DNA from: an archaeon
Lineage (GTDB): Archaea; Nanobdellota; Nanobdellia; Pacearchaeales; GW2011-AR1
Direction: 5' to 3'
Assembly (NCBI GenBank): GCA_043810775.1
Contig: JBDRNU010000015.1
Coordinates: forward strand, 64,001-128,000
DNA: 64,000 nucleotides
Shown one piece after another: positions 1 through 64,000 of the stretch. The first letter of the stretch is position 1, and each line of letters starts with the position of its first letter. Below the pieces are notes generated by a model. The model was not told the origin of the DNA, did no database searches, and saw only the letters and a program-made list of their open reading frames with translations. Position numbers and translations under genes: made by a program.

Positions 1-468
1 TTCTCCCAAGGTACTCCTATAGCTGGTTTAGCTTACTGGATAGGTTCTTCTAATCTTGTAGAAGCATTTATAACTGGTAGTTTTCAATTAAGAATGCTAT
101 TTCAAGGAGTATTCCATATTTTGTTTTATATGGTATTTTCAACAATTTTTGCTGTTTTTTGGGTTAAAACTTCTGGTATGGATGCTCAAAGCCAAGCACA
201 TAATATAATGTCTTCAGGATTGCAAATACCTGGTTTCAGAAAAGATGAGCGCGTTTTAGAATCTGTACTTTCAAGATATATAATGCCTCTTACTATAATG
301 GGTGGGGCTGCTATAGGCTTATTAGCAGCTTCAGCTGATTTATTAGGGGCTCTTACAAGCGGTACAGCAATACTTTTAGCTGTAATGATATCATATCAAT
401 TTTATCAAAATATTGCACAGCAGCATGCAGTTGACATGCATCCTGCTTTGAAAAAGGTGATGGGTTAA
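1..468 (+). CDS. secY: Preprotein translocase SecY, C-terminal part (5' truncated by window edge)
   Basis: Frame 1 is open from base 1 (FSQGTPIAGLAYW...). It carries GLQIPGFRKD, L.RYI..LT..GG and SGTAILLAV, which are SecY/Sec61-alpha motifs. Confidence 0.95.
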   Translation, partial: FSQGTPIAGLAYWIGSSNLVEAFITGSFQLRMLFQGVFHILFYMVFSTIFAVFWVKTSGMDAQSQAHNIMSSGLQIPGFRKDERVLESVLSRYIMPLTIMGGAAIGLLAASADLLGALTSGTAILLAVMISYQFYQNIAQQHAVDMHPALKKVMG

Positions 469-469
469 A

Positions 470-1021
470 ATGGATAAAGAAGGAAAAGAAGGAAGTTTCA
501 AACCTGTAATGATTGTTTTAATTTTATCATTTATAATTGCAATTTATTGGGATTCCCAAACACTTACATTCATTAAAGATTTTGTGCATATAGTGCTAGA
601 TCCTAGTGCAGGAGCATTATTGGAGTGGAATATAACTTATGGTATGATGATTATTGTTCTCATCATATCCCTTATAACTATATTAGTTCAGAAGTATACT
701 ACTGACCAAGAAACTCTTCGCGAGTTAAGAAAAGAACAAAAAATCCTCCAGGAAGAAATGAAGAAATTTAAAGATCATCCTGAAAAGCTAATAGAACTTC
801 AGAAAAAACAATTTGAGTTTGTTCCCAAAACTATGAAACTTACTATGAGACCTATTATTTTTACAGGCATTCCTTTTATTTTATTTTTCAGATGGTTTCA
901 TGATTTTTTTACACTTGCAGGAAACCCTGAGTTTTTTGGATTTTTAAACTGGTTTTGGTTTTATTTAATATTTGCCATAATCTTTAGTAGTATATTTAAA
1001 AAAATTTTAAAAGTTGTATAA
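470..1021 (+). CDS. DUF106 / EMC3-TMCO1 (Oxa1 superfamily) membrane protein
   Basis: TM, coiled-coil, TM layout with MK..MRP...T.IPFI and W.WFY motifs. Lies in the usual position after secY. Confidence 0.85.
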   Translation: MDKEGKEGSFKPVMIVLILSFIIAIYWDSQTLTFIKDFVHIVLDPSAGALLEWNITYGMMIIVLIISLITILVQKYTTDQETLRELRKEQKILQEEMKKFKDHPEKLIELQKKQFEFVPKTMKLTMRPIIFTGIPFILFFRWFHDFFTLAGNPEFFGFLNWFWFYLIFAIIFSSIFKKILKVV

Positions 1022-1022
1022 A

Positions 1023-1415
1023 ATGCCAAATGAAAATTTAATAATTCAGCTAAGCTTACTAGAACAACAATCACAAGAAATAGAAAAACAGATTCAATTA
1101 ATTGATCATCAAATAAATGAATTACAAAACCTTTCAATTAGCTTGGATAAATTTAATGGTGAAGGAGAAATACTTGCCCCATTTGGAAAAGGTATATTTG
1201 TAAAGTCAGAAGTTAAGGATAAAAAATTATTCATGAATATTGGTTCTGGAATAGTGGTAAAGAAAACTCCTAAAGAAGCAGTAGAGATAGTTGAAAACCA
1301 AGTTGATAAATTATCTGCAGCAAAATCTGAGCTTCTTGAAGATATGGGTAAAATTAATGCCGAATTAATAAAACTAATAGATTTAGCTGAGAAATCCCAA
1401 GAATCTAAAGATTAG
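1023..1415 (+). CDS. pfdA: Prefoldin alpha subunit
   Basis: Coiled coils flank EILAPFGKGIFV and MNIGSGIVVKK beta hairpins. ATG at 1023 is preferred over TTG at 1014. Confidence 0.9.
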   Translation: MPNENLIIQLSLLEQQSQEIEKQIQLIDHQINELQNLSISLDKFNGEGEILAPFGKGIFVKSEVKDKKLFMNIGSGIVVKKTPKEAVEIVENQVDKLSAAKSELLEDMGKINAELIKLIDLAEKSQESKD

Positions 1416-2223
1416 TTATCTTCACAAATTTAAAATAAGTAAGAATTCCTAACTCAGAAACAATTGATTTAATATATTTTTTATCAATAAATTCAAAAGC
1501 AGGATTTTTAATCTTTATATTTTTAGGAGCATTATCCCAAACTTCATTTAATTTTCTTTGCTCAATAGGCACTTTTTGTTTTGTAAATTTCCATGAATCA
1601 GCCACAACATATAATGATATTCCTTGGTTTTTAGCCACTTGTGCAATTACTTCACTTCCCACTTTATTTATAATTCCTTTTTTTAAAATAGCATCAGCTC
1701 CTAAAAATACTTTATCAACTTTTTTATTTCCTTGTTCACCAGACAAAGCTATACTTAAAGCAGAATCAACAAATATAGTTACTTTAATCCCAGCTTTTCT
1801 TAGTTCTTTAGCAGTTTTTCTACCTTGCAATAAAGGTCTGGTTTCAGTATTATATACTTCAAATATCTTACCATTTTTTTTTGCATAAATCAACGCATTT
1901 AAAACATTAGTTGAATGACAGTGCGTGAAAATTACATCATTTTTTTTAATTAATCTGAAAATATATTTATTTATTTTTTCCTGAGCTGAATCAAAATGAT
2001 TTAATATTTCTTGATAAGGTTTTCTTTCAGCTAAGTTCAGAACATTTTCTAGCATTGGTTCTGTTGGTCTTAAATTCATAAGCTTTTTCTTGTTTTCTTT
2101 AGTAGGGATTATATGGTAAGCTTGAAGTGCAGCTTTTGCTACATTTCTAGCTCCCTGAATTTTCACTGACTGAATATTCTTGCATATTTGATTGAATTTT
2201 ATCTGCCTCTTTTGCTTTTTCAT
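1405..2223 (-). CDS. Ribose-1,5-bisphosphate isomerase (eIF-2B alpha/beta/delta family)
   Basis: IQGA, RPTEP, THCHS (catalytic Cys), ETRP, GAD (catalytic Asp), NKVGS and NPAF motifs. Confidence 0.85.
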   Translation of the reverse strand: MKKQKRQIKFNQICKNIQSVKIQGARNVAKAALQAYHIIPTKENKKKLMNLRPTEPMLENVLNLAERKPYQEILNHFDSAQEKINKYIFRLIKKNDVIFTHCHSTNVLNALIYAKKNGKIFEVYNTETRPLLQGRKTAKELRKAGIKVTIFVDSALSIALSGEQGNKKVDKVFLGADAILKKGIINKVGSEVIAQVAKNQGISLYVVADSWKFTKQKVPIEQRKLNEVWDNAPKNIKIKNPAFEFIDKKYIKSIVSELGILTYFKFVKITNL

Positions 2224-2257
2224 AAAACTTTAAATACACCTCAACCTTTTAAGTCTT

Positions 2258-3127
2258 ATGTTAGAGATGCTTTTAAGTCCTAAGAAAGCAGAAAGAGAAC
2301 CCTGGGAAATGTTTTTTATAGGAGTTTTTTATGCTTCCCTATCTTTTCTTTTAGTTAATTGGATATTTGGACAGGACGCAGTTCTAGTTAAATATTCAGG
2401 AATGATTATTGTAACTTTTACAGTTATGTTTTGTATACCTTTTGTATATGGGGTATTAAAAAGGGAAGAAGAAAAAGACATGGAGTATAGTGGGGCTTTT
2501 AGAATTTTGAAAGAGCATAGTCATGCTTTATATGTTTTTCTTTGGCTTTTTATGGGGGTAATTGTGGCTTTTTCATTTTTATATATAGTCTTTTCTATTT
2601 ATGGGGATTCAAGTCAGAGTTTTAGGGCGCAGATTGAAACTTATTGTATAATTAACAGGCCTGCAAACTTTAACGATTGTGTGGCAGAATATGGTGTAAA
2701 AGGGGTCTCAAGAACAACTGCTTTTTTAACAGCCAAAGAAAAACTTTTCATGATTTTTGCCAATAATATTTATGTCTTAATTTTTACCTTAGTTTTCTCT
2801 CTTATTTTTGGGGCAGGAGGATTTTTTGTTCTAGCTTGGAATGCTAGTGTAATAGCTGCAGCTATTGGTATCTTCACAAGATCAAACTTGGCTTCTCTTC
2901 CAATGGGTATAGCCCGTTATATGATTCATGGTATTCCTGAAATTGCAGCTTATTTTATTGGAATGCTTGCCGGAGGAATAATAAGTATAGCAATAATCAA
3001 ACATGATACTAGAAGTGAATATTTCTGGAATATTTTGCAAGACGCACTTAATCTAATAATTGTGGCAGTTGTCATATTATTTTTAGCTGCTTTAATAGAG
3101 GTATTTATCACTCCTGTATTATTCTAA
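2258..3127 (+). CDS. SpoIIM/DUF95 family membrane protein
   Basis: Multi-TM protein with IFANN, L.WNASV, HGIPEI and AALIE motifs. Confidence 0.8.
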   Translation: MLEMLLSPKKAEREPWEMFFIGVFYASLSFLLVNWIFGQDAVLVKYSGMIIVTFTVMFCIPFVYGVLKREEEKDMEYSGAFRILKEHSHALYVFLWLFMGVIVAFSFLYIVFSIYGDSSQSFRAQIETYCIINRPANFNDCVAEYGVKGVSRTTAFLTAKEKLFMIFANNIYVLIFTLVFSLIFGAGGFFVLAWNASVIAAAIGIFTRSNLASLPMGIARYMIHGIPEIAAYFIGMLAGGIISIAIIKHDTRSEYFWNILQDALNLIIVAVVILFLAALIEVFITPVLF

Positions 3128-3168
3128 AGAAAACTTATTTAAACTAATAAAACCTAAGATAAAAAAAG

Positions 3169-4884
3169 ATGGTGCAAGATATATTTTTCCAAATAAGTTT
3201 GATACTAGTTATAGCTTTGACTATTTCTTTTATTATGAGGCTTTTAAAACAGCCTTTAATAATAGGTTATATTCTCACAGGTATACTAGTGGGTCCATTC
3301 TTATTTGATTTACTTCCTCAGGAAAGCACTACTCTCCAGACTTTTTCTGAGCTTGGAATAGCATTTCTTTTATTTATAGTTGGGCTGCATTTAAGTCCTA
3401 GAGTTATAAAAGAAGTTGGAAAAATCTCACTAATAACAGGCATAGGTCAAGTTATTTTTACTTCTGTAATTGGTTATTTTATTGCCTTATTACTGGGTTT
3501 TCCAGTTATATCTTCTATTTATATTGCAATTGCACTGACATTTTCTTCTACTATCATAATTATGAAGCTTTTATCTGACAAAGATGCCCTTGACAAGCTT
3601 TATGGAAAGATTTCAATAGGTTTCTTGCTTGTCCAGGACATTATAGCAATTATTATTTTAATCATAATCTCTTCCTTTTCAAATGGAGGTAACATTTTAA
3701 CTTCAATTTCTCAGATTGCATTTAAAGGAGTTATTATTCTTATTTTTCTTGTACCTTTAAGTTATTTTGTTTTGCCTAAGCTAAGTTCATTTTTTGCAAA
3801 ATCGCAAGAATTTCTTTTTGTATTTGCAATTACCTGGGGGTTAGGATTAGCTTCCTTATTTTTTTATGCTGGTTTTTCAGTAGAAGTTGGAGCACTAATA
3901 GCAGGAGTAATGTTATCTATCTCCCCTTATAGTTATGAGATAAGTTCAAAGCTCAGACCTTTAAGGGATTTTTTTATAATTTCATTTTTCATACTTCTAG
4001 GTCATCAGTTAGTATTTAAAGAAATCTCGAACTTAATCTTTCCTGCACTAATATTCTCTTTGTTTGTTTTAATAGGCAATCCTCTTATAATCATGGTATT
4101 AATGGGAATTTTTGGATACAGTCGTAATACTGGTTTTATGGCAGGACTTACTGTTGCCCAAATCAGTGAATTCTCACTAATATTAATTGCGTTAGGAGTT
4201 AAAATAGGTCATCTGTCTAATGAGATACTCTCTTTTGTAACTGTTATAGGTTTGATAACTATTGCAGGTTCAGCATATCTTATAACTTATTCTGAAAAAA
4301 TTTATACCTATATTTATCCATATTTATCTATCTTTGAGAAAAAAAATCTCAAGGAGAAAAAAGAAAGCATAAAGAACTATGAGTATATTTTATTTGGAGA
4401 AAATAGGATTGGATTTTCAATTATGAAATCATTTAAAAAATTGAATAAAAATTATCTTATTGTTGACTACAATCCTACAAGAGTCAATAAACTTAGTTCA
4501 GAAAAAGTATCTTGCATTTTTGGTGACGTTTCTAATTCTGAATTTTTAGACAGCTTAAAACTCGAAAAAGCAAAGCTAGTAGCTTCTACAATACCGGAGC
4601 AAGAAACAAATATGATAATACTCAGCAAGGTAAGATCAATTAATAAAAATGCTATAATAATAGTTACTGCGCGTCAAATACAAGAAGCATTTGATTTATA
4701 CTCTTCTGGAGCAAATTATGTGATCTTACCCCATTTTCTTGGAGGAGAGTATATTGCCAATATTATAGAAAAAGCAAAAGATAATAAAAAAGAGTATGAA
4801 AAAGAGAAAAAGAAACAAATTAAAGATCTAAAAGAAAGGCTTGGGGAAGGTCAAGAGCATCCAAAAATAGAAAAGCATGTGTAA
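3169..4884 (+). CDS. Kef-type cation:proton antiporter with C-terminal TrkA-N (RCK) domain
   Basis: GYILTG, LLF.VGL, FSST, LLVQD and QISEFS motifs, followed by a C-terminal RCK domain (VDYNP, IFGD). Confidence 0.9.
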   Translation: MVQDIFFQISLILVIALTISFIMRLLKQPLIIGYILTGILVGPFLFDLLPQESTTLQTFSELGIAFLLFIVGLHLSPRVIKEVGKISLITGIGQVIFTSVIGYFIALLLGFPVISSIYIAIALTFSSTIIIMKLLSDKDALDKLYGKISIGFLLVQDIIAIIILIIISSFSNGGNILTSISQIAFKGVIILIFLVPLSYFVLPKLSSFFAKSQEFLFVFAITWGLGLASLFFYAGFSVEVGALIAGVMLSISPYSYEISSKLRPLRDFFIISFFILLGHQLVFKEISNLIFPALIFSLFVLIGNPLIIMVLMGIFGYSRNTGFMAGLTVAQISEFSLILIALGVKIGHLSNEILSFVTVIGLITIAGSAYLITYSEKIYTYIYPYLSIFEKKNLKEKKESIKNYEYILFGENRIGFSIMKSFKKLNKNYLIVDYNPTRVNKLSSEKVSCIFGDVSNSEFLDSLKLEKAKLVASTIPEQETNMIILSKVRSINKNAIIIVTARQIQEAFDLYSSGANYVILPHFLGGEYIANIIEKAKDNKKEYEKEKKKQIKDLKERLGEGQEHPKIEKHV

Positions 4885-4926
4885 TTAAATTTATAAATCT
4901 CATTTACTAATTAATTTTAATAAAAG

Positions 4927-7695
4927 ATGGTGAAAACTAAATTTATATTTTTACTAAGTATATTTATATTATTAAGTATTAGTGGTGTCTTTGCTTTTGA
5001 CCTAAACGGAACCACCTATACTTTTAATAGGGTTGCTCTCAATAATACCAATATCTCTGTAACTGTCCAAGATCAAACTTTCACAGAAATATCAGTAAAT
5101 ACCTCCAATTCTAATTCAACAGGAAATTTTAACCTAAGCCTTGCTGATGATATAACTTATATGTATCAGCTTTTACTATGGCATCATAATGGCTCAATGG
5201 TAGATTATGTAGCTAAACCTCTTCCTACACTTCCTTATTCAGAGTTCTCACAACTTAGAAATGTTAATTTTTACTTATTTGAAGCAGGAACAATAAATAT
5301 CACAGCAGTGAACAGGACAGGAGATTTAATTCCAAATAGTCAATTTACTTATAGTGTAAAAGACACTAAATTAGGTTATCCTATTTCAAACTGTATGAAT
5401 TCAGGATCTAAAGAGGTTGTTTGTTATCTTCAAAAAGACAGAAATTATTCAATCATGATTTATCCTGCTGATGGATCTCCTGAGCACTTTGTTCCAGTTA
5501 GTTTTGACTGGAATAATTTTAGTTCTACTTCAAATTATACTACTGGACTATCTAATTATATTGCCAATACAAGAACTTTTCATAAGCAATTCAATGTATC
5601 AGAAAGCTTCATAAGAATCTCTGGGTATATTACTGAACCTAATATTGAGGGGTGGGATGACTTTTCAATCATACCTTATTTACAAGAACCAGGAGGAATG
5701 ATATTTATGTCTATGGGGTTTATTCCTTTTAATGCAAGTTCTTGGAATTCAGCACAATCAGATTATTATAACAACTACACAGGTTTTTATAACATAACTG
5801 TACCCTACTCTACATCAGAAACTGTTGAATATATGTTTTATGCAGCAGCAAGGAATGGTTCGACTTATTATGGGGGCTTTAAGAATATTACCAATCCATC
5901 ACACCAAGGTAATTTTAATATTTCTATGTATGGCTTATTAGGTATTAATTCTACTATAAACCAGACAAGAGGAGATGGATTAGGATCTCTTGCAGTAAAC
6001 ACCAAGAAACAATCTTTTTATTTTGTTAATTCATCAGGATTCCATAATAGTGTTACTGTTTTTGTAGATGTTAAAGTAGATTACTCTGCTTATGGTTCCA
6101 GAGAATTTACTTTTATGGAAGATGTAGGAGATAGTGGAATTTCAAATAATTTTTCTATTCCTTTATTGAATGTTACAGGAATTAAGGAAATAAATATCTT
6201 TAGTAGCACTTTCGCTCCAAGAAGGATTCCCACAAAAACAGCAGCCCAAATTTCAGCTAATAATAATATAACTCTGACTGCTTTTAATCCTGCAGATATT
6301 GATGGTGCAGACATTTCCTCAAGCCTCACCATTAAAATATATCAATCAAACTCAACTTGTGACGTACCAGAACCTTCAGCAGCTTGTTTAATCACCTCAA
6401 CAACAGGAGCATCTAACTTTAATCCAATTTCAGCAGTAATGGGTGGTGGTCAAATTAGCTTTAGAATGGGTTTGGGTGGTTCTGGAATCGAAATTCACTA
6501 CGTTAATGTCGATATGCTTGCTTCAGGGCCTCCTGATGGATTATTTGATGACTCTGCGAATACGGCAGGCACTTCAGGAACATCTTTTAATTCAGTACTA
6601 AGATTTGGTTCAAAAGGTCCAAAAATTTATGATTATATCCTAATGTCTATACCTTATTCAGAAACAGCTGGTTCTGGTTTAAATGATTCAGCACCAGTAA
6701 ACATGAGTATTCCTACATTTTATGATGAGGATTGGAATACAATATGGTTAACTTCAACTAATGGAACTAATGCTTCAAATCTAGCCTCAAATGATACCCA
6801 TTATGCTGAAAGGCAAGATGAGTGGCAACAACTTATGGTTTCAAAAGCTTGTACAACAAGTGTAGCTATATTCAATGCAACAACACCTTGTTTTATCAGC
6901 ACGTCAAGTAATAAAATTTGGATAAGACTTCCTCATTTTTCTGGAACAGGCCCCCGACTTACAGGCACAGTGCTTGCTTCAGCTGCAAGCGGAGATGATG
7001 ACAGCTCTTCAAGCAGTTCTTCTTCAAGTGGAGGAGATGATGAACAAGCAACATCTAATAAAAAAGTAAAAAGTTGGACACTAATGGAGTCTGATAAAAG
7101 TTATACTATGAACATTGATAGTAGTGTTTTTGGACTAGATAAAATAGAAATTGAAGTTGGTTCAAATACCTCAAATGCAAAAATTACATTATATAAATAT
7201 GATGAAAAACCAGGAGCAGTTTCTGAGAAATTAGGTAAGGTTTACAAGTATATACAAATATTTGCTGAAAACCTAGATAATAATATGACTAAATCCATTT
7301 TAACTTTGCAAGTTAATAAGTCTTGGGTAGATACTAATACTAATAAAAACTCTATTTCATTATATAGATATAATTCTGCAACCTCCTCATGGGATAATCT
7401 AAATGCTTCATATTCTACTGCAGATTCAGGAAATTATTATTACAAAGTTAATCTTAAAAGTTTCAGCTTTTTTGCGATTGCTACACCAGATTCAGCAGCT
7501 AGTAATGCTTCTTCTGGAGATGTTAATTCAACTACTGTTGGAACTGACCAAGAATCTGGTGAGGATGGGCAAAGTACCAGTATCTGGATATGGATTTTAG
7601 GAATCATAATAGTGGTTATTATAATCACCATAATCATATTTGGAGCTCTTGAATATAGGAGCAGAATGTTTATTTCTAAACGAAAGAATAATTAA
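4927..7695 (+). CDS. Large surface glycoprotein with PGF-pre-PGF-like domain and C-terminal TM anchor
   Basis: Signal peptide, many N-x-S/T sequons and a Ser-rich linker. The distal domain has VYKYIQI...V.KSWV...LYRY...W..L...FSFFAI, followed by a C-terminal TM. Confidence 0.75.
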   Translation: MVKTKFIFLLSIFILLSISGVFAFDLNGTTYTFNRVALNNTNISVTVQDQTFTEISVNTSNSNSTGNFNLSLADDITYMYQLLLWHHNGSMVDYVAKPLPTLPYSEFSQLRNVNFYLFEAGTINITAVNRTGDLIPNSQFTYSVKDTKLGYPISNCMNSGSKEVVCYLQKDRNYSIMIYPADGSPEHFVPVSFDWNNFSSTSNYTTGLSNYIANTRTFHKQFNVSESFIRISGYITEPNIEGWDDFSIIPYLQEPGGMIFMSMGFIPFNASSWNSAQSDYYNNYTGFYNITVPYSTSETVEYMFYAAARNGSTYYGGFKNITNPSHQGNFNISMYGLLGINSTINQTRGDGLGSLAVNTKKQSFYFVNSSGFHNSVTVFVDVKVDYSAYGSREFTFMEDVGDSGISNNFSIPLLNVTGIKEINIFSSTFAPRRIPTKTAAQISANNNITLTAFNPADIDGADISSSLTIKIYQSNSTCDVPEPSAACLITSTTGASNFNPISAVMGGGQISFRMGLGGSGIEIHYVNVDMLASGPPDGLFDDSANTAGTSGTSFNSVLRFGSKGPKIYDYILMSIPYSETAGSGLNDSAPVNMSIPTFYDEDWNTIWLTSTNGTNASNLASNDTHYAERQDEWQQLMVSKACTTSVAIFNATTPCFISTSSNKIWIRLPHFSGTGPRLTGTVLASAASGDDDSSSSSSSSSGGDDEQATSNKKVKSWTLMESDKSYTMNIDSSVFGLDKIEIEVGSNTSNAKITLYKYDEKPGAVSEKLGKVYKYIQIFAENLDNNMTKSILTLQVNKSWVDTNTNKNSISLYRYNSATSSWDNLNASYSTADSGNYYYKVNLKSFSFFAIATPDSAASNASSGDVNSTTVGTDQESGEDGQSTSIWIWILGIIIVVIIITIIIFGALEYRSRMFISKRKNN

Positions 7696-7725
7696 GTTTT
7701 TAAACTTTCAATAATTATTATCTTA

Positions 7726-8007
7726 ATGGTAATTAGGGATACAGATTATATTCAACAGTTAGCCAATTATATTAAAAAAAATCTTCAAAAAAAGTATACT
7801 TCTGATTCTTTAAGGTTCGCCTTGTTAAATCAAGGTTATTCTAGGGCTGAAGTTGATAGAGCAATAAGACTAGCTAATGAGCAGATGGCAAAAGAAGCTC
7901 CTAAAATGATTGAAAAGCCTGTAATTAAGTATGAAGTTGAATCTGTTGGTGAAGAGGGTGAAGTAAAAATTGGTTTTTGGGCTAGGATAAAGAAGTGGTT
8001 CAGCTAG
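7726..8007 (+). CDS. Conserved hypothetical protein (small helical domain)
   Basis: ORF with an upstream TATA-like box. YIKKNL.K.Y....LR.AL..QGY pattern. Confidence 0.6.
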   Translation: MVIRDTDYIQQLANYIKKNLQKKYTSDSLRFALLNQGYSRAEVDRAIRLANEQMAKEAPKMIEKPVIKYEVESVGEEGEVKIGFWARIKKWFS

Positions 8008-8491
8008 AGTTCAAGTATTTTTTTATTAATTTAATTTTTTCATCATCAGCTTGGCCCTGTTTCTTTCTTCTGTAATCATCATTATATACTGTTTCGTAAG
8101 CTTTTAGATATTGTTTAGCATTAAGTTGCCGAAAACTTATATCCTTAATTTTAGTCTCTTCAAGTTTATTAGGATTTGTACCTGATTCAAACAGAATTGA
8201 CTCTTTTGCAAAAGCTACTATTTGATTCTTTCTTTTGAATTCATGCTCATGCTCATCTATCATATTATAATTTAATTCTTTCATAAGTGAAATTAGTTTT
8301 AACCATTTTTTACCAATATATTCATCTGCTATTAAAATATCTATATCATTAGCCTCACTAAATTCGCCTATTTTTAATTGTAAACCTAAAGAACCATATA
8401 TTACTGGTGAAATATTAAATTTTTTATTAATTAATTTAGCAGCTTCTAAGAAAATCTTGAATTTCTCTTCATTAATTATTAATTTCTTCAT
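8000..8491 (-). CDS. Nucleotidyltransferase (Pol-beta superfamily) like protein
   Basis: IYGSLGL and NDIDIL motifs. Start moved to ATG 8491 because the longer ORF runs through the tRNA. Confidence 0.65.
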   Translation of the reverse strand: MKKLIINEEKFKIFLEAAKLINKKFNISPVIYGSLGLQLKIGEFSEANDIDILIADEYIGKKWLKLISLMKELNYNMIDEHEHEFKRKNQIVAFAKESILFESGTNPNKLEETKIKDISFRQLNAKQYLKAYETVYNDDYRRKKQGQADDEKIKLIKKYLNSS

Positions 8492-8501
8492 TTTAGAACT
8501 A

Positions 8502-8594
8502 CGCCCGCGCCAGGAATCGAACCTGGATGCCCAAAGGGCCCGGCTTTCTAGTGTTAAACTCAAGGCCGGTGCAATACCATTATGCGACGCGGGC
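8502..8594 (-). tRNA. tRNA-Ser(UGA) with 13-nt intron at 37/38 (intron 8546-8558)
   Basis: Acceptor GCCCGCG/CGCGGGC, discriminator G, anticodon stem CCGGC/GCCGG, long variable arm GCCCTTTGGGC and T-arm CCAGG-TTCGATT-CCTGG. Confidence 0.9.
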
Positions 8595-8626
8595 TTAAAT
8601 TGAGAATTCTCTAGTGCTTTTAAATA

Positions 8627-9202
8627 TTACTTAAGCTGAGGTAAATAAATATGAGCAGAAATAGAATGGCAAGTAAGAGTTCCTGGTTTTATTTTAAGTT
8701 CTTCACATAAGCATCTCATTAATTTTCCTTGGAATGCTAAATTTGAATAAGCTTTTCCCCCATAGTCATGGCTCCTATAAATACATGTTGCGTTTAATCT
8801 ATTTTTTTCAGTCTTATAATTTATCAAGCTTAAGCAAGTAAAATGATTAGCCAAATCTATCTTAGGTTCAATAAGACTGATAGTTGCAGACCTTGAATCA
8901 GGTTTGTTTTTTAGTTTCTCTATAATTAATTCCATCTGATTCATACCATAATAGTCAAAAATTCTGCTGTATTCAGAAAACCATGTATCAGCAGGTAATG
9001 GATTAATGAGATAACTAAACAAAAAATCAGCATCTTCTTCAGATGGTTCTCCTAAGTCTAATGGGCTTTCTATATTCAAGATAAGGTTACTTATTTCTCT
9101 AGTGTTTTTCCCTTCGTGAATTATATTTTTCCCTTCATTAATTATAGCTTTTACAGCATTTATCCACACATCAACTATTGTTGTACCTATAACTTTTTTC
9201 AT
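8627..9202 (-). CDS. Thymidylate synthase family protein (short, divergent archaeal type)
   Basis: NQ...I.KL...PDSR, TCLS (catalytic Cys), YRSHD, SN and SAHIY motifs. Confidence 0.75.
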   Translation of the reverse strand: MKKVIGTTIVDVWINAVKAIINEGKNIIHEGKNTREISNLILNIESPLDLGEPSEEDADFLFSYLINPLPADTWFSEYSRIFDYYGMNQMELIIEKLKNKPDSRSATISLIEPKIDLANHFTCLSLINYKTEKNRLNATCIYRSHDYGGKAYSNLAFQGKLMRCLCEELKIKPGTLTCHSISAHIYLPQLK

Positions 9203-9285
9203 TTCTTCTATACTTTATAGATCTTTTTAAACTTTCTTGTAAGAACTAGGTTTGAAAGTTTGCCTGCTGCTAATAATTAAAAAAT

Positions 9286-9576
9286 TCAACCAAATAGTGC
9301 AGACAAACCTTCTGCTGCTTCTTCTGCTTTTTCTTCAGTCTTTTCTGACTTCTCTTCAGTCTTTTCTGCCGGTCCGCCAGAAGCAGGTGCCACAGCTACT
9401 AATGACGCAGATTCTAATTCTTTATCAATATCTACATCTTTCAAGCTTGCAATTAAAGTCTTTACTTTTGCTTCATCAACTTCTGACCCAGTCGCCGATA
9501 TCACTTTCTTTAAATTTGTTTCATTTACTGCTTGTCCAGTTTTATGCAATAGCAAAGCCCCATATACGTATTCCAT
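9286..9576 (-). CDS. rpl12: 50S ribosomal protein P1 (L12p)
   Basis: MEYVYGALLLH N-terminus and acidic tail ending GLSALFG. Confidence 0.97.
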   Translation of the reverse strand: MEYVYGALLLHKTGQAVNETNLKKVISATGSEVDEAKVKTLIASLKDVDIDKELESASLVAVAPASGGPAEKTEEKSEKTEEKAEEAAEGLSALFG

Positions 9577-10455
9577 TTAATTTTCCTCCGGTTTATTTTC
9601 TTGAGTATTTTCTTCAGCTGCTTTCTCCTCAGCTTCATTTTCTTGTTTAGATTCTTCCTTAATATCTTCTTTTTTATCGACTTCTGATAATTTTTCCAAG
9701 GCTCTCTCATGCATTCCTGCCTTTTGTATTAAGAAAGAAATAGTATCTTTGCTTGGGTATACTATTTCCACAGCAAAAGCTAAAGCTTTCGCATAAGTAT
9801 TTTTAATTTCTTCAAGAGCACTTTCTTTATCAATTTTGATTCCTACATAAACTTTTTTTTCTTTATTATCATAAGCAACTAGAGGTTCAAATCCAACATG
9901 GAAGGGCTTAATATCAAGCTTAGCCATTATACTTGCAGCAGAAGTGTTTATTTTTTCTCCTTTCTTTACAATTATTTTTGCTTTTTTAATATTAATCTTG
10001 CCATCTTCAATTGCAATCTGTATGCCTAAACTACCTAACTCACTTATTACGGGTCCTGGAGTAAGTTCAGTTGGGCCTTCTTCTATTTCTATATCCTCAG
10101 GAGCTTCCTGCCCAATTTTTGCCTTTGCAGGAGTAGTATTTTCAGAAAGGGTCGAGGATAAATCAAAAGGGTCTATATCAGAAAATAATAAAGCAACATC
10201 TTCCTTAATATATTCTTTAATATTCTTAATAGCCCCAATATCTATACTATCTATAGCCCTTAAAATGGCACTTTTTTTCACAACTTTGACTTTTGCATGA
10301 TCTTTTATCTTATTTTTAATTATCTGAAACTGCTTTCCAGGCAGGCTTTTTATGGAAGCTATGAGAAAACAATTACTCTCTTTTATAAGTTTAACTAAGT
10401 CTTCTATTTCTTTAATCTTTTTTTTAGGAATATCTTTTAATCTGTGTTTATTCAT
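9577..10455 (-). CDS. rplP0: 50S ribosomal protein L10 (P0)
   Basis: AK.GQ.APEDI, GPT..TPGP.ISEL and L.KLDIKP motifs. In an operon with L1 and L12. Confidence 0.95.
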   Translation of the reverse strand: MNKHRLKDIPKKKIKEIEDLVKLIKESNCFLIASIKSLPGKQFQIIKNKIKDHAKVKVVKKSAILRAIDSIDIGAIKNIKEYIKEDVALLFSDIDPFDLSSTLSENTTPAKAKIGQEAPEDIEIEEGPTELTPGPVISELGSLGIQIAIEDGKINIKKAKIIVKKGEKINTSAASIMAKLDIKPFHVGFEPLVAYDNKEKKVYVGIKIDKESALEEIKNTYAKALAFAVEIVYPSKDTISFLIQKAGMHERALEKLSEVDKKEDIKEESKQENEAEEKAAEENTQENKPEEN

Positions 10456-11096
10456 TGCTTTATCTCTCCAACTAATTTTATTGGTTTTGACATTGTCAGT
10501 TTAATCATAACATTTTTTATGTTCTCTTTCTTTCTTGGTAGGACATTAATTATTGAGTTAAATACAAATACTAAATTATCAACAATTTCCTCATCTTTCA
10601 TATTTTGATTAGCTACACTTAATTTAATACTAGGCTCTTTACTTCTTACTTTTAAAATTTTATCGAACTTTTTCAAAGCATCTTTTATTGAAGATTCATC
10701 ATCTTGAGCGATAATTCCTAGCTGAGGAGTAGGCATCTTTCCACTAGGACCTAAATATTTACCAAAATTTGTTGCAATTTCAGGCATGAGTTTTGCAGAA
10801 GCTATGAAAAAATCATATTTTTTCACAAGTTTTTTGATTTCTTTTTTGTCTTTATATTTTTCAAATTCAGCTTTAGTTATGCTATCTATATGATTACTTT
10901 TATTATTTAGAAAACCAGCAACTTTTGCGTCTTTAATTTTGAAAGGAAGAATTAATACTAAATTCACACTTTCTCTTCTTATATCAAAATTTCTTAAATT
11001 TACAATTAAATCTACAGATTGATTAAATTTTCTTTTCTTGCTTTTATTCTCATCTTTTAGCTCTTTAATAGCTTTCAAAAAAACTTCTTTGTTCAT
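10452..11096 (-). CDS. rpl1: 50S ribosomal protein L1
   Basis: KRKFNQSVDL, DFFIA, LGP.GKMP and KLTMSKP motifs. AGGAGGT SD upstream. Confidence 0.95.
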   Translation of the reverse strand: MNKEVFLKAIKELKDENKSKKRKFNQSVDLIVNLRNFDIRRESVNLVLILPFKIKDAKVAGFLNNKSNHIDSITKAEFEKYKDKKEIKKLVKKYDFFIASAKLMPEIATNFGKYLGPSGKMPTPQLGIIAQDDESSIKDALKKFDKILKVRSKEPSIKLSVANQNMKDEEIVDNLVFVFNSIINVLPRKKENIKNVMIKLTMSKPIKLVGEIKQ

Positions 11097-11165
11097 TCTT
11101 ACCTCCTACATTATAAACTTGGATCATAGAAAATATCTCCAAATTATGTAGTTTTCCGGTACATA
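11097..11165 (-). promoter_or_regulatory. Structured 5' leader of the L1-L10-L12 operon that overlaps the SD
   Basis: On the minus strand CUACAU pairs with AUGUAG and AAUUUGGA pairs with UCCAAGUU. The 3' arm overlaps the AGGAGGU SD. Confidence 0.55.
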
Positions 11166-11210
11166 AGCATAAAAAATAAGGTTTATAAATTTAATGCTTT
11201 TTTATTTAAA

Positions 11211-12014
11211 ATGAAAATAAAAGAAATTATTGTATCTTCCTGTATGAATAAAAGCAAAATAAAAGATTATGTGATTAATCCTTATACTGGTTGTGAGCAT
11301 GGTTGCAAGTATTGTTACGCTATTTTTATGAAAAAATACCAGAATATCAAGGATAAATGGGGGGAATTTATCTATGTTAAAAAGAACTGTCCAGAATTAT
11401 TAGAGAAAGAGCTTAAAAAAAATCCTCCAGGTCATATTTGGATAAGTAGTGTTACTGATCCTTATTCCCCTGTTGAGTCAAAGTACAAAATGACTAGGAA
11501 AATTTTAGAAGTCATTTCTAAATCCCCTCACAAAAACAAATTTAGTTTTGAGATTCTTTCAAAATCGACTTTAGTTGAAAGAGATTTTGATTTGATTAAA
11601 GAAATTGGCATTGAATTAGGCATGTCTATAAATAATTTAGATAAAAATATATCTAAATTGATTGAACCAGGCGCTCCCCCTCCACTAGATAGAATTGAAA
11701 CTTTGAAGAAAGCAAAAGAATATGGTATAAAAGTTTTTGGTTTCATATCTCCAGTCTTGCCAGGAATTACAAATTTAGATGAAATCTTCCGCGAATTAAA
11801 ATTTTGCGATTTTGTTTATGTCGAAGTGTTAAATACGAGATCTAATGGTGTGAAAAGATTAATCCCCTTATTAAGAAAAAAATTTCCCAGCACCCTTAAA
11901 AAAATTGAATATGCTAAAAATAACAGTGATAAATACTATAATCAAATAAAAAAAGAAGCTGAATTGTTAAGTAAGAAATATTCCATAAATCTCCAGGCAG
12001 TTATTTATCACTAA
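11211..12014 (+). CDS. Radical SAM protein, SplB-like (spore photoproduct lyase-like) family
   Basis: INPYTGCEHGCKYCYA, SSVTDPY, IEPGA...R and PVLPGIT motifs. Confidence 0.85.
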   Translation: MKIKEIIVSSCMNKSKIKDYVINPYTGCEHGCKYCYAIFMKKYQNIKDKWGEFIYVKKNCPELLEKELKKNPPGHIWISSVTDPYSPVESKYKMTRKILEVISKSPHKNKFSFEILSKSTLVERDFDLIKEIGIELGMSINNLDKNISKLIEPGAPPPLDRIETLKKAKEYGIKVFGFISPVLPGITNLDEIFRELKFCDFVYVEVLNTRSNGVKRLIPLLRKKFPSTLKKIEYAKNNSDKYYNQIKKEAELLSKKYSINLQAVIYH

Positions 12015-12460
12015 TTTCTTTCCAATTCTCCAAGATACTCTTTTATCCTGTCTATAGTTTGAGGGATTAGGAATTTTTCAATTTTATTTTGAAAAATTTC
12101 ATTTAAAGATTCAAATTCAGCTAAATTGTAAAGATTTTCCTTTTTTTCAATTAACATCATATCTCTTAGTCTTTTTAACTGTCTTCTTATATTACTCTCT
12201 GCAACTCCTTTTAGTTCTAGATGATGTTTTTTTCTACTTCCTTCCACTTCTTCTTTAATATTATCACTAGTAAGCTGCTTTTTCTGCTTTCTTGCATCTT
12301 CAAGAACAAGAAGAATATCCACAATCACATCTCTTCCATCACCTGGTTGCAATAAACCTAGTGATAAGCAAATTTTTTTCATTACTTCTCTTCTATCTTT
12401 TTGATAAGGTTTTTCATATTTTCTTAAGATAATTTCTGCTAAAGGTGTATCTCTTGCCAT
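12011..12460 (-). CDS. Winged helix-turn-helix protein
   Basis: LTSDNI...GVAESNIRRQLKRLRDMMLIEK..NLY fits a wHTH pattern. Confidence 0.65.
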   Translation of the reverse strand: MARDTPLAEIILRKYEKPYQKDRREVMKKICLSLGLLQPGDGRDVIVDILLVLEDARKQKKQLTSDNIKEEVEGSRKKHHLELKGVAESNIRRQLKRLRDMMLIEKKENLYNLAEFESLNEIFQNKIEKFLIPQTIDRIKEYLGELERN

Positions 12461-12510
12461 ATCTTTCTTAGCACATAAATACTTATAAATATATCCTAAT
12501 TATTCAAGTT

Positions 12511-12861
12511 ATGGAACTCGTAGCATTATTATCGTCTGGAAAAGGGACATGGGGGCAAGTTGCTGGTTTAGTAAATAGGGGTGAATGGGATAATATAATT
12601 CTTATTGGAAGCGATTTTGCTGAGAAGTTTTCACTAGATAAAAAACACGAATTTATAAAAGTCAATACAAATCAAGGTTTAGTCGAACTAAAACAAGATT
12701 TAGCTAAAAAATTAAATGGAAAAATTAATGGAACTGAAGTTGGGTTAAGTATTGCTTCTGGTGATGGGAAGGAGCATATGGCTTTGATATCTGCCTTATT
12801 ATCTTTGCCTGTAGGAATTAGATTTGTAGCTTTAACTAAAGATGGTGTAGTCTACTTATAG
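12511..12861 (+). CDS. Small Rossmann-like protein, CARF-like topology
   Basis: Alternating beta/alpha elements with a VGLSIASG.GKEHMALISA motif and a terminal beta hairpin. Confidence 0.5.
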   Translation: MELVALLSSGKGTWGQVAGLVNRGEWDNIILIGSDFAEKFSLDKKHEFIKVNTNQGLVELKQDLAKKLNGKINGTEVGLSIASGDGKEHMALISALLSLPVGIRFVALTKDGVVYL

Positions 12862-12895
12862 GAAATTTTTTATATTTCTTTAATCTTTAATTAAA

Positions 12896-13303
12896 ATGAA
12901 ATCACACAATAAAATAGCTGGAATTATTATAAGAGATAAAAGACTTTTAATGGTCAGAAAATATGGAGAACCTCATTTTATTATGCCTGGAGGTCAATTA
13001 AAATCAGGCGAGACTATAAGAAAAGCCTTAGAAAGAGAGTTAGAAGAAGAGCTTGACGTTAAATTAATTTCAATGGATAATCGCCCTTACGGGGTTTGGG
13101 AAGCTCCCCATTTCCAAGATCAAGATAAAATTGTAAGAATGGAAACTTATTTTGTGGAAATTGAAGGGAATCCAGTAAAAACAAGTGAGATTGATGAGAT
13201 TAGGTGGGTTTCTAGCTCTTATGCTCAAGAAGGAATAGTGGTCGCATCAATAAATCAAGATTGTTTAATTCCAAAACTTTTAAAAGATAGTTTCATAATT
13301 TAA
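12896..13303 (+). CDS. NUDIX hydrolase
   Basis: Nudix box PGGQLKSGETIRKALERELEEELD. Confidence 0.9.
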   Translation: MKSHNKIAGIIIRDKRLLMVRKYGEPHFIMPGGQLKSGETIRKALERELEEELDVKLISMDNRPYGVWEAPHFQDQDKIVRMETYFVEIEGNPVKTSEIDEIRWVSSSYAQEGIVVASINQDCLIPKLLKDSFII

Positions 13304-14250
13304 ATTTCATTCTTTTTAATCTTCATTTTTCTCTTGTCTTTTCCAATTAAAACTACCCTGCTTTCAATTTTCTCGTCGAGAATCTTATATTTTGGCAATA
13401 AATTCACAAGTTTTTCAGCAAAATCTTTAATTTCTTTATGAGTGGGCATTCTTTCATAACCTAGTCTTTTCCTCGAAAATCCAACACTCATAAATCCTTT
13501 AACTTCAACAAAATCTGGAGATGCCTTTAAAATTAGTTTTGCATAATCTTTTTCATTTTCCATATTAAGTTTTCTAACTAAAGTCATTCTTAGAACTTTT
13601 CTTGTTTTTAATTTAGGAAGTAGTTCAAGAGTCTCATTAAATTTCATCCAAGCACTCTTAATTTTATTTCTAGTTAATTTTCTAAATATTTTTTCATTAG
13701 GATAGTTTAAGGAAATATAAATCTGAGTAGGCAATTGTTTATTTTTTTGCAATAATTTCAATTTTTCAGGAAGCAAACCATTGGTGACAAGAAAGCTAGT
13801 TAATTTTCTTTTCCTCAATTCCCCTATAAATTTCCCTAGTTTAGAATATATAGTTGGCTCGCCCGAAAGAGAAATAGCAAAATTTTTTGGAGTTTGAGCT
13901 TCTCTAAATTTTTTCATGTTAATTTTCTTATTTCCTTTAAAACCAGAAATCATCTTTCTTTGAGCCCTAATCAGTTCCTCTATAATTTTTTTCGGATCAT
14001 CTAATTCAAGTGTTATTTTATCTCCTAAAGTGTATTCAATAGCTCGCCAGCAATGAAGACACTTATTTTGGCACCACATAACTGCTGGACTACACTGGCA
14101 GCACTGATGACTTTTTATCCCATAAAATTTTTCTTTATAGCATTCTCCCTCATCAATTAAACTTTTTTTTGTCCATCTGCACACTTGCAATGCTGAGTGA
14201 TTTCCAATTAAAGCATAATGCTGAGATTTTAGTATATCTTTGTATTTCAT
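13300..14250 (-). CDS. taw1: 4-demethylwyosine synthase TYW1/Taw1 (radical SAM)
   Basis: HSA..VC.WTK, CYK.KFYGI.SH.C, C...C.HCWR, AISLSGEPT and FVEVKGFM.VG.SR.RL motifs. Confidence 0.93.
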   Translation of the reverse strand: MKYKDILKSQHYALIGNHSALQVCRWTKKSLIDEGECYKEKFYGIKSHQCCQCSPAVMWCQNKCLHCWRAIEYTLGDKITLELDDPKKIIEELIRAQRKMISGFKGNKKINMKKFREAQTPKNFAISLSGEPTIYSKLGKFIGELRKRKLTSFLVTNGLLPEKLKLLQKNKQLPTQIYISLNYPNEKIFRKLTRNKIKSAWMKFNETLELLPKLKTRKVLRMTLVRKLNMENEKDYAKLILKASPDFVEVKGFMSVGFSRKRLGYERMPTHKEIKDFAEKLVNLLPKYKILDEKIESRVVLIGKDKRKMKIKKNEI

Positions 14251-14351
14251 AAAAAAATAAAAAATAATAAAAATTTAAACCTTTCTGAAGAAGAGCTTAA
14301 TAAAAAACTAAATTTAATATAAAAAAATAAAAAATAAAAAAGTTAGATTAA

Positions 14352-14396
14352 TTATCTCTTCTTCTTTTTCTTTGCTGCTTTTTTCTTTTTTGCCAT
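14352..14396 (-). CDS. Putative 14-aa lysine-rich peptide MAKKKKAAKKKKKR
   Basis: ATG at 14396 and TAA at 14352. AGAGGT SD lies 4 nt upstream, with its own TATA/BRE and downstream oligo-T tracts. Confidence 0.6.
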   Translation of the reverse strand: MAKKKKAAKKKKKR

Positions 14397-14442
14397 TTTA
14401 ACCTCTTTTATTGAATTTATGTTAATTAATTCAAGATTTTTT

Positions 14443-14458
14443 TATTTAAATATCTTTC
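14443..14458 (-). promoter_or_regulatory. BRE-TATA promoter of the lysine-rich peptide gene
   Basis: Minus strand reads GAAAGATATTTAAATA about 47 nt upstream of the ATG. Confidence 0.55.
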
Positions 14459-14486
14459 TGTTGCAAAAATTTTTTCCAAAAATTTA

Positions 14487-14557
14487 TGGACTGGCCGGGA
14501 ATTGAACCCAGATATCTGCTATGCAAAAGCAGAAGTTTGTCGTTAGCTTACCAGCCC
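14487..14557 (-). tRNA. tRNA-Ala(UGC), atypical D-arm
   Basis: Acceptor GGGCTGG/CCAGTCC with G3:U70, discriminator A, anticodon arm CTGCT-TTTGCAT-AGCAG and T-arm CTGGG-TTCAATT-CCCGG. Confidence 0.8.
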
Positions 14558-14561
14558 AGAT

Positions 14562-15956
14562 TCAAAAAAAGTTAATCGCCCAAATAAACATTAAGACAAG
14601 GATTAAAAATAGAATCAAATAAGTCGCTGCAGCGAATGCTTTTTTAGCTTTGTCATCTGATTTAGTCAAGAACAAGACAGTGAGATAAAAAACTCTTCCA
14701 CCATCGAAGATTCCAACAGGAAGCATATTAACTAGTGCAACTGATATATTAATCAAAACAATCCACCATATTAAATTATAAATAAATGTAACTAAATCAG
14801 GATTAAATTTTGGAGTATAGTTGATGTTTGGATTTTTAAAGAAAGATAATTTTTCGCGCAATTTTCCAAAAATTCCCCCACTATTAATTTTAATTAAAGC
14901 AATTCCAATATAAGGCATACTTGAATTATTTGGGTGCTCCTCAAGAGTTATATTAAATTCATGAATACTGAGAGAATCATTGATTAATGTTTTAATAGTA
15001 ATTTTATCATTAGGTTGATATTTTGAAATTTGAGAGCTTAAGTCATCAGTATTACTTATTTTTTTGCCATCAATTTCTACTATAACTCCTCTTAAATTAT
15101 TTCTTAACGCTGGAGTATCTTCATATGCTATGATTTGTTTCGAACTTAAATTGTATTCATTTTCATCAACAAAATATTTTTTTCCACTAATTTCAATTTC
15201 AGTTAAGGAGATATTCCCATCAACTATAAAATCAGTTTCACCTATAATAGAAGTTATATCAGCTGTATTAATTAAATCAGCTGAGTATGAATTGATAATA
15301 ACTCCTGATGATATGACGGTTGAAGCAAAGAACAGCCATAATAAAATAAAAAACACAAAACCTGTAATTAGGTTTGCAAAACTTCCAGCCCCTAAAATGG
15401 CAAGTTGATTTTTAATACTTATTTTCTGCATTTTTTTCTCATCTGGCTCAACAAATGCGGCTAACAATGGCCCAAGAAAACCAAAACCAGTGGATTTTAT
15501 TTTTAGTTTACTGAACTTAGCGAATATTCCATGTGAGAATTCATGGACAGCTGCGATTATAGCAATGCTAATTATCCAATAGGTAAAATAAAACATTGGT
15601 AAAAAGTCTACTTTGAAGATACTTGGAAGATAAGGTATCAAAGGAGCAATAGGTGGTATCTTAACTTCTTTTACAAATAAAGGCAGTTTAATATAAATAT
15701 AGAGTATTTGAAATAATAAAATGATCATAACTATCATCATAATATATCCAAAGAATATTACAAAATATCTCAGTTTTGAAATAACTTTAGGGTATTTTGT
15801 TCCAATATAATTAATAAATCTTATCCCCACTTTTGTCCTATAAAGATAGAGGATTCCCTCTCTTTCCAATTTCTTTCTTCTAATAATAAGAAATATAGCT
15901 ATAGCTATGGTAAATATTACTAAAAAAGTTAAATCATAAAATATGATACTCCTCAT
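14562..15956 (-). CDS. Site-2 protease (M50 family) with PDZ-like insert
   Basis: HEFSH, AFVEPDE, AGSFAN and NMLPVGIFDGGR motifs. Confidence 0.92.
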   Translation of the reverse strand: MRSIIFYDLTFLVIFTIAIAIFLIIRRKKLEREGILYLYRTKVGIRFINYIGTKYPKVISKLRYFVIFFGYIMMIVMIILLFQILYIYIKLPLFVKEVKIPPIAPLIPYLPSIFKVDFLPMFYFTYWIISIAIIAAVHEFSHGIFAKFSKLKIKSTGFGFLGPLLAAFVEPDEKKMQKISIKNQLAILGAGSFANLITGFVFFILLWLFFASTVISSGVIINSYSADLINTADITSIIGETDFIVDGNISLTEIEISGKKYFVDENEYNLSSKQIIAYEDTPALRNNLRGVIVEIDGKKISNTDDLSSQISKYQPNDKITIKTLINDSLSIHEFNITLEEHPNNSSMPYIGIALIKINSGGIFGKLREKLSFFKNPNINYTPKFNPDLVTFIYNLIWWIVLINISVALVNMLPVGIFDGGRVFYLTVLFLTKSDDKAKKAFAAATYLILFLILVLMFIWAINFF

Positions 15957-15959
15957 TTT

Positions 15960-16124
15960 TTATTTTTTACTCTTAGCAGGTCTAAATGCTTTTGCCCTAC
16001 ACTTTCTACACTTCACTTTTTTTTCAATTATTTTTCTAGGTTCAGATCTCTGTTTAGATCCACACTTCTTGCAGACAAACATATTTTTATAAAGTCTAGC
16101 TTGCGCAGCTTGTATCTTTGCCAT
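15960..16124 (-). CDS. rpl40e: 50S ribosomal protein L40e (not in ORF track)
   Basis: Translated by hand as MAKIQAAQARLYKNMFVCKKCGSKQRSEPRKIIEKKVKCRKCRAKAFRPAKSKK, with two CxxC motifs. Confidence 0.88.
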   Translation of the reverse strand: MAKIQAAQARLYKNMFVCKKCGSKQRSEPRKIIEKKVKCRKCRAKAFRPAKSKK

Positions 16125-16128
16125 GTTT

Positions 16129-16518
16129 TTATATCTTCCTCTTGATTATTTTTTTCCCATCAACAACCCAGTATTCTACTTGATTTCCTTCTTTAATTTC
16201 TTCATTCATATCTTCTGGGATGTTAACTTCAAAGTTTTCATAACTATCAGTATCCATAACATTTGCAGTTTTTTCTGAAATAGATAATATTTGCGCGCGA
16301 TTTTTATCAATCATAGGAACTTCAAATCTTTGACTTCCAGGTACAGCAACTATCCTTTTCTTACCATCCATTATACCTATGGCTTCAATCCTACATTTAC
16401 TTGCCCCATGCTTTCCTGTTTTACTTACATCCATAGACTTAACTGTACAAGGATTTCCGTCTATAATTATACTTACACCTGGTTTCGCCTCTGTTGCATC
16501 AATAAGTTTAAAAGTCAT
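16129..16518 (-). CDS. eif5a: Translation factor aIF-5A
   Basis: SKTGKHGASK hypusine motif. Confidence 0.95.
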   Translation of the reverse strand: MTFKLIDATEAKPGVSIIIDGNPCTVKSMDVSKTGKHGASKCRIEAIGIMDGKKRIVAVPGSQRFEVPMIDKNRAQILSISEKTANVMDTDSYENFEVNIPEDMNEEIKEGNQVEYWVVDGKKIIKRKI

Positions 16519-16568
16519 ATTTTCAAAAGAAGAAATACATTTATAAAGCTTCCCTTTATCAATTTTTT

Positions 16569-17225
16569 ATGCTAAAGGAAAAAGATTTTATTGAGTTAGA
16601 ATTTACTGGAAGAGTTAAGAATGGGGAAATTTTTGATACAAATATAAAAGAAGAAGCAAAAAAAATAGATCTTGATATAAATACTCGCCCACTTATAACA
16701 TGTTTAGGTCAGAATATGATTCTTCCGGCAATTGATAAATTTCTAGTTGGAAAGGAAGTAAACAAAAAATATGAGCTTGATTTAAAACCAGAAGAAGCAT
16801 TTGGTGCAAGAAATCGAGAATTGATTAAAACAATGCCTATGTCTGTGTTCAAGGAACAGCAAGTAGCTCCAAAACCGGGAATGATATTCCAATTTGATAC
16901 TATGATGGGGAGAATATCCGCAGTAAGTGGTGGAAGAGTGATTGTTGATTTCAATAATCCTCTAGCAGGAAAAGAAGTTTCTTATAGTTTAGAAGTAAAA
17001 AGAAAAGTTGAAGATATTAATGAAAAAACTAAATCAATTATAAATTTTTTATTTAAGCAAGACATCCCATTTAAAATTGAAGAAAAGAAACTTATAATTG
17101 AAGGCGAAAAAAGCATCATTGGTTTTGTTCAAATGTTTAATGAAAAATTTAAAGAAATTCTTGATTTGGAACTAGAAACTAAGGAAATTAAACTTTCCAA
17201 TCAAGAAAGTGCAAGCAATAACTAA
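16569..17225 (+). CDS. FKBP-type peptidyl-prolyl isomerase (long archaeal SlyD-like)
   Basis: GEIFDTN, PEEAFG.R and GGRV.VDFN.PLAGK motifs. Confidence 0.9.
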   Translation: MLKEKDFIELEFTGRVKNGEIFDTNIKEEAKKIDLDINTRPLITCLGQNMILPAIDKFLVGKEVNKKYELDLKPEEAFGARNRELIKTMPMSVFKEQQVAPKPGMIFQFDTMMGRISAVSGGRVIVDFNNPLAGKEVSYSLEVKRKVEDINEKTKSIINFLFKQDIPFKIEEKKLIIEGEKSIIGFVQMFNEKFKEILDLELETKEIKLSNQESASNN

Positions 17226-17281
17226 AAATATATACACCATTTCACAATAATCCTTAAATACTTCTAAAATTAACCTTTAAA

Positions 17282-18379
17282 ATGGCAGAATTTATTAAAA
17301 GAGATGAAGCAGACATCAATCCTGAAGTTCTTGAAATTGACCGTGAATTAGAGGAACTTTTGAAAAAACAGAGCGCTAAAGTTAAAGTAGTAGGGGTAGG
17401 TGGTGGTGGTGGAAATACTTTATCAAGGATGAAAGAAATTGGAATAAAAGGTAGTGAACTTATAGCCATCAATACAGATGCTCAAGATTTATTGTATACT
17501 TCTGCAGATTATAAAATATTAATTGGTCGCGAATTAACAAGAGGGCTTGGAGCAGGATCTAATCCTAAAGTTGGAGAAGAAGCTGCCCGTGAATCTGAGC
17601 ACGAAATCAAGAAAAGAATTTCAGGAGCCGATATGGTATTTATAACGTGTGGGCTTGGAGGGGGAACAGGAACTGGCGCGGCTCCGATAGTTGCTGAAGC
17701 AGCGAAAAAACAAGGAGCTCTTACTATAGGTATAGTAACTCTCCCTTTTACAATTGAAGGAAGGAAAAGAATTGAAAATTCAGTATATGGTTTAGAAAGA
17801 ATGGAGTCTGTTGTTGATACTTTAATAGTAATACCTAATGATAAATTACTTGAACTTGCTCCTGAATTACCCCTCCATACTGCATTCAAAGTTGCAGATG
17901 AAATTTTAACTAATGCAGTAAAAGGAACAACTGAGCTAGTAACAAAAACAGGACTTGTTAATCTGGATTTTGCAGATATAAAATCAGTAATGGTAGATGG
18001 TGGAGTTTCTCTTATTGGTATGGGGGAGGCTGATTCTCAGAATCGTGCAATTGAAGCAGTTGAGAAAGCTTTACAAAATCCTCTGTTGGATGTTGATGTA
18101 AGTAATGCTTCTGGAGCTTTAGTAAATATTATTGGGGGCCCTGATTTAAGCCTAGATGAATCTAAGAGTATAATAGAATTTGTAGGTAATAAATTGGGAG
18201 ATGACGCAAAAATGATCTGGGGTGCACAAATTTCTGAAGATATGGAAAAATCAATAAGAGTAATGTTAATAATAACTGGTGTAAAATCAAGTCAGATTCT
18301 TGGCAAAGGTGAAACTTCAGAAGAAAAGCGGCAAAAAGATATTGAAGAAGAGCTTGGGATTGAATTTTATGAAGAATAG
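17282..18379 (+). CDS. ftsZ: Cell division protein FtsZ
   Basis: GVGGGGGN, NTDAQ, GGGTGTG and NLDFAD motifs. Confidence 0.98.
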   Translation: MAEFIKRDEADINPEVLEIDRELEELLKKQSAKVKVVGVGGGGGNTLSRMKEIGIKGSELIAINTDAQDLLYTSADYKILIGRELTRGLGAGSNPKVGEEAARESEHEIKKRISGADMVFITCGLGGGTGTGAAPIVAEAAKKQGALTIGIVTLPFTIEGRKRIENSVYGLERMESVVDTLIVIPNDKLLELAPELPLHTAFKVADEILTNAVKGTTELVTKTGLVNLDFADIKSVMVDGGVSLIGMGEADSQNRAIEAVEKALQNPLLDVDVSNASGALVNIIGGPDLSLDESKSIIEFVGNKLGDDAKMIWGAQISEDMEKSIRVMLIITGVKSSQILGKGETSEEKRQKDIEEELGIEFYEE

Positions 18380-18409
18380 ATTTAAAAACCAAATTTCTTT
18401 ATTTAGTTT

Positions 18410-18586
18410 ATGACAATTAAACAAAATTTAACATCATTTCTGGTGAAATGCAAAAGAGTGTGGCATATACTCAAAAAACCAGATAAAAAAGAATTTTCAA
18501 CTATATTAAAAGTTTCAGCAATTGGCATTCTTGCAATTGGAATACTCGGCTTCATAATAGCTATAATCATGAGTATATTTAATTAG
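18410..18586 (+). CDS. secE: Protein translocase SecE / Sec61-gamma (not in ORF track)
   Basis: Translated by hand as MTIKQNLTSFLVKCKRVWHILKKPDKKEFSTILKVSAIGILAIGILGFIIAIIMSIFN. KKP...EF plus one TM, in the canonical position after ftsZ. Confidence 0.92.
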   Translation: MTIKQNLTSFLVKCKRVWHILKKPDKKEFSTILKVSAIGILAIGILGFIIAIIMSIFN

Positions 18587-18947
18587 ATTTTTCAGCTTCT
18601 TCAATAGAAATTATATTATCTTCTTTTCCAGGTTGATATTTATCTAGGATTTTAGTTTTAACTTCATTAAATGCTTCTTCAATATCTACATTTAATTGAT
18701 TAGCCAATCTGCATAATCCAAAAAACAAATCTCCAATTCCATCCCGAAATACTTCTTTATTCTCATAAACAATTTTAATCTTTTCTTCTTCTGATTTATA
18801 TCTTAAATACTGACTCATCTCTATTAACTCTTCGTGTAAATGATCAAATTTATCAATATTTGGATTATCTTGCCATCCATTCCTATTAGCAAATGCTTTA
18901 ACAAGCTCTTGTGCCTCTTTTATAGACTTAATATTCTTATTTTCCAT
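18579..18947 (-). CDS. MazG-like nucleotide pyrophosphohydrolase
   Basis: F...GW, L.EEL.E and D.IGD..F.L..LANQL.VD.EEA motifs. Confidence 0.8.
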   Translation of the reverse strand: MENKNIKSIKEAQELVKAFANRNGWQDNPNIDKFDHLHEELIEMSQYLRYKSEEEKIKIVYENKEVFRDGIGDLFFGLCRLANQLNVDIEEAFNEVKTKILDKYQPGKEDNIISIEEAEKSN

Positions 18948-19114
18948 AAATAAGCATCATTTACATAAATATAAATTTTTTGGAAAAATTTATAAACCCT
19001 CATTTTTTACTATTTATAACTACTTCTAATAATTAGGAGTCAGTTGGGCCAAGCAACTTCACAAGACTAAAATTAAGATAAATGATAAGTGAGGTTGCGA
19101 GTTGAGGATAAAAA

Positions 19115-19603
19115 ATGATTTATGTAATAAAAGTCACAACAAATAAAGAAGAAAAAGCAACTGAGATGATTATTGATAAAATCAAGAAAAAACAGTTACC
19201 AGTATATTCAGTTGCTCGCCCACATGGTTTAAGAGGTTATATTTTTTTAGAGGCACCAGAAAGAGACGTTGCTGAAGAAGCTGCTTTTAATCTACCTTAT
19301 GTCAAAGGAATTGTAGGCAAGACAGTTGAATATTCTGAAATTAAGAGTATGATTGAGCCTACAGTTGAACAGATAAATATTGAAAAAAATGATATTGTAG
19401 AAATAATAGGCGAACCTTTTAAAAAAGAAAAAGCAAAAGTTGTCAGAATAGACAAGCAAAAAGAAGAAGCCACAGTCACTTTATTAGGGGCAGCAATCCC
19501 AATTCCAGTTACAGTAAAACTAGATAATATTAAAGTTATAAGAAGAGAAGATAAAGACGATGAAGAAACTGATGAAAGTGAAGATGGGGGGAATCAAAAA
19601 TGA
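19115..19603 (+). CDS. spt5: Transcription elongation factor Spt5
   Basis: NGN domain (LRGYIFLE) plus KOW domain (DIVEII.EPFK.EKAKV..ID). Confidence 0.95.
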   Translation: MIYVIKVTTNKEEKATEMIIDKIKKKQLPVYSVARPHGLRGYIFLEAPERDVAEEAAFNLPYVKGIVGKTVEYSEIKSMIEPTVEQINIEKNDIVEIIGEPFKKEKAKVVRIDKQKEEATVTLLGAAIPIPVTVKLDNIKVIRREDKDDEETDESEDGGNQK

Positions 19604-20271
19604 TTGTAAAATTACTTGTTGATGGTGGAGACATGAAACCTGGCCCAGTAATTGGTCAAAAATTAGGCCCATTAGGAATTAATATTAATCAAGTAATGCA
19701 AAAAGTAAATGAAGCTACTAAGGATTTTAAGGGAATGAAAGTTCCGGTTGATCTAGAAGTTAATCCCTCGAATAAACAGTTTGAAGTAAAAGTATATTCT
19801 CCTCCAGTAGCGGAATTACTAAAAAAAGAGCTTAAACTAGAAAAAGGTTCAGGAGCCAGAAAAAAATTTATTATAGGAAATCTTGCAATTGAGCAAATAG
19901 TTTCTGTTGCCAAAATAAAGTATCCTAACATGATTGTCTCTAGCTTTAAAGCAGCAGTAAAATCAGTGGTTGGAAGCTGCATATCTCTTGGAATACTAAT
20001 TGAAAGTAAAGATCCACTTGAAGTAGAAAAGGAAATTGATCAAGGCATTTATGATAAAGAAATCGACAAACAAGTTATTGAAGTTAGCGAGGAAAAAAAG
20101 AAGCAACTTGAGGACTTTTTTGAAGATATAAAGTCAAAGCAAGATGTAATATTAAAGAAAGAAGCTGAGGAGAAAGCAGTTGAAGAAGACAAAAAAGCTG
20201 AGGCTGCTAAAACAGCTCCTAAACTAGAAGAAAAGAAAATAGAACAGAAAAAGCCAGAAGCTAAGAAGTAA
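19600..20271 (+). CDS. rpl11: 50S ribosomal protein L11 with charged C-terminal extension
   Basis: GG..KPGP.IG..LGPLG, FKGMKVPV and G.C.SLG motifs. Confidence 0.95.
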   Translation: MIVKLLVDGGDMKPGPVIGQKLGPLGININQVMQKVNEATKDFKGMKVPVDLEVNPSNKQFEVKVYSPPVAELLKKELKLEKGSGARKKFIIGNLAIEQIVSVAKIKYPNMIVSSFKAAVKSVVGSCISLGILIESKDPLEVEKEIDQGIYDKEIDKQVIEVSEEKKKQLEDFFEDIKSKQDVILKKEAEEKAVEEDKKAEAAKTAPKLEEKKIEQKKPEAKK

Positions 20272-20302
20272 ATTTATAAACTCTCTCAGCACTTTTATTT
20301 AA

Positions 20303-20376
20303 GGGGCTGTGGGGTAGCTTGGTTAGCCTTCGAGCTTTGGGAGCTTGTGACCCCGGTTCAAATCCGGGCAGCCCCA
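20303..20376 (+). tRNA. tRNA-Pro(UGG)
   Basis: Acceptor GGGGCTG/CAGCCCC, anticodon arm CGAGC-TTTGGGA-GCTTG and T-arm CCCGG-TTCAAAT-CCGGG. Confidence 0.95.
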
Positions 20377-20419
20377 TTCTTATAAAAGGAAAGTATTGGA
20401 AAAATATAGGTTGTTTAAA

Positions 20420-20644
20420 ATGGCCACTAAAACAAAAAAAATCAAACATGCTGGAAGGTTTGGAGCAGGATATGGTAAGAGGGTAAGAAAGAAATTAATA
20501 GGGGTAGAGTCCAAACAAAGAATAAAACAAACCTGCCCTTTCTGTAGCAGGAAGCCCGCAAAAAGAACTTCAAAAGGAATATGGGAATGTAAAAAATGTG
20601 GAAAGAAATTTGCCCACAACACTTTTCACTTAGGTGACTCTTAA
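20420..20644 (+). CDS. rpl37ae: 50S ribosomal protein L37ae (eL43)
   Basis: AGRFGAGYG, CPFC and GIWECKKCG motifs. ATG at 20420. Confidence 0.93.
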   Translation: MATKTKKIKHAGRFGAGYGKRVRKKLIGVESKQRIKQTCPFCSRKPAKRTSKGIWECKKCGKKFAHNTFHLGDS

Positions 20645-20685
20645 TTTTCAAATAAATTTATAAACACTAAATAATATATCTTAAA

Positions 20686-20823
20686 ATGGCTATATACAAA
20701 TGCTTTCAATGTGGTAAACAAGTTTCACATAAGGTTCTTGAAAAAAGATTTGTTTGTGCTACTTGTGGTGGAAAGATTTTCTATAAACCAAGAAAGAATA
20801 TAACTAAGATTAAAGCTATTTGA
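20686..20823 (+). CDS. rpoP: RNA polymerase subunit Rpo12/RpoP (not in ORF track)
   Basis: Translated by hand as MAIYKCFQCGKQVSHKVLEKRFVCATCGGKIFYKPRKNITKIKAI. Zn ribbon in the canonical position after L37ae. Confidence 0.9.
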   Translation: MAIYKCFQCGKQVSHKVLEKRFVCATCGGKIFYKPRKNITKIKAI

Positions 20824-20871
20824 TAAAATATCTTTAATAAGTTTAGCTAATAAATTTTTATTATCAGACAA

Positions 20872-21210
20872 ATGAAACTAGACAAAGAAACATCTGAAAA
20901 TTTGCAAGAATTGCAAGTATTAGAGCAAAATATGCAAGGATTTTTAATGCAAAAGCAGGCTTTTCAAATGGAACTTAATGAAACTGAGGCTGCTTTAGAA
21001 GAATTAAAGAAAGCTAAACCTAATGAGGTATATAGGATTCTTGGTCAAATAATGGTTAAAACTGAGAAAGATAAAGCAGAACAAGAGCTTGAAGACAAGA
21101 AAAACCTCCTTACCTTAAGATTAAAGTCAATAGAAAAGCAGGAAAAGTCAATTAAAGATAGAGTAGATTCTTTAAGAGAAAAAGTTACTAAGAAAATGAG
21201 TTCAAAGTAA
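20872..21210 (+). CDS. pfdB: Prefoldin beta subunit
   Basis: Coiled coil with ALEEL and a VYRILGQIMVK hairpin. Confidence 0.9.
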   Translation: MKLDKETSENLQELQVLEQNMQGFLMQKQAFQMELNETEAALEELKKAKPNEVYRILGQIMVKTEKDKAEQELEDKKNLLTLRLKSIEKQEKSIKDRVDSLREKVTKKMSSK

Positions 21211-21264
21211 TATATTTGTTTCTTCACCAAAATCTTTATATACTCATGCATTGTTGGATTTATT

Positions 21265-21645
21265 ATGGTGATTAAAAGTATAAAAAGTGGTCTTTCTAAT
21301 ATATTTAGTAGAACTGATGATGAGCCAGAATATATTGAGATTGATTTAGGTCAAGAAGCTAAAAAAAATAAAGTAATTGTAAGACCTTTTGTTCTTAAGA
21401 GTTTTGAAGATGTGGGGCATATTCTAGAAGTTCTGCGTGAAGGATATACTATTGCAGTAATTGATATAAAACCACTAAAAACCAAAGATATAATTGAACT
21501 GAAAAGAGCAGTTACAAAAGTAAAGAAAACAGCAGATGCTTTGGAGGGTTCTGTAGCTGGTTTTGGGGAAAATATGCTAATAGTTACCCCTCAATTTGCA
21601 GAAATCTACAAGGGACAGGCTCTTCCTAGAATAGAGAAGATTTAA
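21265..21645 (+). CDS. sepF: Cell division protein SepF
   Basis: EYIEID, L.SFED...I...LREG.I.VIDI.PL, ELKRA and LIVTP motifs. Confidence 0.88.
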   Translation: MVIKSIKSGLSNIFSRTDDEPEYIEIDLGQEAKKNKVIVRPFVLKSFEDVGHILEVLREGYTIAVIDIKPLKTKDIIELKRAVTKVKKTADALEGSVAGFGENMLIVTPQFAEIYKGQALPRIEKI

Positions 21646-21669
21646 TAAGGTATTTTTTTTCTGTCAATT

Positions 21670-22257
21670 ATGAAAGTACTATTTATTGAAGCTAAAAAAA
21701 AGTCTTTAGATGTAGATATAGACCTATCTAATCTACCTGCGAAAGTTCATATAGCTTATTCTATCCAATACAAAGACTTAGCTGAAAAAATCAAAAAAAA
21801 GCTGAAAAGTAGAGTTTCTGGCTTTTCTCAAGCTCTTGGATGCACAAAGCTAAATGCTAAGCACGCTATATTATTAGTTGGAAGTGGCAAGTTCCATGCT
21901 ATACAGCTTGCACTATCAACAAATAAACCAGTCTATATTCTTGAAGGCCCTAAAATAACTAAACTAGATGATTTAGAAGTTGAAAAATTCAAAACCCAAG
22001 TAAAAACCCAAAAACTCAAGTTTTTAAGTGCTAGCCAGGTAGGAATACTAATTTCAACTAAACCAGGTCAGCAAAACTTAAAAAAGGCGCTAAATTTAGC
22101 TAAAAAACTAAAGAAAAAATCCTACTTATTTCTTTTTGATACTCTAAATAAAGCAGATTTAGATAATTTTCCACTATCTTCTTGGATAAATACAGCCTGT
22201 CCTGCTATTATTCTTGATTCTAATAAGATAATCAACGCTGAAGAAATACAAATATAA
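21670..22257 (+). CDS. dph2: Diphthamide biosynthesis Dph2-like protein, N-terminally shortened
   Basis: SIQY, QALGC, GSGKFHA, GILISTKPGQ and NTACP motifs. Confidence 0.8.
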   Translation: MKVLFIEAKKKSLDVDIDLSNLPAKVHIAYSIQYKDLAEKIKKKLKSRVSGFSQALGCTKLNAKHAILLVGSGKFHAIQLALSTNKPVYILEGPKITKLDDLEVEKFKTQVKTQKLKFLSASQVGILISTKPGQQNLKKALNLAKKLKKKSYLFLFDTLNKADLDNFPLSSWINTACPAIILDSNKIINAEEIQI

Positions 22258-22322
22258 GTTAAAATCTATGTTCTATAACCGAAATCTTTATAAACCATCG
22301 TAACTCAAAAATCGTAACAAAA

Positions 22323-23951
22323 ATGAACAAAAAATTAAATTTTTTAGTGAGCATTTTAGCAATTGTACTACTAGCGAACTTTGTAACTGCAGCAACTTCT
22401 TTTAGTATTTCACCAACAACTTTGACATTTACCAACTCTAATACACAGACATTTACAATAACTAATACCAATTCTTCAGAATTGTTAAGTGTTATTTTAT
22501 CTCCAAGCCCATTTACAATGACTGTAGATGGTCAGAGTGTAACATTTAGCTTTACAGGAAATTTAACTGACATTAATTCAACAAGTACTATAACTATTGC
22601 TCCAGTCACACCTATAGATTTCTCTAGGTTAGACCTTGGAGACGCTTTTTCAAAGAATTTAGTTATTACTGATTCTAGTAATAGCTCAGAAAGCGTAACA
22701 GTTGCAGTACGAATTGAAGATAGCCAATTCTGCGAGTTCTCAGATAACGGGAACCTAGAAATGCAAATTGATAGCATCAATGCAAAAGGATTTGCTGAAG
22801 AAGATGATGAGTGGTACCCACTTGACGAAATTGAAGTAGATATAGACCTCGATAATAGGGGTAGTGAAGATATCAGAAATATTGAAATTGAATGGGTATT
22901 GCTAACTTCAGATGGTAAAGAAGTTATGGACGGAGACTTAGCTGACTTTAATCTTAAAGATGGAAACGATGATACAAAGACCTTCACCTTTAAAGTTGAC
23001 CCAAATGACTTAGAAGAAGGTGTAGAAGACTATGTATTATATGTCAGGGCTACTGGAGAAGACAAGGAATTTGACAGTAATGAGACTTGTGTAAGTGATT
23101 CACAAGACGTTAAAATTGTCTTAGAAAGTGACTTTGTTGTAATTGATCAAGATAGCCTGGAAATGCCAGAATCTTTATCTTGCGGCGGAAATTTAATAAT
23201 TTCTGCAGATGTCTGGAATATTGGTGAAGATGACCAAGATGAAGTCTCTGTAAGAATTTATAACAGTGAATTGGGAATTGATGAAATAGTTGAAGTAGGA
23301 GACATAGACGCATTTGACAAGGAACCACTTGACATATCAATTAAGTTGCCAGATGACGCAGCTGCAAAATCTTACAACATTAAGTTTGATGTCTTAGACG
23401 AAGACGGCGATGTGTATGAAAATGACAACGATGATAAATCTTCATTTACAGTTTCTCTTACTTTAGGAAACTGTGGTGCAAGTATTGATCAAGGTCAGGG
23501 TGTTTCAATATCTGCAAGTCTTCAATCAGAAGCTAAAGCAGGCGAACAACTAGTAATAAAAGCTACTTTGAGAAACACAGGCGACGAAGATACAACTTAT
23601 ACAGTATTTGTTACAGGCAATGAAGACTGGAGTAATTTAGACAAGATTGAACCACAGACACTTCAAATTAGTTCAGGTGAAAGCGAAACTGTTATGATCT
23701 ACCTTGATGTAGATGATGACGTTACAGGCGAGCAGACATTCAAGTTAAAAGCTGTTTTTGGCTCAGAAACCAAAGAACAGACAGTTTCAGTTAACATTGA
23801 AGGCGCTGGCGCAGGAACAGGTGGAGCTTTGACAGGATTTTCTGTAGCAGACAATATCAGAGAAAACTGGTTTATCTGGACAATTGTACTAGTGAACATA
23901 ATACTGATAATTTTAATTATCGTAGTAGCTACAAGAATTGCTAAAGGCTAA
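22323..23951 (+). CDS. Acidic surface / S-layer-like protein with Ig-like (CARDB-like) domains and C-terminal TM
   Basis: Signal peptide, repeated N.G..D beta-sandwich motifs, and a GGALTGFSV...ENWFIW plus TM tail. Confidence 0.75.
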   Translation: MNKKLNFLVSILAIVLLANFVTAATSFSISPTTLTFTNSNTQTFTITNTNSSELLSVILSPSPFTMTVDGQSVTFSFTGNLTDINSTSTITIAPVTPIDFSRLDLGDAFSKNLVITDSSNSSESVTVAVRIEDSQFCEFSDNGNLEMQIDSINAKGFAEEDDEWYPLDEIEVDIDLDNRGSEDIRNIEIEWVLLTSDGKEVMDGDLADFNLKDGNDDTKTFTFKVDPNDLEEGVEDYVLYVRATGEDKEFDSNETCVSDSQDVKIVLESDFVVIDQDSLEMPESLSCGGNLIISADVWNIGEDDQDEVSVRIYNSELGIDEIVEVGDIDAFDKEPLDISIKLPDDAAAKSYNIKFDVLDEDGDVYENDNDDKSSFTVSLTLGNCGASIDQGQGVSISASLQSEAKAGEQLVIKATLRNTGDEDTTYTVFVTGNEDWSNLDKIEPQTLQISSGESETVMIYLDVDDDVTGEQTFKLKAVFGSETKEQTVSVNIEGAGAGTGGALTGFSVADNIRENWFIWTIVLVNIILIILIIVVATRIAKG

Positions 23952-24009
23952 AGTTATTTAAACTATCTTTTTCTTATTTTTTTAGTAAGTAAAGCCGTAG
24001 GTATGCAGT

Positions 24010-24579
24010 ATGAAAAAGAGGATATTTAATATATTTTTAAGATATGTTATTCTTGTTTTAGCTGGGTTGTCAAATTTCTACATCTTTTACCTTATTTTTA
24101 CTCCCCTAACTATTTATCCTCTTTATTATCTGTTCAGTATATTCTTTGAAACTGAAATTTTGAAAAATGTTATTCTTGTAGGTAATTATGAAATCAAGAT
24201 GGTAGAAGCTTGTATTGCAGGAGCAGCTTATTATTTACTTTTTGCACTAAATCTCTCAACTCCTATGAATCTTAAAAAAAGAGCTTATGCCTTATTATTC
24301 ACTTTCTTTTCATTTTTTATTATAAATATACTTCGAGTTTTTATACTGACCTCTATTCTTGTAACATATGATAAAGCTATTTTTGACTTTGTCCACCTGT
24401 TTTTTTGGTATGTTTTTAGTACACTAGTAGTTGTTTTCTTATGGATTTTGACAGTAAAAGCTTATGAAATAAAAGCTATTCCAGCTTATACTGATATAAA
24501 GTTTATCTGGGATTTAGGAAAAGAGTCTCGATTAAAAAAGAAACTAAAAAAGAGCAAAAAATCCAAGACTCGCAAGTAA
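24010..24579 (+). CDS. Archaeosortase/exosortase family protein (pacearchaeosortase-like)
   Basis: Multi-TM protein with a Cys-Arg-His triad in ACIAG, NILR and FVH. Confidence 0.8.
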   Translation: MKKRIFNIFLRYVILVLAGLSNFYIFYLIFTPLTIYPLYYLFSIFFETEILKNVILVGNYEIKMVEACIAGAAYYLLFALNLSTPMNLKKRAYALLFTFFSFFIINILRVFILTSILVTYDKAIFDFVHLFFWYVFSTLVVVFLWILTVKAYEIKAIPAYTDIKFIWDLGKESRLKKKLKKSKKSKTRK

Positions 24580-25029
24580 TATAATTAATCCGGCAATTAT
24601 TACTCCAATTGAAATTGAAATTATACTCCTTTTTCTTTCCAAATCTAATAACCAAGCTATTAAGCATCCAGTCCAAGCCCCAGTCCCAGGCAATGGCACA
24701 GCTACAAATAAAGCTAAAACTATAAATTTCTGATAATAAACCTTATTATTTTCAATTTTATCTGCTTTTTTCCTTATTCTTAAAAGAAAATAGTTAAAGC
24801 CTTTTTTATAAAATTTTATTTTTAAGAAACTTTCATGCAAAAAATCCAAAAACAAGAAAATTAAAACTATTAATAAAATATTTATTAAAACTATTAATAA
24901 AAATATAGGGATTATCGGAAGATTATTAGTTTGCGCAAAATCAACAGCAAGAGGAAGGCCAACTCTTAGCTCTGTAACTGGCATTAGTGTAAAAATTATT
25001 GCTAAAATTAATTCACTTATATTTTGCAT
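24544..25029 (-). CDS. Small multi-drug export family membrane protein (COG2426-like)
   Basis: P.TELRVGLP and FVAVPLPGTGAWTG motifs. Confidence 0.85.
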   Translation of the reverse strand: MQNISELILAIIFTLMPVTELRVGLPLAVDFAQTNNLPIIPIFLLIVLINILLIVLIFLFLDFLHESFLKIKFYKKGFNYFLLRIRKKADKIENNKVYYQKFIVLALFVAVPLPGTGAWTGCLIAWLLDLERKRSIISISIGVIIAGLIILLASLGFFALF

Positions 25030-25030
25030 T

Positions 25031-25726
25031 TTAAACTTCCAGCCCTTTTGAATGAGCTGCTGAAGCTATTATAAATCTTTCTATGATTTGAGTATTCTCA
25101 CAATTAGATATACTTAGTTCATAGCAGTCTTCACTCACTCTCTTAATATTGCTGGTTTCTCCACTAGTTAAAATAATTACAGTGCTTCCTTTACTAAGCT
25201 TAACTCCTTTTTCATCAACTTCAAAAACCACACTTTTTCCCTCACAAGTAGCATAATTTAATTCCTTTTCTTCTGCAAGAGTTTTATTAGTAACAGCAAA
25301 CTCTGGCTCTATACCTGCTGCTCCTAAAAATTCAGAGAGCTGTGCAATTAATCTGAAGTTATCCCTGCACTCTTCAATACTTTGGTCAACTGAAATTAGG
25401 ACAGTATGCTGGAATATTATTTCACCATCTACAGGTATATATTCTAAATCTCTTGGGTCATTTCTTAAATAAATATTATAATTAGCTATAACATTTCCAG
25501 TTAAATCTGACATTGGAGTTCTAGCGTGATAAAGTGGAAGATTATCAAACATTATTTTTTCAAATTCCAAGCCTCCATAACTAAACTTTCTTGATTCTTT
25601 TACTATCAAAGCAGCCGAGAATATCCCTAAAATCATTACAGCCATGAAAATTCCTATAATTTTAATTTGCCTAGCTTGTTTTTCATTTGTTTTTTTATCA
25701 ACTTTTGCTTCTTCTGTATTATTCAT
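25031..25726 (-). CDS. Hypothetical single-TM membrane-anchored protein
   Basis: N-terminal TM, F.Y.G.EF and RNDP motifs. Resembles the adjacent gene. Confidence 0.6.
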   Translation of the reverse strand: MNNTEEAKVDKKTNEKQARQIKIIGIFMAVMILGIFSAALIVKESRKFSYGGLEFEKIMFDNLPLYHARTPMSDLTGNVIANYNIYLRNDPRDLEYIPVDGEIIFQHTVLISVDQSIEECRDNFRLIAQLSEFLGAAGIEPEFAVTNKTLAEEKELNYATCEGKSVVFEVDEKGVKLSKGSTVIILTSGETSNIKRVSEDCYELSISNCENTQIIERFIIASAAHSKGLEV

Positions 25727-25727
25727 T

Positions 25728-26300
25728 TTAAACTCCTAAAACTTTGTAAATAAATGCATCACTTGCTCTTAATATCTCTGAGCTCGGAGCATTTATAAGT
25801 ATACAATTTTCTTCCTTGCTAATCTCAATATTTTCACTGTATTTAATAATTATTATATTATCTGTACAGTTTTTATAAGGTAAATCCTCAGTGCAATTCT
25901 CAAAAAAGCAAACATCTTGTGTTTTATCTATAAAAAATTTCATATTCTGGTATATTTCAGATTTGGCAAGGCTATTTTCTGATGCAAAATAAAGATTTTT
26001 TCCAGTGTAGCTTTCTAATCTTACTATAGGTATAGTAATATTTTCTGTTTCTTCAGGATTATATCTTGTATAAAATTCATTGTCATTTTTAGAAAAATAC
26101 CAGTAGTTATTTTCTAACCTGAGGAACTCAACCCCATTTAAAGTCAGCTTATTATCTGTATCCTCACTATCTTCTCCAGTATTATAAAAAGCATATCCTG
26201 CAGTGCTGATTATTAAGATAATAACCATAAAAATCCCCAAAGCTATTTTCTTTATATTATCAGACTTTGCTTTTGAGTCCTTGGTCTCTATTTTTCTCAT
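25728..26300 (-). CDS. Hypothetical single-TM membrane-anchored protein
   Basis: N-terminal TM (ST.GYAF), NG.EF, YNPEE and D.FIY...G motifs. Confidence 0.6.
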   Translation of the reverse strand: MRKIETKDSKAKSDNIKKIALGIFMVIILIISTAGYAFYNTGEDSEDTDNKLTLNGVEFLRLENNYWYFSKNDNEFYTRYNPEETENITIPIVRLESYTGKNLYFASENSLAKSEIYQNMKFFIDKTQDVCFFENCTEDLPYKNCTDNIIIIKYSENIEISKEENCILINAPSSEILRASDAFIYKVLGV

Positions 26301-26346
26301 TAAATACTGTAAAAATCAAAGTTTAAAATACTTACTACTAGACATC

Positions 26347-26381
26347 AAAAAAAAAGAAAAAGGAAAGAAAAAATAAAAAAA
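26347..26381 (-). terminator. Oligo-T terminator after the S-layer gene
   Basis: Long T-rich tract on the minus strand directly after the stop at 26395. Confidence 0.6.
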
Positions 26382-26394
26382 TTGGTTTTCAAGT

Positions 26395-28845
26395 CTAAGC
26401 TTCTGATGTAACTAAATCTGCAGATGTTGCAGAAGTACCCTTATATTTAGTACCTTCATCAGTTGTCACGGTTTGAGTTGTAACGTACTTAGCTGCATTT
26501 TGCGTATCTGCAGCCTCAAAACCAGCAACAAGCATTGCTACCTTATCAGCGTTGTAAGGTGATGCTGCTACTTCAATAAGGAATTCACCTGAAGCTACAC
26601 CAGTTTCAGTTGTCCAAGCTTCTCCACATATTGCAGATTCACTACCAAGCATTTTTGCGGCTGCTGCGTTTACACAGCTTCCACCAATAACAATCAGGTT
26701 CTTGCCTGAAACCTGGCTTACTTCACTGTCTGAGACAGTTACTGAACCAAGCTCACTTACTGAACCGCCAGTGCTTCCACTAGTTCCTCCACTAAGTGAT
26801 GCTGATGGTGATGCTAAGAAAACGTCTGCATACGATTGACTTCCAGCATAAGTTAAAGTTAACTTGTACTGGTCTCCTGATTTATCCCATTCAGCTAAGG
26901 TAGATAAATCAGATATGACATGACCCATATGATTGTCAGTGTCATCATCTTCAAACGTATTACCTCCAGACCACTCTGCTTGCACATTGCTTACATAAAC
27001 TTTGTTGTCTGTTGTGTCATCAAATGTAACATTAATAAGGTCTCCCTTAGCAATGTTTCCATCTTTGTCCTCTTCTTGTAAGCGTAGTGTATAAGTGTTA
27101 AATCCACAAGCTGCAGTACTCAACCATGCTCCTTTGTTAGTATCACTTGTATTAATAGCTCCATATCCACAAGAAGAATTAGCTTGTGTAAATGGTAACC
27201 AAATTACTAATCCACCTGCAGTGTAAAGTTGATGAAAGCTTCCACCTCCACCGACAGAAACATTTACCCATTTACTGTCCCCTAATTTTTCAATAGAGTT
27301 AACAGTTAAGACAACATTTCCTACATCACAAGTGTCACTTGCAGACAAGTCTGTACATATATTCTGACCTGTAACTTGGTCCTTAATAGTAGTCTTGTTT
27401 GCATTGTCCTTTGTGGTTACAGTTGCAGATAACAAGTGAGATTCACCCTCAGTTGTAGAGTTCCATGAAACTACAAATTGTTCGTCATTATTAGTGATAT
27501 TAAATAATATAGAATTGGCACTTGAAGTAACTAATTTGTTACTTGAGTCCTTTCCTATACCTCCAAAATCACCTGTAGAGTTTGCGTAAAGCAAATCTAT
27601 TGTAGCATCACCACTCTTTATTGGAGCTCTTAATTGAAGATAGTCATTTGCACCTGCTTTAATACTAACTTCTTCTGCTGCTGGAATAAAAAATTCACCC
27701 ATAGTGAACTTTACTGCTTCGAAACCAGGCATTGTAAGGTCAGTATCAGCTGCAATAAACTCTTCTTCATCTAAAGTCCAAACTATAACTATTTTGTCAA
27801 TAGTTTGTGCTCCTCCACTGGTTGATCCTCTGTCTATATAAGCTGTTAAGTCTTGGATGTCATCGTCATTTAGTTCAACTTTTTGGCCGTTTTCTAATAT
27901 AAGCTTTCCAGCTCCTATTGAAAACTCAACTGAACTAATACCTGTATCTTTGGCATTATACATAATGTCTTTGATACCCACATAACTACCATCTTTTAAC
28001 TTGTAAGTTCCACCTTCAGCCATAGAATTTGTGGATTCTCCATCAACACTTAACTTGACTTCTGTTGAACTAATAAACACTATCTGGACGTCATTATAAG
28101 TTTTACTGCCAGCAGTTACACTTATTGTTTCGCCCTCTGTTAGTTGTGCTGTATTAGCTGAGTCAAGGAAGGTCAACTTTATATTTGAGTTATTAAGTGC
28201 TGTAAGGATATAGTAACTCTTACCAAACATCTCAATATCTGTAGTTTCAAAATCATCTAAGTGAGTTGTAGTTACAGAAGTTGTTTGTGCATTGGTAATA
28301 AAGTCAAGTGTATAGTTAAGTATGTGTCTTCCTGATGCAATCTTCATACCTACAGTTGGTGTGTCTACTTTGTAGTCATCATCTGAAAAAAAGGACAAGT
28401 TTAGGTTTAGTCCTAGTTTTATTCTTTGTGTATATTTGTAGTCTGTATTGTCATCATTGGTATAAGTTCCATCAGCTAAAAGTACTGGTAAATGTTCGTC
28501 ACTCACTGTTGTAACAAATACATCTGCTACTGAGTCTCCCATATTAAGCCTATCGCTAGATCTGTCCAATCTGATAGAATCTCCACCAGATGCAACTACT
28601 CCACTAGCTGTGCTTCCGCCTTGAGCAGTTTGTGATGCTAGATGGAACTGTAAGTTCTGACCAACATCAACTGCAGCAGAAAGATCTGTTATAGCGGCAG
28701 TGGCTCCATGGACAATAGCGACATCAGCGCCTCCTCCTGATACAAAAGGGGCAGGGTAACTTGCAGCTGCTGCAATTCCAACAGTGCTTCCAAGCATTAC
28801 TACGCTCGCTACTACTGATGCGACTTTCCTGAAATTAAATTTCAT
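26395..28845 (-). CDS. Major S-layer protein (Methanococcales-type N- and C-terminal domains)
   Basis: N-terminal RKVAS...MLGST...YPAPFV..G...AIV.G...D and C-terminal NLIVIGGSCVN...LVAG..A.DT. Strong AAGGAGGT SD. Confidence 0.88.
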   Translation of the reverse strand: MKFNFRKVASVVASVVMLGSTVGIAAAASYPAPFVSGGGADVAIVHGATAAITDLSAAVDVGQNLQFHLASQTAQGGSTASGVVASGGDSIRLDRSSDRLNMGDSVADVFVTTVSDEHLPVLLADGTYTNDDNTDYKYTQRIKLGLNLNLSFFSDDDYKVDTPTVGMKIASGRHILNYTLDFITNAQTTSVTTTHLDDFETTDIEMFGKSYYILTALNNSNIKLTFLDSANTAQLTEGETISVTAGSKTYNDVQIVFISSTEVKLSVDGESTNSMAEGGTYKLKDGSYVGIKDIMYNAKDTGISSVEFSIGAGKLILENGQKVELNDDDIQDLTAYIDRGSTSGGAQTIDKIVIVWTLDEEEFIAADTDLTMPGFEAVKFTMGEFFIPAAEEVSIKAGANDYLQLRAPIKSGDATIDLLYANSTGDFGGIGKDSSNKLVTSSANSILFNITNNDEQFVVSWNSTTEGESHLLSATVTTKDNANKTTIKDQVTGQNICTDLSASDTCDVGNVVLTVNSIEKLGDSKWVNVSVGGGGSFHQLYTAGGLVIWLPFTQANSSCGYGAINTSDTNKGAWLSTAACGFNTYTLRLQEEDKDGNIAKGDLINVTFDDTTDNKVYVSNVQAEWSGGNTFEDDDTDNHMGHVISDLSTLAEWDKSGDQYKLTLTYAGSQSYADVFLASPSASLSGGTSGSTGGSVSELGSVTVSDSEVSQVSGKNLIVIGGSCVNAAAAKMLGSESAICGEAWTTETGVASGEFLIEVAASPYNADKVAMLVAGFEAADTQNAAKYVTTQTVTTDEGTKYKGTSATSADLVTSEA

Positions 28846-28980
28846 TTCTTAAACCTCCTTTCAATTATAGTTAAATATCTTGCCTAACAAGATAATTTAA
28901 TAGGGTTAATTCATTACCCTGTCAGACATTATTCACTGTAGTCACCCATTAGAATGTCATCTCTGGCTAGTCTCTGATAG
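28846..28980 (-). promoter_or_regulatory. Long structured 5' UTR of the S-layer gene
   Basis: TATA near 29000. Hairpins at 28871-28900, 28902-28920 and 28925-28958. Confidence 0.5.
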
Positions 28981-29233
28981 AAACATATAACTTTTTTTAG
29001 TTTAAAAAGCTTTCCCTATTTTTTAACCATTCATCGTCGGCAAACGCTATCAAAACTAAGGTTTATTTATAAAGCTTTCGGTGTCACTAGTTTATTAATA
29101 CAGTTAGGAATTGGGTTCAATAGAAAGGTTTTTAAGTATATATGATTTAAGATAACATATATAGGATAAAAAAACCTATAAGTGTAAAATATAACTTATA
29201 TTTATATGTTTAGAAAAAAGGACTATAACTAAA

Positions 29234-29590
29234 ATGGCAAAGAAAAGAACACGCACTGTAAATTTATATATAACTCCTACAACTTTCTCGTCGATATTTA
29301 AGCGCATTACTGGTGAAAAGCAAGAATTTGATTTTTCTGGTATAACTGAGCTTAGACAGTGTCTTTCTAATGAAAAGGCAAAGATCTTGCACGCAATTAA
29401 AGAAAAAGAACCTGATTCAATTTACCAGTTAGCTAAGCTTCTTAATCGTGATTTCAAGTCTGTTAATAATGATGTTAAGCTTCTTAAGAATTTTGGCTTT
29501 TTAGAGTTTAAATCTGAGTTTACTGGAAAGCGCAAAAAGCTTAAACCAGAAATAGCTATTGATTCTTTAAATGTGGTTATTAACTTTTAG
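29234..29590 (+). CDS. HVO_A0114-like wHTH transcriptional regulator
   Basis: LS.E...IL..I....P.SIY.LAK.L.RD.KSV..DV..L...G pattern. Confidence 0.75.
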   Translation: MAKKRTRTVNLYITPTTFSSIFKRITGEKQEFDFSGITELRQCLSNEKAKILHAIKEKEPDSIYQLAKLLNRDFKSVNNDVKLLKNFGFLEFKSEFTGKRKKLKPEIAIDSLNVVINF

Positions 29591-30134
29591 TGCATACTTG
29601 CATATCAGTAATTATATCTCCAGGTGACTTATGGATAATTCCACTAGCTCCAAGAATATTACCACTGCAGTTTCCTTGTTCAATGCTGACTAGTGGATAC
29701 TCGAACTGGTCTTCTCTATAATAAATATATACTTCATAGTATTTTGTAGGTACGTCTGGCCCTATAAGCCAGGTTTCTTCTAAAATACTAGAAAACTCCT
29801 CTTCAAGCACATCGCAAGAGTCTCTATCCCCTAAACACTCTTCACCATCATAGCATTTTTTAATAAGTTTTTCTATACTAAGATACTGGGGCTCAAACCC
29901 AACTGCGCATGCAGTAGTATACATTAAAGCAGAATCTAAGAATTTATCAATTTTTTCAGATTCACTTATTTTTACATCTTTTCTAATACTCATTCCCAAG
30001 AAAATAAGGGCAACTATACTAACTATCACTATAATTAGCACAAATCCTATCATCTCTTCTTGCGAGCGCTTGCACGAGACTAATTTATTAGATGAATAAC
30101 GAGCGCAGGCGCGAGTTGAGCATTTACTTTTCAT
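29580..30134 (-). CDS. Pilin-like protein (class III signal peptide-like)
   Basis: KRS/QEEMIGFVLIIVIV: basic residues, small residue, Q, then a hydrophobic helix. Several Cys. Confidence 0.6.
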   Translation of the reverse strand: MKSKCSTRACARYSSNKLVSCKRSQEEMIGFVLIIVIVSIVALIFLGMSIRKDVKISESEKIDKFLDSALMYTTACAVGFEPQYLSIEKLIKKCYDGEECLGDRDSCDVLEEEFSSILEETWLIGPDVPTKYYEVYIYYREDQFEYPLVSIEQGNCSGNILGASGIIHKSPGDIITDMQVCTKS

Positions 30135-30649
30135 TGTATTTCTACCTCATACCCTACTAATATCTTACCTATATCACATTTAGTGAAAATATAGCTTTCC
30201 TGGCTTTCTCTTCTGCATAAAGCTACAAAACTTTCTACTTTTCTCTCACTTTCAACCCTCTTATCATAAATCTTAAATAAATTACAGTTTGGGTAAGTTC
30301 CCATATCACACTCTATCTCACTAGTCTCTTGAGGGTAAACTTTTCTTATTTCAATGCTAGATATTGAACTAGGCCAAAAACCATTATAAATAGCCCTATC
30401 TTTAAGTAGAATCATTCTATCAAAATCCAAGCAATTCACCCCACAGCTAAATTCTGGAGAATTAGCAAGCATATTTACAAGCCTAATTGCCTCATTTTGA
30501 TCTAATAAGCTTGCTTTTTTATATAAGCTTGAAGTAGAGATTGTTAGATAGAATAATCCTGCAAGTATAAAAAATAACACAATAGCCATTAGCATGAAAG
30601 CCATTTGCTGTATTTTTAATTGCGAGCGTTTTTTTACACTAAATTCCAT
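30131..30649 (-). CDS. Pilin-like protein (class III signal peptide-like)
   Basis: KKRS/QLKIQQMAFMLMAIVLFF. ATG at 30649. Confidence 0.6.
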   Translation of the reverse strand: MEFSVKKRSQLKIQQMAFMLMAIVLFFILAGLFYLTISTSSLYKKASLLDQNEAIRLVNMLANSPEFSCGVNCLDFDRMILLKDRAIYNGFWPSSISSIEIRKVYPQETSEIECDMGTYPNCNLFKIYDKRVESERKVESFVALCRRESQESYIFTKCDIGKILVGYEVEIQ

Positions 30650-31599
30650 AATAAGCACTCTCCAAAACCAGCTTTTTCTTCAATTTCCAGTGATTTATCA
30701 TATACTCCTTGAGTTTTTAGGTCTTCTGAACTTTCAACAAGCTGGGCTTTTTGAGCTAAGACTAAAAAATCACTATATAATCCAGTATGACAATCCCTAC
30801 CTTCTAAAAAATTACTTTCTTCAGCATAAAGATAAGCTAATTGTTCTGCCCTTCCCATAAGTCTCTCTACATTACACTCATATATTTCTGGGCTAGAGAA
30901 AATAGCCGCATAAAGCAGGTTTTTGTAATAATATAACTGCTCCCTATCTTTAGTTACATAACCCTCATCATAACTATCTCCTATTTTTTCTACATTAATA
31001 TCACAATCTCTGCTCCTCATTCCATTCCCAAAACAAATCTTTTTACTGTCTTCTTGGCAGGTTGCATTAATCTCTACATTTCCTAGTATAATCAGATTAT
31101 CCTCAATTTCATTAGAGGGATTTTTAAAGCAGTATTTATCAGAATACATCATTGTCAGTGAAGCTACTTTATATCCTGTTTCAAAAGGCATTGAAAACAT
31201 ATAGACTTTCTTTCCCTGAACTTCATCAGAGAAAATATATTTATTTCTTAATCTTATTTCTCCCCCAGGTTCTTGCCATTCATCTCCAACTCCGCTTTTA
31301 GTTGAGAGTGAAAATTCCTGCCAGCCAAAAGTGCCTGTTTTTTCACACTCATTAAATATTTTAGTTTCAGAATTAAAACTAATATAAGCCGTCTTTTCAG
31401 CCTCAATACTTGTTTCAAGTGGAGAGAAAATTATGCTTAGTTTTTTTGCTGTTTCTGTGTCTATTTTATACTTACTAACATGAATAAATTGAGTAGTTGT
31501 ATAAATTGCAATTGCAATTATGAAAATTCCTGCCAAAATTGCAAATATAATTGAAAAACTAAATTCAAAACCTCTTTTATTAATCATTTTAAATCTCAT
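30634..31599 (-). CDS. Pilin-like protein (class III signal peptide-like)
   Basis: NKRG/FEFSFSIIFAILAG. Alternative start at 31587. Confidence 0.6.
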   Translation of the reverse strand: MRFKMINKRGFEFSFSIIFAILAGIFIIAIAIYTTTQFIHVSKYKIDTETAKKLSIIFSPLETSIEAEKTAYISFNSETKIFNECEKTGTFGWQEFSLSTKSGVGDEWQEPGGEIRLRNKYIFSDEVQGKKVYMFSMPFETGYKVASLTMMYSDKYCFKNPSNEIEDNLIILGNVEINATCQEDSKKICFGNGMRSRDCDINVEKIGDSYDEGYVTKDREQLYYYKNLLYAAIFSSPEIYECNVERLMGRAEQLAYLYAEESNFLEGRDCHTGLYSDFLVLAQKAQLVESSEDLKTQGVYDKSLEIEEKAGFGECLLWNLV

Positions 31600-31605
31600 C
31601 AGATG

Positions 31606-31684
31606 TCAGAAACTTTATGTTTCTGATCACTCTCAAGAACTTCTGTTCTTGAAGGTTTAAAAGACAGAAAATTATCAAATTTTC
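31606..31684. repeat. Cluster of three related palindromes (REP-like element)
   Basis: TCAGAAAC-5nt-GTTTCTGA, TCAAGAAC-4nt-GTTCTTGA and GAAAATT-4nt-AATTTTC. Confidence 0.6.
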
Positions 31685-31691
31685 CGTATTT

Positions 31692-32195
31692 TTAACAATC
31701 ACTGCCTATGCAAACTAATCTTTCATAATATCCTTTTTCAATTCTAAAACTAATTTTCGAATCAATATTTTCTATACAATATGGATTAAGCCTATTTGTA
31801 ATCTTGCTTATATTTATATCAGGAATATAATAATAAGGTAAGTTGCAAGCTTGTTCAGGAGGGTATAAGTAAACACTAGCTTCATAAATATCATATCTTT
31901 TCAATTCATCAAATATATCTTTTTTATTTGTAGAGGCTTTGCTAAAATCTACAAAGCATAAATAATCTATATCTTTTGGCATATATCCTGAGAATTCCTG
32001 GCTTGAAGAAGGAGACTTCCATACAATATCTACACTATCTTTTAAGTCACCCATATATGAGGCAATTTGAGTGCATTTCCTTAATTCAAGAAAATGATTA
32101 ATTGCAATAAATGCAATTATTACAAATAATACAATTAAGAATATGGAAAATATCATTCCAAATGGCAGTTGCATGTCGCCTCTTTTTCCTCTCAT
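31692..32195 (-). CDS. Pilin-like protein (class III signal peptide-like)
   Basis: GKRG/DMQLPFGMIFSIFLIVLFV followed by a Cys-containing globular domain. Confidence 0.62.
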   Translation of the reverse strand: MRGKRGDMQLPFGMIFSIFLIVLFVIIAFIAINHFLELRKCTQIASYMGDLKDSVDIVWKSPSSSQEFSGYMPKDIDYLCFVDFSKASTNKKDIFDELKRYDIYEASVYLYPPEQACNLPYYYIPDINISKITNRLNPYCIENIDSKISFRIEKGYYERLVCIGSDC

Positions 32196-32226
32196 TAAAT
32201 AATTAAGAAATTAGGTTATTTAAAAC

Positions 32227-35200
32227 CTACTCATTATATCCTCGGGCTATGATGCTGCATTCAGAAGGATTAGGCTGTTTTCCTGAAGTATCTCTACACT
32301 TTATATAATATGAGAAATCAGTATTCCACTCTGCATAGTGTTCAGTAGTATTTGAATAAGGCATTTGTATTCCTTCATTAAAATTAAAATTACAAGTACT
32401 AGTAGAGTATGAACAATCAGAATCTTCATCAGTAATAATCTTCAAGCAGCCAGCATTTCCGCATATTTTGCTAGGTCCTGTATCTTGGTAAACTCTGACT
32501 ACTGTAGGTGCTTCTCTGTCAACCTTAACTGTAAATTCAGTATCTGCAAAATCAGTATTTCCACCTAAATCAGTGCATTTAAAATAATAATGATAGTCTC
32601 CTTCCGGCAGGTCTTGTCTCTGTTGATGAGTATAATCCCTAGTATCAAAAAACATTATCCAGTCTTTTTCTTGTCCAGTTGTGCTATAAAAGCAAAATGC
32701 ATCTCCATCACAACAGCCATTGTCAGTTACAATTTCAAGATATACAGGGAAAATATCAGTTCCGCCTGAAATTGTTTCATTTGGCCCGTAGCTGAGTATA
32801 TCTAGTGGTTGTGTTCCTAGCAAGGTAAATTCAAAGCTTTGCCTGTTTTCATTTCTGTCACCTTCAGGCTTTCCAGGCTGGTCTTTGCATCTAAAGTAAA
32901 ATTTATTTTCAACCCTGTCTTGTATTCCAGTCAGAGTAGAAGAGCACTTATACAATAAATTAGCACCCATTTCCCAGACTCTAGTTGAGCATGCAAAGGA
33001 ATTTTCCATAACATCATAATCTTTGTTTTCTCTTGACCATTTGCATTCAGATGGTTCATTTACATAAAGTTCAAAATAAACCTGGCTAGTGTTGTAAGCA
33101 ACTGGCATTCCGCTAATTATGCTTGTATTATAAATTACTGGAGGAGTTAAATCTGGTCCAGCTTCTACACAGAATCTTATTGCAAATTCATCATCATTTA
33201 CATTTCCATTAGCGTCTTGGCATCTTGTATATAGTGTATAAGTTCCGTCTGGTTGTATAAGTGGATTTTCAGCTCCTTCCAATACACTTGCCCCCGGCAA
33301 GCTTAATCTTTGAGTATGATTATACAAGTATAAATTAGTTTCTCCAAAATAATAAGACATACTTTCAATATCTTTAGTGTGATTATAGTCAATCTTGCAC
33401 TGAGCAGGTTCATTTGTCATTAATCCAAATGTTATTGGTGTAAATGCCTTTATACAGCCGTCTCTAGTTTCTTGGCTTGTTATTTGCATTCCAATTGAAG
33501 GTGGTCTTGTATCTACATTAGTATAGCTATGGTCTAAGCTTAGTGCATCTTCCCATGGAGTTATTGTTGGGCTATTTACATCATGAGGATTTATCCAGAC
33601 ACAGGACTCATTTCCAATGCTTCCTGCATTTAACAGTTCGCAAGCCTGCCCTAATGACTTGCATCTATATTCTGAGCAAGGTCTAAATGGGTCGCCATTG
33701 CATTCCTCGCAATTATGCCCTCCTACTGGGGCTTCCCATGTCTCGCATGTAAATATTACCTTCTTTTGAGTTACCTCTTCATATAAAATTATAAAGACTA
33801 TTATTCCTATTGCTATTCCTGCTATTGCTCCTCCTGCGCTTAACTGCCCTATTCCTAATCCTCCTTGTGACCACCCCCCACTACCAGCTAAAGGACTTGA
33901 TAAAAGCCTCGCACTAAACCCGGCTGCAAATCCAGCTGCTCCTAATGCCTTGCTCATCTCTTCACTTGCCCCCATCATACTTGCCCCCATATAAAGCAGT
34001 CCTCCAACAAACATCCCCCATCCCAATGATGCTACAAGAACTCCTCCAGCGGTCCCTGGTTGTACTAAATTACCTAGTCCTCCACCTGTATTTGCTGGTG
34101 ATGTTTGAGATGCAGGACCTGGTGTTGTTGAAGGTGCTGTAGTTACACTTCCTTCTGCGATAATTTTATTTTCCCCAAATGTCACTTTATCAGCAGTAAT
34201 AGCTACTCCACCCCCATCAGCCCCTTTCACACCCCCTACCCCAAACACCAACCCAACCAATCCTCCCACCCCACCGCTCAACAACCTGACAGCAGGCAGG
34301 ATAAAATCAGTCTTTATCTTTGAAATTTTCAAATCATAACCCTCATCATAGCCATCCTCTCCCAAATAATTAACCTTGCCATCGCAGTCTCCCATGCTTG
34401 CACATAATTCCTTCATCTGATTCTGCCAGCTCTCATCAAGGCACTCACAATTTTTAGTGCAGTCTTCATCACTATAAATTTTCTTTTCAAATTCAACAAC
34501 ACAAACAGCACTAGCTTGCGAGCAAACTCCCTGAGCATCTCCTTTAGTGCTGTAAAAATCCAATCCAGGCGAATAACTTGGAACACAGCTCATATTTTTT
34601 CCTGCAATGCTTCCTATCCACTCGCAATCTCTTTTATCAGTATTTTCACAATCATCTTGCTCACCCTGAAATATACAATCCTGCCACCTATTAGCAACAC
34701 ACCCAGCTTGTGAGAACAACCCATGGTCAGTTTCAATTCCGCCCTGCCAGCAAACTTCTTGTCTAAAATCAGCGCACGGCTCTACAATCTCTTCATTAGA
34801 AATACAAATATGTCTCCACTCTCTAGCTCCAACAGCATTAGCATCTTCATCACCTACACTAGTCGCTGTACCATCATACATGCACCATGACTCTCCGTGA
34901 TTAAAATCCTGCCCATTATAAGTTTTCTCGCAATCTAAATCTCTGCAAATGCTCTCTCCATAGCTAGGTCTAGTGCTATCTTGGCTTCTGTCATAAGCTC
35001 TGCAAATACTTCCATAAAAATAATCACAATTTCCGCATCCAGCAGAATTAGCATTCGCACTTCCAGCTCCACAGCTCTCATCCTTGCTGTAAACTTTTTT
35101 CCAGTATAAGTCATCATTTATTTTGCTAGCATCATAAATATTAGCAGGATTTCCGCAAGTATCAATAAAATAAACCTCATCTAATCCAGAAACACAAATA

Positions 35201-35877
35201 GTCTCACTTGATTTCCCGCAATTAGTAGCAAGCTCTTCAGCTGAGCAAAGCCAGTCTTTATGAAAAGTAATATTTCCAGTAACAGTTCCTTCATCAGAAC
35301 CAACTAAACCTTCATCACACTGCTGTCTAGTAACAAATTTGCAGCTCCGGATATAATCTGTTTCATATACGCAAGCTCCCTTATCCTGGCTGTGAGCCAT
35401 TTCAATACAAGCATCTTCATCCTGAACATTAGTTCTAAAATTAGTATTTAATCCATAAAATGCGCTTATTCTTTTGCATCTAGTTAAAGTTACTAAAGCC
35501 GCCTCATTAGCAAGAATACAACAACCTAATTCACACTGTGCAATATTACAATCTTTTCCTTCAGACCAGGTGCCATTTTTTTCAATGCAAACTCTTTCAG
35601 GAGTATTTTCCATGCATAGTCCTTCCTTGCCATCATAACAGCATCCCTCTCTGCAAAAAGAAGTAGCATCACAGCTTGTAGGGCTACTCCTATAATTAGA
35701 ATTGCAGCTTGCACTTTCAGAATTCTGGCACCAAGCTCCATAGCTTGTTTTTTCACAGCATACACTAGTTTCTTGAGCGCTTACAACTGCAAAACCAGAA
35801 CTTAATATATAAGCAATTGCAAAAATACTAATTACTAGTAAGCAAATTTCACTAATTGAATAAAATTTCTTCATCAT
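32227..35877 (-). CDS. Giant Cys-rich secreted/membrane protein A with central Gly-rich hydrophobic core and C-terminal Ig-like domains
   Basis: Signal peptide ending VSA/Q, dozens of Cys, and a hydrophobic Gly-rich block. D.T.P motifs start beta domains. Paralog of 37316..41074. Confidence 0.75.
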   Translation of the reverse strand: MMKKFYSISEICLLVISIFAIAYILSSGFAVVSAQETSVCCEKTSYGAWCQNSESASCNSNYRSSPTSCDATSFCREGCCYDGKEGLCMENTPERVCIEKNGTWSEGKDCNIAQCELGCCILANEAALVTLTRCKRISAFYGLNTNFRTNVQDEDACIEMAHSQDKGACVYETDYIRSCKFVTRQQCDEGLVGSDEGTVTGNITFHKDWLCSAEELATNCGKSSETICVSGLDEVYFIDTCGNPANIYDASKINDDLYWKKVYSKDESCGAGSANANSAGCGNCDYFYGSICRAYDRSQDSTRPSYGESICRDLDCEKTYNGQDFNHGESWCMYDGTATSVGDEDANAVGAREWRHICISNEEIVEPCADFRQEVCWQGGIETDHGLFSQAGCVANRWQDCIFQGEQDDCENTDKRDCEWIGSIAGKNMSCVPSYSPGLDFYSTKGDAQGVCSQASAVCVVEFEKKIYSDEDCTKNCECLDESWQNQMKELCASMGDCDGKVNYLGEDGYDEGYDLKISKIKTDFILPAVRLLSGGVGGLVGLVFGVGGVKGADGGGVAITADKVTFGENKIIAEGSVTTAPSTTPGPASQTSPANTGGGLGNLVQPGTAGGVLVASLGWGMFVGGLLYMGASMMGASEEMSKALGAAGFAAGFSARLLSSPLAGSGGWSQGGLGIGQLSAGGAIAGIAIGIIVFIILYEEVTQKKVIFTCETWEAPVGGHNCEECNGDPFRPCSEYRCKSLGQACELLNAGSIGNESCVWINPHDVNSPTITPWEDALSLDHSYTNVDTRPPSIGMQITSQETRDGCIKAFTPITFGLMTNEPAQCKIDYNHTKDIESMSYYFGETNLYLYNHTQRLSLPGASVLEGAENPLIQPDGTYTLYTRCQDANGNVNDDEFAIRFCVEAGPDLTPPVIYNTSIISGMPVAYNTSQVYFELYVNEPSECKWSRENKDYDVMENSFACSTRVWEMGANLLYKCSSTLTGIQDRVENKFYFRCKDQPGKPEGDRNENRQSFEFTLLGTQPLDILSYGPNETISGGTDIFPVYLEIVTDNGCCDGDAFCFYSTTGQEKDWIMFFDTRDYTHQQRQDLPEGDYHYYFKCTDLGGNTDFADTEFTVKVDREAPTVVRVYQDTGPSKICGNAGCLKIITDEDSDCSYSTSTCNFNFNEGIQMPYSNTTEHYAEWNTDFSYYIKCRDTSGKQPNPSECSIIARGYNE

Positions 35878-35878
35878 C

Positions 35879-36655
35879 TTATTTTATTGTACCAGTGCTA
35901 TATCCTGGAGGCCAGCTCAAGCTTCTAGTGGCAAATATAAATTTTTCTTCTGTAATTCTGTCAGTTAAAACATAAATCTTGCTTCCATCAGACTGCTTGT
36001 ATTTTTCAACTTTCAAGTCAGGATAATATAACATATAAGTAAGAGGGTCAGAATCTCCTAATCTAGCTTCATAGTTTAGTATTGATGTAGAAATCATAAC
36101 TAAATCATATAATCCAGAGTCTAATGAAAATTTAATAGTTTCATAAGTATCACTTACACCCTCTCTTTTGTTTAGCACCATATTCATGTTAATATCAAAT
36201 ATAATCCTATCAGGAATAAATTCAACATTTAATTCATTATTTCCTAAAGCAACAATATACCCCTGCTTCTCCATTTGCTTTTTCAAGCTTAAAGCACACT
36301 CTCTAGTTACTTGCTGAAGTTCAGCTTCCAGCTCCTCTTCAATATGCTGTTTAAGAAGTGGTTGCTGCATTGTGCAAGTATCATAATACTCATTAGTATA
36401 GCATAAATAATCAACATCATAACCCTCATACCAGATGCTATTTTCCGGAGAAAAACTCCCACCTTTTTTAGTTAAAATATCTAGTTTATCTTCGGCAATA
36501 TCTTCTACACAACCCTTCATATAAGCATTAGGTTCAGTTGGCCCAAATACTACTGATTCAATCCTAGGCCAGAATAAAACTATTAATACAGAAACTATAA
36601 GTATAGCTATAATTACAAATATGGTAATTTGCGCCCTCTTTTTTAAACTATGCAT
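35879..36655 (-). CDS. Pilin-like protein (KKRA/QITIFVII), paralog 1
   Basis: Class III signal-like N-terminus. GG...P, YLCY...Y..C..Q.P and F.FA motifs are shared with 41078..41848. Confidence 0.7.
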   Translation of the reverse strand: MHSLKKRAQITIFVIIAILIVSVLIVLFWPRIESVVFGPTEPNAYMKGCVEDIAEDKLDILTKKGGSFSPENSIWYEGYDVDYLCYTNEYYDTCTMQQPLLKQHIEEELEAELQQVTRECALSLKKQMEKQGYIVALGNNELNVEFIPDRIIFDINMNMVLNKREGVSDTYETIKFSLDSGLYDLVMISTSILNYEARLGDSDPLTYMLYYPDLKVEKYKQSDGSKIYVLTDRITEEKFIFATRSLSWPPGYSTGTIK

Positions 36656-36744
36656 GTTTTTTCAACGCGAGCTATATTTATAAAGTTTATTAAAGCAAAT
36701 AACTCAAGAATAAATTTAAATACTTCAGTTCAAAGTTCCTATTA

Positions 36745-37323
36745 ATGGATCAATCAACAGAAACTGAAGTCAGAAATTTTGAACTATATAGTGCTCTTCA
36801 GGCAAGTCCTCACTCTAATCAAGGTCAGATTGATAGGGCATATAAAAGGCAAATTGAATTTCTTCAAGCTAAGCTGGAAAATTATGAAATAACAAAGGTT
36901 AATTTAATTGCAAGAGCTGATAAAAGAGACCCAATTGACAGAGTTGAATTAATAGCTGAACTTGCACAAGCTCGTCTTGAAATTCAAAATTTTCATACAG
37001 CAGTTGAACAGGCTAATCATACTTTATCTAATCCTGTAAGGCGTGCAATATATGATTGTACTGGAGAATATGATAAAATTTTTCCACATGAATGCAAACA
37101 TAGAATATTTCAACCCCAAGAACAGCATGATATCCCTAACTTAAGAGAAATTCAGGAGCAAATTATGGCAGGAAAAATTAGACATGTTTTTTATTCAGGT
37201 CCAGAAGGAACTAGCATGGGTTTTGAAAGTTTTTTGAGTCAATCTCCTTTTTTAGATTTATCTTTTATGGAAAAAATATTATCTGAAAGAATGAAAAGAG
37301 GATTTAAAGATTTTTTTAATTAA
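36745..37323 (+). CDS. Degenerate J-domain-like protein lacking HPD
   Basis: LY..L.......I.RAYK and A...LSNP.RRA.YD..GE match J-domain helices. The HPD loop is replaced by a long helical insert. Confidence 0.55.
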   Translation: MDQSTETEVRNFELYSALQASPHSNQGQIDRAYKRQIEFLQAKLENYEITKVNLIARADKRDPIDRVELIAELAQARLEIQNFHTAVEQANHTLSNPVRRAIYDCTGEYDKIFPHECKHRIFQPQEQHDIPNLREIQEQIMAGKIRHVFYSGPEGTSMGFESFLSQSPFLDLSFMEKILSERMKRGFKDFFN

Positions 37324-40300
37324 TATCAACTGCCCTTGTTTTAATGCTGCATCCCCCAGGCTCATTATTGAAAATATCTCTGCACTTAATGTGGTAAGTA
37401 TAATCTATCTGCCATCCAGTAGTATGGAACCTGTCACTTCCACTCATCCTCTCACCTTCATTAAAATCAAAATAGCAAGTATCAGTTGAATAAGCACAAG
37501 TAGATGGCTCTTCAGTTTCTACTACTAAACTTCCACCATCATGATAAACTCTGGTAATTACAGGATATCTGTTATCTACACTAATCTTAAAATCAGTTGA
37601 ATAATTTGCTTCATTTTCAGCTACATCCTTGCAATTTATTTTGTAATTATAACTTCCTGCATACATTGTAGTCAGCGTTGAGCTATGATAATTGTCAAAA
37701 GTTTCCCTAAACCTGTCATTCCATCCATATGGTCCAAGTTTCCATCTGCATTCAGATTTTCCATCTTCAGCTCCTCCACTAGTATAAGTTTCTAGCTTAA
37801 TGCTAACTGGTTCAAATCCAAAAATAGCCTCTCCACTTGGATAAGCTCCTTCTACTTTTAATGGAGATAAGCTTGGATACAGCGAATAAGGATAAGCTTG
37901 GGTGTTTGCGTTTCTTTTGCTTTCATTTTCTCCAGCATACCAAGGCTGGTCTTTGCATTTGAAATAAAATTCATTTTCTTCAAGAGTAGTATTCAGCTTT
38001 AAAGCAGTGTCGCAATTAAATCCCCATACAGTTGGTGTTTCAAATACATCAGCTGAAGGGCAAGTAAATTCTCCTTCCATTAGCTCATAATCTATGAATT
38101 CTTTAGTGCTCCATCTGCAAGTCACTGGCTCATTTACATAAATTGTAATATTTTTTTCACTGGAATTATATTTAGTGTAGGCATAATCTTCTGGAATTGT
38201 TTTTTGAATTCTGGGAGCAGTTAAATCAGGCCCTGGCTTTACACAGAAATTAATAACATAGTCAGCTGGAGTCCAGGCTCCCCAGTCATCCTGACATTTT
38301 ACATAGAGGTTATAGTCTGCAACTCTGTTAGGGTCAAATCCATGAGCTCCTAATGCATCAGGGCTTGGCAGATTAATGCTCGTTGAGTGATTTCTCAAGT
38401 ATAAATTTCTATTGTTGAAAAATTGAGGCATATTTTCATAAGGCATTATTCCTGGTTCTAGTGAATACTTGCACTGTCCTAGCTCATCTAATGAAATTCC
38501 AAATTGCACATTAGTCCATGCTTGTATGCATCTTCCGTCTTGTTGCCTTACTTTATAGCCATTGTTGGAAACTTCTGTATAAGTATAATTTTCAGTTACA
38601 ATATTATACCAGGGTGAAATTTGTGGAGGAATTGCATCTTGCTTGCTTGCCTCACATATTTCAGCTTCACTTCCCTCATTAAAAAAGTGGCAGGCAGCTC
38701 CCAAGCTTGAGCATCTGTATTTTGAGCATGGATGCATAGGATTATCGTCGCAATTTCCGCAATCAGAGCCGCCAACAGGCGGCTGCCATGGCATGCAGTT
38801 AAATGATACTGTATGCTCTTTTGTATCTCCTATTCCGAGAAGTTTTGTAACTATTGCTACTATAATTATAAATAATATTGCTAATGGGCAAAGAATACCA
38901 GTAGAGCACAATGTCATAATTCCTACTTGCATATATGCAGCAACAGCTCCAACCACTAATCCTGCAACAGCTCCTGCAATAGTGACAATTAATAATCCCT
39001 CTCCCTCCAATCCAAACATTTTTCCAATCATCATTCCTATCATTGCACCAACTGCAACTCCTATAGCTATATTTGCAAATCCTGCAAAAAACCCAAATGA
39101 TTGCGAACCTGATATAACTCCTGACGCCGTTTCAGTAATTACTATTCCTTTAGTAAGTGAATATGAAACCACTAAACCATCAGTAAGCGCTGCTGTTGTT
39201 ATCATTCCAACAGCCCCCACACCATAAGCCCCTGTTGTTCCCAGCATAAATTTATACATTGCATCAGAATAATCAGCTTCTTCATATTCATCTAACTCCC
39301 CAATTCCCAAGAAACCATAAAAACTGCTGATATCTCTTGCATCAGCAAACTGCCCTTCAATTGGTTCAGCATATTTCTCAAATTTTTCCAAATCAGATTT
39401 TTCTAATCTAGGAGCTCCAGTTACAGAATATCCTCCATCTGTAACTTCTCCCTCAATATTAACATAAGCTCCGCAATCTCCAAGCGAAACACAATAATTA
39501 TTCATTTTTTCTGCAAATTCCTTGCTTTGGCAATCACAATTAAACTCGCACTCCCATCCATCAACATGCTTTACCTCAACCCAAGTGCAATCAAGGCTTG
39601 CTCTTCCACATATAGTTGAAGCAACATCATATCCTTTTTCACTCTGAAAATCAAAACCAGGAGAATACTTTGGAACACATAAATCAAAGCTATAATCAGA
39701 GTCAATGTCAATTTTCTGCACTCTGCACACAAAATTCTTTTCGCACTTGTCAGTTTCAACTTCCTTATTATAACTTAGGCATTCTTGCCATGGATTTATC
39801 ATGCAAGAAGCTGTAGAAAATTTTTCTCCACTAGAGTCATCAACTATAATATCACTCTGAACACATATTTCAGTTCTATAATCCCCGCAAGGGTCAATCT
39901 TAACCTCCCCATTCTGGCAATAGTGCTTCCAGTGTCTCGAGCCTACTACATCAGTTGAAAATAAATTATCCTCTCCATCTATTATTTGAACAGCAGCTAC
40001 ATTAGGAATATCTTCTGATTTTGATTCACTTTCTCCAATACTTCCATCATACACACACCACGACTCTCCATTTCTTCTTGCATTTCCTTTTTCATCAATA
40101 CAATCCATATCTCTACAAATATACTCTCCTTCTGCAGGTGTAACTCCAGAACCCTCAGCCCCCCCACATATACTTCCTAACATATAAAAACAGTTTCCAC
40201 AGCTAAGTGAATTCGCATTGCCATTAGCATTAGTAGGATTACAACTTTCATTTTTTTCTAACACCCACCCATTATTCCAGCTTGCATCTCTATCAGAATC

Positions 40301-41074
40301 ATAAATATTTTCCATATTTCCACAAGAATCAAACCAATAAACCTCATTATACTTATTTTTATTATCAGCACATCCAGTGCTTGCCTGTCTTGTGCAGTTT
40401 GTTTCTAATTCAGAATTTGAACATAATACATCTTCATGAAACTCTCCACCACTACTCTGGCACTCTTGCTGAGAAATAAATTCGCAATTATTTTCATCTT
40501 CACCATAATAAACACAAGCTCCAGTTGAAGTAGTTGAAGCAAGAGCAATACACTCTATCTCATAAATAACATCTGGTCTGAAGTCAAAATCAAAACCATA
40601 ATAATCAGCAAGATAATTACATCTATCTCTAGTAACAAACTGAGTCTCATCTCCTAAAACACAGCAAGCCTTCTGGCATTCTGCAATATTGCAAGCAGGT
40701 TCATCAAACCATTGTCCTCCATCTTGTTCGCATTTAGCTTTTGGCGAGTTGCTTGCACAAGTTCCTTGATAGCTATCAAAGCAGCATCCATAATCACAGT
40801 TAGTAGTATCTTCACAAAATCCAGGGAAACACCCACTAAATCCTCCCTGGCACTGCCCTCCACACTGCTCCCAGACCATTTCCTGGCATATGCTATTATT
40901 ATTAGTAACTTCACAGCATTGTGGAGTTAATGGTTGTGCTTCAACCACTTTAATTTCATCTGTGATAATTCCAACTAAATAGCAAAATGCAAAAATAGCA
41001 ATTACTAAGTTTAGTATCTGAAAATAGCTAATTCTAGCTTTTCTGCCCAAAACCTCTTTTTTATTTATTTTCAT
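37316..41074 (-). CDS. Giant Cys-rich secreted/membrane protein B with central Gly-rich hydrophobic core and C-terminal Ig-like domains
   Basis: Shares GESWC.YDG, PC.D.R.E.C, C.S.GDC...VN..G, PCS.YRC.SLG.AC, GPDLT.P and FYF.CKDQP with 32227..35877. Confidence 0.75.
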   Translation of the reverse strand: MKINKKEVLGRKARISYFQILNLVIAIFAFCYLVGIITDEIKVVEAQPLTPQCCEVTNNNSICQEMVWEQCGGQCQGGFSGCFPGFCEDTTNCDYGCCFDSYQGTCASNSPKAKCEQDGGQWFDEPACNIAECQKACCVLGDETQFVTRDRCNYLADYYGFDFDFRPDVIYEIECIALASTTSTGACVYYGEDENNCEFISQQECQSSGGEFHEDVLCSNSELETNCTRQASTGCADNKNKYNEVYWFDSCGNMENIYDSDRDASWNNGWVLEKNESCNPTNANGNANSLSCGNCFYMLGSICGGAEGSGVTPAEGEYICRDMDCIDEKGNARRNGESWCVYDGSIGESESKSEDIPNVAAVQIIDGEDNLFSTDVVGSRHWKHYCQNGEVKIDPCGDYRTEICVQSDIIVDDSSGEKFSTASCMINPWQECLSYNKEVETDKCEKNFVCRVQKIDIDSDYSFDLCVPKYSPGFDFQSEKGYDVASTICGRASLDCTWVEVKHVDGWECEFNCDCQSKEFAEKMNNYCVSLGDCGAYVNIEGEVTDGGYSVTGAPRLEKSDLEKFEKYAEPIEGQFADARDISSFYGFLGIGELDEYEEADYSDAMYKFMLGTTGAYGVGAVGMITTAALTDGLVVSYSLTKGIVITETASGVISGSQSFGFFAGFANIAIGVAVGAMIGMMIGKMFGLEGEGLLIVTIAGAVAGLVVGAVAAYMQVGIMTLCSTGILCPLAILFIIIVAIVTKLLGIGDTKEHTVSFNCMPWQPPVGGSDCGNCDDNPMHPCSKYRCSSLGAACHFFNEGSEAEICEASKQDAIPPQISPWYNIVTENYTYTEVSNNGYKVRQQDGRCIQAWTNVQFGISLDELGQCKYSLEPGIMPYENMPQFFNNRNLYLRNHSTSINLPSPDALGAHGFDPNRVADYNLYVKCQDDWGAWTPADYVINFCVKPGPDLTAPRIQKTIPEDYAYTKYNSSEKNITIYVNEPVTCRWSTKEFIDYELMEGEFTCPSADVFETPTVWGFNCDTALKLNTTLEENEFYFKCKDQPWYAGENESKRNANTQAYPYSLYPSLSPLKVEGAYPSGEAIFGFEPVSIKLETYTSGGAEDGKSECRWKLGPYGWNDRFRETFDNYHSSTLTTMYAGSYNYKINCKDVAENEANYSTDFKISVDNRYPVITRVYHDGGSLVVETEEPSTCAYSTDTCYFDFNEGERMSGSDRFHTTGWQIDYTYHIKCRDIFNNEPGGCSIKTRAVDIN

Positions 41075-41077
41075 TGT

Positions 41078-41848
41078 TTAAAATCCTGCTGGAATTATGC
41101 ATCCTCTTACAGCAAATTTCAGTCTATCTTTAGTATATTTATCTTCAACTACATAAATTTTTGCAGCATTTTCATTTCCACCATGAGTATATCTTTCAAC
41201 ATAAACTTCAGGATATAGCAAGCTGTATCCAATATACTCAAAATGGCAGTACTTCGCTTCCTGGTCAACAATTTCTACAGCTATACTAGCCAAATCATAA
41301 AGCGGAGTAGCTATTACTAGCTTAAATTCATCATATTTTTTTTCTTCACCCTTTCCAGAAATTTCAATAGTTCTGTCAATATCAACTTCTAATTTCCTTG
41401 AAGACAGTTCACAATTTACTTGCATAGCACCCCTGTCTTCTAGCACAATATCAAAACCCTTTTTTTCATACTCTTCTTTAAAAGCTTCAAAACAAGAATT
41501 AATTTTATCTTCTGAATTATCAGTAATTTCATTTTCAAGATGCTTGAAATACATTGGCTCCTGGTTTACACAAGGATAATAATAATTCATATTATAGCAC
41601 AAATAAGCAATTTTATTTCCTTCAAATAGCTTATAATTTTCAGGCTCTAAATATCCTCCTTGAGCAAGCATCTTTTGAATTACACTTTCTTCAAAACACT
41701 CAGTCAAATAAGCTTGAGGCTCAGGAAGCTTAGCTGGTCTAAAATTAATAATAGTATCTCCTCTTAAAATCATATAAAAAACAATTGAAACTAGTATAAT
41801 AATTCCTATAATTACAAATATAGTGATTTGCGCCCTCTTTTTTAACAT
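41078..41848 (-). CDS. Pilin-like protein (KKRA/QITIFVII), paralog 2
   Basis: Class III signal-like N-terminus. Paralog of 35879..36655. Confidence 0.7.
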   Translation of the reverse strand: MLKKRAQITIFVIIGIIILVSIVFYMILRGDTIINFRPAKLPEPQAYLTECFEESVIQKMLAQGGYLEPENYKLFEGNKIAYLCYNMNYYYPCVNQEPMYFKHLENEITDNSEDKINSCFEAFKEEYEKKGFDIVLEDRGAMQVNCELSSRKLEVDIDRTIEISGKGEEKKYDEFKLVIATPLYDLASIAVEIVDQEAKYCHFEYIGYSLLYPEVYVERYTHGGNENAAKIYVVEDKYTKDRLKFAVRGCIIPAGF

Positions 41849-41894
41849 TATATAAATAAGAAAAATGACTTTATAATATTAACTCTTAATTAAA

Positions 41895-42617
41895 TTAATC
41901 AGTCTCTACTCTCGGAGCCAGAATAAAAGTCAGCTCAAACTGTTCAGTTTTAAATTCAAGCTTTAAAGGATAATCATCTGAGAAGTTAATATAAGACCTG
42001 TCAGCAATCTTGCAAGCTTTTGCAAATTTTTGCAAGTATTCTAAACTATATCTTGAAACAGCATTTTCTCCGCTAATTCTAACTTCATCACTTGAAAACT
42101 CACTCTTAGCTGAATTTAATCCTTTAGCTTCAATTATGAATTTGTCATTTAAAACAGAAAAAGTACAAGCATCAGCCACAACAATACAGTCTTCAACAGC
42201 CTCCAAAAAGTCTGAACTTCCCATTTCAATCTTGCTAGTAAATTCCAGATTTGGCTCAGTTTTTTCTTCTGATTCAATATCAATTAAAGCTAAGCTAAAA
42301 GTCCTCTTTATTTTATCATGAATTTCAATCTGCAATATATTATCCTCGGTTTTCATAACAAGAGTACTTTCAGGATAGCATCTTCTCAAAACATTTTTTA
42401 AGCTGTCTAAACTAACTCCTATAACTTCCTCATCTACTTCTATTTGTGAAAAGAACTTAGCAGGAAGCTTAAATGACACTAAAGCAACATTAGCAGGGTC
42501 AATAGCAATTATGCTTAATCCTTGAGTATTGACCTTAATTCTTACTTCAGTAACTAAGTCAGAAATCAAGCTAATTATGCTGGTCAATACCTTATTATTC
42601 TCAATTTTCAATAGCAT
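41895..42617 (-). CDS. pcn: DNA sliding clamp PCNA
   Basis: AIDPANVALV, YSLEYL, DYPLKL and FILAPRVE motifs. Confidence 0.96.
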   Translation of the reverse strand: MLLKIENNKVLTSIISLISDLVTEVRIKVNTQGLSIIAIDPANVALVSFKLPAKFFSQIEVDEEVIGVSLDSLKNVLRRCYPESTLVMKTEDNILQIEIHDKIKRTFSLALIDIESEEKTEPNLEFTSKIEMGSSDFLEAVEDCIVVADACTFSVLNDKFIIEAKGLNSAKSEFSSDEVRISGENAVSRYSLEYLQKFAKACKIADRSYINFSDDYPLKLEFKTEQFELTFILAPRVETD

Positions 42618-42727
42618 AATCCTTAAATATCCTAAAAGATTTTTAAGCTTTTATATACTGGTATATATACTCTTTATTAAAGAGGCTAAGGGCAAACATT
42701 TTCATAAAACAGTTAATTTGAGTTAAA

Positions 42728-43981
42728 ATGGGAGAAGATATAACTAATATAACCCCTACTTATTACTCTAGAAAAGATATACAAGAAGCAATTTTCAGCT
42801 TTTGTAATGGGAGAGAAGTAGTCCCAAGTTATAAAATGGAAAGTTTTGGAAAGCGTCCAGACACTTTGGAGTATCCTTCTGATATAATGCATCACGTCAA
42901 AAAAGGAGCAACTTCTTTGCACTGCTCAGAGGAAATCTGGAAAGATCCCTTGCAACTTTCCACATCCCTATCAGAAGACCAGCTTAATGATTTAAGGCAG
43001 GGTTGGGATTTACTAATAGACATTGATAGTAAATACCTAGATTATAGTAAGATTTCTGCAGAACTAATAATTGAAGCCCTAAACTTTCATGGAGTTAAAA
43101 ATATTGGATTAAAATATTCAGGAAGTAAAGGTTTCCATATCATAGTGCCTTGGAAATCCTTTCCAAAAGAAATTAATTCCCAAAAAATGAGCTATAAATT
43201 CCCAGAAATTCCAAGAATAATCTCTATTTATCTGTCAAATTTTATAAAGCCCAAACTAGCTGAAAAAGTAGCCCATCTTACAATGGAAGATAAAAAATCA
43301 TATGTCCGTGATTTTGATGCGCATAAAAAAGTAATGCCAGATATAATTTTAGTTTCCTCAAGACACTTATTTCGCTGCCCTTATTCACTTCATGAAAAAA
43401 CAAAACTTGCAAGCATAGTTTTGGAAAAAGATGAGCTAGCTGATTTTAATCCAAGAAGCGCAGATCCTCTAAAAGTTAAGGTAAAAGAATTTTATCCTAA
43501 AGCTCGCGATGAAGAAGCTCGCGAATTGTTAATTCAAGCACTAGACTGGAATCAAGAAAACAAGCAGGAAGAAAGCAAGGAAAAATTATCGGAAAAACGA
43601 AGAACAAAAACCTTTCAGAAAATTGAAGTAGATAAAAGCTCAGTTATATATCCTCCTTCAATTAAAAAAATATTACTAGGTTTGCAAGACGGAAGAAAGC
43701 GAGCCTTATTTATTTTAATAAATTACTTTCGTTCTCTTGGTTTTGAGCAAAGCGAAGTTCAGGAAAAAATTGAGTCTTGGAATAAGAAAAATAAGCCTCC
43801 TTTAAAAGAGGGGTATATTAAATCACAGTTTGCTTGGACTTTTCGCCAAAAGCAAATACTACCTCCTAACTATGATAAGGATTTTTATAAAGGGATAGGA
43901 ATTATCCCAGATGATGAGGAAATTAAATTAAAAAATCCTGTGAATTATACTATAAAAAAATCAAAATGGCGCAAGAAATAA
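42728..43981 (+). CDS. Fused archaeo-eukaryotic primase (PriS catalytic domain plus PriL-CTD/PriX-like domain)
   Basis: AEP motifs WDLLIDID, SGSKGFH and D....RHLFR.PYSLH. C-terminal PP.I...L.GL.DGRKR.LF.L domain. Confidence 0.88.
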   Translation: MGEDITNITPTYYSRKDIQEAIFSFCNGREVVPSYKMESFGKRPDTLEYPSDIMHHVKKGATSLHCSEEIWKDPLQLSTSLSEDQLNDLRQGWDLLIDIDSKYLDYSKISAELIIEALNFHGVKNIGLKYSGSKGFHIIVPWKSFPKEINSQKMSYKFPEIPRIISIYLSNFIKPKLAEKVAHLTMEDKKSYVRDFDAHKKVMPDIILVSSRHLFRCPYSLHEKTKLASIVLEKDELADFNPRSADPLKVKVKEFYPKARDEEARELLIQALDWNQENKQEESKEKLSEKRRTKTFQKIEVDKSSVIYPPSIKKILLGLQDGRKRALFILINYFRSLGFEQSEVQEKIESWNKKNKPPLKEGYIKSQFAWTFRQKQILPPNYDKDFYKGIGIIPDDEEIKLKNPVNYTIKKSKWRKK

Positions 43982-44751
43982 TTAATGTTACAGATATAAC
44001 TGAATATCTATTTTGTCCAAGAAAAGTATATTTAAGGCTAGTTAAAAAAGTAAGATTTCCTCCAAATCAGGCAATGATTAAAGGTCAGCTTAAACATAGA
44101 GTTTTTGATACCTTCAATAAAAATGAGCCAGTTATAGTATCCTCAATTGAATCAGTCCTTTCTGAAAGAGAAATAATTAATCTTTATAAAACTGAACTCT
44201 TAAAAATAATTCAGGAAATTCAGGTTGTAAATTCAAATCAGTTTTTAATGTTTAAAATTGACAAGAGAGAATTTTCAGACTCAATTAATAAACTAATTGG
44301 AAAAGAAATAAACTTGAGGGCAGGCTCAGTTCTTCAAACTCTAAAAAAAGGTTTTCTTGGAAAAGAACTCTGGAGAAACCTAGCTCCTAAATATTTGTCT
44401 GAATTTAAGATAATTTCAGAAAATATAGGTTTAAGGGGAAAAATAGATAGGGTAAAATTTGAATCTAGTATAACTCCTTATGAAATTAAAACACGTGCAG
44501 GAATATATGATTCAGATAAAATACAGCTAGCAGCCTATGCCTTACTGCTCGAAGAGGAATTTAATAAAAAAATTGAAAAAGGATTCATTGAACATTTGGA
44601 AGGAAGTGAAGAGATTCTACTCACTGAAGAATTAAAAAACAAAGTCTTAGAAATAGCTGATAAAATAAGAAAAATGAAAGACTCTCCTGAAATGCCTTCT
44701 AATTTTAATAAATGTAATTCATGTTTTTTTAAAAATAAGTGTTTTGAGTAA
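43966..44751 (+). CDS. Stand-alone Cas4/Dna2-like PD-(D/E)xK nuclease with four-Cys Fe-S staple
   Basis: FCPRK, G.ID, EIK, QL.AY and C..C.....C motifs. No cas1 or array in the window. Confidence 0.85.
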   Translation: MAQEIINVTDITEYLFCPRKVYLRLVKKVRFPPNQAMIKGQLKHRVFDTFNKNEPVIVSSIESVLSEREIINLYKTELLKIIQEIQVVNSNQFLMFKIDKREFSDSINKLIGKEINLRAGSVLQTLKKGFLGKELWRNLAPKYLSEFKIISENIGLRGKIDRVKFESSITPYEIKTRAGIYDSDKIQLAAYALLLEEEFNKKIEKGFIEHLEGSEEILLTEELKNKVLEIADKIRKMKDSPEMPSNFNKCNSCFFKNKCFE

Positions 44752-44807
44752 ATTTCCTTAAGTGTTTCTTGCATAAGATATTTAAATAGAGTTTTTCTTA
44801 TTTAGAT

Positions 44808-46646
44808 ATGAAAAAAGTAGGTGTATTAATAGTATTATTTATCTTAATTTTATCTATAGTAGTTGTCCTAGCTCAAGATAATACGACTGCTAATGATGAC
44901 TCAAATGATGATACATTTGCAACTGCAGGTGATGAGTTAGATTTAGCTTATTCTTGTCTTAAAAATGAAGTTAAAGATAAATGCTCATCTCTAAGTGTAG
45001 AAGAGCAAGTTTTTTCTTTGCTAGCTTTATCATATGACTCTGGCATACAAAAAGAGTGCAAAGATGACTTAAGAGATAATGAAGATGCAAATCACTGCTG
45101 GCCTAAAGGAAGCTGTAGATTAAGAGACACTTCACTTGCAATTCTAGCTCTTGATAATATAAACTCAGATATAGAAGAATCAAAAGAATGGTTGCTTGAC
45201 CATAAAAAAGTCGCAGATGATTTAACCTGGTTTTTAGAAATTGATACAGGAGAAGAGTCTACCTGTAAAATAAGTTATACTGGTCGTGATTATACTCTAA
45301 CCATTAAATCTGACAAAAAAATCAGTTCAAGTGCAGGAGACTGTTTAGCCCTTTCAATGAATAGTTACTGGCTGAAAATAGATTCTGACTGCATAGAAAC
45401 AAATTTTACAATATCTTGTAACAAAGACTTTATCTCAACACTTCTTTATAAAAAATCAATTTCAGATACTTATTATGTCTCAAGCCAGACAGAGACAGCA
45501 ACAGCTGAAGGAGAAACTGAGCATAGAGTAGAGTCTTACTGTTTTGAGCAGTCTGGAGATTGTAACTATGAAGGTAGTTTATGGGCCACTTTTGCTCTAT
45601 CAAAAACAGGTGAAGATATTTCAGGACTTCTCCCATATCTTATCTCCTTTGCAGAAGGCAATGGAAAATATAATCCTCATGCATTCCTATATATCTTAAC
45701 TGGATACAATGAATATATGACTTCACTAGGTGGGCTTCAAAATAGTGAAGGGTTCTGGAATCTAGATTCACCATATGGGAAGTTTTATGATACATCACTC
45801 TCTGTTTTATCTATCCCAAATTCAGTTTATTCTACTACTGCAAAGACTTCTCTTCTTGATACACAAGGTACAGATGGCTGCTGGCAAAATTCAGTTAGAG
45901 ATACAGCTTTTATATTATATGCTGGCTGGGGAAAAGAACCAGTTGTTGTAACAGGGGTAGATATAGACTACTGCACTGATTTCGATTATTACTGTATAAC
46001 TGAAGGGGAGTGTACAGATGTAGAAGGAAACAAGTTATCTAATTATTATTGTTCTGGAGTTAGTAAGATTTGTTGTGATGAGCCTGCAAGCGAAGAATCC
46101 TGTTCAGAACAATCTGGAGAAGTATGTACTTCAGATGAGGAATGTAAAGGCTCATATGTCACCTCACTTGATACTTCTTATTGTTGCTTAGCTGGTTGTC
46201 AGGCAAAGCAAGAAAATGCATGTGAAGATGCAGGTAATAATTGTAGAGTGTCTTGTCAGGACAATGAAGATGTTTTAAGTTATACTTGTGAAGACGCAAA
46301 TGATTTTTGTTGCGGCTTAAAATCTAGCCCAGAACCAAGTTACTGGTGGATTTGGTTATTAGTAATACTAATTATATTAGTTATAATTGCAATTATTTTT
46401 AGAGATAAATTTAAAATATTCTTATATAGTCTAAAGACTAAGTTCAAAAAAGGAGGAGGAAAAGGCTCAGAGCAAAGACGTCCTCCATTCCCACCAGGCC
46501 CAAGGCCAATGGGAGGGCCTTTTCAAAGGCCCATGCCTCCTAGAAAAATGCCTTTAAGAGCCCCTATGCAAAGGCCAGTTTCAAAGAAAATTGAAGACAA
46601 AGAACTTGATGAAACTTTAAAGAAACTAAAAGAAATTAGTAAGTAA
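44808..46646 (+). CDS. Surface protein with alpha/alpha-barrel (QW-like) repeats, three Cys-rich modules, TM and Pro-rich cytoplasmic tail
   Basis: Signal peptide, DTSLAILAL, QNSEGFW, QGTDGCW...DTA, six-Cys repeats and a YWWIW TM. Confidence 0.65.
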   Translation: MKKVGVLIVLFILILSIVVVLAQDNTTANDDSNDDTFATAGDELDLAYSCLKNEVKDKCSSLSVEEQVFSLLALSYDSGIQKECKDDLRDNEDANHCWPKGSCRLRDTSLAILALDNINSDIEESKEWLLDHKKVADDLTWFLEIDTGEESTCKISYTGRDYTLTIKSDKKISSSAGDCLALSMNSYWLKIDSDCIETNFTISCNKDFISTLLYKKSISDTYYVSSQTETATAEGETEHRVESYCFEQSGDCNYEGSLWATFALSKTGEDISGLLPYLISFAEGNGKYNPHAFLYILTGYNEYMTSLGGLQNSEGFWNLDSPYGKFYDTSLSVLSIPNSVYSTTAKTSLLDTQGTDGCWQNSVRDTAFILYAGWGKEPVVVTGVDIDYCTDFDYYCITEGECTDVEGNKLSNYYCSGVSKICCDEPASEESCSEQSGEVCTSDEECKGSYVTSLDTSYCCLAGCQAKQENACEDAGNNCRVSCQDNEDVLSYTCEDANDFCCGLKSSPEPSYWWIWLLVILIILVIIAIIFRDKFKIFLYSLKTKFKKGGGKGSEQRRPPFPPGPRPMGGPFQRPMPPRKMPLRAPMQRPVSKKIEDKELDETLKKLKEISK

Positions 46647-46720
46647 ACTTTATTAATGCTTATTCTCTTAATATTAAAGAATTAAAATATTAAATTTAAA
46701 GAGACTATATATTTTAGTAT

Positions 46721-48004
46721 ATGGTTTCAATTTATGAAATGAAAAAATGGGTGATAATCCTGCTATTGCTTTTACCTTTAGTATCAGCTATAAGCACAGA
46801 TATCAAAGAAGTTTACGAGCCTGGCGAAACTTTAATTACTATAATTGAGGGGAATTTTATAGATCCTATAACTATATCAGATATCTCGTTTATTTCTGCA
46901 AGAAAGTCAGTTCCAATGATTTATGATTTAGGAAAGTTTAGGGATAAATATTATTTATATTCCCTTCTCCCTTATGAAGAAAAGAATTATACTCTTGTTA
47001 TAAGAGATGCTCATTATTTTGAGTTGGGTGAAAGGCAGGAAGATATAAATATAAATTTCTCAGTTAAAGGAAACTTGACTAAATTTCAAGTTAGCCCCGG
47101 ATTTATAATAACAGATAAGAGCTTTAAAATATCTATTGAATCAATATCAGAATCAGTGCAAGCAACTGTTGATTTTGAAGATAGTTCAAAATCAGTTTCT
47201 GTTCCTTTGGGGCAAAAAAAGGAAGTTGAATTGTCAGTAGAAGGCTTAGAAAATGAGACAGAAACTTTTGTCAAAGTATCTGCAAATGGTCAAAGCTACG
47301 AAGTTCCAGTAATAATTTTTGCTCAAGGTGGAATTAATAATCAGAATTATGAAAAGTTTATTTTTTCTACAGGAGAAATCTCTATGTCTATTTTAATTAA
47401 CCAGCAAAATGAAACAAATTTATCTTTGATTAACATTGGAGATTTGCCAATTAGTAATATATCTCTTATCGCTGATAAGGAGCTAGAAAATGTGCTGACA
47501 ATTCAACCAGAGCAAATATCTTATCTTGATGTAGATGAAGAAAAAGAAATAAAATTAATATTCTCTTCACTTGAAGAAGGATACTATATTGGAAATCTTC
47601 AAGCTATAGCTGGAAATTTAACAACTTCCTTATCACTAAATATTTATTTTACAAAAAACGAATCCACTATTCTTCCTCCACCCCCTCCTCCAAACAATAA
47701 TTCAGATGGTTGTTATGATCTTGGAGGATATATCTGTGCTGAAAACCAAGAGTGTGATGGAAGTTTACTTTTATCTTCAGATGGGGAATGCTGTATAGGA
47801 ATCTGCAAAGACAAAAAAAGCTATACTAGCACTATAGTTGCTATAATTTTAATTTTAGTTGTTGTAGGAATAATTGGATTTTCAGTTTATAAATCAAAAA
47901 AAGGAAAGCCTAAATCATCAAGACAGCTTATTGAGAAAAGCCAAAGTGAGTTTGAAGATAGATTTAAGCCCACTGAGGCAAAAGGGTCGCTATCAAGAAT
48001 CTAA
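46721..48004 (+). CDS. Surface protein with Ig-like domains, poly-Pro linker, Cys module and TM anchor
   Basis: Signal peptide (LVSA), N.G..PI.NI motif, PPPPPP linker, six-Cys module and TM. Confidence 0.65.
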   Translation: MVSIYEMKKWVIILLLLLPLVSAISTDIKEVYEPGETLITIIEGNFIDPITISDISFISARKSVPMIYDLGKFRDKYYLYSLLPYEEKNYTLVIRDAHYFELGERQEDININFSVKGNLTKFQVSPGFIITDKSFKISIESISESVQATVDFEDSSKSVSVPLGQKKEVELSVEGLENETETFVKVSANGQSYEVPVIIFAQGGINNQNYEKFIFSTGEISMSILINQQNETNLSLINIGDLPISNISLIADKELENVLTIQPEQISYLDVDEEKEIKLIFSSLEEGYYIGNLQAIAGNLTTSLSLNIYFTKNESTILPPPPPPNNNSDGCYDLGGYICAENQECDGSLLLSSDGECCIGICKDKKSYTSTIVAIILILVVVGIIGFSVYKSKKGKPKSSRQLIEKSQSEFEDRFKPTEAKGSLSRI

Positions 48005-48471
48005 TTTTTTTTCTTAGATTTTGCCTTGCTTTTCTTCTTAGTATTCTTTTCTTTTTCTGCAAGAACACCAGATTCAGCCAATTTATTTTTAATTATATTA
48101 TTCTCTATTGTAAGTCTTTTAGCTATCTCATCATACTGATGCAATCTTCTAGCCAATTCATTGAATAAGGTGCTAAAATCATGATTCTTCATTTTTATCT
48201 CTTCAGGAGTTATAATTTCTAGATGAGAGGGCATATAAACAAAAGAGATTACTAAGACAGCATTAAAATCATCTGCTTCAATTTCTAAATCTGCAAAGCA
48301 TGAGAAAATATTCTTTTCATCTATTTCTTTTGGCTCACTGATTTTCCTTTCAATTATCTTAATTCCTTTTTCATTTTCAAGCCTATCAACTAGCTTAATC
48401 AGGGTTTCTTTTAAGTAATCTTTTGGCCTCCCCAGCATTTCTAGTATAATAGCTGCTCTTATTTTAGTCAT
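48001..48471 (-). CDS. Conserved archaeal hypothetical protein
   Basis: LE.LG.P...L...L, FS.F..LE and YMPSH.EI..P motifs. Basic tail. Confidence 0.6.
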   Translation of the reverse strand: MTKIRAAIILEMLGRPKDYLKETLIKLVDRLENEKGIKIIERKISEPKEIDEKNIFSCFADLEIEADDFNAVLVISFVYMPSHLEIITPEEIKMKNHDFSTLFNELARRLHQYDEIAKRLTIENNIIKNKLAESGVLAEKEKNTKKKSKAKSKKKN

Positions 48472-49493
48472 CTTTTCTTAATTAAAAGGAATATAATAAA
48501 GAGAACACAAAAAAGTGCAAATCCATATATAGAGTATTCTTTTATATTCCAATTTCTCGATTTATAATAATAATCAGTTTTTATATCTTTCGTAGTATTA
48601 GCAGAATTCAGATGAATAACCTCTTCTTCAAACTCTTCTTCTTGTTCATCTTGACTTGTTAAGACAGTTTTATTTTCACTTGTTTTTCTTGCTTTAATCT
48701 TAATTTCTGTGCTATTTTCCCATGTTTTTCCATCTCTTAACTTAACTACTAATTTAACATCACCTTCAAAATCTTGGTGGTCTTCATCTAGCCTTAAAAT
48801 AAAATCTTTTAATTTATCTTCATTGCCTTTAATTGTATTTTCCAAATAATAATATGAAGACTTCCAATTGTCACTACTTTCATCATAAATTTCAGAAATT
48901 GTATCTTCTTCATCATCTAAATATATTTTTATGTCATAATCTTTGTCTTGAAGATTGTAAAATTTTACTTCCAAGTCAATTTCCTCATCTTGGTAAAATT
49001 TATCATCTATTATAATTTCAAGATAAATTTCTTCAGTTAAGTTGCCATCTTCTTGTGTTTCATTGTTTTGTTGTTGATTGCATAAATTCTCAGTGCCTCT
49101 AGTTGAAATATCCAGCATCCAATTTCCATTGCAGTACTGCCAGCTTCTATTATCATTATAACTATCACTTATTACATTAGTCTGGGATACTAGTTCTGTT
49201 CCATTATAAAGAAAAAGCTGTTCATTATTATTGTTTAAAGAAATACTTGGTTCAATTACAAGATAACCAGAAAAACTGCCTTCAAGTTCCATAGTATTAT
49301 TGTCCTTATCTACTAGTTTCCAGCCTTGCAAATCAATATTAGCTTCAGAATATAATTCAACCCATTCTGTGCAGTCATTACAGTTATCATTGGGATTTAA
49401 ATCAACTTCATTTATCCTAATTGCAGAAATAAAAGGCAAAATTAAAATTAGTACTATTCCCAGACACCAGGTATTTTTTCCCCGCAAGGGCAT
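48468..49493 (-). CDS. Lamin-tail domain (LTD) surface protein with C-terminal TM
   Basis: RINEV..NP, EWVELY, DL.GW.L.D and LNN..E...L motifs. Confidence 0.75.
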   Translation of the reverse strand: MPLRGKNTWCLGIVLILILPFISAIRINEVDLNPNDNCNDCTEWVELYSEANIDLQGWKLVDKDNNTMELEGSFSGYLVIEPSISLNNNNEQLFLYNGTELVSQTNVISDSYNDNRSWQYCNGNWMLDISTRGTENLCNQQQNNETQEDGNLTEEIYLEIIIDDKFYQDEEIDLEVKFYNLQDKDYDIKIYLDDEEDTISEIYDESSDNWKSSYYYLENTIKGNEDKLKDFILRLDEDHQDFEGDVKLVVKLRDGKTWENSTEIKIKARKTSENKTVLTSQDEQEEEFEEEVIHLNSANTTKDIKTDYYYKSRNWNIKEYSIYGFALFCVLFIIFLLIKKR

Positions 49494-50452
49494 TTTCCAT
49501 TTATAATCTTATTTTCTATTATTGTGAAACTATCTCTTTTAATTACTGCTTTTCTGCATTTTGGGCAGAAAGTTGTCGAGCCTTCTTCATCTCTTAAATT
49601 CCCAGTATATACATAGTGTAATCCTGCTTTTAGTGCAAGTTTTCTTGCTTTTATTAATATTTGTATGCTGGTAGGCAATTTATCAAGTATTTTATATACA
49701 GGATAAAAAGCTGAAAAATGCAAAGGCACATTTTCTCCAAGATTCTTCTTTATCCACAAAATAAGTTTTTTAATCTCTTCTTCAGTATCATTTTCTCCTG
49801 GAATTAGCAAGCAAGTTAGCTCAATCCAGACTCCTGCTTTATGCATTGTTTTTATTGCTTCTAGTATAGGATTTAGTCTGGCGCCGCAAATTTTTTTGTA
49901 AAAATCATCTGATATTGACTTCAAATCAATATTGCTTCCATCTAAATAATTACATAATTTTTTCAGTGGTTCCTGATTTATGAAGCCATTAGTTATTGTA
50001 GTATTTTTCATCTTGTTTTTTCTTGCTAATCTTGCTATATCAAGCATGTATTCATAAAATATAGTTGGTTCAGTGTAAGTGTAAGAAATTATCTTTGAAT
50101 TTTCTTTTATTGCTGTTTTTATCACAGCTTCTGGTTTTATTTCTTTTCCAGTAATCTCCTCACTTTGTGAAATTTCATAATTCTGGCAGTGGCTACAAGA
50201 TAAATTGCAGCCAACTGTAGCTATACTTAAAGTTTTCTTGCCTGGAAGAAAATGATATAGTGGCTTTTTTTCAATAGGGTCTATAGAAATGCTGCAAGGT
50301 TTATTATAAGTAAGAGAAAATAGTTTCCCTTTAATATTTTGCCTTACTTTGCACTTACCTTTTTCCATATCTTTTAACGTGCAGAAATGAGGGCACAACT
50401 GGCACTGAACTATATTTTCTTTTGCTTGCTTCCAGTATAAAGCGAGTTTCAT
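49454..50452 (-). CDS. amrS: AmmeMemoRadiSam system radical SAM enzyme
   Basis: C.LCPH.C, DPIEKKPLYHF.PG, GCN.SC.HCQN, YTYTEPT and YVYTGN...T.CP.C motifs. Confidence 0.92.
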   Translation of the reverse strand: MKLALYWKQAKENIVQCQLCPHFCTLKDMEKGKCKVRQNIKGKLFSLTYNKPCSISIDPIEKKPLYHFLPGKKTLSIATVGCNLSCSHCQNYEISQSEEITGKEIKPEAVIKTAIKENSKIISYTYTEPTIFYEYMLDIARLARKNKMKNTTITNGFINQEPLKKLCNYLDGSNIDLKSISDDFYKKICGARLNPILEAIKTMHKAGVWIELTCLLIPGENDTEEEIKKLILWIKKNLGENVPLHFSAFYPVYKILDKLPTSIQILIKARKLALKAGLHYVYTGNLRDEEGSTTFCPKCRKAVIKRDSFTIIENKIINGKCPCGEKIPGVWE

Positions 50453-50499
50453 ATTATAGTTAGGATTAAGGTAAATTTAAATATTCTCATAATGTAAAA

Positions 50500-51231
50500 T
50501 TATTTCATACAAATTTCTTTTGTATATTCTTTGCAGTGAGAGGCTGCATTTGAGACTGTAGCCCTATATTTTTTCTCCAGATTTTTTACACCCTCTTCTA
50601 AACTTTCTATGCAATTACCTCTTGTTAAATTACAGCTAGTGCATACTCCCTGGGACATATATCTAGCCCAATTTTCATAATCAAATCCAGGTCCATTTAA
50701 GCTTAATCCCACTATTGTGCTTGCAAAATCCAAAGCATCTTTAGAATAAATATGAGTTTTACTAGCACCTCTTCTTATTTTTAGCGCAATATTTAATTCA
50801 TGTGGGATAGTATTTACTACTCCTTGGCTTGTTTTTACTTCAAGCCCTTCAGCAAAAACCTCTTTTGAAATATCATAACCTTTAACTCCATCATGAAATA
50901 ATGCTATAGTAATTCCATCTTTTACACTATAATAAGAACCCTCTCCAATATTAGGTATAATTAATGAAGCTGGTTTGATTTCATAAATTTTACTTAATTT
51001 TTGTAATCCTTGGTTATTAACTACAAAATCTAGATCATCACTTCTTTGCCTCAGCCTTTTATAACCTATTACTTCTGGTAAAACCATTCCTCCTCCAATC
51101 ATTAGTATATTTCCACTAGAAAGGTTGCAAATACTACTTGCTAATCTTAAAAGCTCGCTTGCACTAAATTTATTTAAAGAAATATCTCTAGTTTTTGAGC
51201 TTCTACTACTTAGAAATGTTTGCTGGATCAT
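50500..51231 (-). CDS. Nucleotidyltransferase-like protein (AbiEii/DUF6036-like motifs)
   Basis: IGGG, R.SDDLDF, ALK and KDALD motifs, plus a C-terminal Cys cluster. Confidence 0.5.
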   Translation of the reverse strand: MIQQTFLSSRSSKTRDISLNKFSASELLRLASSICNLSSGNILMIGGGMVLPEVIGYKRLRQRSDDLDFVVNNQGLQKLSKIYEIKPASLIIPNIGEGSYYSVKDGITIALFHDGVKGYDISKEVFAEGLEVKTSQGVVNTIPHELNIALKIRRGASKTHIYSKDALDFASTIVGLSLNGPGFDYENWARYMSQGVCTSCNLTRGNCIESLEEGVKNLEKKYRATVSNAASHCKEYTKEICMK

Positions 51232-51308
51232 TTTTTCTAATAATTTGGAGAATTTATAAATCTAACTATACTAAAAAGATATATAAATCATTTTTTCTTA
51301 GTTAGTTT

Positions 51309-52790
51309 ATGGGAAGAATAGAAGAAATTCAAAAAGAGAGACAAAAGAAAGTCAATGAATTACGCGAGCTGAAAATTGAGCCTTATCCTAGAAGATATGA
51401 TAAGGAAAATCAAGCTTTAGAGTTACAAGAGAAATTTAAAAATTTAAAAGCCGGCACAAAAACTAAAAATCATGCAAATATTGCAGGTAGAGTTCTAGTA
51501 GTTAGAGATTTAGGAAAGTTAATTTTTGCAACACTTCAAGATGATTCAGGTAAAATACAGATAATTTTGCAAGAAGGAGAAACTTCTAATAAAGAAATTA
51601 AATTATTTAAGAAATTTGTTGACTCAGGTGATTTTATCGGTGTTAAAGGCAAAATAATTAAGACTAAAAGAGGAGAGCTAAGTATACTTGCAGAAAAAGT
51701 TCAATTACTATCTAAATCTATACTCCCTCTACCTGAAAAGTGGCACGGGCTCAAGGATGATGAAGAAAGATATAGGAAAAGATACCTAGAAATGATTGCA
51801 CATCCAGAAGTTAAAGAAATGTTTATCAAAAAAGCTAAATTCTGGCACTCAATCAGAAATTTTTTGCTAGAAAAAGGATTTGTTGAAGTTGAAACACCAG
51901 TATTTGAAAATAAAACAGGAGGAGCAGACGCCGCACCTTTCGTCACACATCATAATGCTCTGGATATTGATGTATACTTGAGGATTTCTATGGGTGAACT
52001 CTGGCAAAAAAGATTAATGGTAGCAGGATATGAAAAGACATTTGAAATAGGAAGGCAATTTAGAAATGAAGGAATAAGCCATGAACATCTTCAAGATTAC
52101 TCTCAAATGGAATTTTATTGGGCTTATGCAGATTATAATAAAGCAATGGGGATAGTTGAAGAAATGTATAAGAAATTTACAAAAGATGTTCTTGGAAGCT
52201 ACAAGTTTAAGGCAAGAGGGCATTCTATTGATATGAATAAAAAATGGAAGCGTGTAAAATATGTAGATGAAATTAAAAGACAGACTGGCATTGATATCTT
52301 TAAGGCAGATGAAAGCAAATTAAGAGCTGAACTTAAAAAAAGAAAAGTACAAATAGAAGAATTTCAAGAAAGGGCAAGGCTAATTGATTATCTTTGGAAA
52401 GAATGCAGAAAAAATATAACTGGGCCTTGTTTCATAATTAACCCTCCAGTTGAAATATGTCCTCTTGCCAAGAAAAATGAAAAAGACCCAAGAGTTGCTG
52501 ATAGATTTTGGGTTTTAATAGCAGGTAGCGAGCTTGGAAATGGATATTCAGAGCTTAATGATCCAATTGACCAGGAGCAGAGATTTATCAAGCAGCAAGA
52601 TATGCGTGATAAGGGCGATCAAGAAGCTCAGATGCATGATAAAGAATTTGTAGAAGCTCTGAAATACGGGATGCCTCCCACTGCTGGTTTTGGGCTGTCA
52701 GAAAGAGTATTTGCTTTCTTAATGGATAAGCCTGCGAGAGAAATTCAGATGTTTCCTTTATTGAAGCCTGATGAAGTTAAGAAATCATAA
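51309..52790 (+). CDS. lysS: Lysine--tRNA ligase, class II
   Basis: OB fold, PLPEKWHGL.D.E.RYR.RY, GGA.A.PF.THHN, FRNEG, EL.NGYSELNDP and YGMPPTAG.G motifs. Confidence 0.97.
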   Translation: MGRIEEIQKERQKKVNELRELKIEPYPRRYDKENQALELQEKFKNLKAGTKTKNHANIAGRVLVVRDLGKLIFATLQDDSGKIQIILQEGETSNKEIKLFKKFVDSGDFIGVKGKIIKTKRGELSILAEKVQLLSKSILPLPEKWHGLKDDEERYRKRYLEMIAHPEVKEMFIKKAKFWHSIRNFLLEKGFVEVETPVFENKTGGADAAPFVTHHNALDIDVYLRISMGELWQKRLMVAGYEKTFEIGRQFRNEGISHEHLQDYSQMEFYWAYADYNKAMGIVEEMYKKFTKDVLGSYKFKARGHSIDMNKKWKRVKYVDEIKRQTGIDIFKADESKLRAELKKRKVQIEEFQERARLIDYLWKECRKNITGPCFIINPPVEICPLAKKNEKDPRVADRFWVLIAGSELGNGYSELNDPIDQEQRFIKQQDMRDKGDQEAQMHDKEFVEALKYGMPPTAGFGLSERVFAFLMDKPAREIQMFPLLKPDEVKKS

Positions 52791-53822
52791 ATTTTCTAAA
52801 ACCAGTTCATCTATCCATTTTAATTTTAATAAATAAACAAATATTTCTTCTTCCATTCTAGTAATCTTTTTATTAATTTCTATATTTCTCAAAACAATTT
52901 CTTCAAATCTTTTTTTCCCAATTATTTGTTTGATGAGGGGGTATGTAGATTTTTTAAATATTATTTTATTAGCCACATCTTCTCCAGACATTATAGCATT
53001 AAATATACCTTCACCTGTCAAACCAGACGCAAATCCTCCTGCATCTCCAATTAGGAATTTATTTCCAAAGTCATGTCCTTGATAATCATAATTTATAATA
53101 AATGACTGGAATTGTGAATTGTTTATTTCTATTCTTTTCATACACCATTCATCAAAATTTTTTCTTATTTCAGATATTTTGACACCTAATGCTGGTTGTT
53201 TAATTTTTTTAGATAAGTCTCCACCAGTTCCAATTGAAACAGAATTTTTGTATGGAAATATCCACAAATAGGCAGGCCCAAATTTTTCAGGATCTACAAA
53301 TAATTGTATATCTTTTATTTTAATAGGAGAGATATATTGGAAAGCTTGCAAAAAATTATTAGTTTGTAGACCAAGATATTTTCTTACAATTGACTGGCTT
53401 CCATCAGCGCCAATTAAATATTTGAACTTAATTTTTTCTTTGTTATTTATTACTAATTTATTTCTGCTAATCTCAGTTACTTTGGAATCAAATTTTACAT
53501 TAGCACCAGATTCTACTGATTGTTTAAGCATCCATTTTCCAAGGTCTTTTCTGTCAATTGTGGCCACAAAAGGTTTATCGAGTTTAATCTCCACTTTTTG
53601 AGAGGGGGTGTGAACAATCGCTTTTTTGAACTTTCTTTGAATTATATTATTAGGAATTTTTAAATCAAAATCCTTTAATGTCAAACCACCAGCACATACT
53701 TTATCTCCACAGACTTCCTTTTTTTCTAGAACAAGAACTTTCTTATTATTCTTCGCTAGAATTTCAGCACACCTCAAACCACCTGGCCCACCCCCTACGA
53801 TGACCACCTCATATTTTTTCAT
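52785..53822 (-). CDS. Geranylgeranyl reductase-family FAD oxidoreductase
   Basis: GGGPGG, K.CAGG, GADG..S.VR, Y.WIFP and GDAGG...LTGEGI motifs. Confidence 0.85.
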   Translation of the reverse strand: MKKYEVVIVGGGPGGLRCAEILAKNNKKVLVLEKKEVCGDKVCAGGLTLKDFDLKIPNNIIQRKFKKAIVHTPSQKVEIKLDKPFVATIDRKDLGKWMLKQSVESGANVKFDSKVTEISRNKLVINNKEKIKFKYLIGADGSQSIVRKYLGLQTNNFLQAFQYISPIKIKDIQLFVDPEKFGPAYLWIFPYKNSVSIGTGGDLSKKIKQPALGVKISEIRKNFDEWCMKRIEINNSQFQSFIINYDYQGHDFGNKFLIGDAGGFASGLTGEGIFNAIMSGEDVANKIIFKKSTYPLIKQIIGKKRFEEIVLRNIEINKKITRMEEEIFVYLLKLKWIDELVLENL

Positions 53823-53917
53823 TCTTTGAAAAATACTTCATGTTTTATAAATATTGCCTTAAAAAGCTTTAAAAAGCTCTTCCTATATAAACTATAATAA
53901 AAGCTAAGGAGGTAAAA

Positions 53918-54085
53918 ATGGTTGATTTAATTGTTAAGAGCAAGGTTAAAGAAGCTGCTAAAGGCCTTAGAGTTGCTGGTGATGTTCCAGATGCTTTAAG
54001 CAAGGTAGTAGAAGATATACTTGAAAAAGCAGCTGAAAGAGCCAAAGCTAACAAAAGAGGCACAATAATGACTCAGGATTTGTAA
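53918..54085 (+). CDS. Short histone-fold protein (not in ORF track)
   Basis: Translated by hand as MVDLIVKSKVKEAAKGLRVAGDVPDALSKVVEDILEKAAERAKANKRGTIMTQDL. RV loop and R-x-T-x-x-x-x-D clamp. AAGGAGGT SD. Confidence 0.88.
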   Translation: MVDLIVKSKVKEAAKGLRVAGDVPDALSKVVEDILEKAAERAKANKRGTIMTQDL

Positions 54086-54086
54086 A

Positions 54087-54266
54087 ATGGCAATATTTAG
54101 TAAAAAAAAGCCAAGGTTTCCTACACTTGCACTAATTTTATTAGTGGTTGCTGTAGTCTGGTTTTTACAGGAACTTAAATATCTGAATATAGACATACCT
54201 TGGTTGCCCTTGATTTTAATTATTGTTGCAGTAGGAATGATTGCAAATAGATATAGCTGTTGTTAG
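54087..54266 (+). CDS. Small two-TM membrane protein (not in ORF track)
   Basis: Translated by hand as MAIFSKKKPRFPTLALILLVVAVVWFLQELKYLNIDIPWLPLILIIVAVGMIANRYSCC. Starts 1 nt after the histone stop. Confidence 0.7.
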   Translation: MAIFSKKKPRFPTLALILLVVAVVWFLQELKYLNIDIPWLPLILIIVAVGMIANRYSCC

Positions 54267-54267
54267 C

Positions 54268-54288
54268 TTTTTTATTTTTTTTATTTTT
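54268..54288 (+). terminator. Oligo-T terminator of the histone operon
   Basis: Three consecutive T runs directly after the TAG at 54266. Confidence 0.55.
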
Positions 54289-54703
54289 AAGGAATAATAA
54301 TTTCTGAAAGATTATAGCTATCATTTCCTTCTTGATATTCTGGAACTAATAATGTTGATCCTCCAAATCTCCTATGGAGGGAAAGGTCAACATAATCTCT
54401 ATCACCTATTACAAGTAGTTCATCGTAACTAAGGTTAAAATCTTCAAGAATCTTTGAATAATCTTTAGGAGTCATTTTTAGCTCATAAAAGCCATCAAAT
54501 AATGTAAGATTAACTTTGCATGCTTCTAAGTCTTTTTTTAATAAATCTAAGCTAGCATCAGATGATGTAACTACTTTTACATTATTCTGCCTGCATTTTT
54601 GTATAAGCTCTTCCAATCCTTTTCTTGGCGGAAGATTATTTTCAGGATCACCTAAGCATAAAACTGTCCCATAAATATCTAAGGCAATTGCTTTTGTTTT
54701 CAT
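54287..54703 (-). CDS. HAD-superfamily hydrolase (cap-less)
   Basis: ALDIYGT, VTSS, PK and VIGDR..VD motifs. Confidence 0.75.
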   Translation of the reverse strand: MKTKAIALDIYGTVLCLGDPENNLPPRKGLEELIQKCRQNNVKVVTSSDASLDLLKKDLEACKVNLTLFDGFYELKMTPKDYSKILEDFNLSYDELLVIGDRDYVDLSLHRRFGGSTLLVPEYQEGNDSYNLSEIIIP

Positions 54704-54752
54704 AGCAGTATGAATAGCTAATATTTAAAAACATATTTGTCATAAAATATAT

Positions 54753-55358
54753 ATGAAAATCTACTTGTCAAAGTCACAATGGGTGATTTTTCTTATAAAT
54801 TTAGTTTACTTAATTGTATTCTCCTATCTTTATTTGCAAAGAGGAAATCTTGAATTTATGATTTATATTGGAGTAATAATTTTATTTTTTGTTTTAATAT
54901 TATTAACTAATTATAAAGTCAAGTTCAGCAATGGAATTTTAATTGGCTTGACAATATGGGGAATTATGCATATGTCTGGCGGATATTTTAAAGCTGGGGA
55001 AGGAGTTTTATATGGCTTGCAAATAATTCCAATTTACACTGGTATTGAATTTGTAATCTTAAGGTTTGACCAGCTTGTTCATGCCATTGGTTTTGGAGTT
55101 GCAACTTTAGTTGCTTTTAATCTTATCAAACCATACTTGAATAAAGAAAAAGTTAACTGGAAAGTTCTATCCTGCCTTGTAGTTTTAATGGGTATGGGGA
55201 TAGGTGCTCTAAATGAGATAATTGAGTTTATTACAGTTGTTTTATTGCCTCAAACAGGTGTTGGTGGTTATTATAATACTATGCTTGATATTTGCTTTAA
55301 TACCTTTGGAGCCATTATTGCTGTTATCTGGATTAATTTTAGAGAGAGAAAAGTTTAA
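54753..55358 (+). CDS. DUF2238-like membrane protein
   Basis: N.EF..Y, H..GG, FD.LVH, G.LNEI.EF and Y.NTM.D..FN motifs. Confidence 0.75.
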   Translation: MKIYLSKSQWVIFLINLVYLIVFSYLYLQRGNLEFMIYIGVIILFFVLILLTNYKVKFSNGILIGLTIWGIMHMSGGYFKAGEGVLYGLQIIPIYTGIEFVILRFDQLVHAIGFGVATLVAFNLIKPYLNKEKVNWKVLSCLVVLMGMGIGALNEIIEFITVVLLPQTGVGGYYNTMLDICFNTFGAIIAVIWINFRERKV

Positions 55359-55999
55359 GCTTTCTTAACAATTTCTAAAAATTCTTTAACTTTTTTCAAG
55401 TCTTTTATTCCTATAGATTTATCTAACTTAGTGCATACATCAACACCATATGGCTTTACTATCTTAATAGCTTCAATTACATTGCCAGGATGTAATCCTC
55501 CTGCAAGGAAAACTGGTTTTTTACATTGCTTGACAATCTCCTTGCTAATATTCCAATCATGAGTTTTCCCTGTTCCGCCCAGCTGATTTTTGAATTTAGT
55601 ATCAAGTAGTATAATATCTGCAATTTTACTATAATTTATGGCTTTTTTTATTGCAGATTTGTCTATAACATTTACAGATTTGACCATTTTAGTATAAAAA
55701 AGAGATTCTTTTATTTTAGTCAAATCTTTTAAGCTAAAATCATGAATAATCTGAACATGGCTTGGCTTTAGTTCATTGCAAGTTTTTATCACTACATTAG
55801 GATTTTTAGAAAAAATCAAAGTAAATATCCATACTTTTCCAGAGAATTTTTTGATTATTAGTTTAGCTCTTTTTTTGAGTATTCTAACTGGTTTTATTGG
55901 AACATCTAAAAGAATTCCTATAGCATCAGCTCCATTATCTATTGCAAATTCAGCATCCTTTATTCTAGTTATCCCACATATTTTGACTTTTAATGCCAT
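55355..55999 (-). CDS. trpF: Phosphoribosylanthranilate isomerase-like protein
   Basis: VKICGIT, GADAIG, VQI.H, LLDT, GGTG.THDW, FLAGGL...NV and PYGVDV motifs. Confidence 0.85.
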   Translation of the reverse strand: MALKVKICGITRIKDAEFAIDNGADAIGILLDVPIKPVRILKKRAKLIIKKFSGKVWIFTLIFSKNPNVVIKTCNELKPSHVQIIHDFSLKDLTKIKESLFYTKMVKSVNVIDKSAIKKAINYSKIADIILLDTKFKNQLGGTGKTHDWNISKEIVKQCKKPVFLAGGLHPGNVIEAIKIVKPYGVDVCTKLDKSIGIKDLKKVKEFLEIVKKA

Positions 56000-56057
56000 T
56001 TTAAATATAGTCTAGATAGTTTTATATACTTTTTCTGAAATCTAAAATAATAGTAAA

Positions 56058-56444
56058 ATGGGAAACAAAGAAAAAGGGGCTAATGCTGAACGCGAGTTAT
56101 ATAAGATGTTTATTGACAATAACTATCGTGCTGTCCGTGTAGCTGGCTCTGGAGTAATGGAAAATGCAGACTGCGATTTACTAGCGGGCAAGAAAGGAAG
56201 AAAATACTGTATTGAAATTAAAGCAAGCAAAAAACCAGTTAAATATATTACAAAAGAGCAGATTGAGAGTTTTATGATTTTTTCTGAAATCTTTAAACTT
56301 ACACCTATAATTGCCCTAAGATTTAATAGGGAGGGATGGTTTTTCTTGCATCCTAAAAATCTGCGAGATTCTGGCAAGAACTGGGTAATAAGTCTTGAAG
56401 AAGCAAAGAATAAGGGGAAGCGCTTTTCCCAGGCTTTTAGTTAA
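56058..56444 (+). CDS. hjc: Holliday junction resolvase Hjc
   Basis: KG..AEREL, VRVAGSG, DL.AG and IEIK motifs. Confidence 0.92.
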   Translation: MGNKEKGANAERELYKMFIDNNYRAVRVAGSGVMENADCDLLAGKKGRKYCIEIKASKKPVKYITKEQIESFMIFSEIFKLTPIIALRFNREGWFFLHPKNLRDSGKNWVISLEEAKNKGKRFSQAFS

Positions 56445-56474
56445 ATTTATATGTTTTTAGTTCTTGGGATTTTT

Positions 56475-56885
56475 ATGAAGATAGTCTTAATTGCGTGTGC
56501 AAGTAGGAAATATAGCACTAAAGCAAAAGCAAAAAATCTCTATATAAGCCCTCTTTTTAAGCTAGGTATGAAATATGCTCACACTCTAAATCCAGATAAA
56601 ATTTTTATTTTATCTGCAAAATATGGGCTTCTAAACCCTGAAACTGAAATTGAACCTTATAATTTAACTTTAAATAAAATGCCAAAAATCCAAAGAGAAA
56701 TCTGGGCAAAAGAAGTTTTAGGAAAGCTAGGTGAAGAATCTAATATTAAAAATGACGAATTTATATTCTTAGCAGGTCAAAGATATCGCGAATATCTTAT
56801 TCCTCATTTAACTGATTATGAAGTTCCTATGCAAGGTCTAGGCATAGGTAAGCAACTTAAATTCCTTACAGAAAGACTAAAATGA
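56475..56885 (+). CDS. DUF6884-like protein
   Basis: I.LIAC...K, A..LY.S.LF, ILSAKYGL, IEPYN.TL, AG..Y and P..GL.IG.QL motifs. ATG 56475 lies about 25 nt after a TATA-like box. Confidence 0.75.
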   Translation: MKIVLIACASRKYSTKAKAKNLYISPLFKLGMKYAHTLNPDKIFILSAKYGLLNPETEIEPYNLTLNKMPKIQREIWAKEVLGKLGEESNIKNDEFIFLAGQRYREYLIPHLTDYEVPMQGLGIGKQLKFLTERLK

Positions 56886-57292
56886 AAATTTATATTGCAG
56901 GACCATTATTTACTGTTTCAGACAGGAAATTTCTTGAAGAAATTGATAAGCTAGTAAAAGAATTAGGATTTGAAACTTATCTACCTCATAGAGATGGAGG
57001 CATTTTTAAAAGAAGCTTTGGAAATAGTGAGATTTTCTTTAAAAAAGATTCAGAAGCGATTAATAATCTTAATATCATATTAGCTGTTCTTAATGGAACA
57101 GATGTTGATTCTGGAACAGCCTGGGAAATTGGATATGCTTATTCTAAAGGAATCAAAATCATTGGCTTTTTAGATGACACCAGGAAACCTTCAAGTGATT
57201 TGCTAAATCCAATGATATATAATTCATTGGCAAAGATATTTAGCAATTTAGAAGAATTAAAAAAATACTTTTTAGAGTTAAAAAATGAGTAA
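56882..57292 (+). CDS. Nucleoside 2-deoxyribosyltransferase / nucleotide N-glycosidase family protein
   Basis: KIYIAGPLF, YLPH, D...I, DSGTAWEIGYA and NPM motifs. Confidence 0.88.
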   Translation: MKIYIAGPLFTVSDRKFLEEIDKLVKELGFETYLPHRDGGIFKRSFGNSEIFFKKDSEAINNLNIILAVLNGTDVDSGTAWEIGYAYSKGIKIIGFLDDTRKPSSDLLNPMIYNSLAKIFSNLEELKKYFLELKNE

Positions 57293-57920
57293 AGAATGTG
57301 AATCTATACATAAAATATTTAATAGTATGAAAGTTTACAACTTTCCTTTTAATACTGGGGAAATTCCTCTTAATGGGATTTATGTTTTATTTGAAAAAGG
57401 AGAAAAAGCTCACAGATATAATAGAATAGTTCGTGTTGGAAGTCATACTGGTAAGAACCAATTAAGATCAAGACTAAATCAACACTTTATTAATGAAAAT
57501 AAAGATAGGAGTATATTCAGAAAAAATATTGGAAGAGCCTTGTTAAATAAGGAAAAAGATCCTTATCTTAAAATTTGGGAACTAGACTTAACTACTAGAA
57601 AAGCTAAAGATAAACTTTCTAACTTGGTTGATAAAGAAAAGCAGCAGAAAATAGAAAAACAAGTAACTAAGTATATTCAAGATAATTTTAATTTTATAGT
57701 ATTATCTGTAGATAACAAAGAAAAAAGATTAGAATTTGAATCTAAAATAATATCTACTGTTTCTTTATGTAAAGATTGTAAAGCATCTAATGATTGGTTA
57801 GGTTTAAGCTCTCCAAAACAAAAAATAAGACAAAGTGGACTCTGGCTTGTTAATGAGTTATACAAGCAGCCCTTAAATGAAGAGGAAATAATTCAGATTC
57901 AGAGTATATTAAATATTTAG
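57285..57920 (+). CDS. GIY-YIG-like nuclease
   Basis: NGIY.L, IVRVGSH, LRSRL.QH, RSIFR..IG and LE...I motifs. Confidence 0.7.
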   Translation: MSKECESIHKIFNSMKVYNFPFNTGEIPLNGIYVLFEKGEKAHRYNRIVRVGSHTGKNQLRSRLNQHFINENKDRSIFRKNIGRALLNKEKDPYLKIWELDLTTRKAKDKLSNLVDKEKQQKIEKQVTKYIQDNFNFIVLSVDNKEKRLEFESKIISTVSLCKDCKASNDWLGLSSPKQKIRQSGLWLVNELYKQPLNEEEIIQIQSILNI

Positions 57921-58184
57921 AATTTTAAACTCAGTAAATCCTTGAAACTTTTCATCTATCTCATCAAGCCTTCTTATCTGCCCGTGCGGAGGCCCTTTTT
58001 TACATATTTCAATCATCTGGTCCACATTCTTGCCATCTCCTTCTATCCAAGCTTCCACCTTCCCATCTTCTAAATTACGGACATGACCTTTAATTTTTAG
58101 CCTATCAGCCTGTTCTTTAATAAATCCTCTAAAAAACACTCCTTGTACACTTCCTGAAATTATGACTTTTACTGCTTTTTTCAT
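57909..58184 (-). CDS. acyP: Acylphosphatase
   Basis: G.VQGVFFR, G.VRN..DG.VE and GPP motifs. Confidence 0.93.
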   Translation of the reverse strand: MKKAVKVIISGSVQGVFFRGFIKEQADRLKIKGHVRNLEDGKVEAWIEGDGKNVDQMIEICKKGPPHGQIRRLDEIDEKFQGFTEFKILNI

Positions 58185-58287
58185 GGTTTAGATATGAAAA
58201 TTAGGTTATTAAAAGTTATGGACTATTCTTTACTGATTTATAATAGGAAAAATTTACATTAATGATTAATTTTAAGCTTAAAAATAG

Positions 58288-58869
58288 CTAAACTTCTCTT
58301 CTATCTAACTCATTATTTAAAATGGTTATTGATTGGGATGCAAAATAAGTTCTTTTCCCCAGAGAAACTAATTTATTTTCTTTTTTAAGCCTCTTTAAGT
58401 CATGTTTATCAAGTCCGTCATGGTCACCAAGCAGAAATACTGCATTTTCTTGAATTTCAGCTTTCCTTATATCTTCTCCTCTTGAGTCCAGAACATAAAT
58501 TTCTTTTCCATCATCTTTTAATTCATCAATAAGTTTCATTAAACTCTTCTTTTCAATAAAAAACCCTTTCCAAACCTCAAATTTTCTACCTTTTTTATAC
58601 TTATAGAGCATTCTTTTTATCAAGCCAGAAATATCTTTTTTGCTTATTTCTAAGCTAGAATCAAGACCAGCCTGCATTTCTAGGTGTTTAGGTGGATCAG
58701 GAGCCCCATAAAATACTAAATGGAGCTTTGCATCTTCCCTCACTTTATGTGATAAAAAAAGAGAATTAATAATAACATGGCAAACTATATCCATTCTGCC
58801 AGCTTGCATTAAATCTGTCCAGTTTCCGCTAGTTCTTGCTTTTTTTGAAAAATAAATAAACTCTCTCAT
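58288..58869 (-). CDS. trmY: tRNA (pseudouridine54-N1)-methyltransferase TrmY-like SPOUT protein
   Basis: MREF, AGRMD.VC, LSH..R, F.LGDH.G, SLG...Y.ASQ and NELD motifs. Confidence 0.88.
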   Translation of the reverse strand: MREFIYFSKKARTSGNWTDLMQAGRMDIVCHVIINSLFLSHKVREDAKLHLVFYGAPDPPKHLEMQAGLDSSLEISKKDISGLIKRMLYKYKKGRKFEVWKGFFIEKKSLMKLIDELKDDGKEIYVLDSRGEDIRKAEIQENAVFLLGDHDGLDKHDLKRLKKENKLVSLGKRTYFASQSITILNNELDRREV

Positions 58870-58899
58870 TAACTAAAGAAATAATAACCTTATATAAAT

Positions 58900-59160
58900 T
58901 TAAGCTGCCTCTTCTTGTAATTTTGAAACAATCCCATTCTCACTTACAAATATTTGAGCTATTTTTCCTTCAACAGGGCATATATCATGAGTAGGTGGGC
59001 CTTGTCTACTAGAAAATTCTAACTTTTTTTGACCATAAGGGCATATAATTTTATTAATACAATATACAATACCAGAATCCTCGCTTTCCTTAGCATGGCT
59101 ACAATAATTTCCCCCTTTTTCTTTCAAGTCTTCAAAATGTTTAGTTATTGTTTGATTCAT
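58900..59160 (-). CDS. Small Cys-containing hypothetical protein
   Basis: ORF with four Cys (YC, YC....CPY, ICP) and an upstream TATA-like box. Confidence 0.45.
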   Translation of the reverse strand: MNQTITKHFEDLKEKGGNYCSHAKESEDSGIVYCINKIICPYGQKKLEFSSRQGPPTHDICPVEGKIAQIFVSENGIVSKLQEEAA

Positions 59161-59222
59161 TGTAATAACTTGATATTCAGTATCTTTTTAAATCTTTCCA
59201 TTGTTATTACTAATAAGTAACA

Positions 59223-60047
59223 CTAATTTAGTACAAATTTGGGCTTATTTGCTTCATATATTCCAATAAATACCTCCTTTGAAAATACCGCCACCATCCC
59301 TTCTCCAAATTCCCCCTTGATCATTTCTTTATGAATAGGGCTTCCATTATATAGCTTGTCTAAAGCATCTTTTTTGACTTGAACTACTGGCAGAATTTCA
59401 CTTATAATTTCAGCTGGAATTAAAATCTCACGCAATTTTTCTTCACTCCCTTTTTTATATTCCTCAACAGCTTCTTTAAATTTGTAAAGATTAACTGAAT
59501 CTTTTTCATCAAATATACTTGCTTTAGTTCTTCTTAGCTCTAGCATATGTGCTCCATCAATATTTTTTCCTAAATCATGAATAAGTTTCCTGATATAAGT
59601 TCCAGCTTGCACTTCAGTTTCAAATAAAAAATCTCTTCCATCTTGCTCAAGTATTTTAAAGGTAAAAATCTCTCTTTCTCTTTCTTGTCTCTTAACCCTT
59701 GATTTAACAGGTGGCTTCTGAATTATCTTGCCAGTGAATTTACTTAATTCTTTTTTTAAATCCCCCATATCTATTTCTTTATGAATCCTCATTATTCCAA
59801 TATAGCTTTTATTTTTATGCATAAAATACTGCTGCAATCTTGAAGCTCTATTTAGTGCTATGGGTAAAACTCCAGTAACTTTAGGATCTAAAGTTCCAAA
59901 GTGGGTAGTTTTTCTCAAGCCAAGCTCTTTTCTAAGATAATCATCAACTTTAAAACTAGTGGGTCCAGAAGGCTTATCTATATTTATTATAGAAAACTCT
60001 AATAATTCTTTTATTGATTTCTGCTTTTTTATTTTCTCAATATTCAT
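59223..60047 (-). CDS. cbf5: Cbf5/TruB-family pseudouridine synthase (short PUA region)
   Basis: DKPSGPTS, H.GTLDPKVTGVL, Q.PPVKS.VKR..R, AGTYIRKL.HD and AHM.ELRR motifs. ATG 60047 preferred. Confidence 0.92.
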   Translation of the reverse strand: MNIEKIKKQKSIKELLEFSIINIDKPSGPTSFKVDDYLRKELGLRKTTHFGTLDPKVTGVLPIALNRASRLQQYFMHKNKSYIGIMRIHKEIDMGDLKKELSKFTGKIIQKPPVKSRVKRQEREREIFTFKILEQDGRDFLFETEVQAGTYIRKLIHDLGKNIDGAHMLELRRTKASIFDEKDSVNLYKFKEAVEEYKKGSEEKLREILIPAEIISEILPVVQVKKDALDKLYNGSPIHKEMIKGEFGEGMVAVFSKEVFIGIYEANKPKFVLN

Positions 60048-60097
60048 AGCTTCTCTAGGCAACAAATCTTTATAAATTTTTAATAAATTGATTTATA

Positions 60098-61867
60098 ATG
60101 TGTGGAATAATAGGATACTGGAATCTTGAAAAAGAGGCTTTTCCCATACTTATAGAATCTTTAAAAAAACTAGAATATAGGGGTTATGATAGTTTTGGAT
60201 TTGCACTAGTTTCAGATAATACTTTGCTTTTAGAAAAGGAAATAGGAAAAGTTAGTGAATCAAAATGCAAAGTTCTTCCTGGAAAAATAGGTTTTGGGCA
60301 CACTAGATGGGCGACACATGGAGCAGTTACAGAAAAAAATGCTCACCCACATGTTGATTGCAATAGGAAAATTGCAGTAGTTCATAATGGTATAATTGAA
60401 AACTATCAAGAAATCAGGAATGCTCTGGAAAAAAATCATAAACTACTAAGTGAAACAGACACAGAGCTTATAGCTCATTTAATTGAAGAAAGCCTAGCTC
60501 TTGGGTTGACTTTTAAAGACTCTGTAATTAAAGTTTCAAATATATTTAAGGGAAGGAACGCATTTATAGCTCTTAATTCTCAATCAGGTGAAATGATAGG
60601 ATTTAGAAATGGTTCGCCTTTAATTATTGGAATCAATAATCTAACTAAAGAAGTATTCATATCTTCAGATATTCAAGGATTTATTCACCATACTAAAGAT
60701 ATAATGTATCTAGATGATAATCAGATTGTATTAATAAAGCAAGAGCCAGAATTTTTTGATACTAAATCTGGCAATCAAATTCAGAAAAGATTGATTAAAA
60801 TTGATTTAGATATAGAGCAAGCTGAAAAGGGAGATTATACTCACTTTATGTTAAAAGAAATAATGGAACAAAAAGAAACTTTGATCAGAGCAATAAATCA
60901 GGATGATTACGAGTTAATGCATGTTGCTTCTGAAATTAATAATGCTAGAGGAGTATTTTTTATTGGATGTGGAACAGCAGCTAAAGTATGTCAAGAAGCA
61001 GAGTATATTTTCTCAAAAGTAGCAGATAGGCACGTAAACTATATCCAAGCTTCAGAATTTGAAAATTATAAGCATTTTCTTCTTCCCGAAACTCTAATTA
61101 TTGCTGTATCTCAAAGTGGGGAAACAGCTGATGTTCTTGACGCTTTAAAAGTTGCTAAAGAAAAAGGCTGCAAAATAATTTCAATATTAAATGTCCCTGA
61201 ATCTTCAATGTCCAGAATTTCTGATTATACTTTTTTAATTAATGCAGGCCCAGAAAAAGCAGTAGCTTCAACTAAAGCCACAACTGCCCAAATTGCAGTA
61301 GTTATACTTTTAGCTTATGCAAGCGCAGGAAAATTAAGAGAAGGTGATAGGTTACTAGTTGATTTAGCTGGAAAAGTAAATGATATGTTAAATCCTCGTT
61401 ATATCGAACATATTAAGAGACTAGCTGAAAAAATATATCAAAAACCAAATATCTTAATTATCGGGCGCGGTCTTAATTATCCAATGGCTTTAGAGTCAGC
61501 AATTAAAATAATGGAAATAAGTTATGCCCATGCGCAGGGATTTGCAGGCGGCGAGCTTAAACATGGCCCTATAGCTTTAATTGAAAAAGAAACTCCAGTT
61601 ATAGCTCTAGTTTCAAATGATGAGGTTAAAGAAGAGATAATTAGTAATGCTATGGAAGTTAAATCAAGAGGAGCATATGTTATAGGGATTGCTCCTGAAA
61701 ATAATGAGGTTTTTGACTATTGGCTTAAAACTCCGGATGTATCTCCAATTGGTTCACCAATTGTTAATATAATTCCAGTTCAGTTATTGTCTTACTATCT
61801 TGGTATTTTTAGGGGGCACGATGTTGACTATCCTAGATCTTTAGCCAAAAGCGTAACAGTTAAATAA
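60098..61867 (+). CDS. glmS: Glutamine--fructose-6-phosphate aminotransferase
   Basis: MCGIIG, LEYRGYDS, GHTRWATHG, SQSGETAD, ELKHGP and LAKSVTV motifs. Confidence 0.97.
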   Translation: MCGIIGYWNLEKEAFPILIESLKKLEYRGYDSFGFALVSDNTLLLEKEIGKVSESKCKVLPGKIGFGHTRWATHGAVTEKNAHPHVDCNRKIAVVHNGIIENYQEIRNALEKNHKLLSETDTELIAHLIEESLALGLTFKDSVIKVSNIFKGRNAFIALNSQSGEMIGFRNGSPLIIGINNLTKEVFISSDIQGFIHHTKDIMYLDDNQIVLIKQEPEFFDTKSGNQIQKRLIKIDLDIEQAEKGDYTHFMLKEIMEQKETLIRAINQDDYELMHVASEINNARGVFFIGCGTAAKVCQEAEYIFSKVADRHVNYIQASEFENYKHFLLPETLIIAVSQSGETADVLDALKVAKEKGCKIISILNVPESSMSRISDYTFLINAGPEKAVASTKATTAQIAVVILLAYASAGKLREGDRLLVDLAGKVNDMLNPRYIEHIKRLAEKIYQKPNILIIGRGLNYPMALESAIKIMEISYAHAQGFAGGELKHGPIALIEKETPVIALVSNDEVKEEIISNAMEVKSRGAYVIGIAPENNEVFDYWLKTPDVSPIGSPIVNIIPVQLLSYYLGIFRGHDVDYPRSLAKSVTVK

Positions 61868-61888
61868 TCTATTTTCAAAGAATAATTA

Positions 61889-62359
61889 ATGGTAAAAAAG
61901 GTGAGAAGAAAATTAAAAGTAAGGGCAATTTTAATTATATTCTTGGTTTTAATTGTATTTATATTTGTAATATCTGTTAAATTATCTTATAACAAAGAAA
62001 AAAAAGTTTGTCTTTACAACTCTTGTTTTAGTGTAGAAATTGCAGATACGCCTGAACTAAGAGCCCAAGGTTTAATGCATCGTACTAATCTAGACTCTAA
62101 CAAAGGAATGCTATTTATTTTTGAGCAAGAAGCTATTTATCCTTTTTGGATGAAAAATACATTTATACCATTAGACATGATTTGGATTAACTCAACTTTT
62201 GATATTGTTTTTATTAAAGAAAATGCACGTCCTTGCTCTCAAGAGCCTTGTGAAAGTATAGTTCCAACACAAAAGGCTCTCTATGTCCTTGAGCTAAATG
62301 CTGGCAAGGCAAGAGAAGCTGGTTTAGCTATAGGAAACAAGTTAGATTTTTCCTTTTAA
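61889..62359 (+). CDS. DUF192 family protein
   Basis: VEIA.T...R..GLM.R, GMLF.F, FWMKNT.IPLD and VLELNAG motifs. Confidence 0.9.
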   Translation: MVKKVRRKLKVRAILIIFLVLIVFIFVISVKLSYNKEKKVCLYNSCFSVEIADTPELRAQGLMHRTNLDSNKGMLFIFEQEAIYPFWMKNTFIPLDMIWINSTFDIVFIKENARPCSQEPCESIVPTQKALYVLELNAGKAREAGLAIGNKLDFSF

Positions 62360-63049
62360 ATAAGCCTGTCTTTTTTCTTCTGGAAACTTTTCAATAGCAT
62401 ACCTTAACATTGTTCTTGGCATTTTTCTATAATTTTTTTTAAGGAATTTTTCCTCTTTTTCCTGATTTCTATTTCCAACTTCCCTCAACATCCAACCAAC
62501 TGCTTTATGAATCAAGTCATGATTATCATTTAATAAAATTTTAGCTATTTTGAAAGTATCTTGGTACTGGTTATTTCTAATAAAAGCAAAAGTTGAGATA
62601 ATTGAAATTCTTCTTTCCCATAAGTTTTTTGATTTTGCTAATTTATAGAGAATATCTCTATTCTTGTCAAGAAGGTATCTTCCAATAACATGTGGTGCAG
62701 AAACATCTACTAAATCCCAGTTATTAATATTTTTAGTATTCTTAAGATATAAATCATAAATTTGCTTTTTCAATTTTTTATCTGATTTTTCAAATTTATA
62801 ACCTAATATTAAGACTGCCACTTGTCTATATTCATGAAGTTTAGAATTTAGTAGTTCTTGAATCTCCTCTAGTTTCAAATCTTTATATTGTTTAGCTATT
62901 TTTCTTTGATCTGTTCCACTTATTCCAATAAAAACATCTCCTTCACCATATTCTCCTTTTCCTGTTTTAAAAAACCAAAGTGAAGCTTTAGCACGCTCAG
63001 GATTAGCAAATTGTCTCAATTCAACTTTAAGATTTTCTAAATTATTCAT
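62342..63049 (-). CDS. DNA alkylation repair protein (AlkD-like)
   Basis: FFKTG.GEYGEGD.F.G, NNWDLVD, LWERR, DLIHKAVGWMLRE and PRTMLRYAIE motifs. Confidence 0.9.
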   Translation of the reverse strand: MNNLENLKVELRQFANPERAKASLWFFKTGKGEYGEGDVFIGISGTDQRKIAKQYKDLKLEEIQELLNSKLHEYRQVAVLILGYKFEKSDKKLKKQIYDLYLKNTKNINNWDLVDVSAPHVIGRYLLDKNRDILYKLAKSKNLWERRISIISTFAFIRNNQYQDTFKIAKILLNDNHDLIHKAVGWMLREVGNRNQEKEEKFLKKNYRKMPRTMLRYAIEKFPEEKRQAYLKGKI

Positions 63050-63131
63050 AAATATATCTTAATTTTTTAGTATATAAAATCTTTTAAACCTTATTTTACT
63101 ATGACTAATGCTCTAAATTTTTAAAAGAAGC

Positions 63132-64000
63132 ATGAGATCCAGTATTGTAAGTCAGCCAGAAATGAAATTTTCTTACGAGCCTAAATGGGAAATAAAAAGT
63201 AAATCTGTTCAAAGACTTGATTATCAGAGAACAGAGATGAATAATTGTTTTTCTATAATTCAAAGTCAAAGCTTTGGTGATCCAGATCCTTTTTTTAGCC
63301 AGGTTTCAATTGATGAGGCAGAAAATTCTATAGCCTCTTTAAGAAGAGGGTTAACTAGAATTTTAAAGAAAGGTTGTCAATCTATACCTTTATTTGACCA
63401 GATTGTATTAAGAGATATAGCAAGAAATGTAGAAATTAACAATGCTTATTTTAATTATTTCTTTAAAGGAAAAATAAATATGGGTCCATTTCTATCAGCA
63501 GTATACGGAAATTCTGCTTATACTTTAATCATAGATTCAGTAAAACCTGAAAATTACCCTCATCTAGATGCTCATACATATATTAAATCTATGCACTCAA
63601 TTAATTCAAGAAGGCTTGACTCAGAAATTTTATTTAGTGACTTATGGGATTGTGAATTTTCTGGATTAAGAGAAAGATTTATAAGTGAAATTAAAAAGTC
63701 TAAGTCAAATATAGAGAAAATATTCTTAGATTTAAATATTCTTGAAGAAGTTGGAATATATAGTTTAGGTATTGCTCCTATTGGAACTAGATGTAGTTTT
63801 TGGGATGGTGTTAATTTTCTAGCTGCAATTGACCCAGATAGAGTAGTATGTTATAAATCTAATGGCAAATATAAATTCCTTACATCATTTAGTATTTTAA
63901 CAGGCTCACATGAATTTAGTCATGCTTTAGAAGATATTCTATCTGAAAGAACAATGCTTACTGCTGATTCAAAACCCTGTGGTTTAAGTCCTTCTAATGA
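63132..64000 (+). CDS. Hypothetical protein with HExxH motif (3' truncated by window edge)
   Basis: Frame is open from ATG 63132 to the window end. SHEFSHAL lies at about 63906-63929. Confidence 0.6.
   Translation, partial: MRSSIVSQPEMKFSYEPKWEIKSKSVQRLDYQRTEMNNCFSIIQSQSFGDPDPFFSQVSIDEAENSIASLRRGLTRILKKGCQSIPLFDQIVLRDIARNVEINNAYFNYFFKGKINMGPFLSAVYGNSAYTLIIDSVKPENYPHLDAHTYIKSMHSINSRRLDSEILFSDLWDCEFSGLRERFISEIKKSKSNIEKIFLDLNILEEVGIYSLGIAPIGTRCSFWDGVNFLAAIDPDRVVCYKSNGKYKFLTSFSILTGSHEFSHALEDILSERTMLTADSKPCGLSPSN

Follow-up and report, generated by a model that had tools for sequence, protein, structure and literature searches.

We found that eight adjoining genes in a Pacearchaeota genome are the local copy of a lineage-wide surface-protein cluster that is part of the core genome and not accessory. 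They comprise two pairs of a pilin-like carrier (~257 aa) and a giant Cys-rich protein (~1,230 aa), followed by four small pilin-like genes. We tentatively predict from the sequences that they encode a pilin-anchored surface complex for cell contact, a function that we place slightly short of an even chance.

The window is the whole 64,000-nucleotide stretch of DNA that was analysed, and it comes from a groundwater archaeon (Pacearchaeota) with a tiny genome. ORF calling in the window placed the eight genes on the minus strand over about 12 kb (29580..41848), exactly where a preliminary description of this DNA had put them. The genes and their neighbours are as follows; a slash marks the predicted cut in a leader.

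41078..41848, minus strand: carrier B, pilin-like, 256 aa; ORF with leader MLKKRA/QITIFVII
37316..41074, minus strand: giant B, 1252 aa, 71 Cys; ORF with Sec-type signal
36745..37323, plus strand: opposite-strand ORF, 192 aa, between giant B and carrier A
35879..36655, minus strand: carrier A, pilin-like, 258 aa; ORF with leader MHSLKKRA/QITIFVII
32227..35877, minus strand: giant A, 1216 aa, 71 Cys; ORF with signal peptide
31692..32195, minus strand: small membrane-anchored protein, 167 aa, first of the four small genes; leader in the window MRGKRG/D
30634..31599, minus strand: pilin-like protein, 321 aa; leader NKRG/FEFSF
30131..30658, minus strand: pilin-like protein, 175 aa; leader KKRS/QLKIQQM
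29580..30134, minus strand: pilin-like protein, 184 aa; 24-residue leader ending KRS/QEEMIGF
29234..29590, plus strand: winged-helix (HTH) regulator, 118 aa, divergent; Pfam HVO_A0114, E 2.9e-18
26395..28845, minus strand: S-layer-like protein, 816 aa; Pfam S_layer_C, 25.3 bits against a cut-off of 23.9

Giant B starts 3 nt after carrier B and giant A 1 nt after carrier A, the tight spacing that had been described, and the 175-aa gene overlaps both neighbours, one by 25 nt and the other by 4 nt. The array is interrupted: giant B and carrier A are 660 nt apart, and the plus-strand 192-aa ORF sits in this gap. This ORF has a weak, below-cut-off match to DnaJ in Pfam and homologues in 0/78 related loci, and it is probably not part of the system. 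The winged-helix protein is conserved context and a candidate regulator of the cluster. Core genes (FtsZ, SepF, PCNA, and primase) surround the cluster. None of the eight cluster proteins scored above a Pfam or NCBIfam cut-off.

The cluster is widely conserved. Among 8000 scored candidates, the giant family had 687 matches at E <= 0.001, none of them functionally named, and a giant relative is encoded in 508/591 candidate stretches of species-representative genomes. We surveyed gene order in 78 related loci, many of them cut by contig ends. The order recurs in Pace- and Woesearchaeota as PCNA, pilin-giant, pilin-giant, four small genes, HTH, and S-layer gene, so the survey that the preliminary description had called for came out in favor of conservation. 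Two consecutive pilin-giant modules are present in 41/78 loci and the four small genes in order in 24/78, with the HTH and S-layer genes next in 22 of those 24. Of the 39 loci with PCNA, 32 have it immediately before the first carrier. Of 122 giant genes in other genomes whose available upstream sequence reaches 1 kb or more, 106 follow a pilin-like ORF (ending −120 to +700 nt), mostly overlapping or 1 nt apart, so the carrier-giant pairing is far beyond chance. Adjacent carrier-giant pairs are type concordant in 99/110 cases, which bears out the claim that the pair was duplicated as a unit. Giants are found in 26/27 genomes of the source organism's own family and are nearly missing from large families of the same class (1/42, 1/29, and 0/13 genomes). 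We rejected the idea of an accessory device, given the position of the cluster in the core genome beside an S-layer gene. Our literature searches found no paper describing the cluster, in agreement with the earlier statement that no characterized system has this architecture.

Class III leaders are short and basic, end in K/R plus a small residue, and are followed by about 20 hydrophobic residues. As had been claimed, all six small proteins in the window have such a leader motif followed by one strongly hydrophobic 19-residue stretch each. Relatives keep the [KR][GAS] motif in five of the six families. The exception is the 167-aa protein, which has a single hydrophobic helix (residues 14-32); [KR][GAS] occupies the motif position in only 10/30 of its homologues, and judged on its sequence it is a doubtful class III substrate. 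For carrier A homologues, [KR][GAS] is present in 60/66 and Q+1 in 66/66; for carrier B homologues, the counts are 42/47 and 46/47. The 175-aa family has [KR][GAS] in 25/27 and Q+1 in 27/27, and the 184-aa family has [KR][GAS] in 24/26 and Q+1, E+3, and G+6 each in 26/26. We looked for an alternative start codon nearer the motif in the 184-aa gene and found none. Homologues of the 321-aa protein have [KR][GA] in 23/27, F/I/L/V at +1, and F+5 in 27/27. Genome-wide, [KR][GAS]Q plus a hydrophobic helix occurs in 13 ORFs, of which 4 are in the cluster and 2 are carrier paralogues; 6 of the 9 outside the cluster adjoin T4F ATPase/platform or peptidase genes (contigs C3, C5, and C7). The small proteins thus look like prepilin-peptidase substrates.

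The small-protein families could not be assigned to the curated archaeal pilin models of Pfam (Pilin_N and Class_IIIsignal). The Pilin_N model found 2 matches in 113 carriers, both below the cut-off (best E 0.016), and 0 in 85 small proteins. As a control, two pilins from the same genome's C3 locus scored above its cut-off (31.5 and 29 bits). The model failed on 12 other pilin-like candidates beside T4F genes, which argues that curated archaeal pilin models are insensitive. By hhalign, the globular parts of the six small families had no detectable relation to one another (probability under 4%), and none to the pilins of the T4F loci was detected either.

The two carriers are 32% identical (E 4e-36), and four Cys are conserved in them. 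The AlphaFold2 model of carrier A (pLDDT 93.7) has helices at residues 6-36 and 42-63 and then an alpha/beta domain. The preliminary description had proposed a Foldseek search with the small proteins; for carrier A, the one modeled, it gave no significant match to solved structures (TM about 0.1). With VIA-align, the top matches (Z 6.6) were unrelated non-pilin proteins, and pilin or pseudopilin chains reached only Z 4.7-4.9, over residues 181-249. The model thus has no convincing likeness to any solved pilin. One source names a homologue "UPF0333 family," which is the class III signal family.

The giants are Cys-rich paralogues, as the preliminary description says. They align over their full length (425/1298 identities, 33%) and have 71 Cys each (5.8% and 5.7%), of which about 70 are invariant. 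Giant A consists of a signal peptide (residues 1-34, nt 35776-35877), a Cys-rich N-domain (35-520, nt 34318-35775), a hydrophobic Gly-rich center (521-704, nt 33766-34317), a Cys knot (705-790, nt 33508-33765), and four Ig-like repeats (791-1216, nt 32230-33507). Giant B has a Cys-rich N-domain (about residues 47-545, nt 39440-40936), a Gly/Ala-rich hydrophobic center (about 546-753, nt 38816-39439), and a C-domain (about 754-1252, nt 37319-38815). The four C-domain repeats are homologous, are ~100 aa long, and each end in Y-x-[YF]-x-C-x-D-x-x-G-N; in giant A, repeats D2-D5 are mutually related (hhalign probability 80-96%). Big_13 scored 26.5 bits in giant A, against a Pfam cut-off of 27, and matched weakly in 14/22 homologues. 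We found no known relatives of the Cys-rich N-domain, the Cys knot, or the hydrophobic center.

The giants have one to five predicted membrane segments. Both have hydrophobic segments of the membrane-spanning type between their two large domains and so probably stay in the membrane of their own cell. K+R is commoner after the last segment than before it (2.57 versus 1.05), which weakly speaks against an outside location of the C-domain. The invariant or conserved Cys of giants and carriers, and the conservation of two N-X-S/T sequons in the C-domain of the giants (118/121 and 100/121), suggest an outside location, which for the giants would apply to both large domains. Giant A is split into N-half and C-half genes in 49 relatives, and there the N-half is freely secreted.

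We found that machinery for processing and assembly is encoded elsewhere in the genome. There is one prepilin peptidase (Peptidase_A24), on contig C5, and there are two ATPase/platform loci, on C3 and C7, each with one T2SSE and two T2SSF matches in separate frames and with adjoining pilin-like ORFs; C20 also has an assembly-gene match. The window's contig, C15, has no T2SSE ATPase, T2SSF platform, or Peptidase_A24 match, so the absence of these genes from the window is confirmed. T4F ATPase, platform, and peptidase homologues were not found within about 10 kb in any of the 78 related loci, near which the lone weak assembly-type matches were two ~90-aa fragments (E 1e-6 to 1e-7). Peptidase_A24 is also present in 138/142 giant-positive genomes of a 401-genome sample.

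The preliminary description had read the cluster as a pilus-tip complex that presents the giants. This part is not supported: giants with one to five predicted membrane segments cannot simply ride a filament tip, assembly genes are missing from the neighborhood, and the carrier A model matches no solved pilin convincingly. It had also named three findings that would count against it, namely, small proteins without a pilin fold, a genome without peptidase or assembly ATPase, and an unconserved gene order. The gene order proved to be conserved, the peptidase and ATPase are present on other contigs, and none of the three clearly holds. Its interpretation is thus partly supported.

We also found that carrier relatives lie directly upstream of other exported proteins. 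On contig C23 of the same genome lies the gene for a carrier homologue of 641 aa (29% identical to carrier B across 216 aa, E 5e-7), and it overlaps the gene for a 1829-aa exported protein with Amidase_3, a peptidoglycan amidase domain (E 2.3e-48). Relatives have extra carrier paralogues followed by Sec-signal proteins of 580-726 aa that share their N-terminal part; among the 11 that we scanned, the C-terminal part is a trypsin-like domain in two and a thioredoxin domain in one. These sister modules lend a host-directed role indirect support.

The pilin-anchored contact complex might work as follows. Five, perhaps six, small proteins would have their prepilin-type leaders cut after [KR][GAS] by the single PibD-type peptidase. 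Through their N-terminal helices, they would then either stay in the membrane or form a short stub resembling a type IV filament; its assembly might fall to one of the two Epd-like ATPase/platform loci on other contigs. Each ~257-aa carrier would be co-produced with the Sec-exported protein whose gene starts 1-3 nt further on and would hold this partner at the cell surface. The partners here would be the two ancient paralogous giants, each built of a ~480-aa head rich in disulfides, a hydrophobic membrane segment rich in glycine, a Cys knot, and four Ig-like repeats. The assembly would project through or beside the S-layer and contact another cell, most likely a host. In the available part of one study, Pacearchaeota were enriched on the >2.5 μm filter fraction, which its authors read as strong host attachment (10.1101/2020.05.14.094862).

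A housekeeping role in the envelope would explain just as well as host contact why the cluster sits in the core genome beside the S-layer gene, FtsZ, and SepF and why 26/27 genomes of the organism's own family have it. In that case, which we consider possible but rather unlikely, the pilin-like proteins would be peptidase-processed membrane anchors that form no filament, as in the Sulfolobus bindosome, and the giants would anchor, space, or organize the S-layer. The sequence of the 816-aa S-layer-like protein has no C-terminal hydrophobic anchor, so this protein needs a partner, and of the 24 loci with a full set of the four small genes, 22 have its gene after the cluster. Membrane segments in the giants, the surrounding core genes, and an ATPase nearby in 0/78 loci point the same way. 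However, giants are nearly missing from large families of the same class, so the cluster is no general envelope requirement in these archaea. A scaffold also sits poorly with the freely secreted N-half of giant A in 49 relatives and with a carrier family that is paired elsewhere with enzymes against foreign material (a peptidoglycan amidase in an archaeon and trypsin-like proteases).

Another possibility is secretion or display of variable cargo. Here a type II secretion-like pseudopilus would present Sec-exported partners (giants, amidase, proteases, and thioredoxin) or push them through the S-layer, and each cargo would have a carrier pilin of its own. Every cargo gene, whether in the window, on C23, or in relatives, has a carrier gene immediately before it, the cargo proteins have a common N-terminal part with identifiable enzyme domains at the end of 3/11, and the four different small pilin-like genes recall the four minor pseudopilins of bacterial systems. 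We nevertheless think this improbable, since the membrane segments argue that the window's giants are not released and no ATPase or platform gene is linked. We give even less credence to the idea that these are plain type II membrane proteins whose N-termini serve as uncleaved signal anchors and only incidentally resemble class III signals. It would fit the lack of any Pfam or NCBIfam pilin match, the carrier fold, the unconserved motif of the 167-aa protein, and the absence of assembly genes nearby. An uncleaved anchor, however, gives no reason for Q+1 in 66/66, 46/47, 27/27, and 26/26 homologues or for a small −1 residue after K/R; the motif also marks proteins beside T4F ATPase, platform, and peptidase genes (6/9 instances outside the cluster), and the UPF0333 name speaks for a class III signal as well.

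A bolder reading, which we regard as a long shot, is a Pace-/Woesearchaeota "carrier-pilin plus cargo" organelle of an undescribed kind. Each member of a lineage-wide family of prepilin-type carriers would dock one Sec-exported partner. The giants would form a permanent contact or channel structure whose glycine-rich segments span a membrane, possibly that of the partner cell, and the sister modules would deliver enzyme-tipped cargo (peptidoglycan amidase, proteases, and thioredoxin) against the host envelope. If true, these uncultured archaea would use it both to attach and to feed, perhaps with no need for a classic pilus motor.

Among known systems, the Epd pilus of Methanococcus maripaludis (archaeal system 1) resembles the cluster in its class III-type leaders, its many different pilin-like proteins, and its adhesin-like accessory proteins, as far as the available part of the source describes it (PMC13705601). 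According to the same part, system 1 has one ATPase with two platform genes, a pattern that the matches on C3 and C7 resemble, and further Epd pilins sit in a separate locus, as the pilin-like genes here lie apart from the ATPase loci (PMC13705601). The source reports system-1-type pilins in 1990 Nanobdellati genomes and mentions PilY, and its main text does not mention the cluster (PMC13705601). In contrast to Epd pilins, none of the eight cluster proteins matches a described pilin family in Pfam or NCBIfam. The available descriptions of Epd loci include no Cys-rich membrane proteins of ~1,200 aa that each go with one pilin-like gene.

In bacteria, the priming complex of type IVa pili combines the minor pilins FimU-PilVWX with the ~1,100-aa PilY1. 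It shares with the cluster several unlike small pilin-like genes and a very large putative adhesion surface protein. In contrast, we found no PilY1/PilC domain (C-terminal beta-propeller) in either giant or in 22 homologues with Pfam, and the giant C-domain consists of four Ig-like repeats. The giants also have membrane segments and two Cys-rich ectodomains, one carrier goes with one giant in a pairing that was duplicated, and the organism with the cluster is an archaeon with an S-layer and without a secretin.

Type IVb pili and type II secretion pair a minor pilin with a secreted partner (TcpB/TcpF and CofB/CofJ) and use four minor pseudopilins, GspH-K. They are like the cluster in dedicating a pilin-like protein to a Sec-exported partner and in having four unlike small pilin-like proteins in a fixed order. 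There is no relation in sequence or fold (carrier A aligns to the pseudopilin EpsI with Z 4.9 over 62 residues in VIA-align), and here the assembly genes are unlinked and the partners membrane embedded. The Sulfolobus bindosome (Bas) consists of substrate-binding proteins with class III signals. The cluster partners are not solute-binding proteins, but both systems put prepilin-type leaders on surface proteins other than classic long pili, in the S-layer region. The giants themselves, with Big_13 scores at or below the cut-off, resemble Big_13/HYR-type repeat adhesins in the four homologous repeats of their C-domain.

An ORF check of the window found all eight minus-strand ORFs of the cluster where the preliminary description had placed them. 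They encode two giant Cys-rich proteins, giant A (1216 aa) and giant B (1252 aa), the pilin-like protein upstream of each, carrier A (258 aa) and carrier B (256 aa), and four small proteins of 167, 321, 175, and 184 aa downstream of giant A. The giants are indeed paralogues, which align end to end with 33% identity and have 71 Cys each, and the carriers are 32% identical (E 4e-36). As had been described, the start codon of each giant lies 1 or 3 nt past the stop of its own pilin-like gene. The genome is archaeal (995 kb, 26 contigs, ~31% G+C, 80% complete), and the ~12-kb cluster takes up about 1.2% of a 1-Mb genome. Scanning the eight proteins against Pfam and NCBIfam gave no family over the cutoff; the nearest Pfam match was Big_13 in giant A, with 26.5 bits vs a cutoff of 27. 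The listed read-archive runs that share words with the window are groundwater metagenome DNA, none with more than 0.26 of the words sampled, and there is no RNA run among them.

Other features of the window
17282-18379 and 21265-21645: FtsZ and SepF cell-division genes, ~10 kb away from the cluster
22323-23951: PACE-type surface protein, in the same core region as FtsZ and SepF
25031-26300, minus strand: two unnamed ORFs (231 and 190 aa, the latter with a single hydrophobic helix), flanked by a small multidrug-export gene and an S-layer-like gene
29234-29590, plus strand: winged-helix HVO_A0114-family protein (E 2.9e-18), divergent, between the last small gene and the S-layer gene
36745-37323, plus strand: 192-aa ORF filling the 660-nt gap from giant B to carrier A, with a weak, sub-threshold DnaJ match
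43966-44751, plus strand: Cas4/PD-(D/E)XK nuclease with Dna2-like matches, immediately after the primase gene

None of the 78 related loci has a counterpart of the 192-aa ORF, which may have been inserted recently or may not be a gene. The winged-helix protein is a candidate for regulating the genes on either side, the small genes or the S-layer gene. Core genes surround the cluster (FtsZ, SepF, ribosomal protein L11, the PACE-type surface protein, PCNA, and primase). We considered a mobile or viral origin and rejected it because of these flanks and the syntenic position of the cluster across genomes.

We found that the giants belong to a family with 687 hits in 8000 scored candidates. Its members come from Nanoarchaeota, Pacearchaeota, and Woesearchaeota MAGs and, where a name is given, are all "hypothetical." With a single genome taken for each species, a relative was encoded in 508 of the 591 candidate stretches. 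Of these, 78 loci were retained, many of them cut by contig ends, and we surveyed their gene order by ORF calling and phmmer. The order is conserved in relatives and reads primase (minus), PCNA (plus), carrier B, giant B, carrier A, giant A, the 167-, 321-, 175-, and 184-aa genes, the winged-helix gene (minus), and the S-layer gene. Two consecutive carrier-giant modules were present in 41 of the 78 loci, many of which are incomplete, and all four small genes stood in the same order in 24, with the winged-helix and S-layer genes next in 22 of these 24. PCNA stood immediately before the first carrier in 32 of the 39 loci that hold it. Among the 122 giants with at least 1 kb of upstream sequence, 106 had a carrier gene ending -120 to +700 nt from the giant, mostly at -25, -4, or +1, and adjacent carriers and giants were of the same type (A-A or B-B) in 99 of 110 pairs. 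Since the genomes are related and not independent, these counts serve as a description of the pattern, not as a statistical test. In a sample of 401 genomes of the phylum, 142 had a giant match at E <= 1e-10, some of them weak single matches that possibly reflect only the Ig repeats. Such matches occurred in 26 of 27 genomes of the archaeon's own family and in 9/10, 11/12, and 14/15 genomes of three other families; three large families had 1/42, 1/29, and 0/13.

The pilin-like character of the carriers and small proteins was assessed from leader positions across homologues.

Leader positions conserved in each family
Carrier A: [KR][GAS] in 60/66; Q at +1 in 66/66
Carrier B: [KR][GAS] in 42/47; Q at +1 in 46/47
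321-aa family: [KR][GA] in 23/27; hydrophobic at +1; F at +5 in 27/27
175-aa family: [KR][GAS] in 25/27; Q at +1 in 27/27
184-aa family: [KR][GAS] in 24/26; Q at +1, E at +3, and G at +6 in 26/26
167-aa family: [KR][GAS] in 10/30; no clear conserved positions

The 167-aa protein could simply be signal-anchored. A single carrier homologue goes under the name "UPF0333 family" in one source. Pfam pilin models detected neither the carriers nor the small proteins of the cluster and were likewise blind to most other candidates beside type IV filament genes. An AlphaFold2 model of carrier A from 113 aligned sequences (pLDDT 93.7, pTM 0.83) has a helix at residues 6-36, a break, a helix at 42-63, and an alpha/beta domain with three helix-sheet units. 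Searched against the PDB with Foldseek, this model returned nothing meaningful (hits at TM about 0.1), and VIA-align against 48,161 chains gave none with Z >= 8. The best of these, at Z 6.6, were unrelated proteins, and a pseudopilin (Z 4.9) and a minor pilin (Z 4.7) matched over residues 181-249 only. In the ESM Atlas, carrier A matched only unnamed Nanobdellota clusters. By hhalign, the globular parts of the six families are mutually unrelated, and HMMs of these families gave only 12- to 15-bit hits against 21 other pilin-like candidates of the genome.

Domains of giant A
1-34: Sec-type signal
35-520: Cys-rich domain without internal repeats
521-704: hydrophobic region, Gly/Ala-rich
705-790: seven-Cys knot
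791-1216: ~100-aa repeat in four homologous copies (hhalign probability 80-96%), with Y-x-[YF]-x-C-x-D-x-x-G-N at the end of each

Across 22 full-length members, about 70 Cys are invariant. Weak matches to Big_13 and Y_Y_Y occurred in 14 and 7 of 22 homologues, respectively, and the C-domain has two conserved N-X-S/T sequons. The number of hydropathy peaks in the center varies from 1 to 5, one of which always lies ~12 residues ahead of the C-domain. Neither hydropathy nor the positive-inside rule gave a clear answer on topology; the latter, if anything, ran contrary to an outside C-domain. A profile of the N-domain matched 1,728 representatives at the 50% identity level, 1,055 of them at E <= 1e-30. 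The best 150 of these 1,728 are either 324-808 aa, lacking the C-half and in some cases incomplete, or 1,001-1,501 aa. The ESM Atlas had no usable named hit for the N-domain. When PDB sequences were searched with profiles, no hit had an E below 0.69, and those that surfaced, a PKD domain and the hydrophobic stretch of the T3SS translocator AopB, were nonsignificant.

We found giant A split into separate N-half and C-half ORFs in 49 loci; no split giant B was seen in the same survey. In the two split loci inspected, the N-half has no anchor past its signal peptide and unrelated genes separate the halves. In one related locus (L038:11494-13065), the intervening genes are a small lipoprotein-like ORF and one for a multi-span membrane protein; in the other (L054:16746-21578), they are several cytoplasmic-looking genes. 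Because an anchorless N-half is encoded apart from its C-half, the two probably work together, and the N-half would require something that holds it.

The carrier family also occurs with other exported proteins. This genome has two further members, on contigs C11 and C23.

Carrier-family loci outside the cluster
G000:C11:1-822, minus strand: 274-aa carrier paralogue, cut by the contig end
G000:C23:7140-14541 (L090:641-8042): third carrier-giant module, with a 641-aa carrier homologue (leader KRS|QITVFVII)
L010:16056-21300, L051:13935-16839, and L058:3650-6548; also L011, L035, L069, L072, and L076: extra carrier and cargo loci in relatives

The first ~300 residues of the 641-aa protein are carrier-like, and its gene overlaps that of a 1829-aa signal-bearing protein with a C-terminal N-acetylmuramoyl-L-alanine (peptidoglycan) amidase domain (Amidase_3, E 2.3e-48). 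For an archaeon, a predicted murein hydrolase is a hint that its partners or prey may be bacteria. Both paralogues adjoin similar small zinc-ribbon ribosomal-protein-like genes and the gene that follows (G000:C11:1088-2051 vs G000:C23:4714-5670), which could reflect a segmental duplication or the presence of two strains in the bin. In one search for carrier-giant fusions among longer proteins, none of the seven proteins found (605-808 aa) was such a fusion (weak evidence); five align over their full length as orthologues of the 641-aa carrier (39-49% identity), and the other two are more distantly related (21-23%). In relatives, we found 18 more weak carrier-family ORFs at 13 loci, and 11 of these have a signal-bearing ORF of 580-726 aa within a few nucleotides downstream. 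The cargo proteins have an N-terminal part in common; a domain scan of 11 found one C-terminal thioredoxin domain and two trypsin-like peptidase domains, and an HExxH motif was seen by eye in one cargo protein. As carriers stand upstream of amidase, protease, and thioredoxin cargo, the family seems to partner exported proteins in general, and a portion of these are predicted to act on material that an archaeon itself lacks.

Profile searches bore out the absence of assembly genes from the window's contig. The genome as a whole does not lack a prepilin peptidase or an assembly ATPase: it has one Peptidase_A24 gene (C5) and three T2SSE-type ATPases (C7, C3, and C20), with two T2SSF platform matches beside the ATPase on C3 and two on C7. 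A motif scan of all ORFs gave 65 loose class III-like candidates, of which 13 have [KR][GAS]Q followed by a hydrophobic helix. Four of the 13 are in the cluster, two are carrier paralogues, six lie beside type IV filament genes (C3, C5, and C7), and one is elsewhere. Pfam Pilin_N exceeded its cutoff in two pilins of the C3 locus. Thus, type IV filament loci of the ordinary kind are present in this organism, and their substrates bear the motif. The suggested survey of co-occurrence with the peptidase PibD was run and does not discriminate, because Peptidase_A24 is nearly universal (found in 387 of the phylum's 401 sampled genomes).

We consider a peptidase-processed, pilin-anchored surface complex for contact with another cell the best-supported reading, and we hold it tentatively. 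Each carrier would hold the partner encoded downstream of it, the two giants would form the conserved core, and the complex would function in contact with another cell. The preliminary description pictured the giants at a pilus tip, which is unlikely because they contain membrane segments. The main rival is an envelope or S-layer scaffold, for which the fixed position of the cluster beside the S-layer gene speaks; we judge it possible and less probable than the contact complex. A pseudopilus-like role in display or secretion, a variant, appears improbable.

The abundant Pacearchaeota and Woesearchaeota have minimal genomes, are uncultured, and are probably attached to other cells. The cluster is retained by 26 of the 27 genomes sampled from the archaeon's own family, and none of its components is named. 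If the cluster is a contact apparatus, it offers concrete targets for cryo-ET labeling, proteomics, and host prediction in DPANN enrichments, and its amidase-bearing sister module would indicate bacterial partners. Pacearchaeota were enriched on large-pore filters, which the authors read as strong host attachment in the part of their report covered here (10.1101/2020.05.14.094862). According to the same part, DPANN lack type IV pilus components, which does not fit the 387 of 401 genomes with Peptidase_A24. The covered portion of PMC13705601 reports scattered type IV filament genes and system-1-type pilins in Nanobdellati and does not describe the cluster, nor does the examined text of PMC9938205. 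No description turned up in the literature searches or the main-text passages covered, which agrees with the earlier statement that no characterized system of this architecture is known. Among known systems, we place the cluster with surface systems that are related to type IV filaments and include accessory adhesins, its components all coming from undescribed protein families. The layout of the cargo, with a shared N-terminal part and varied C-terminal domains, recalls polymorphic effectors.
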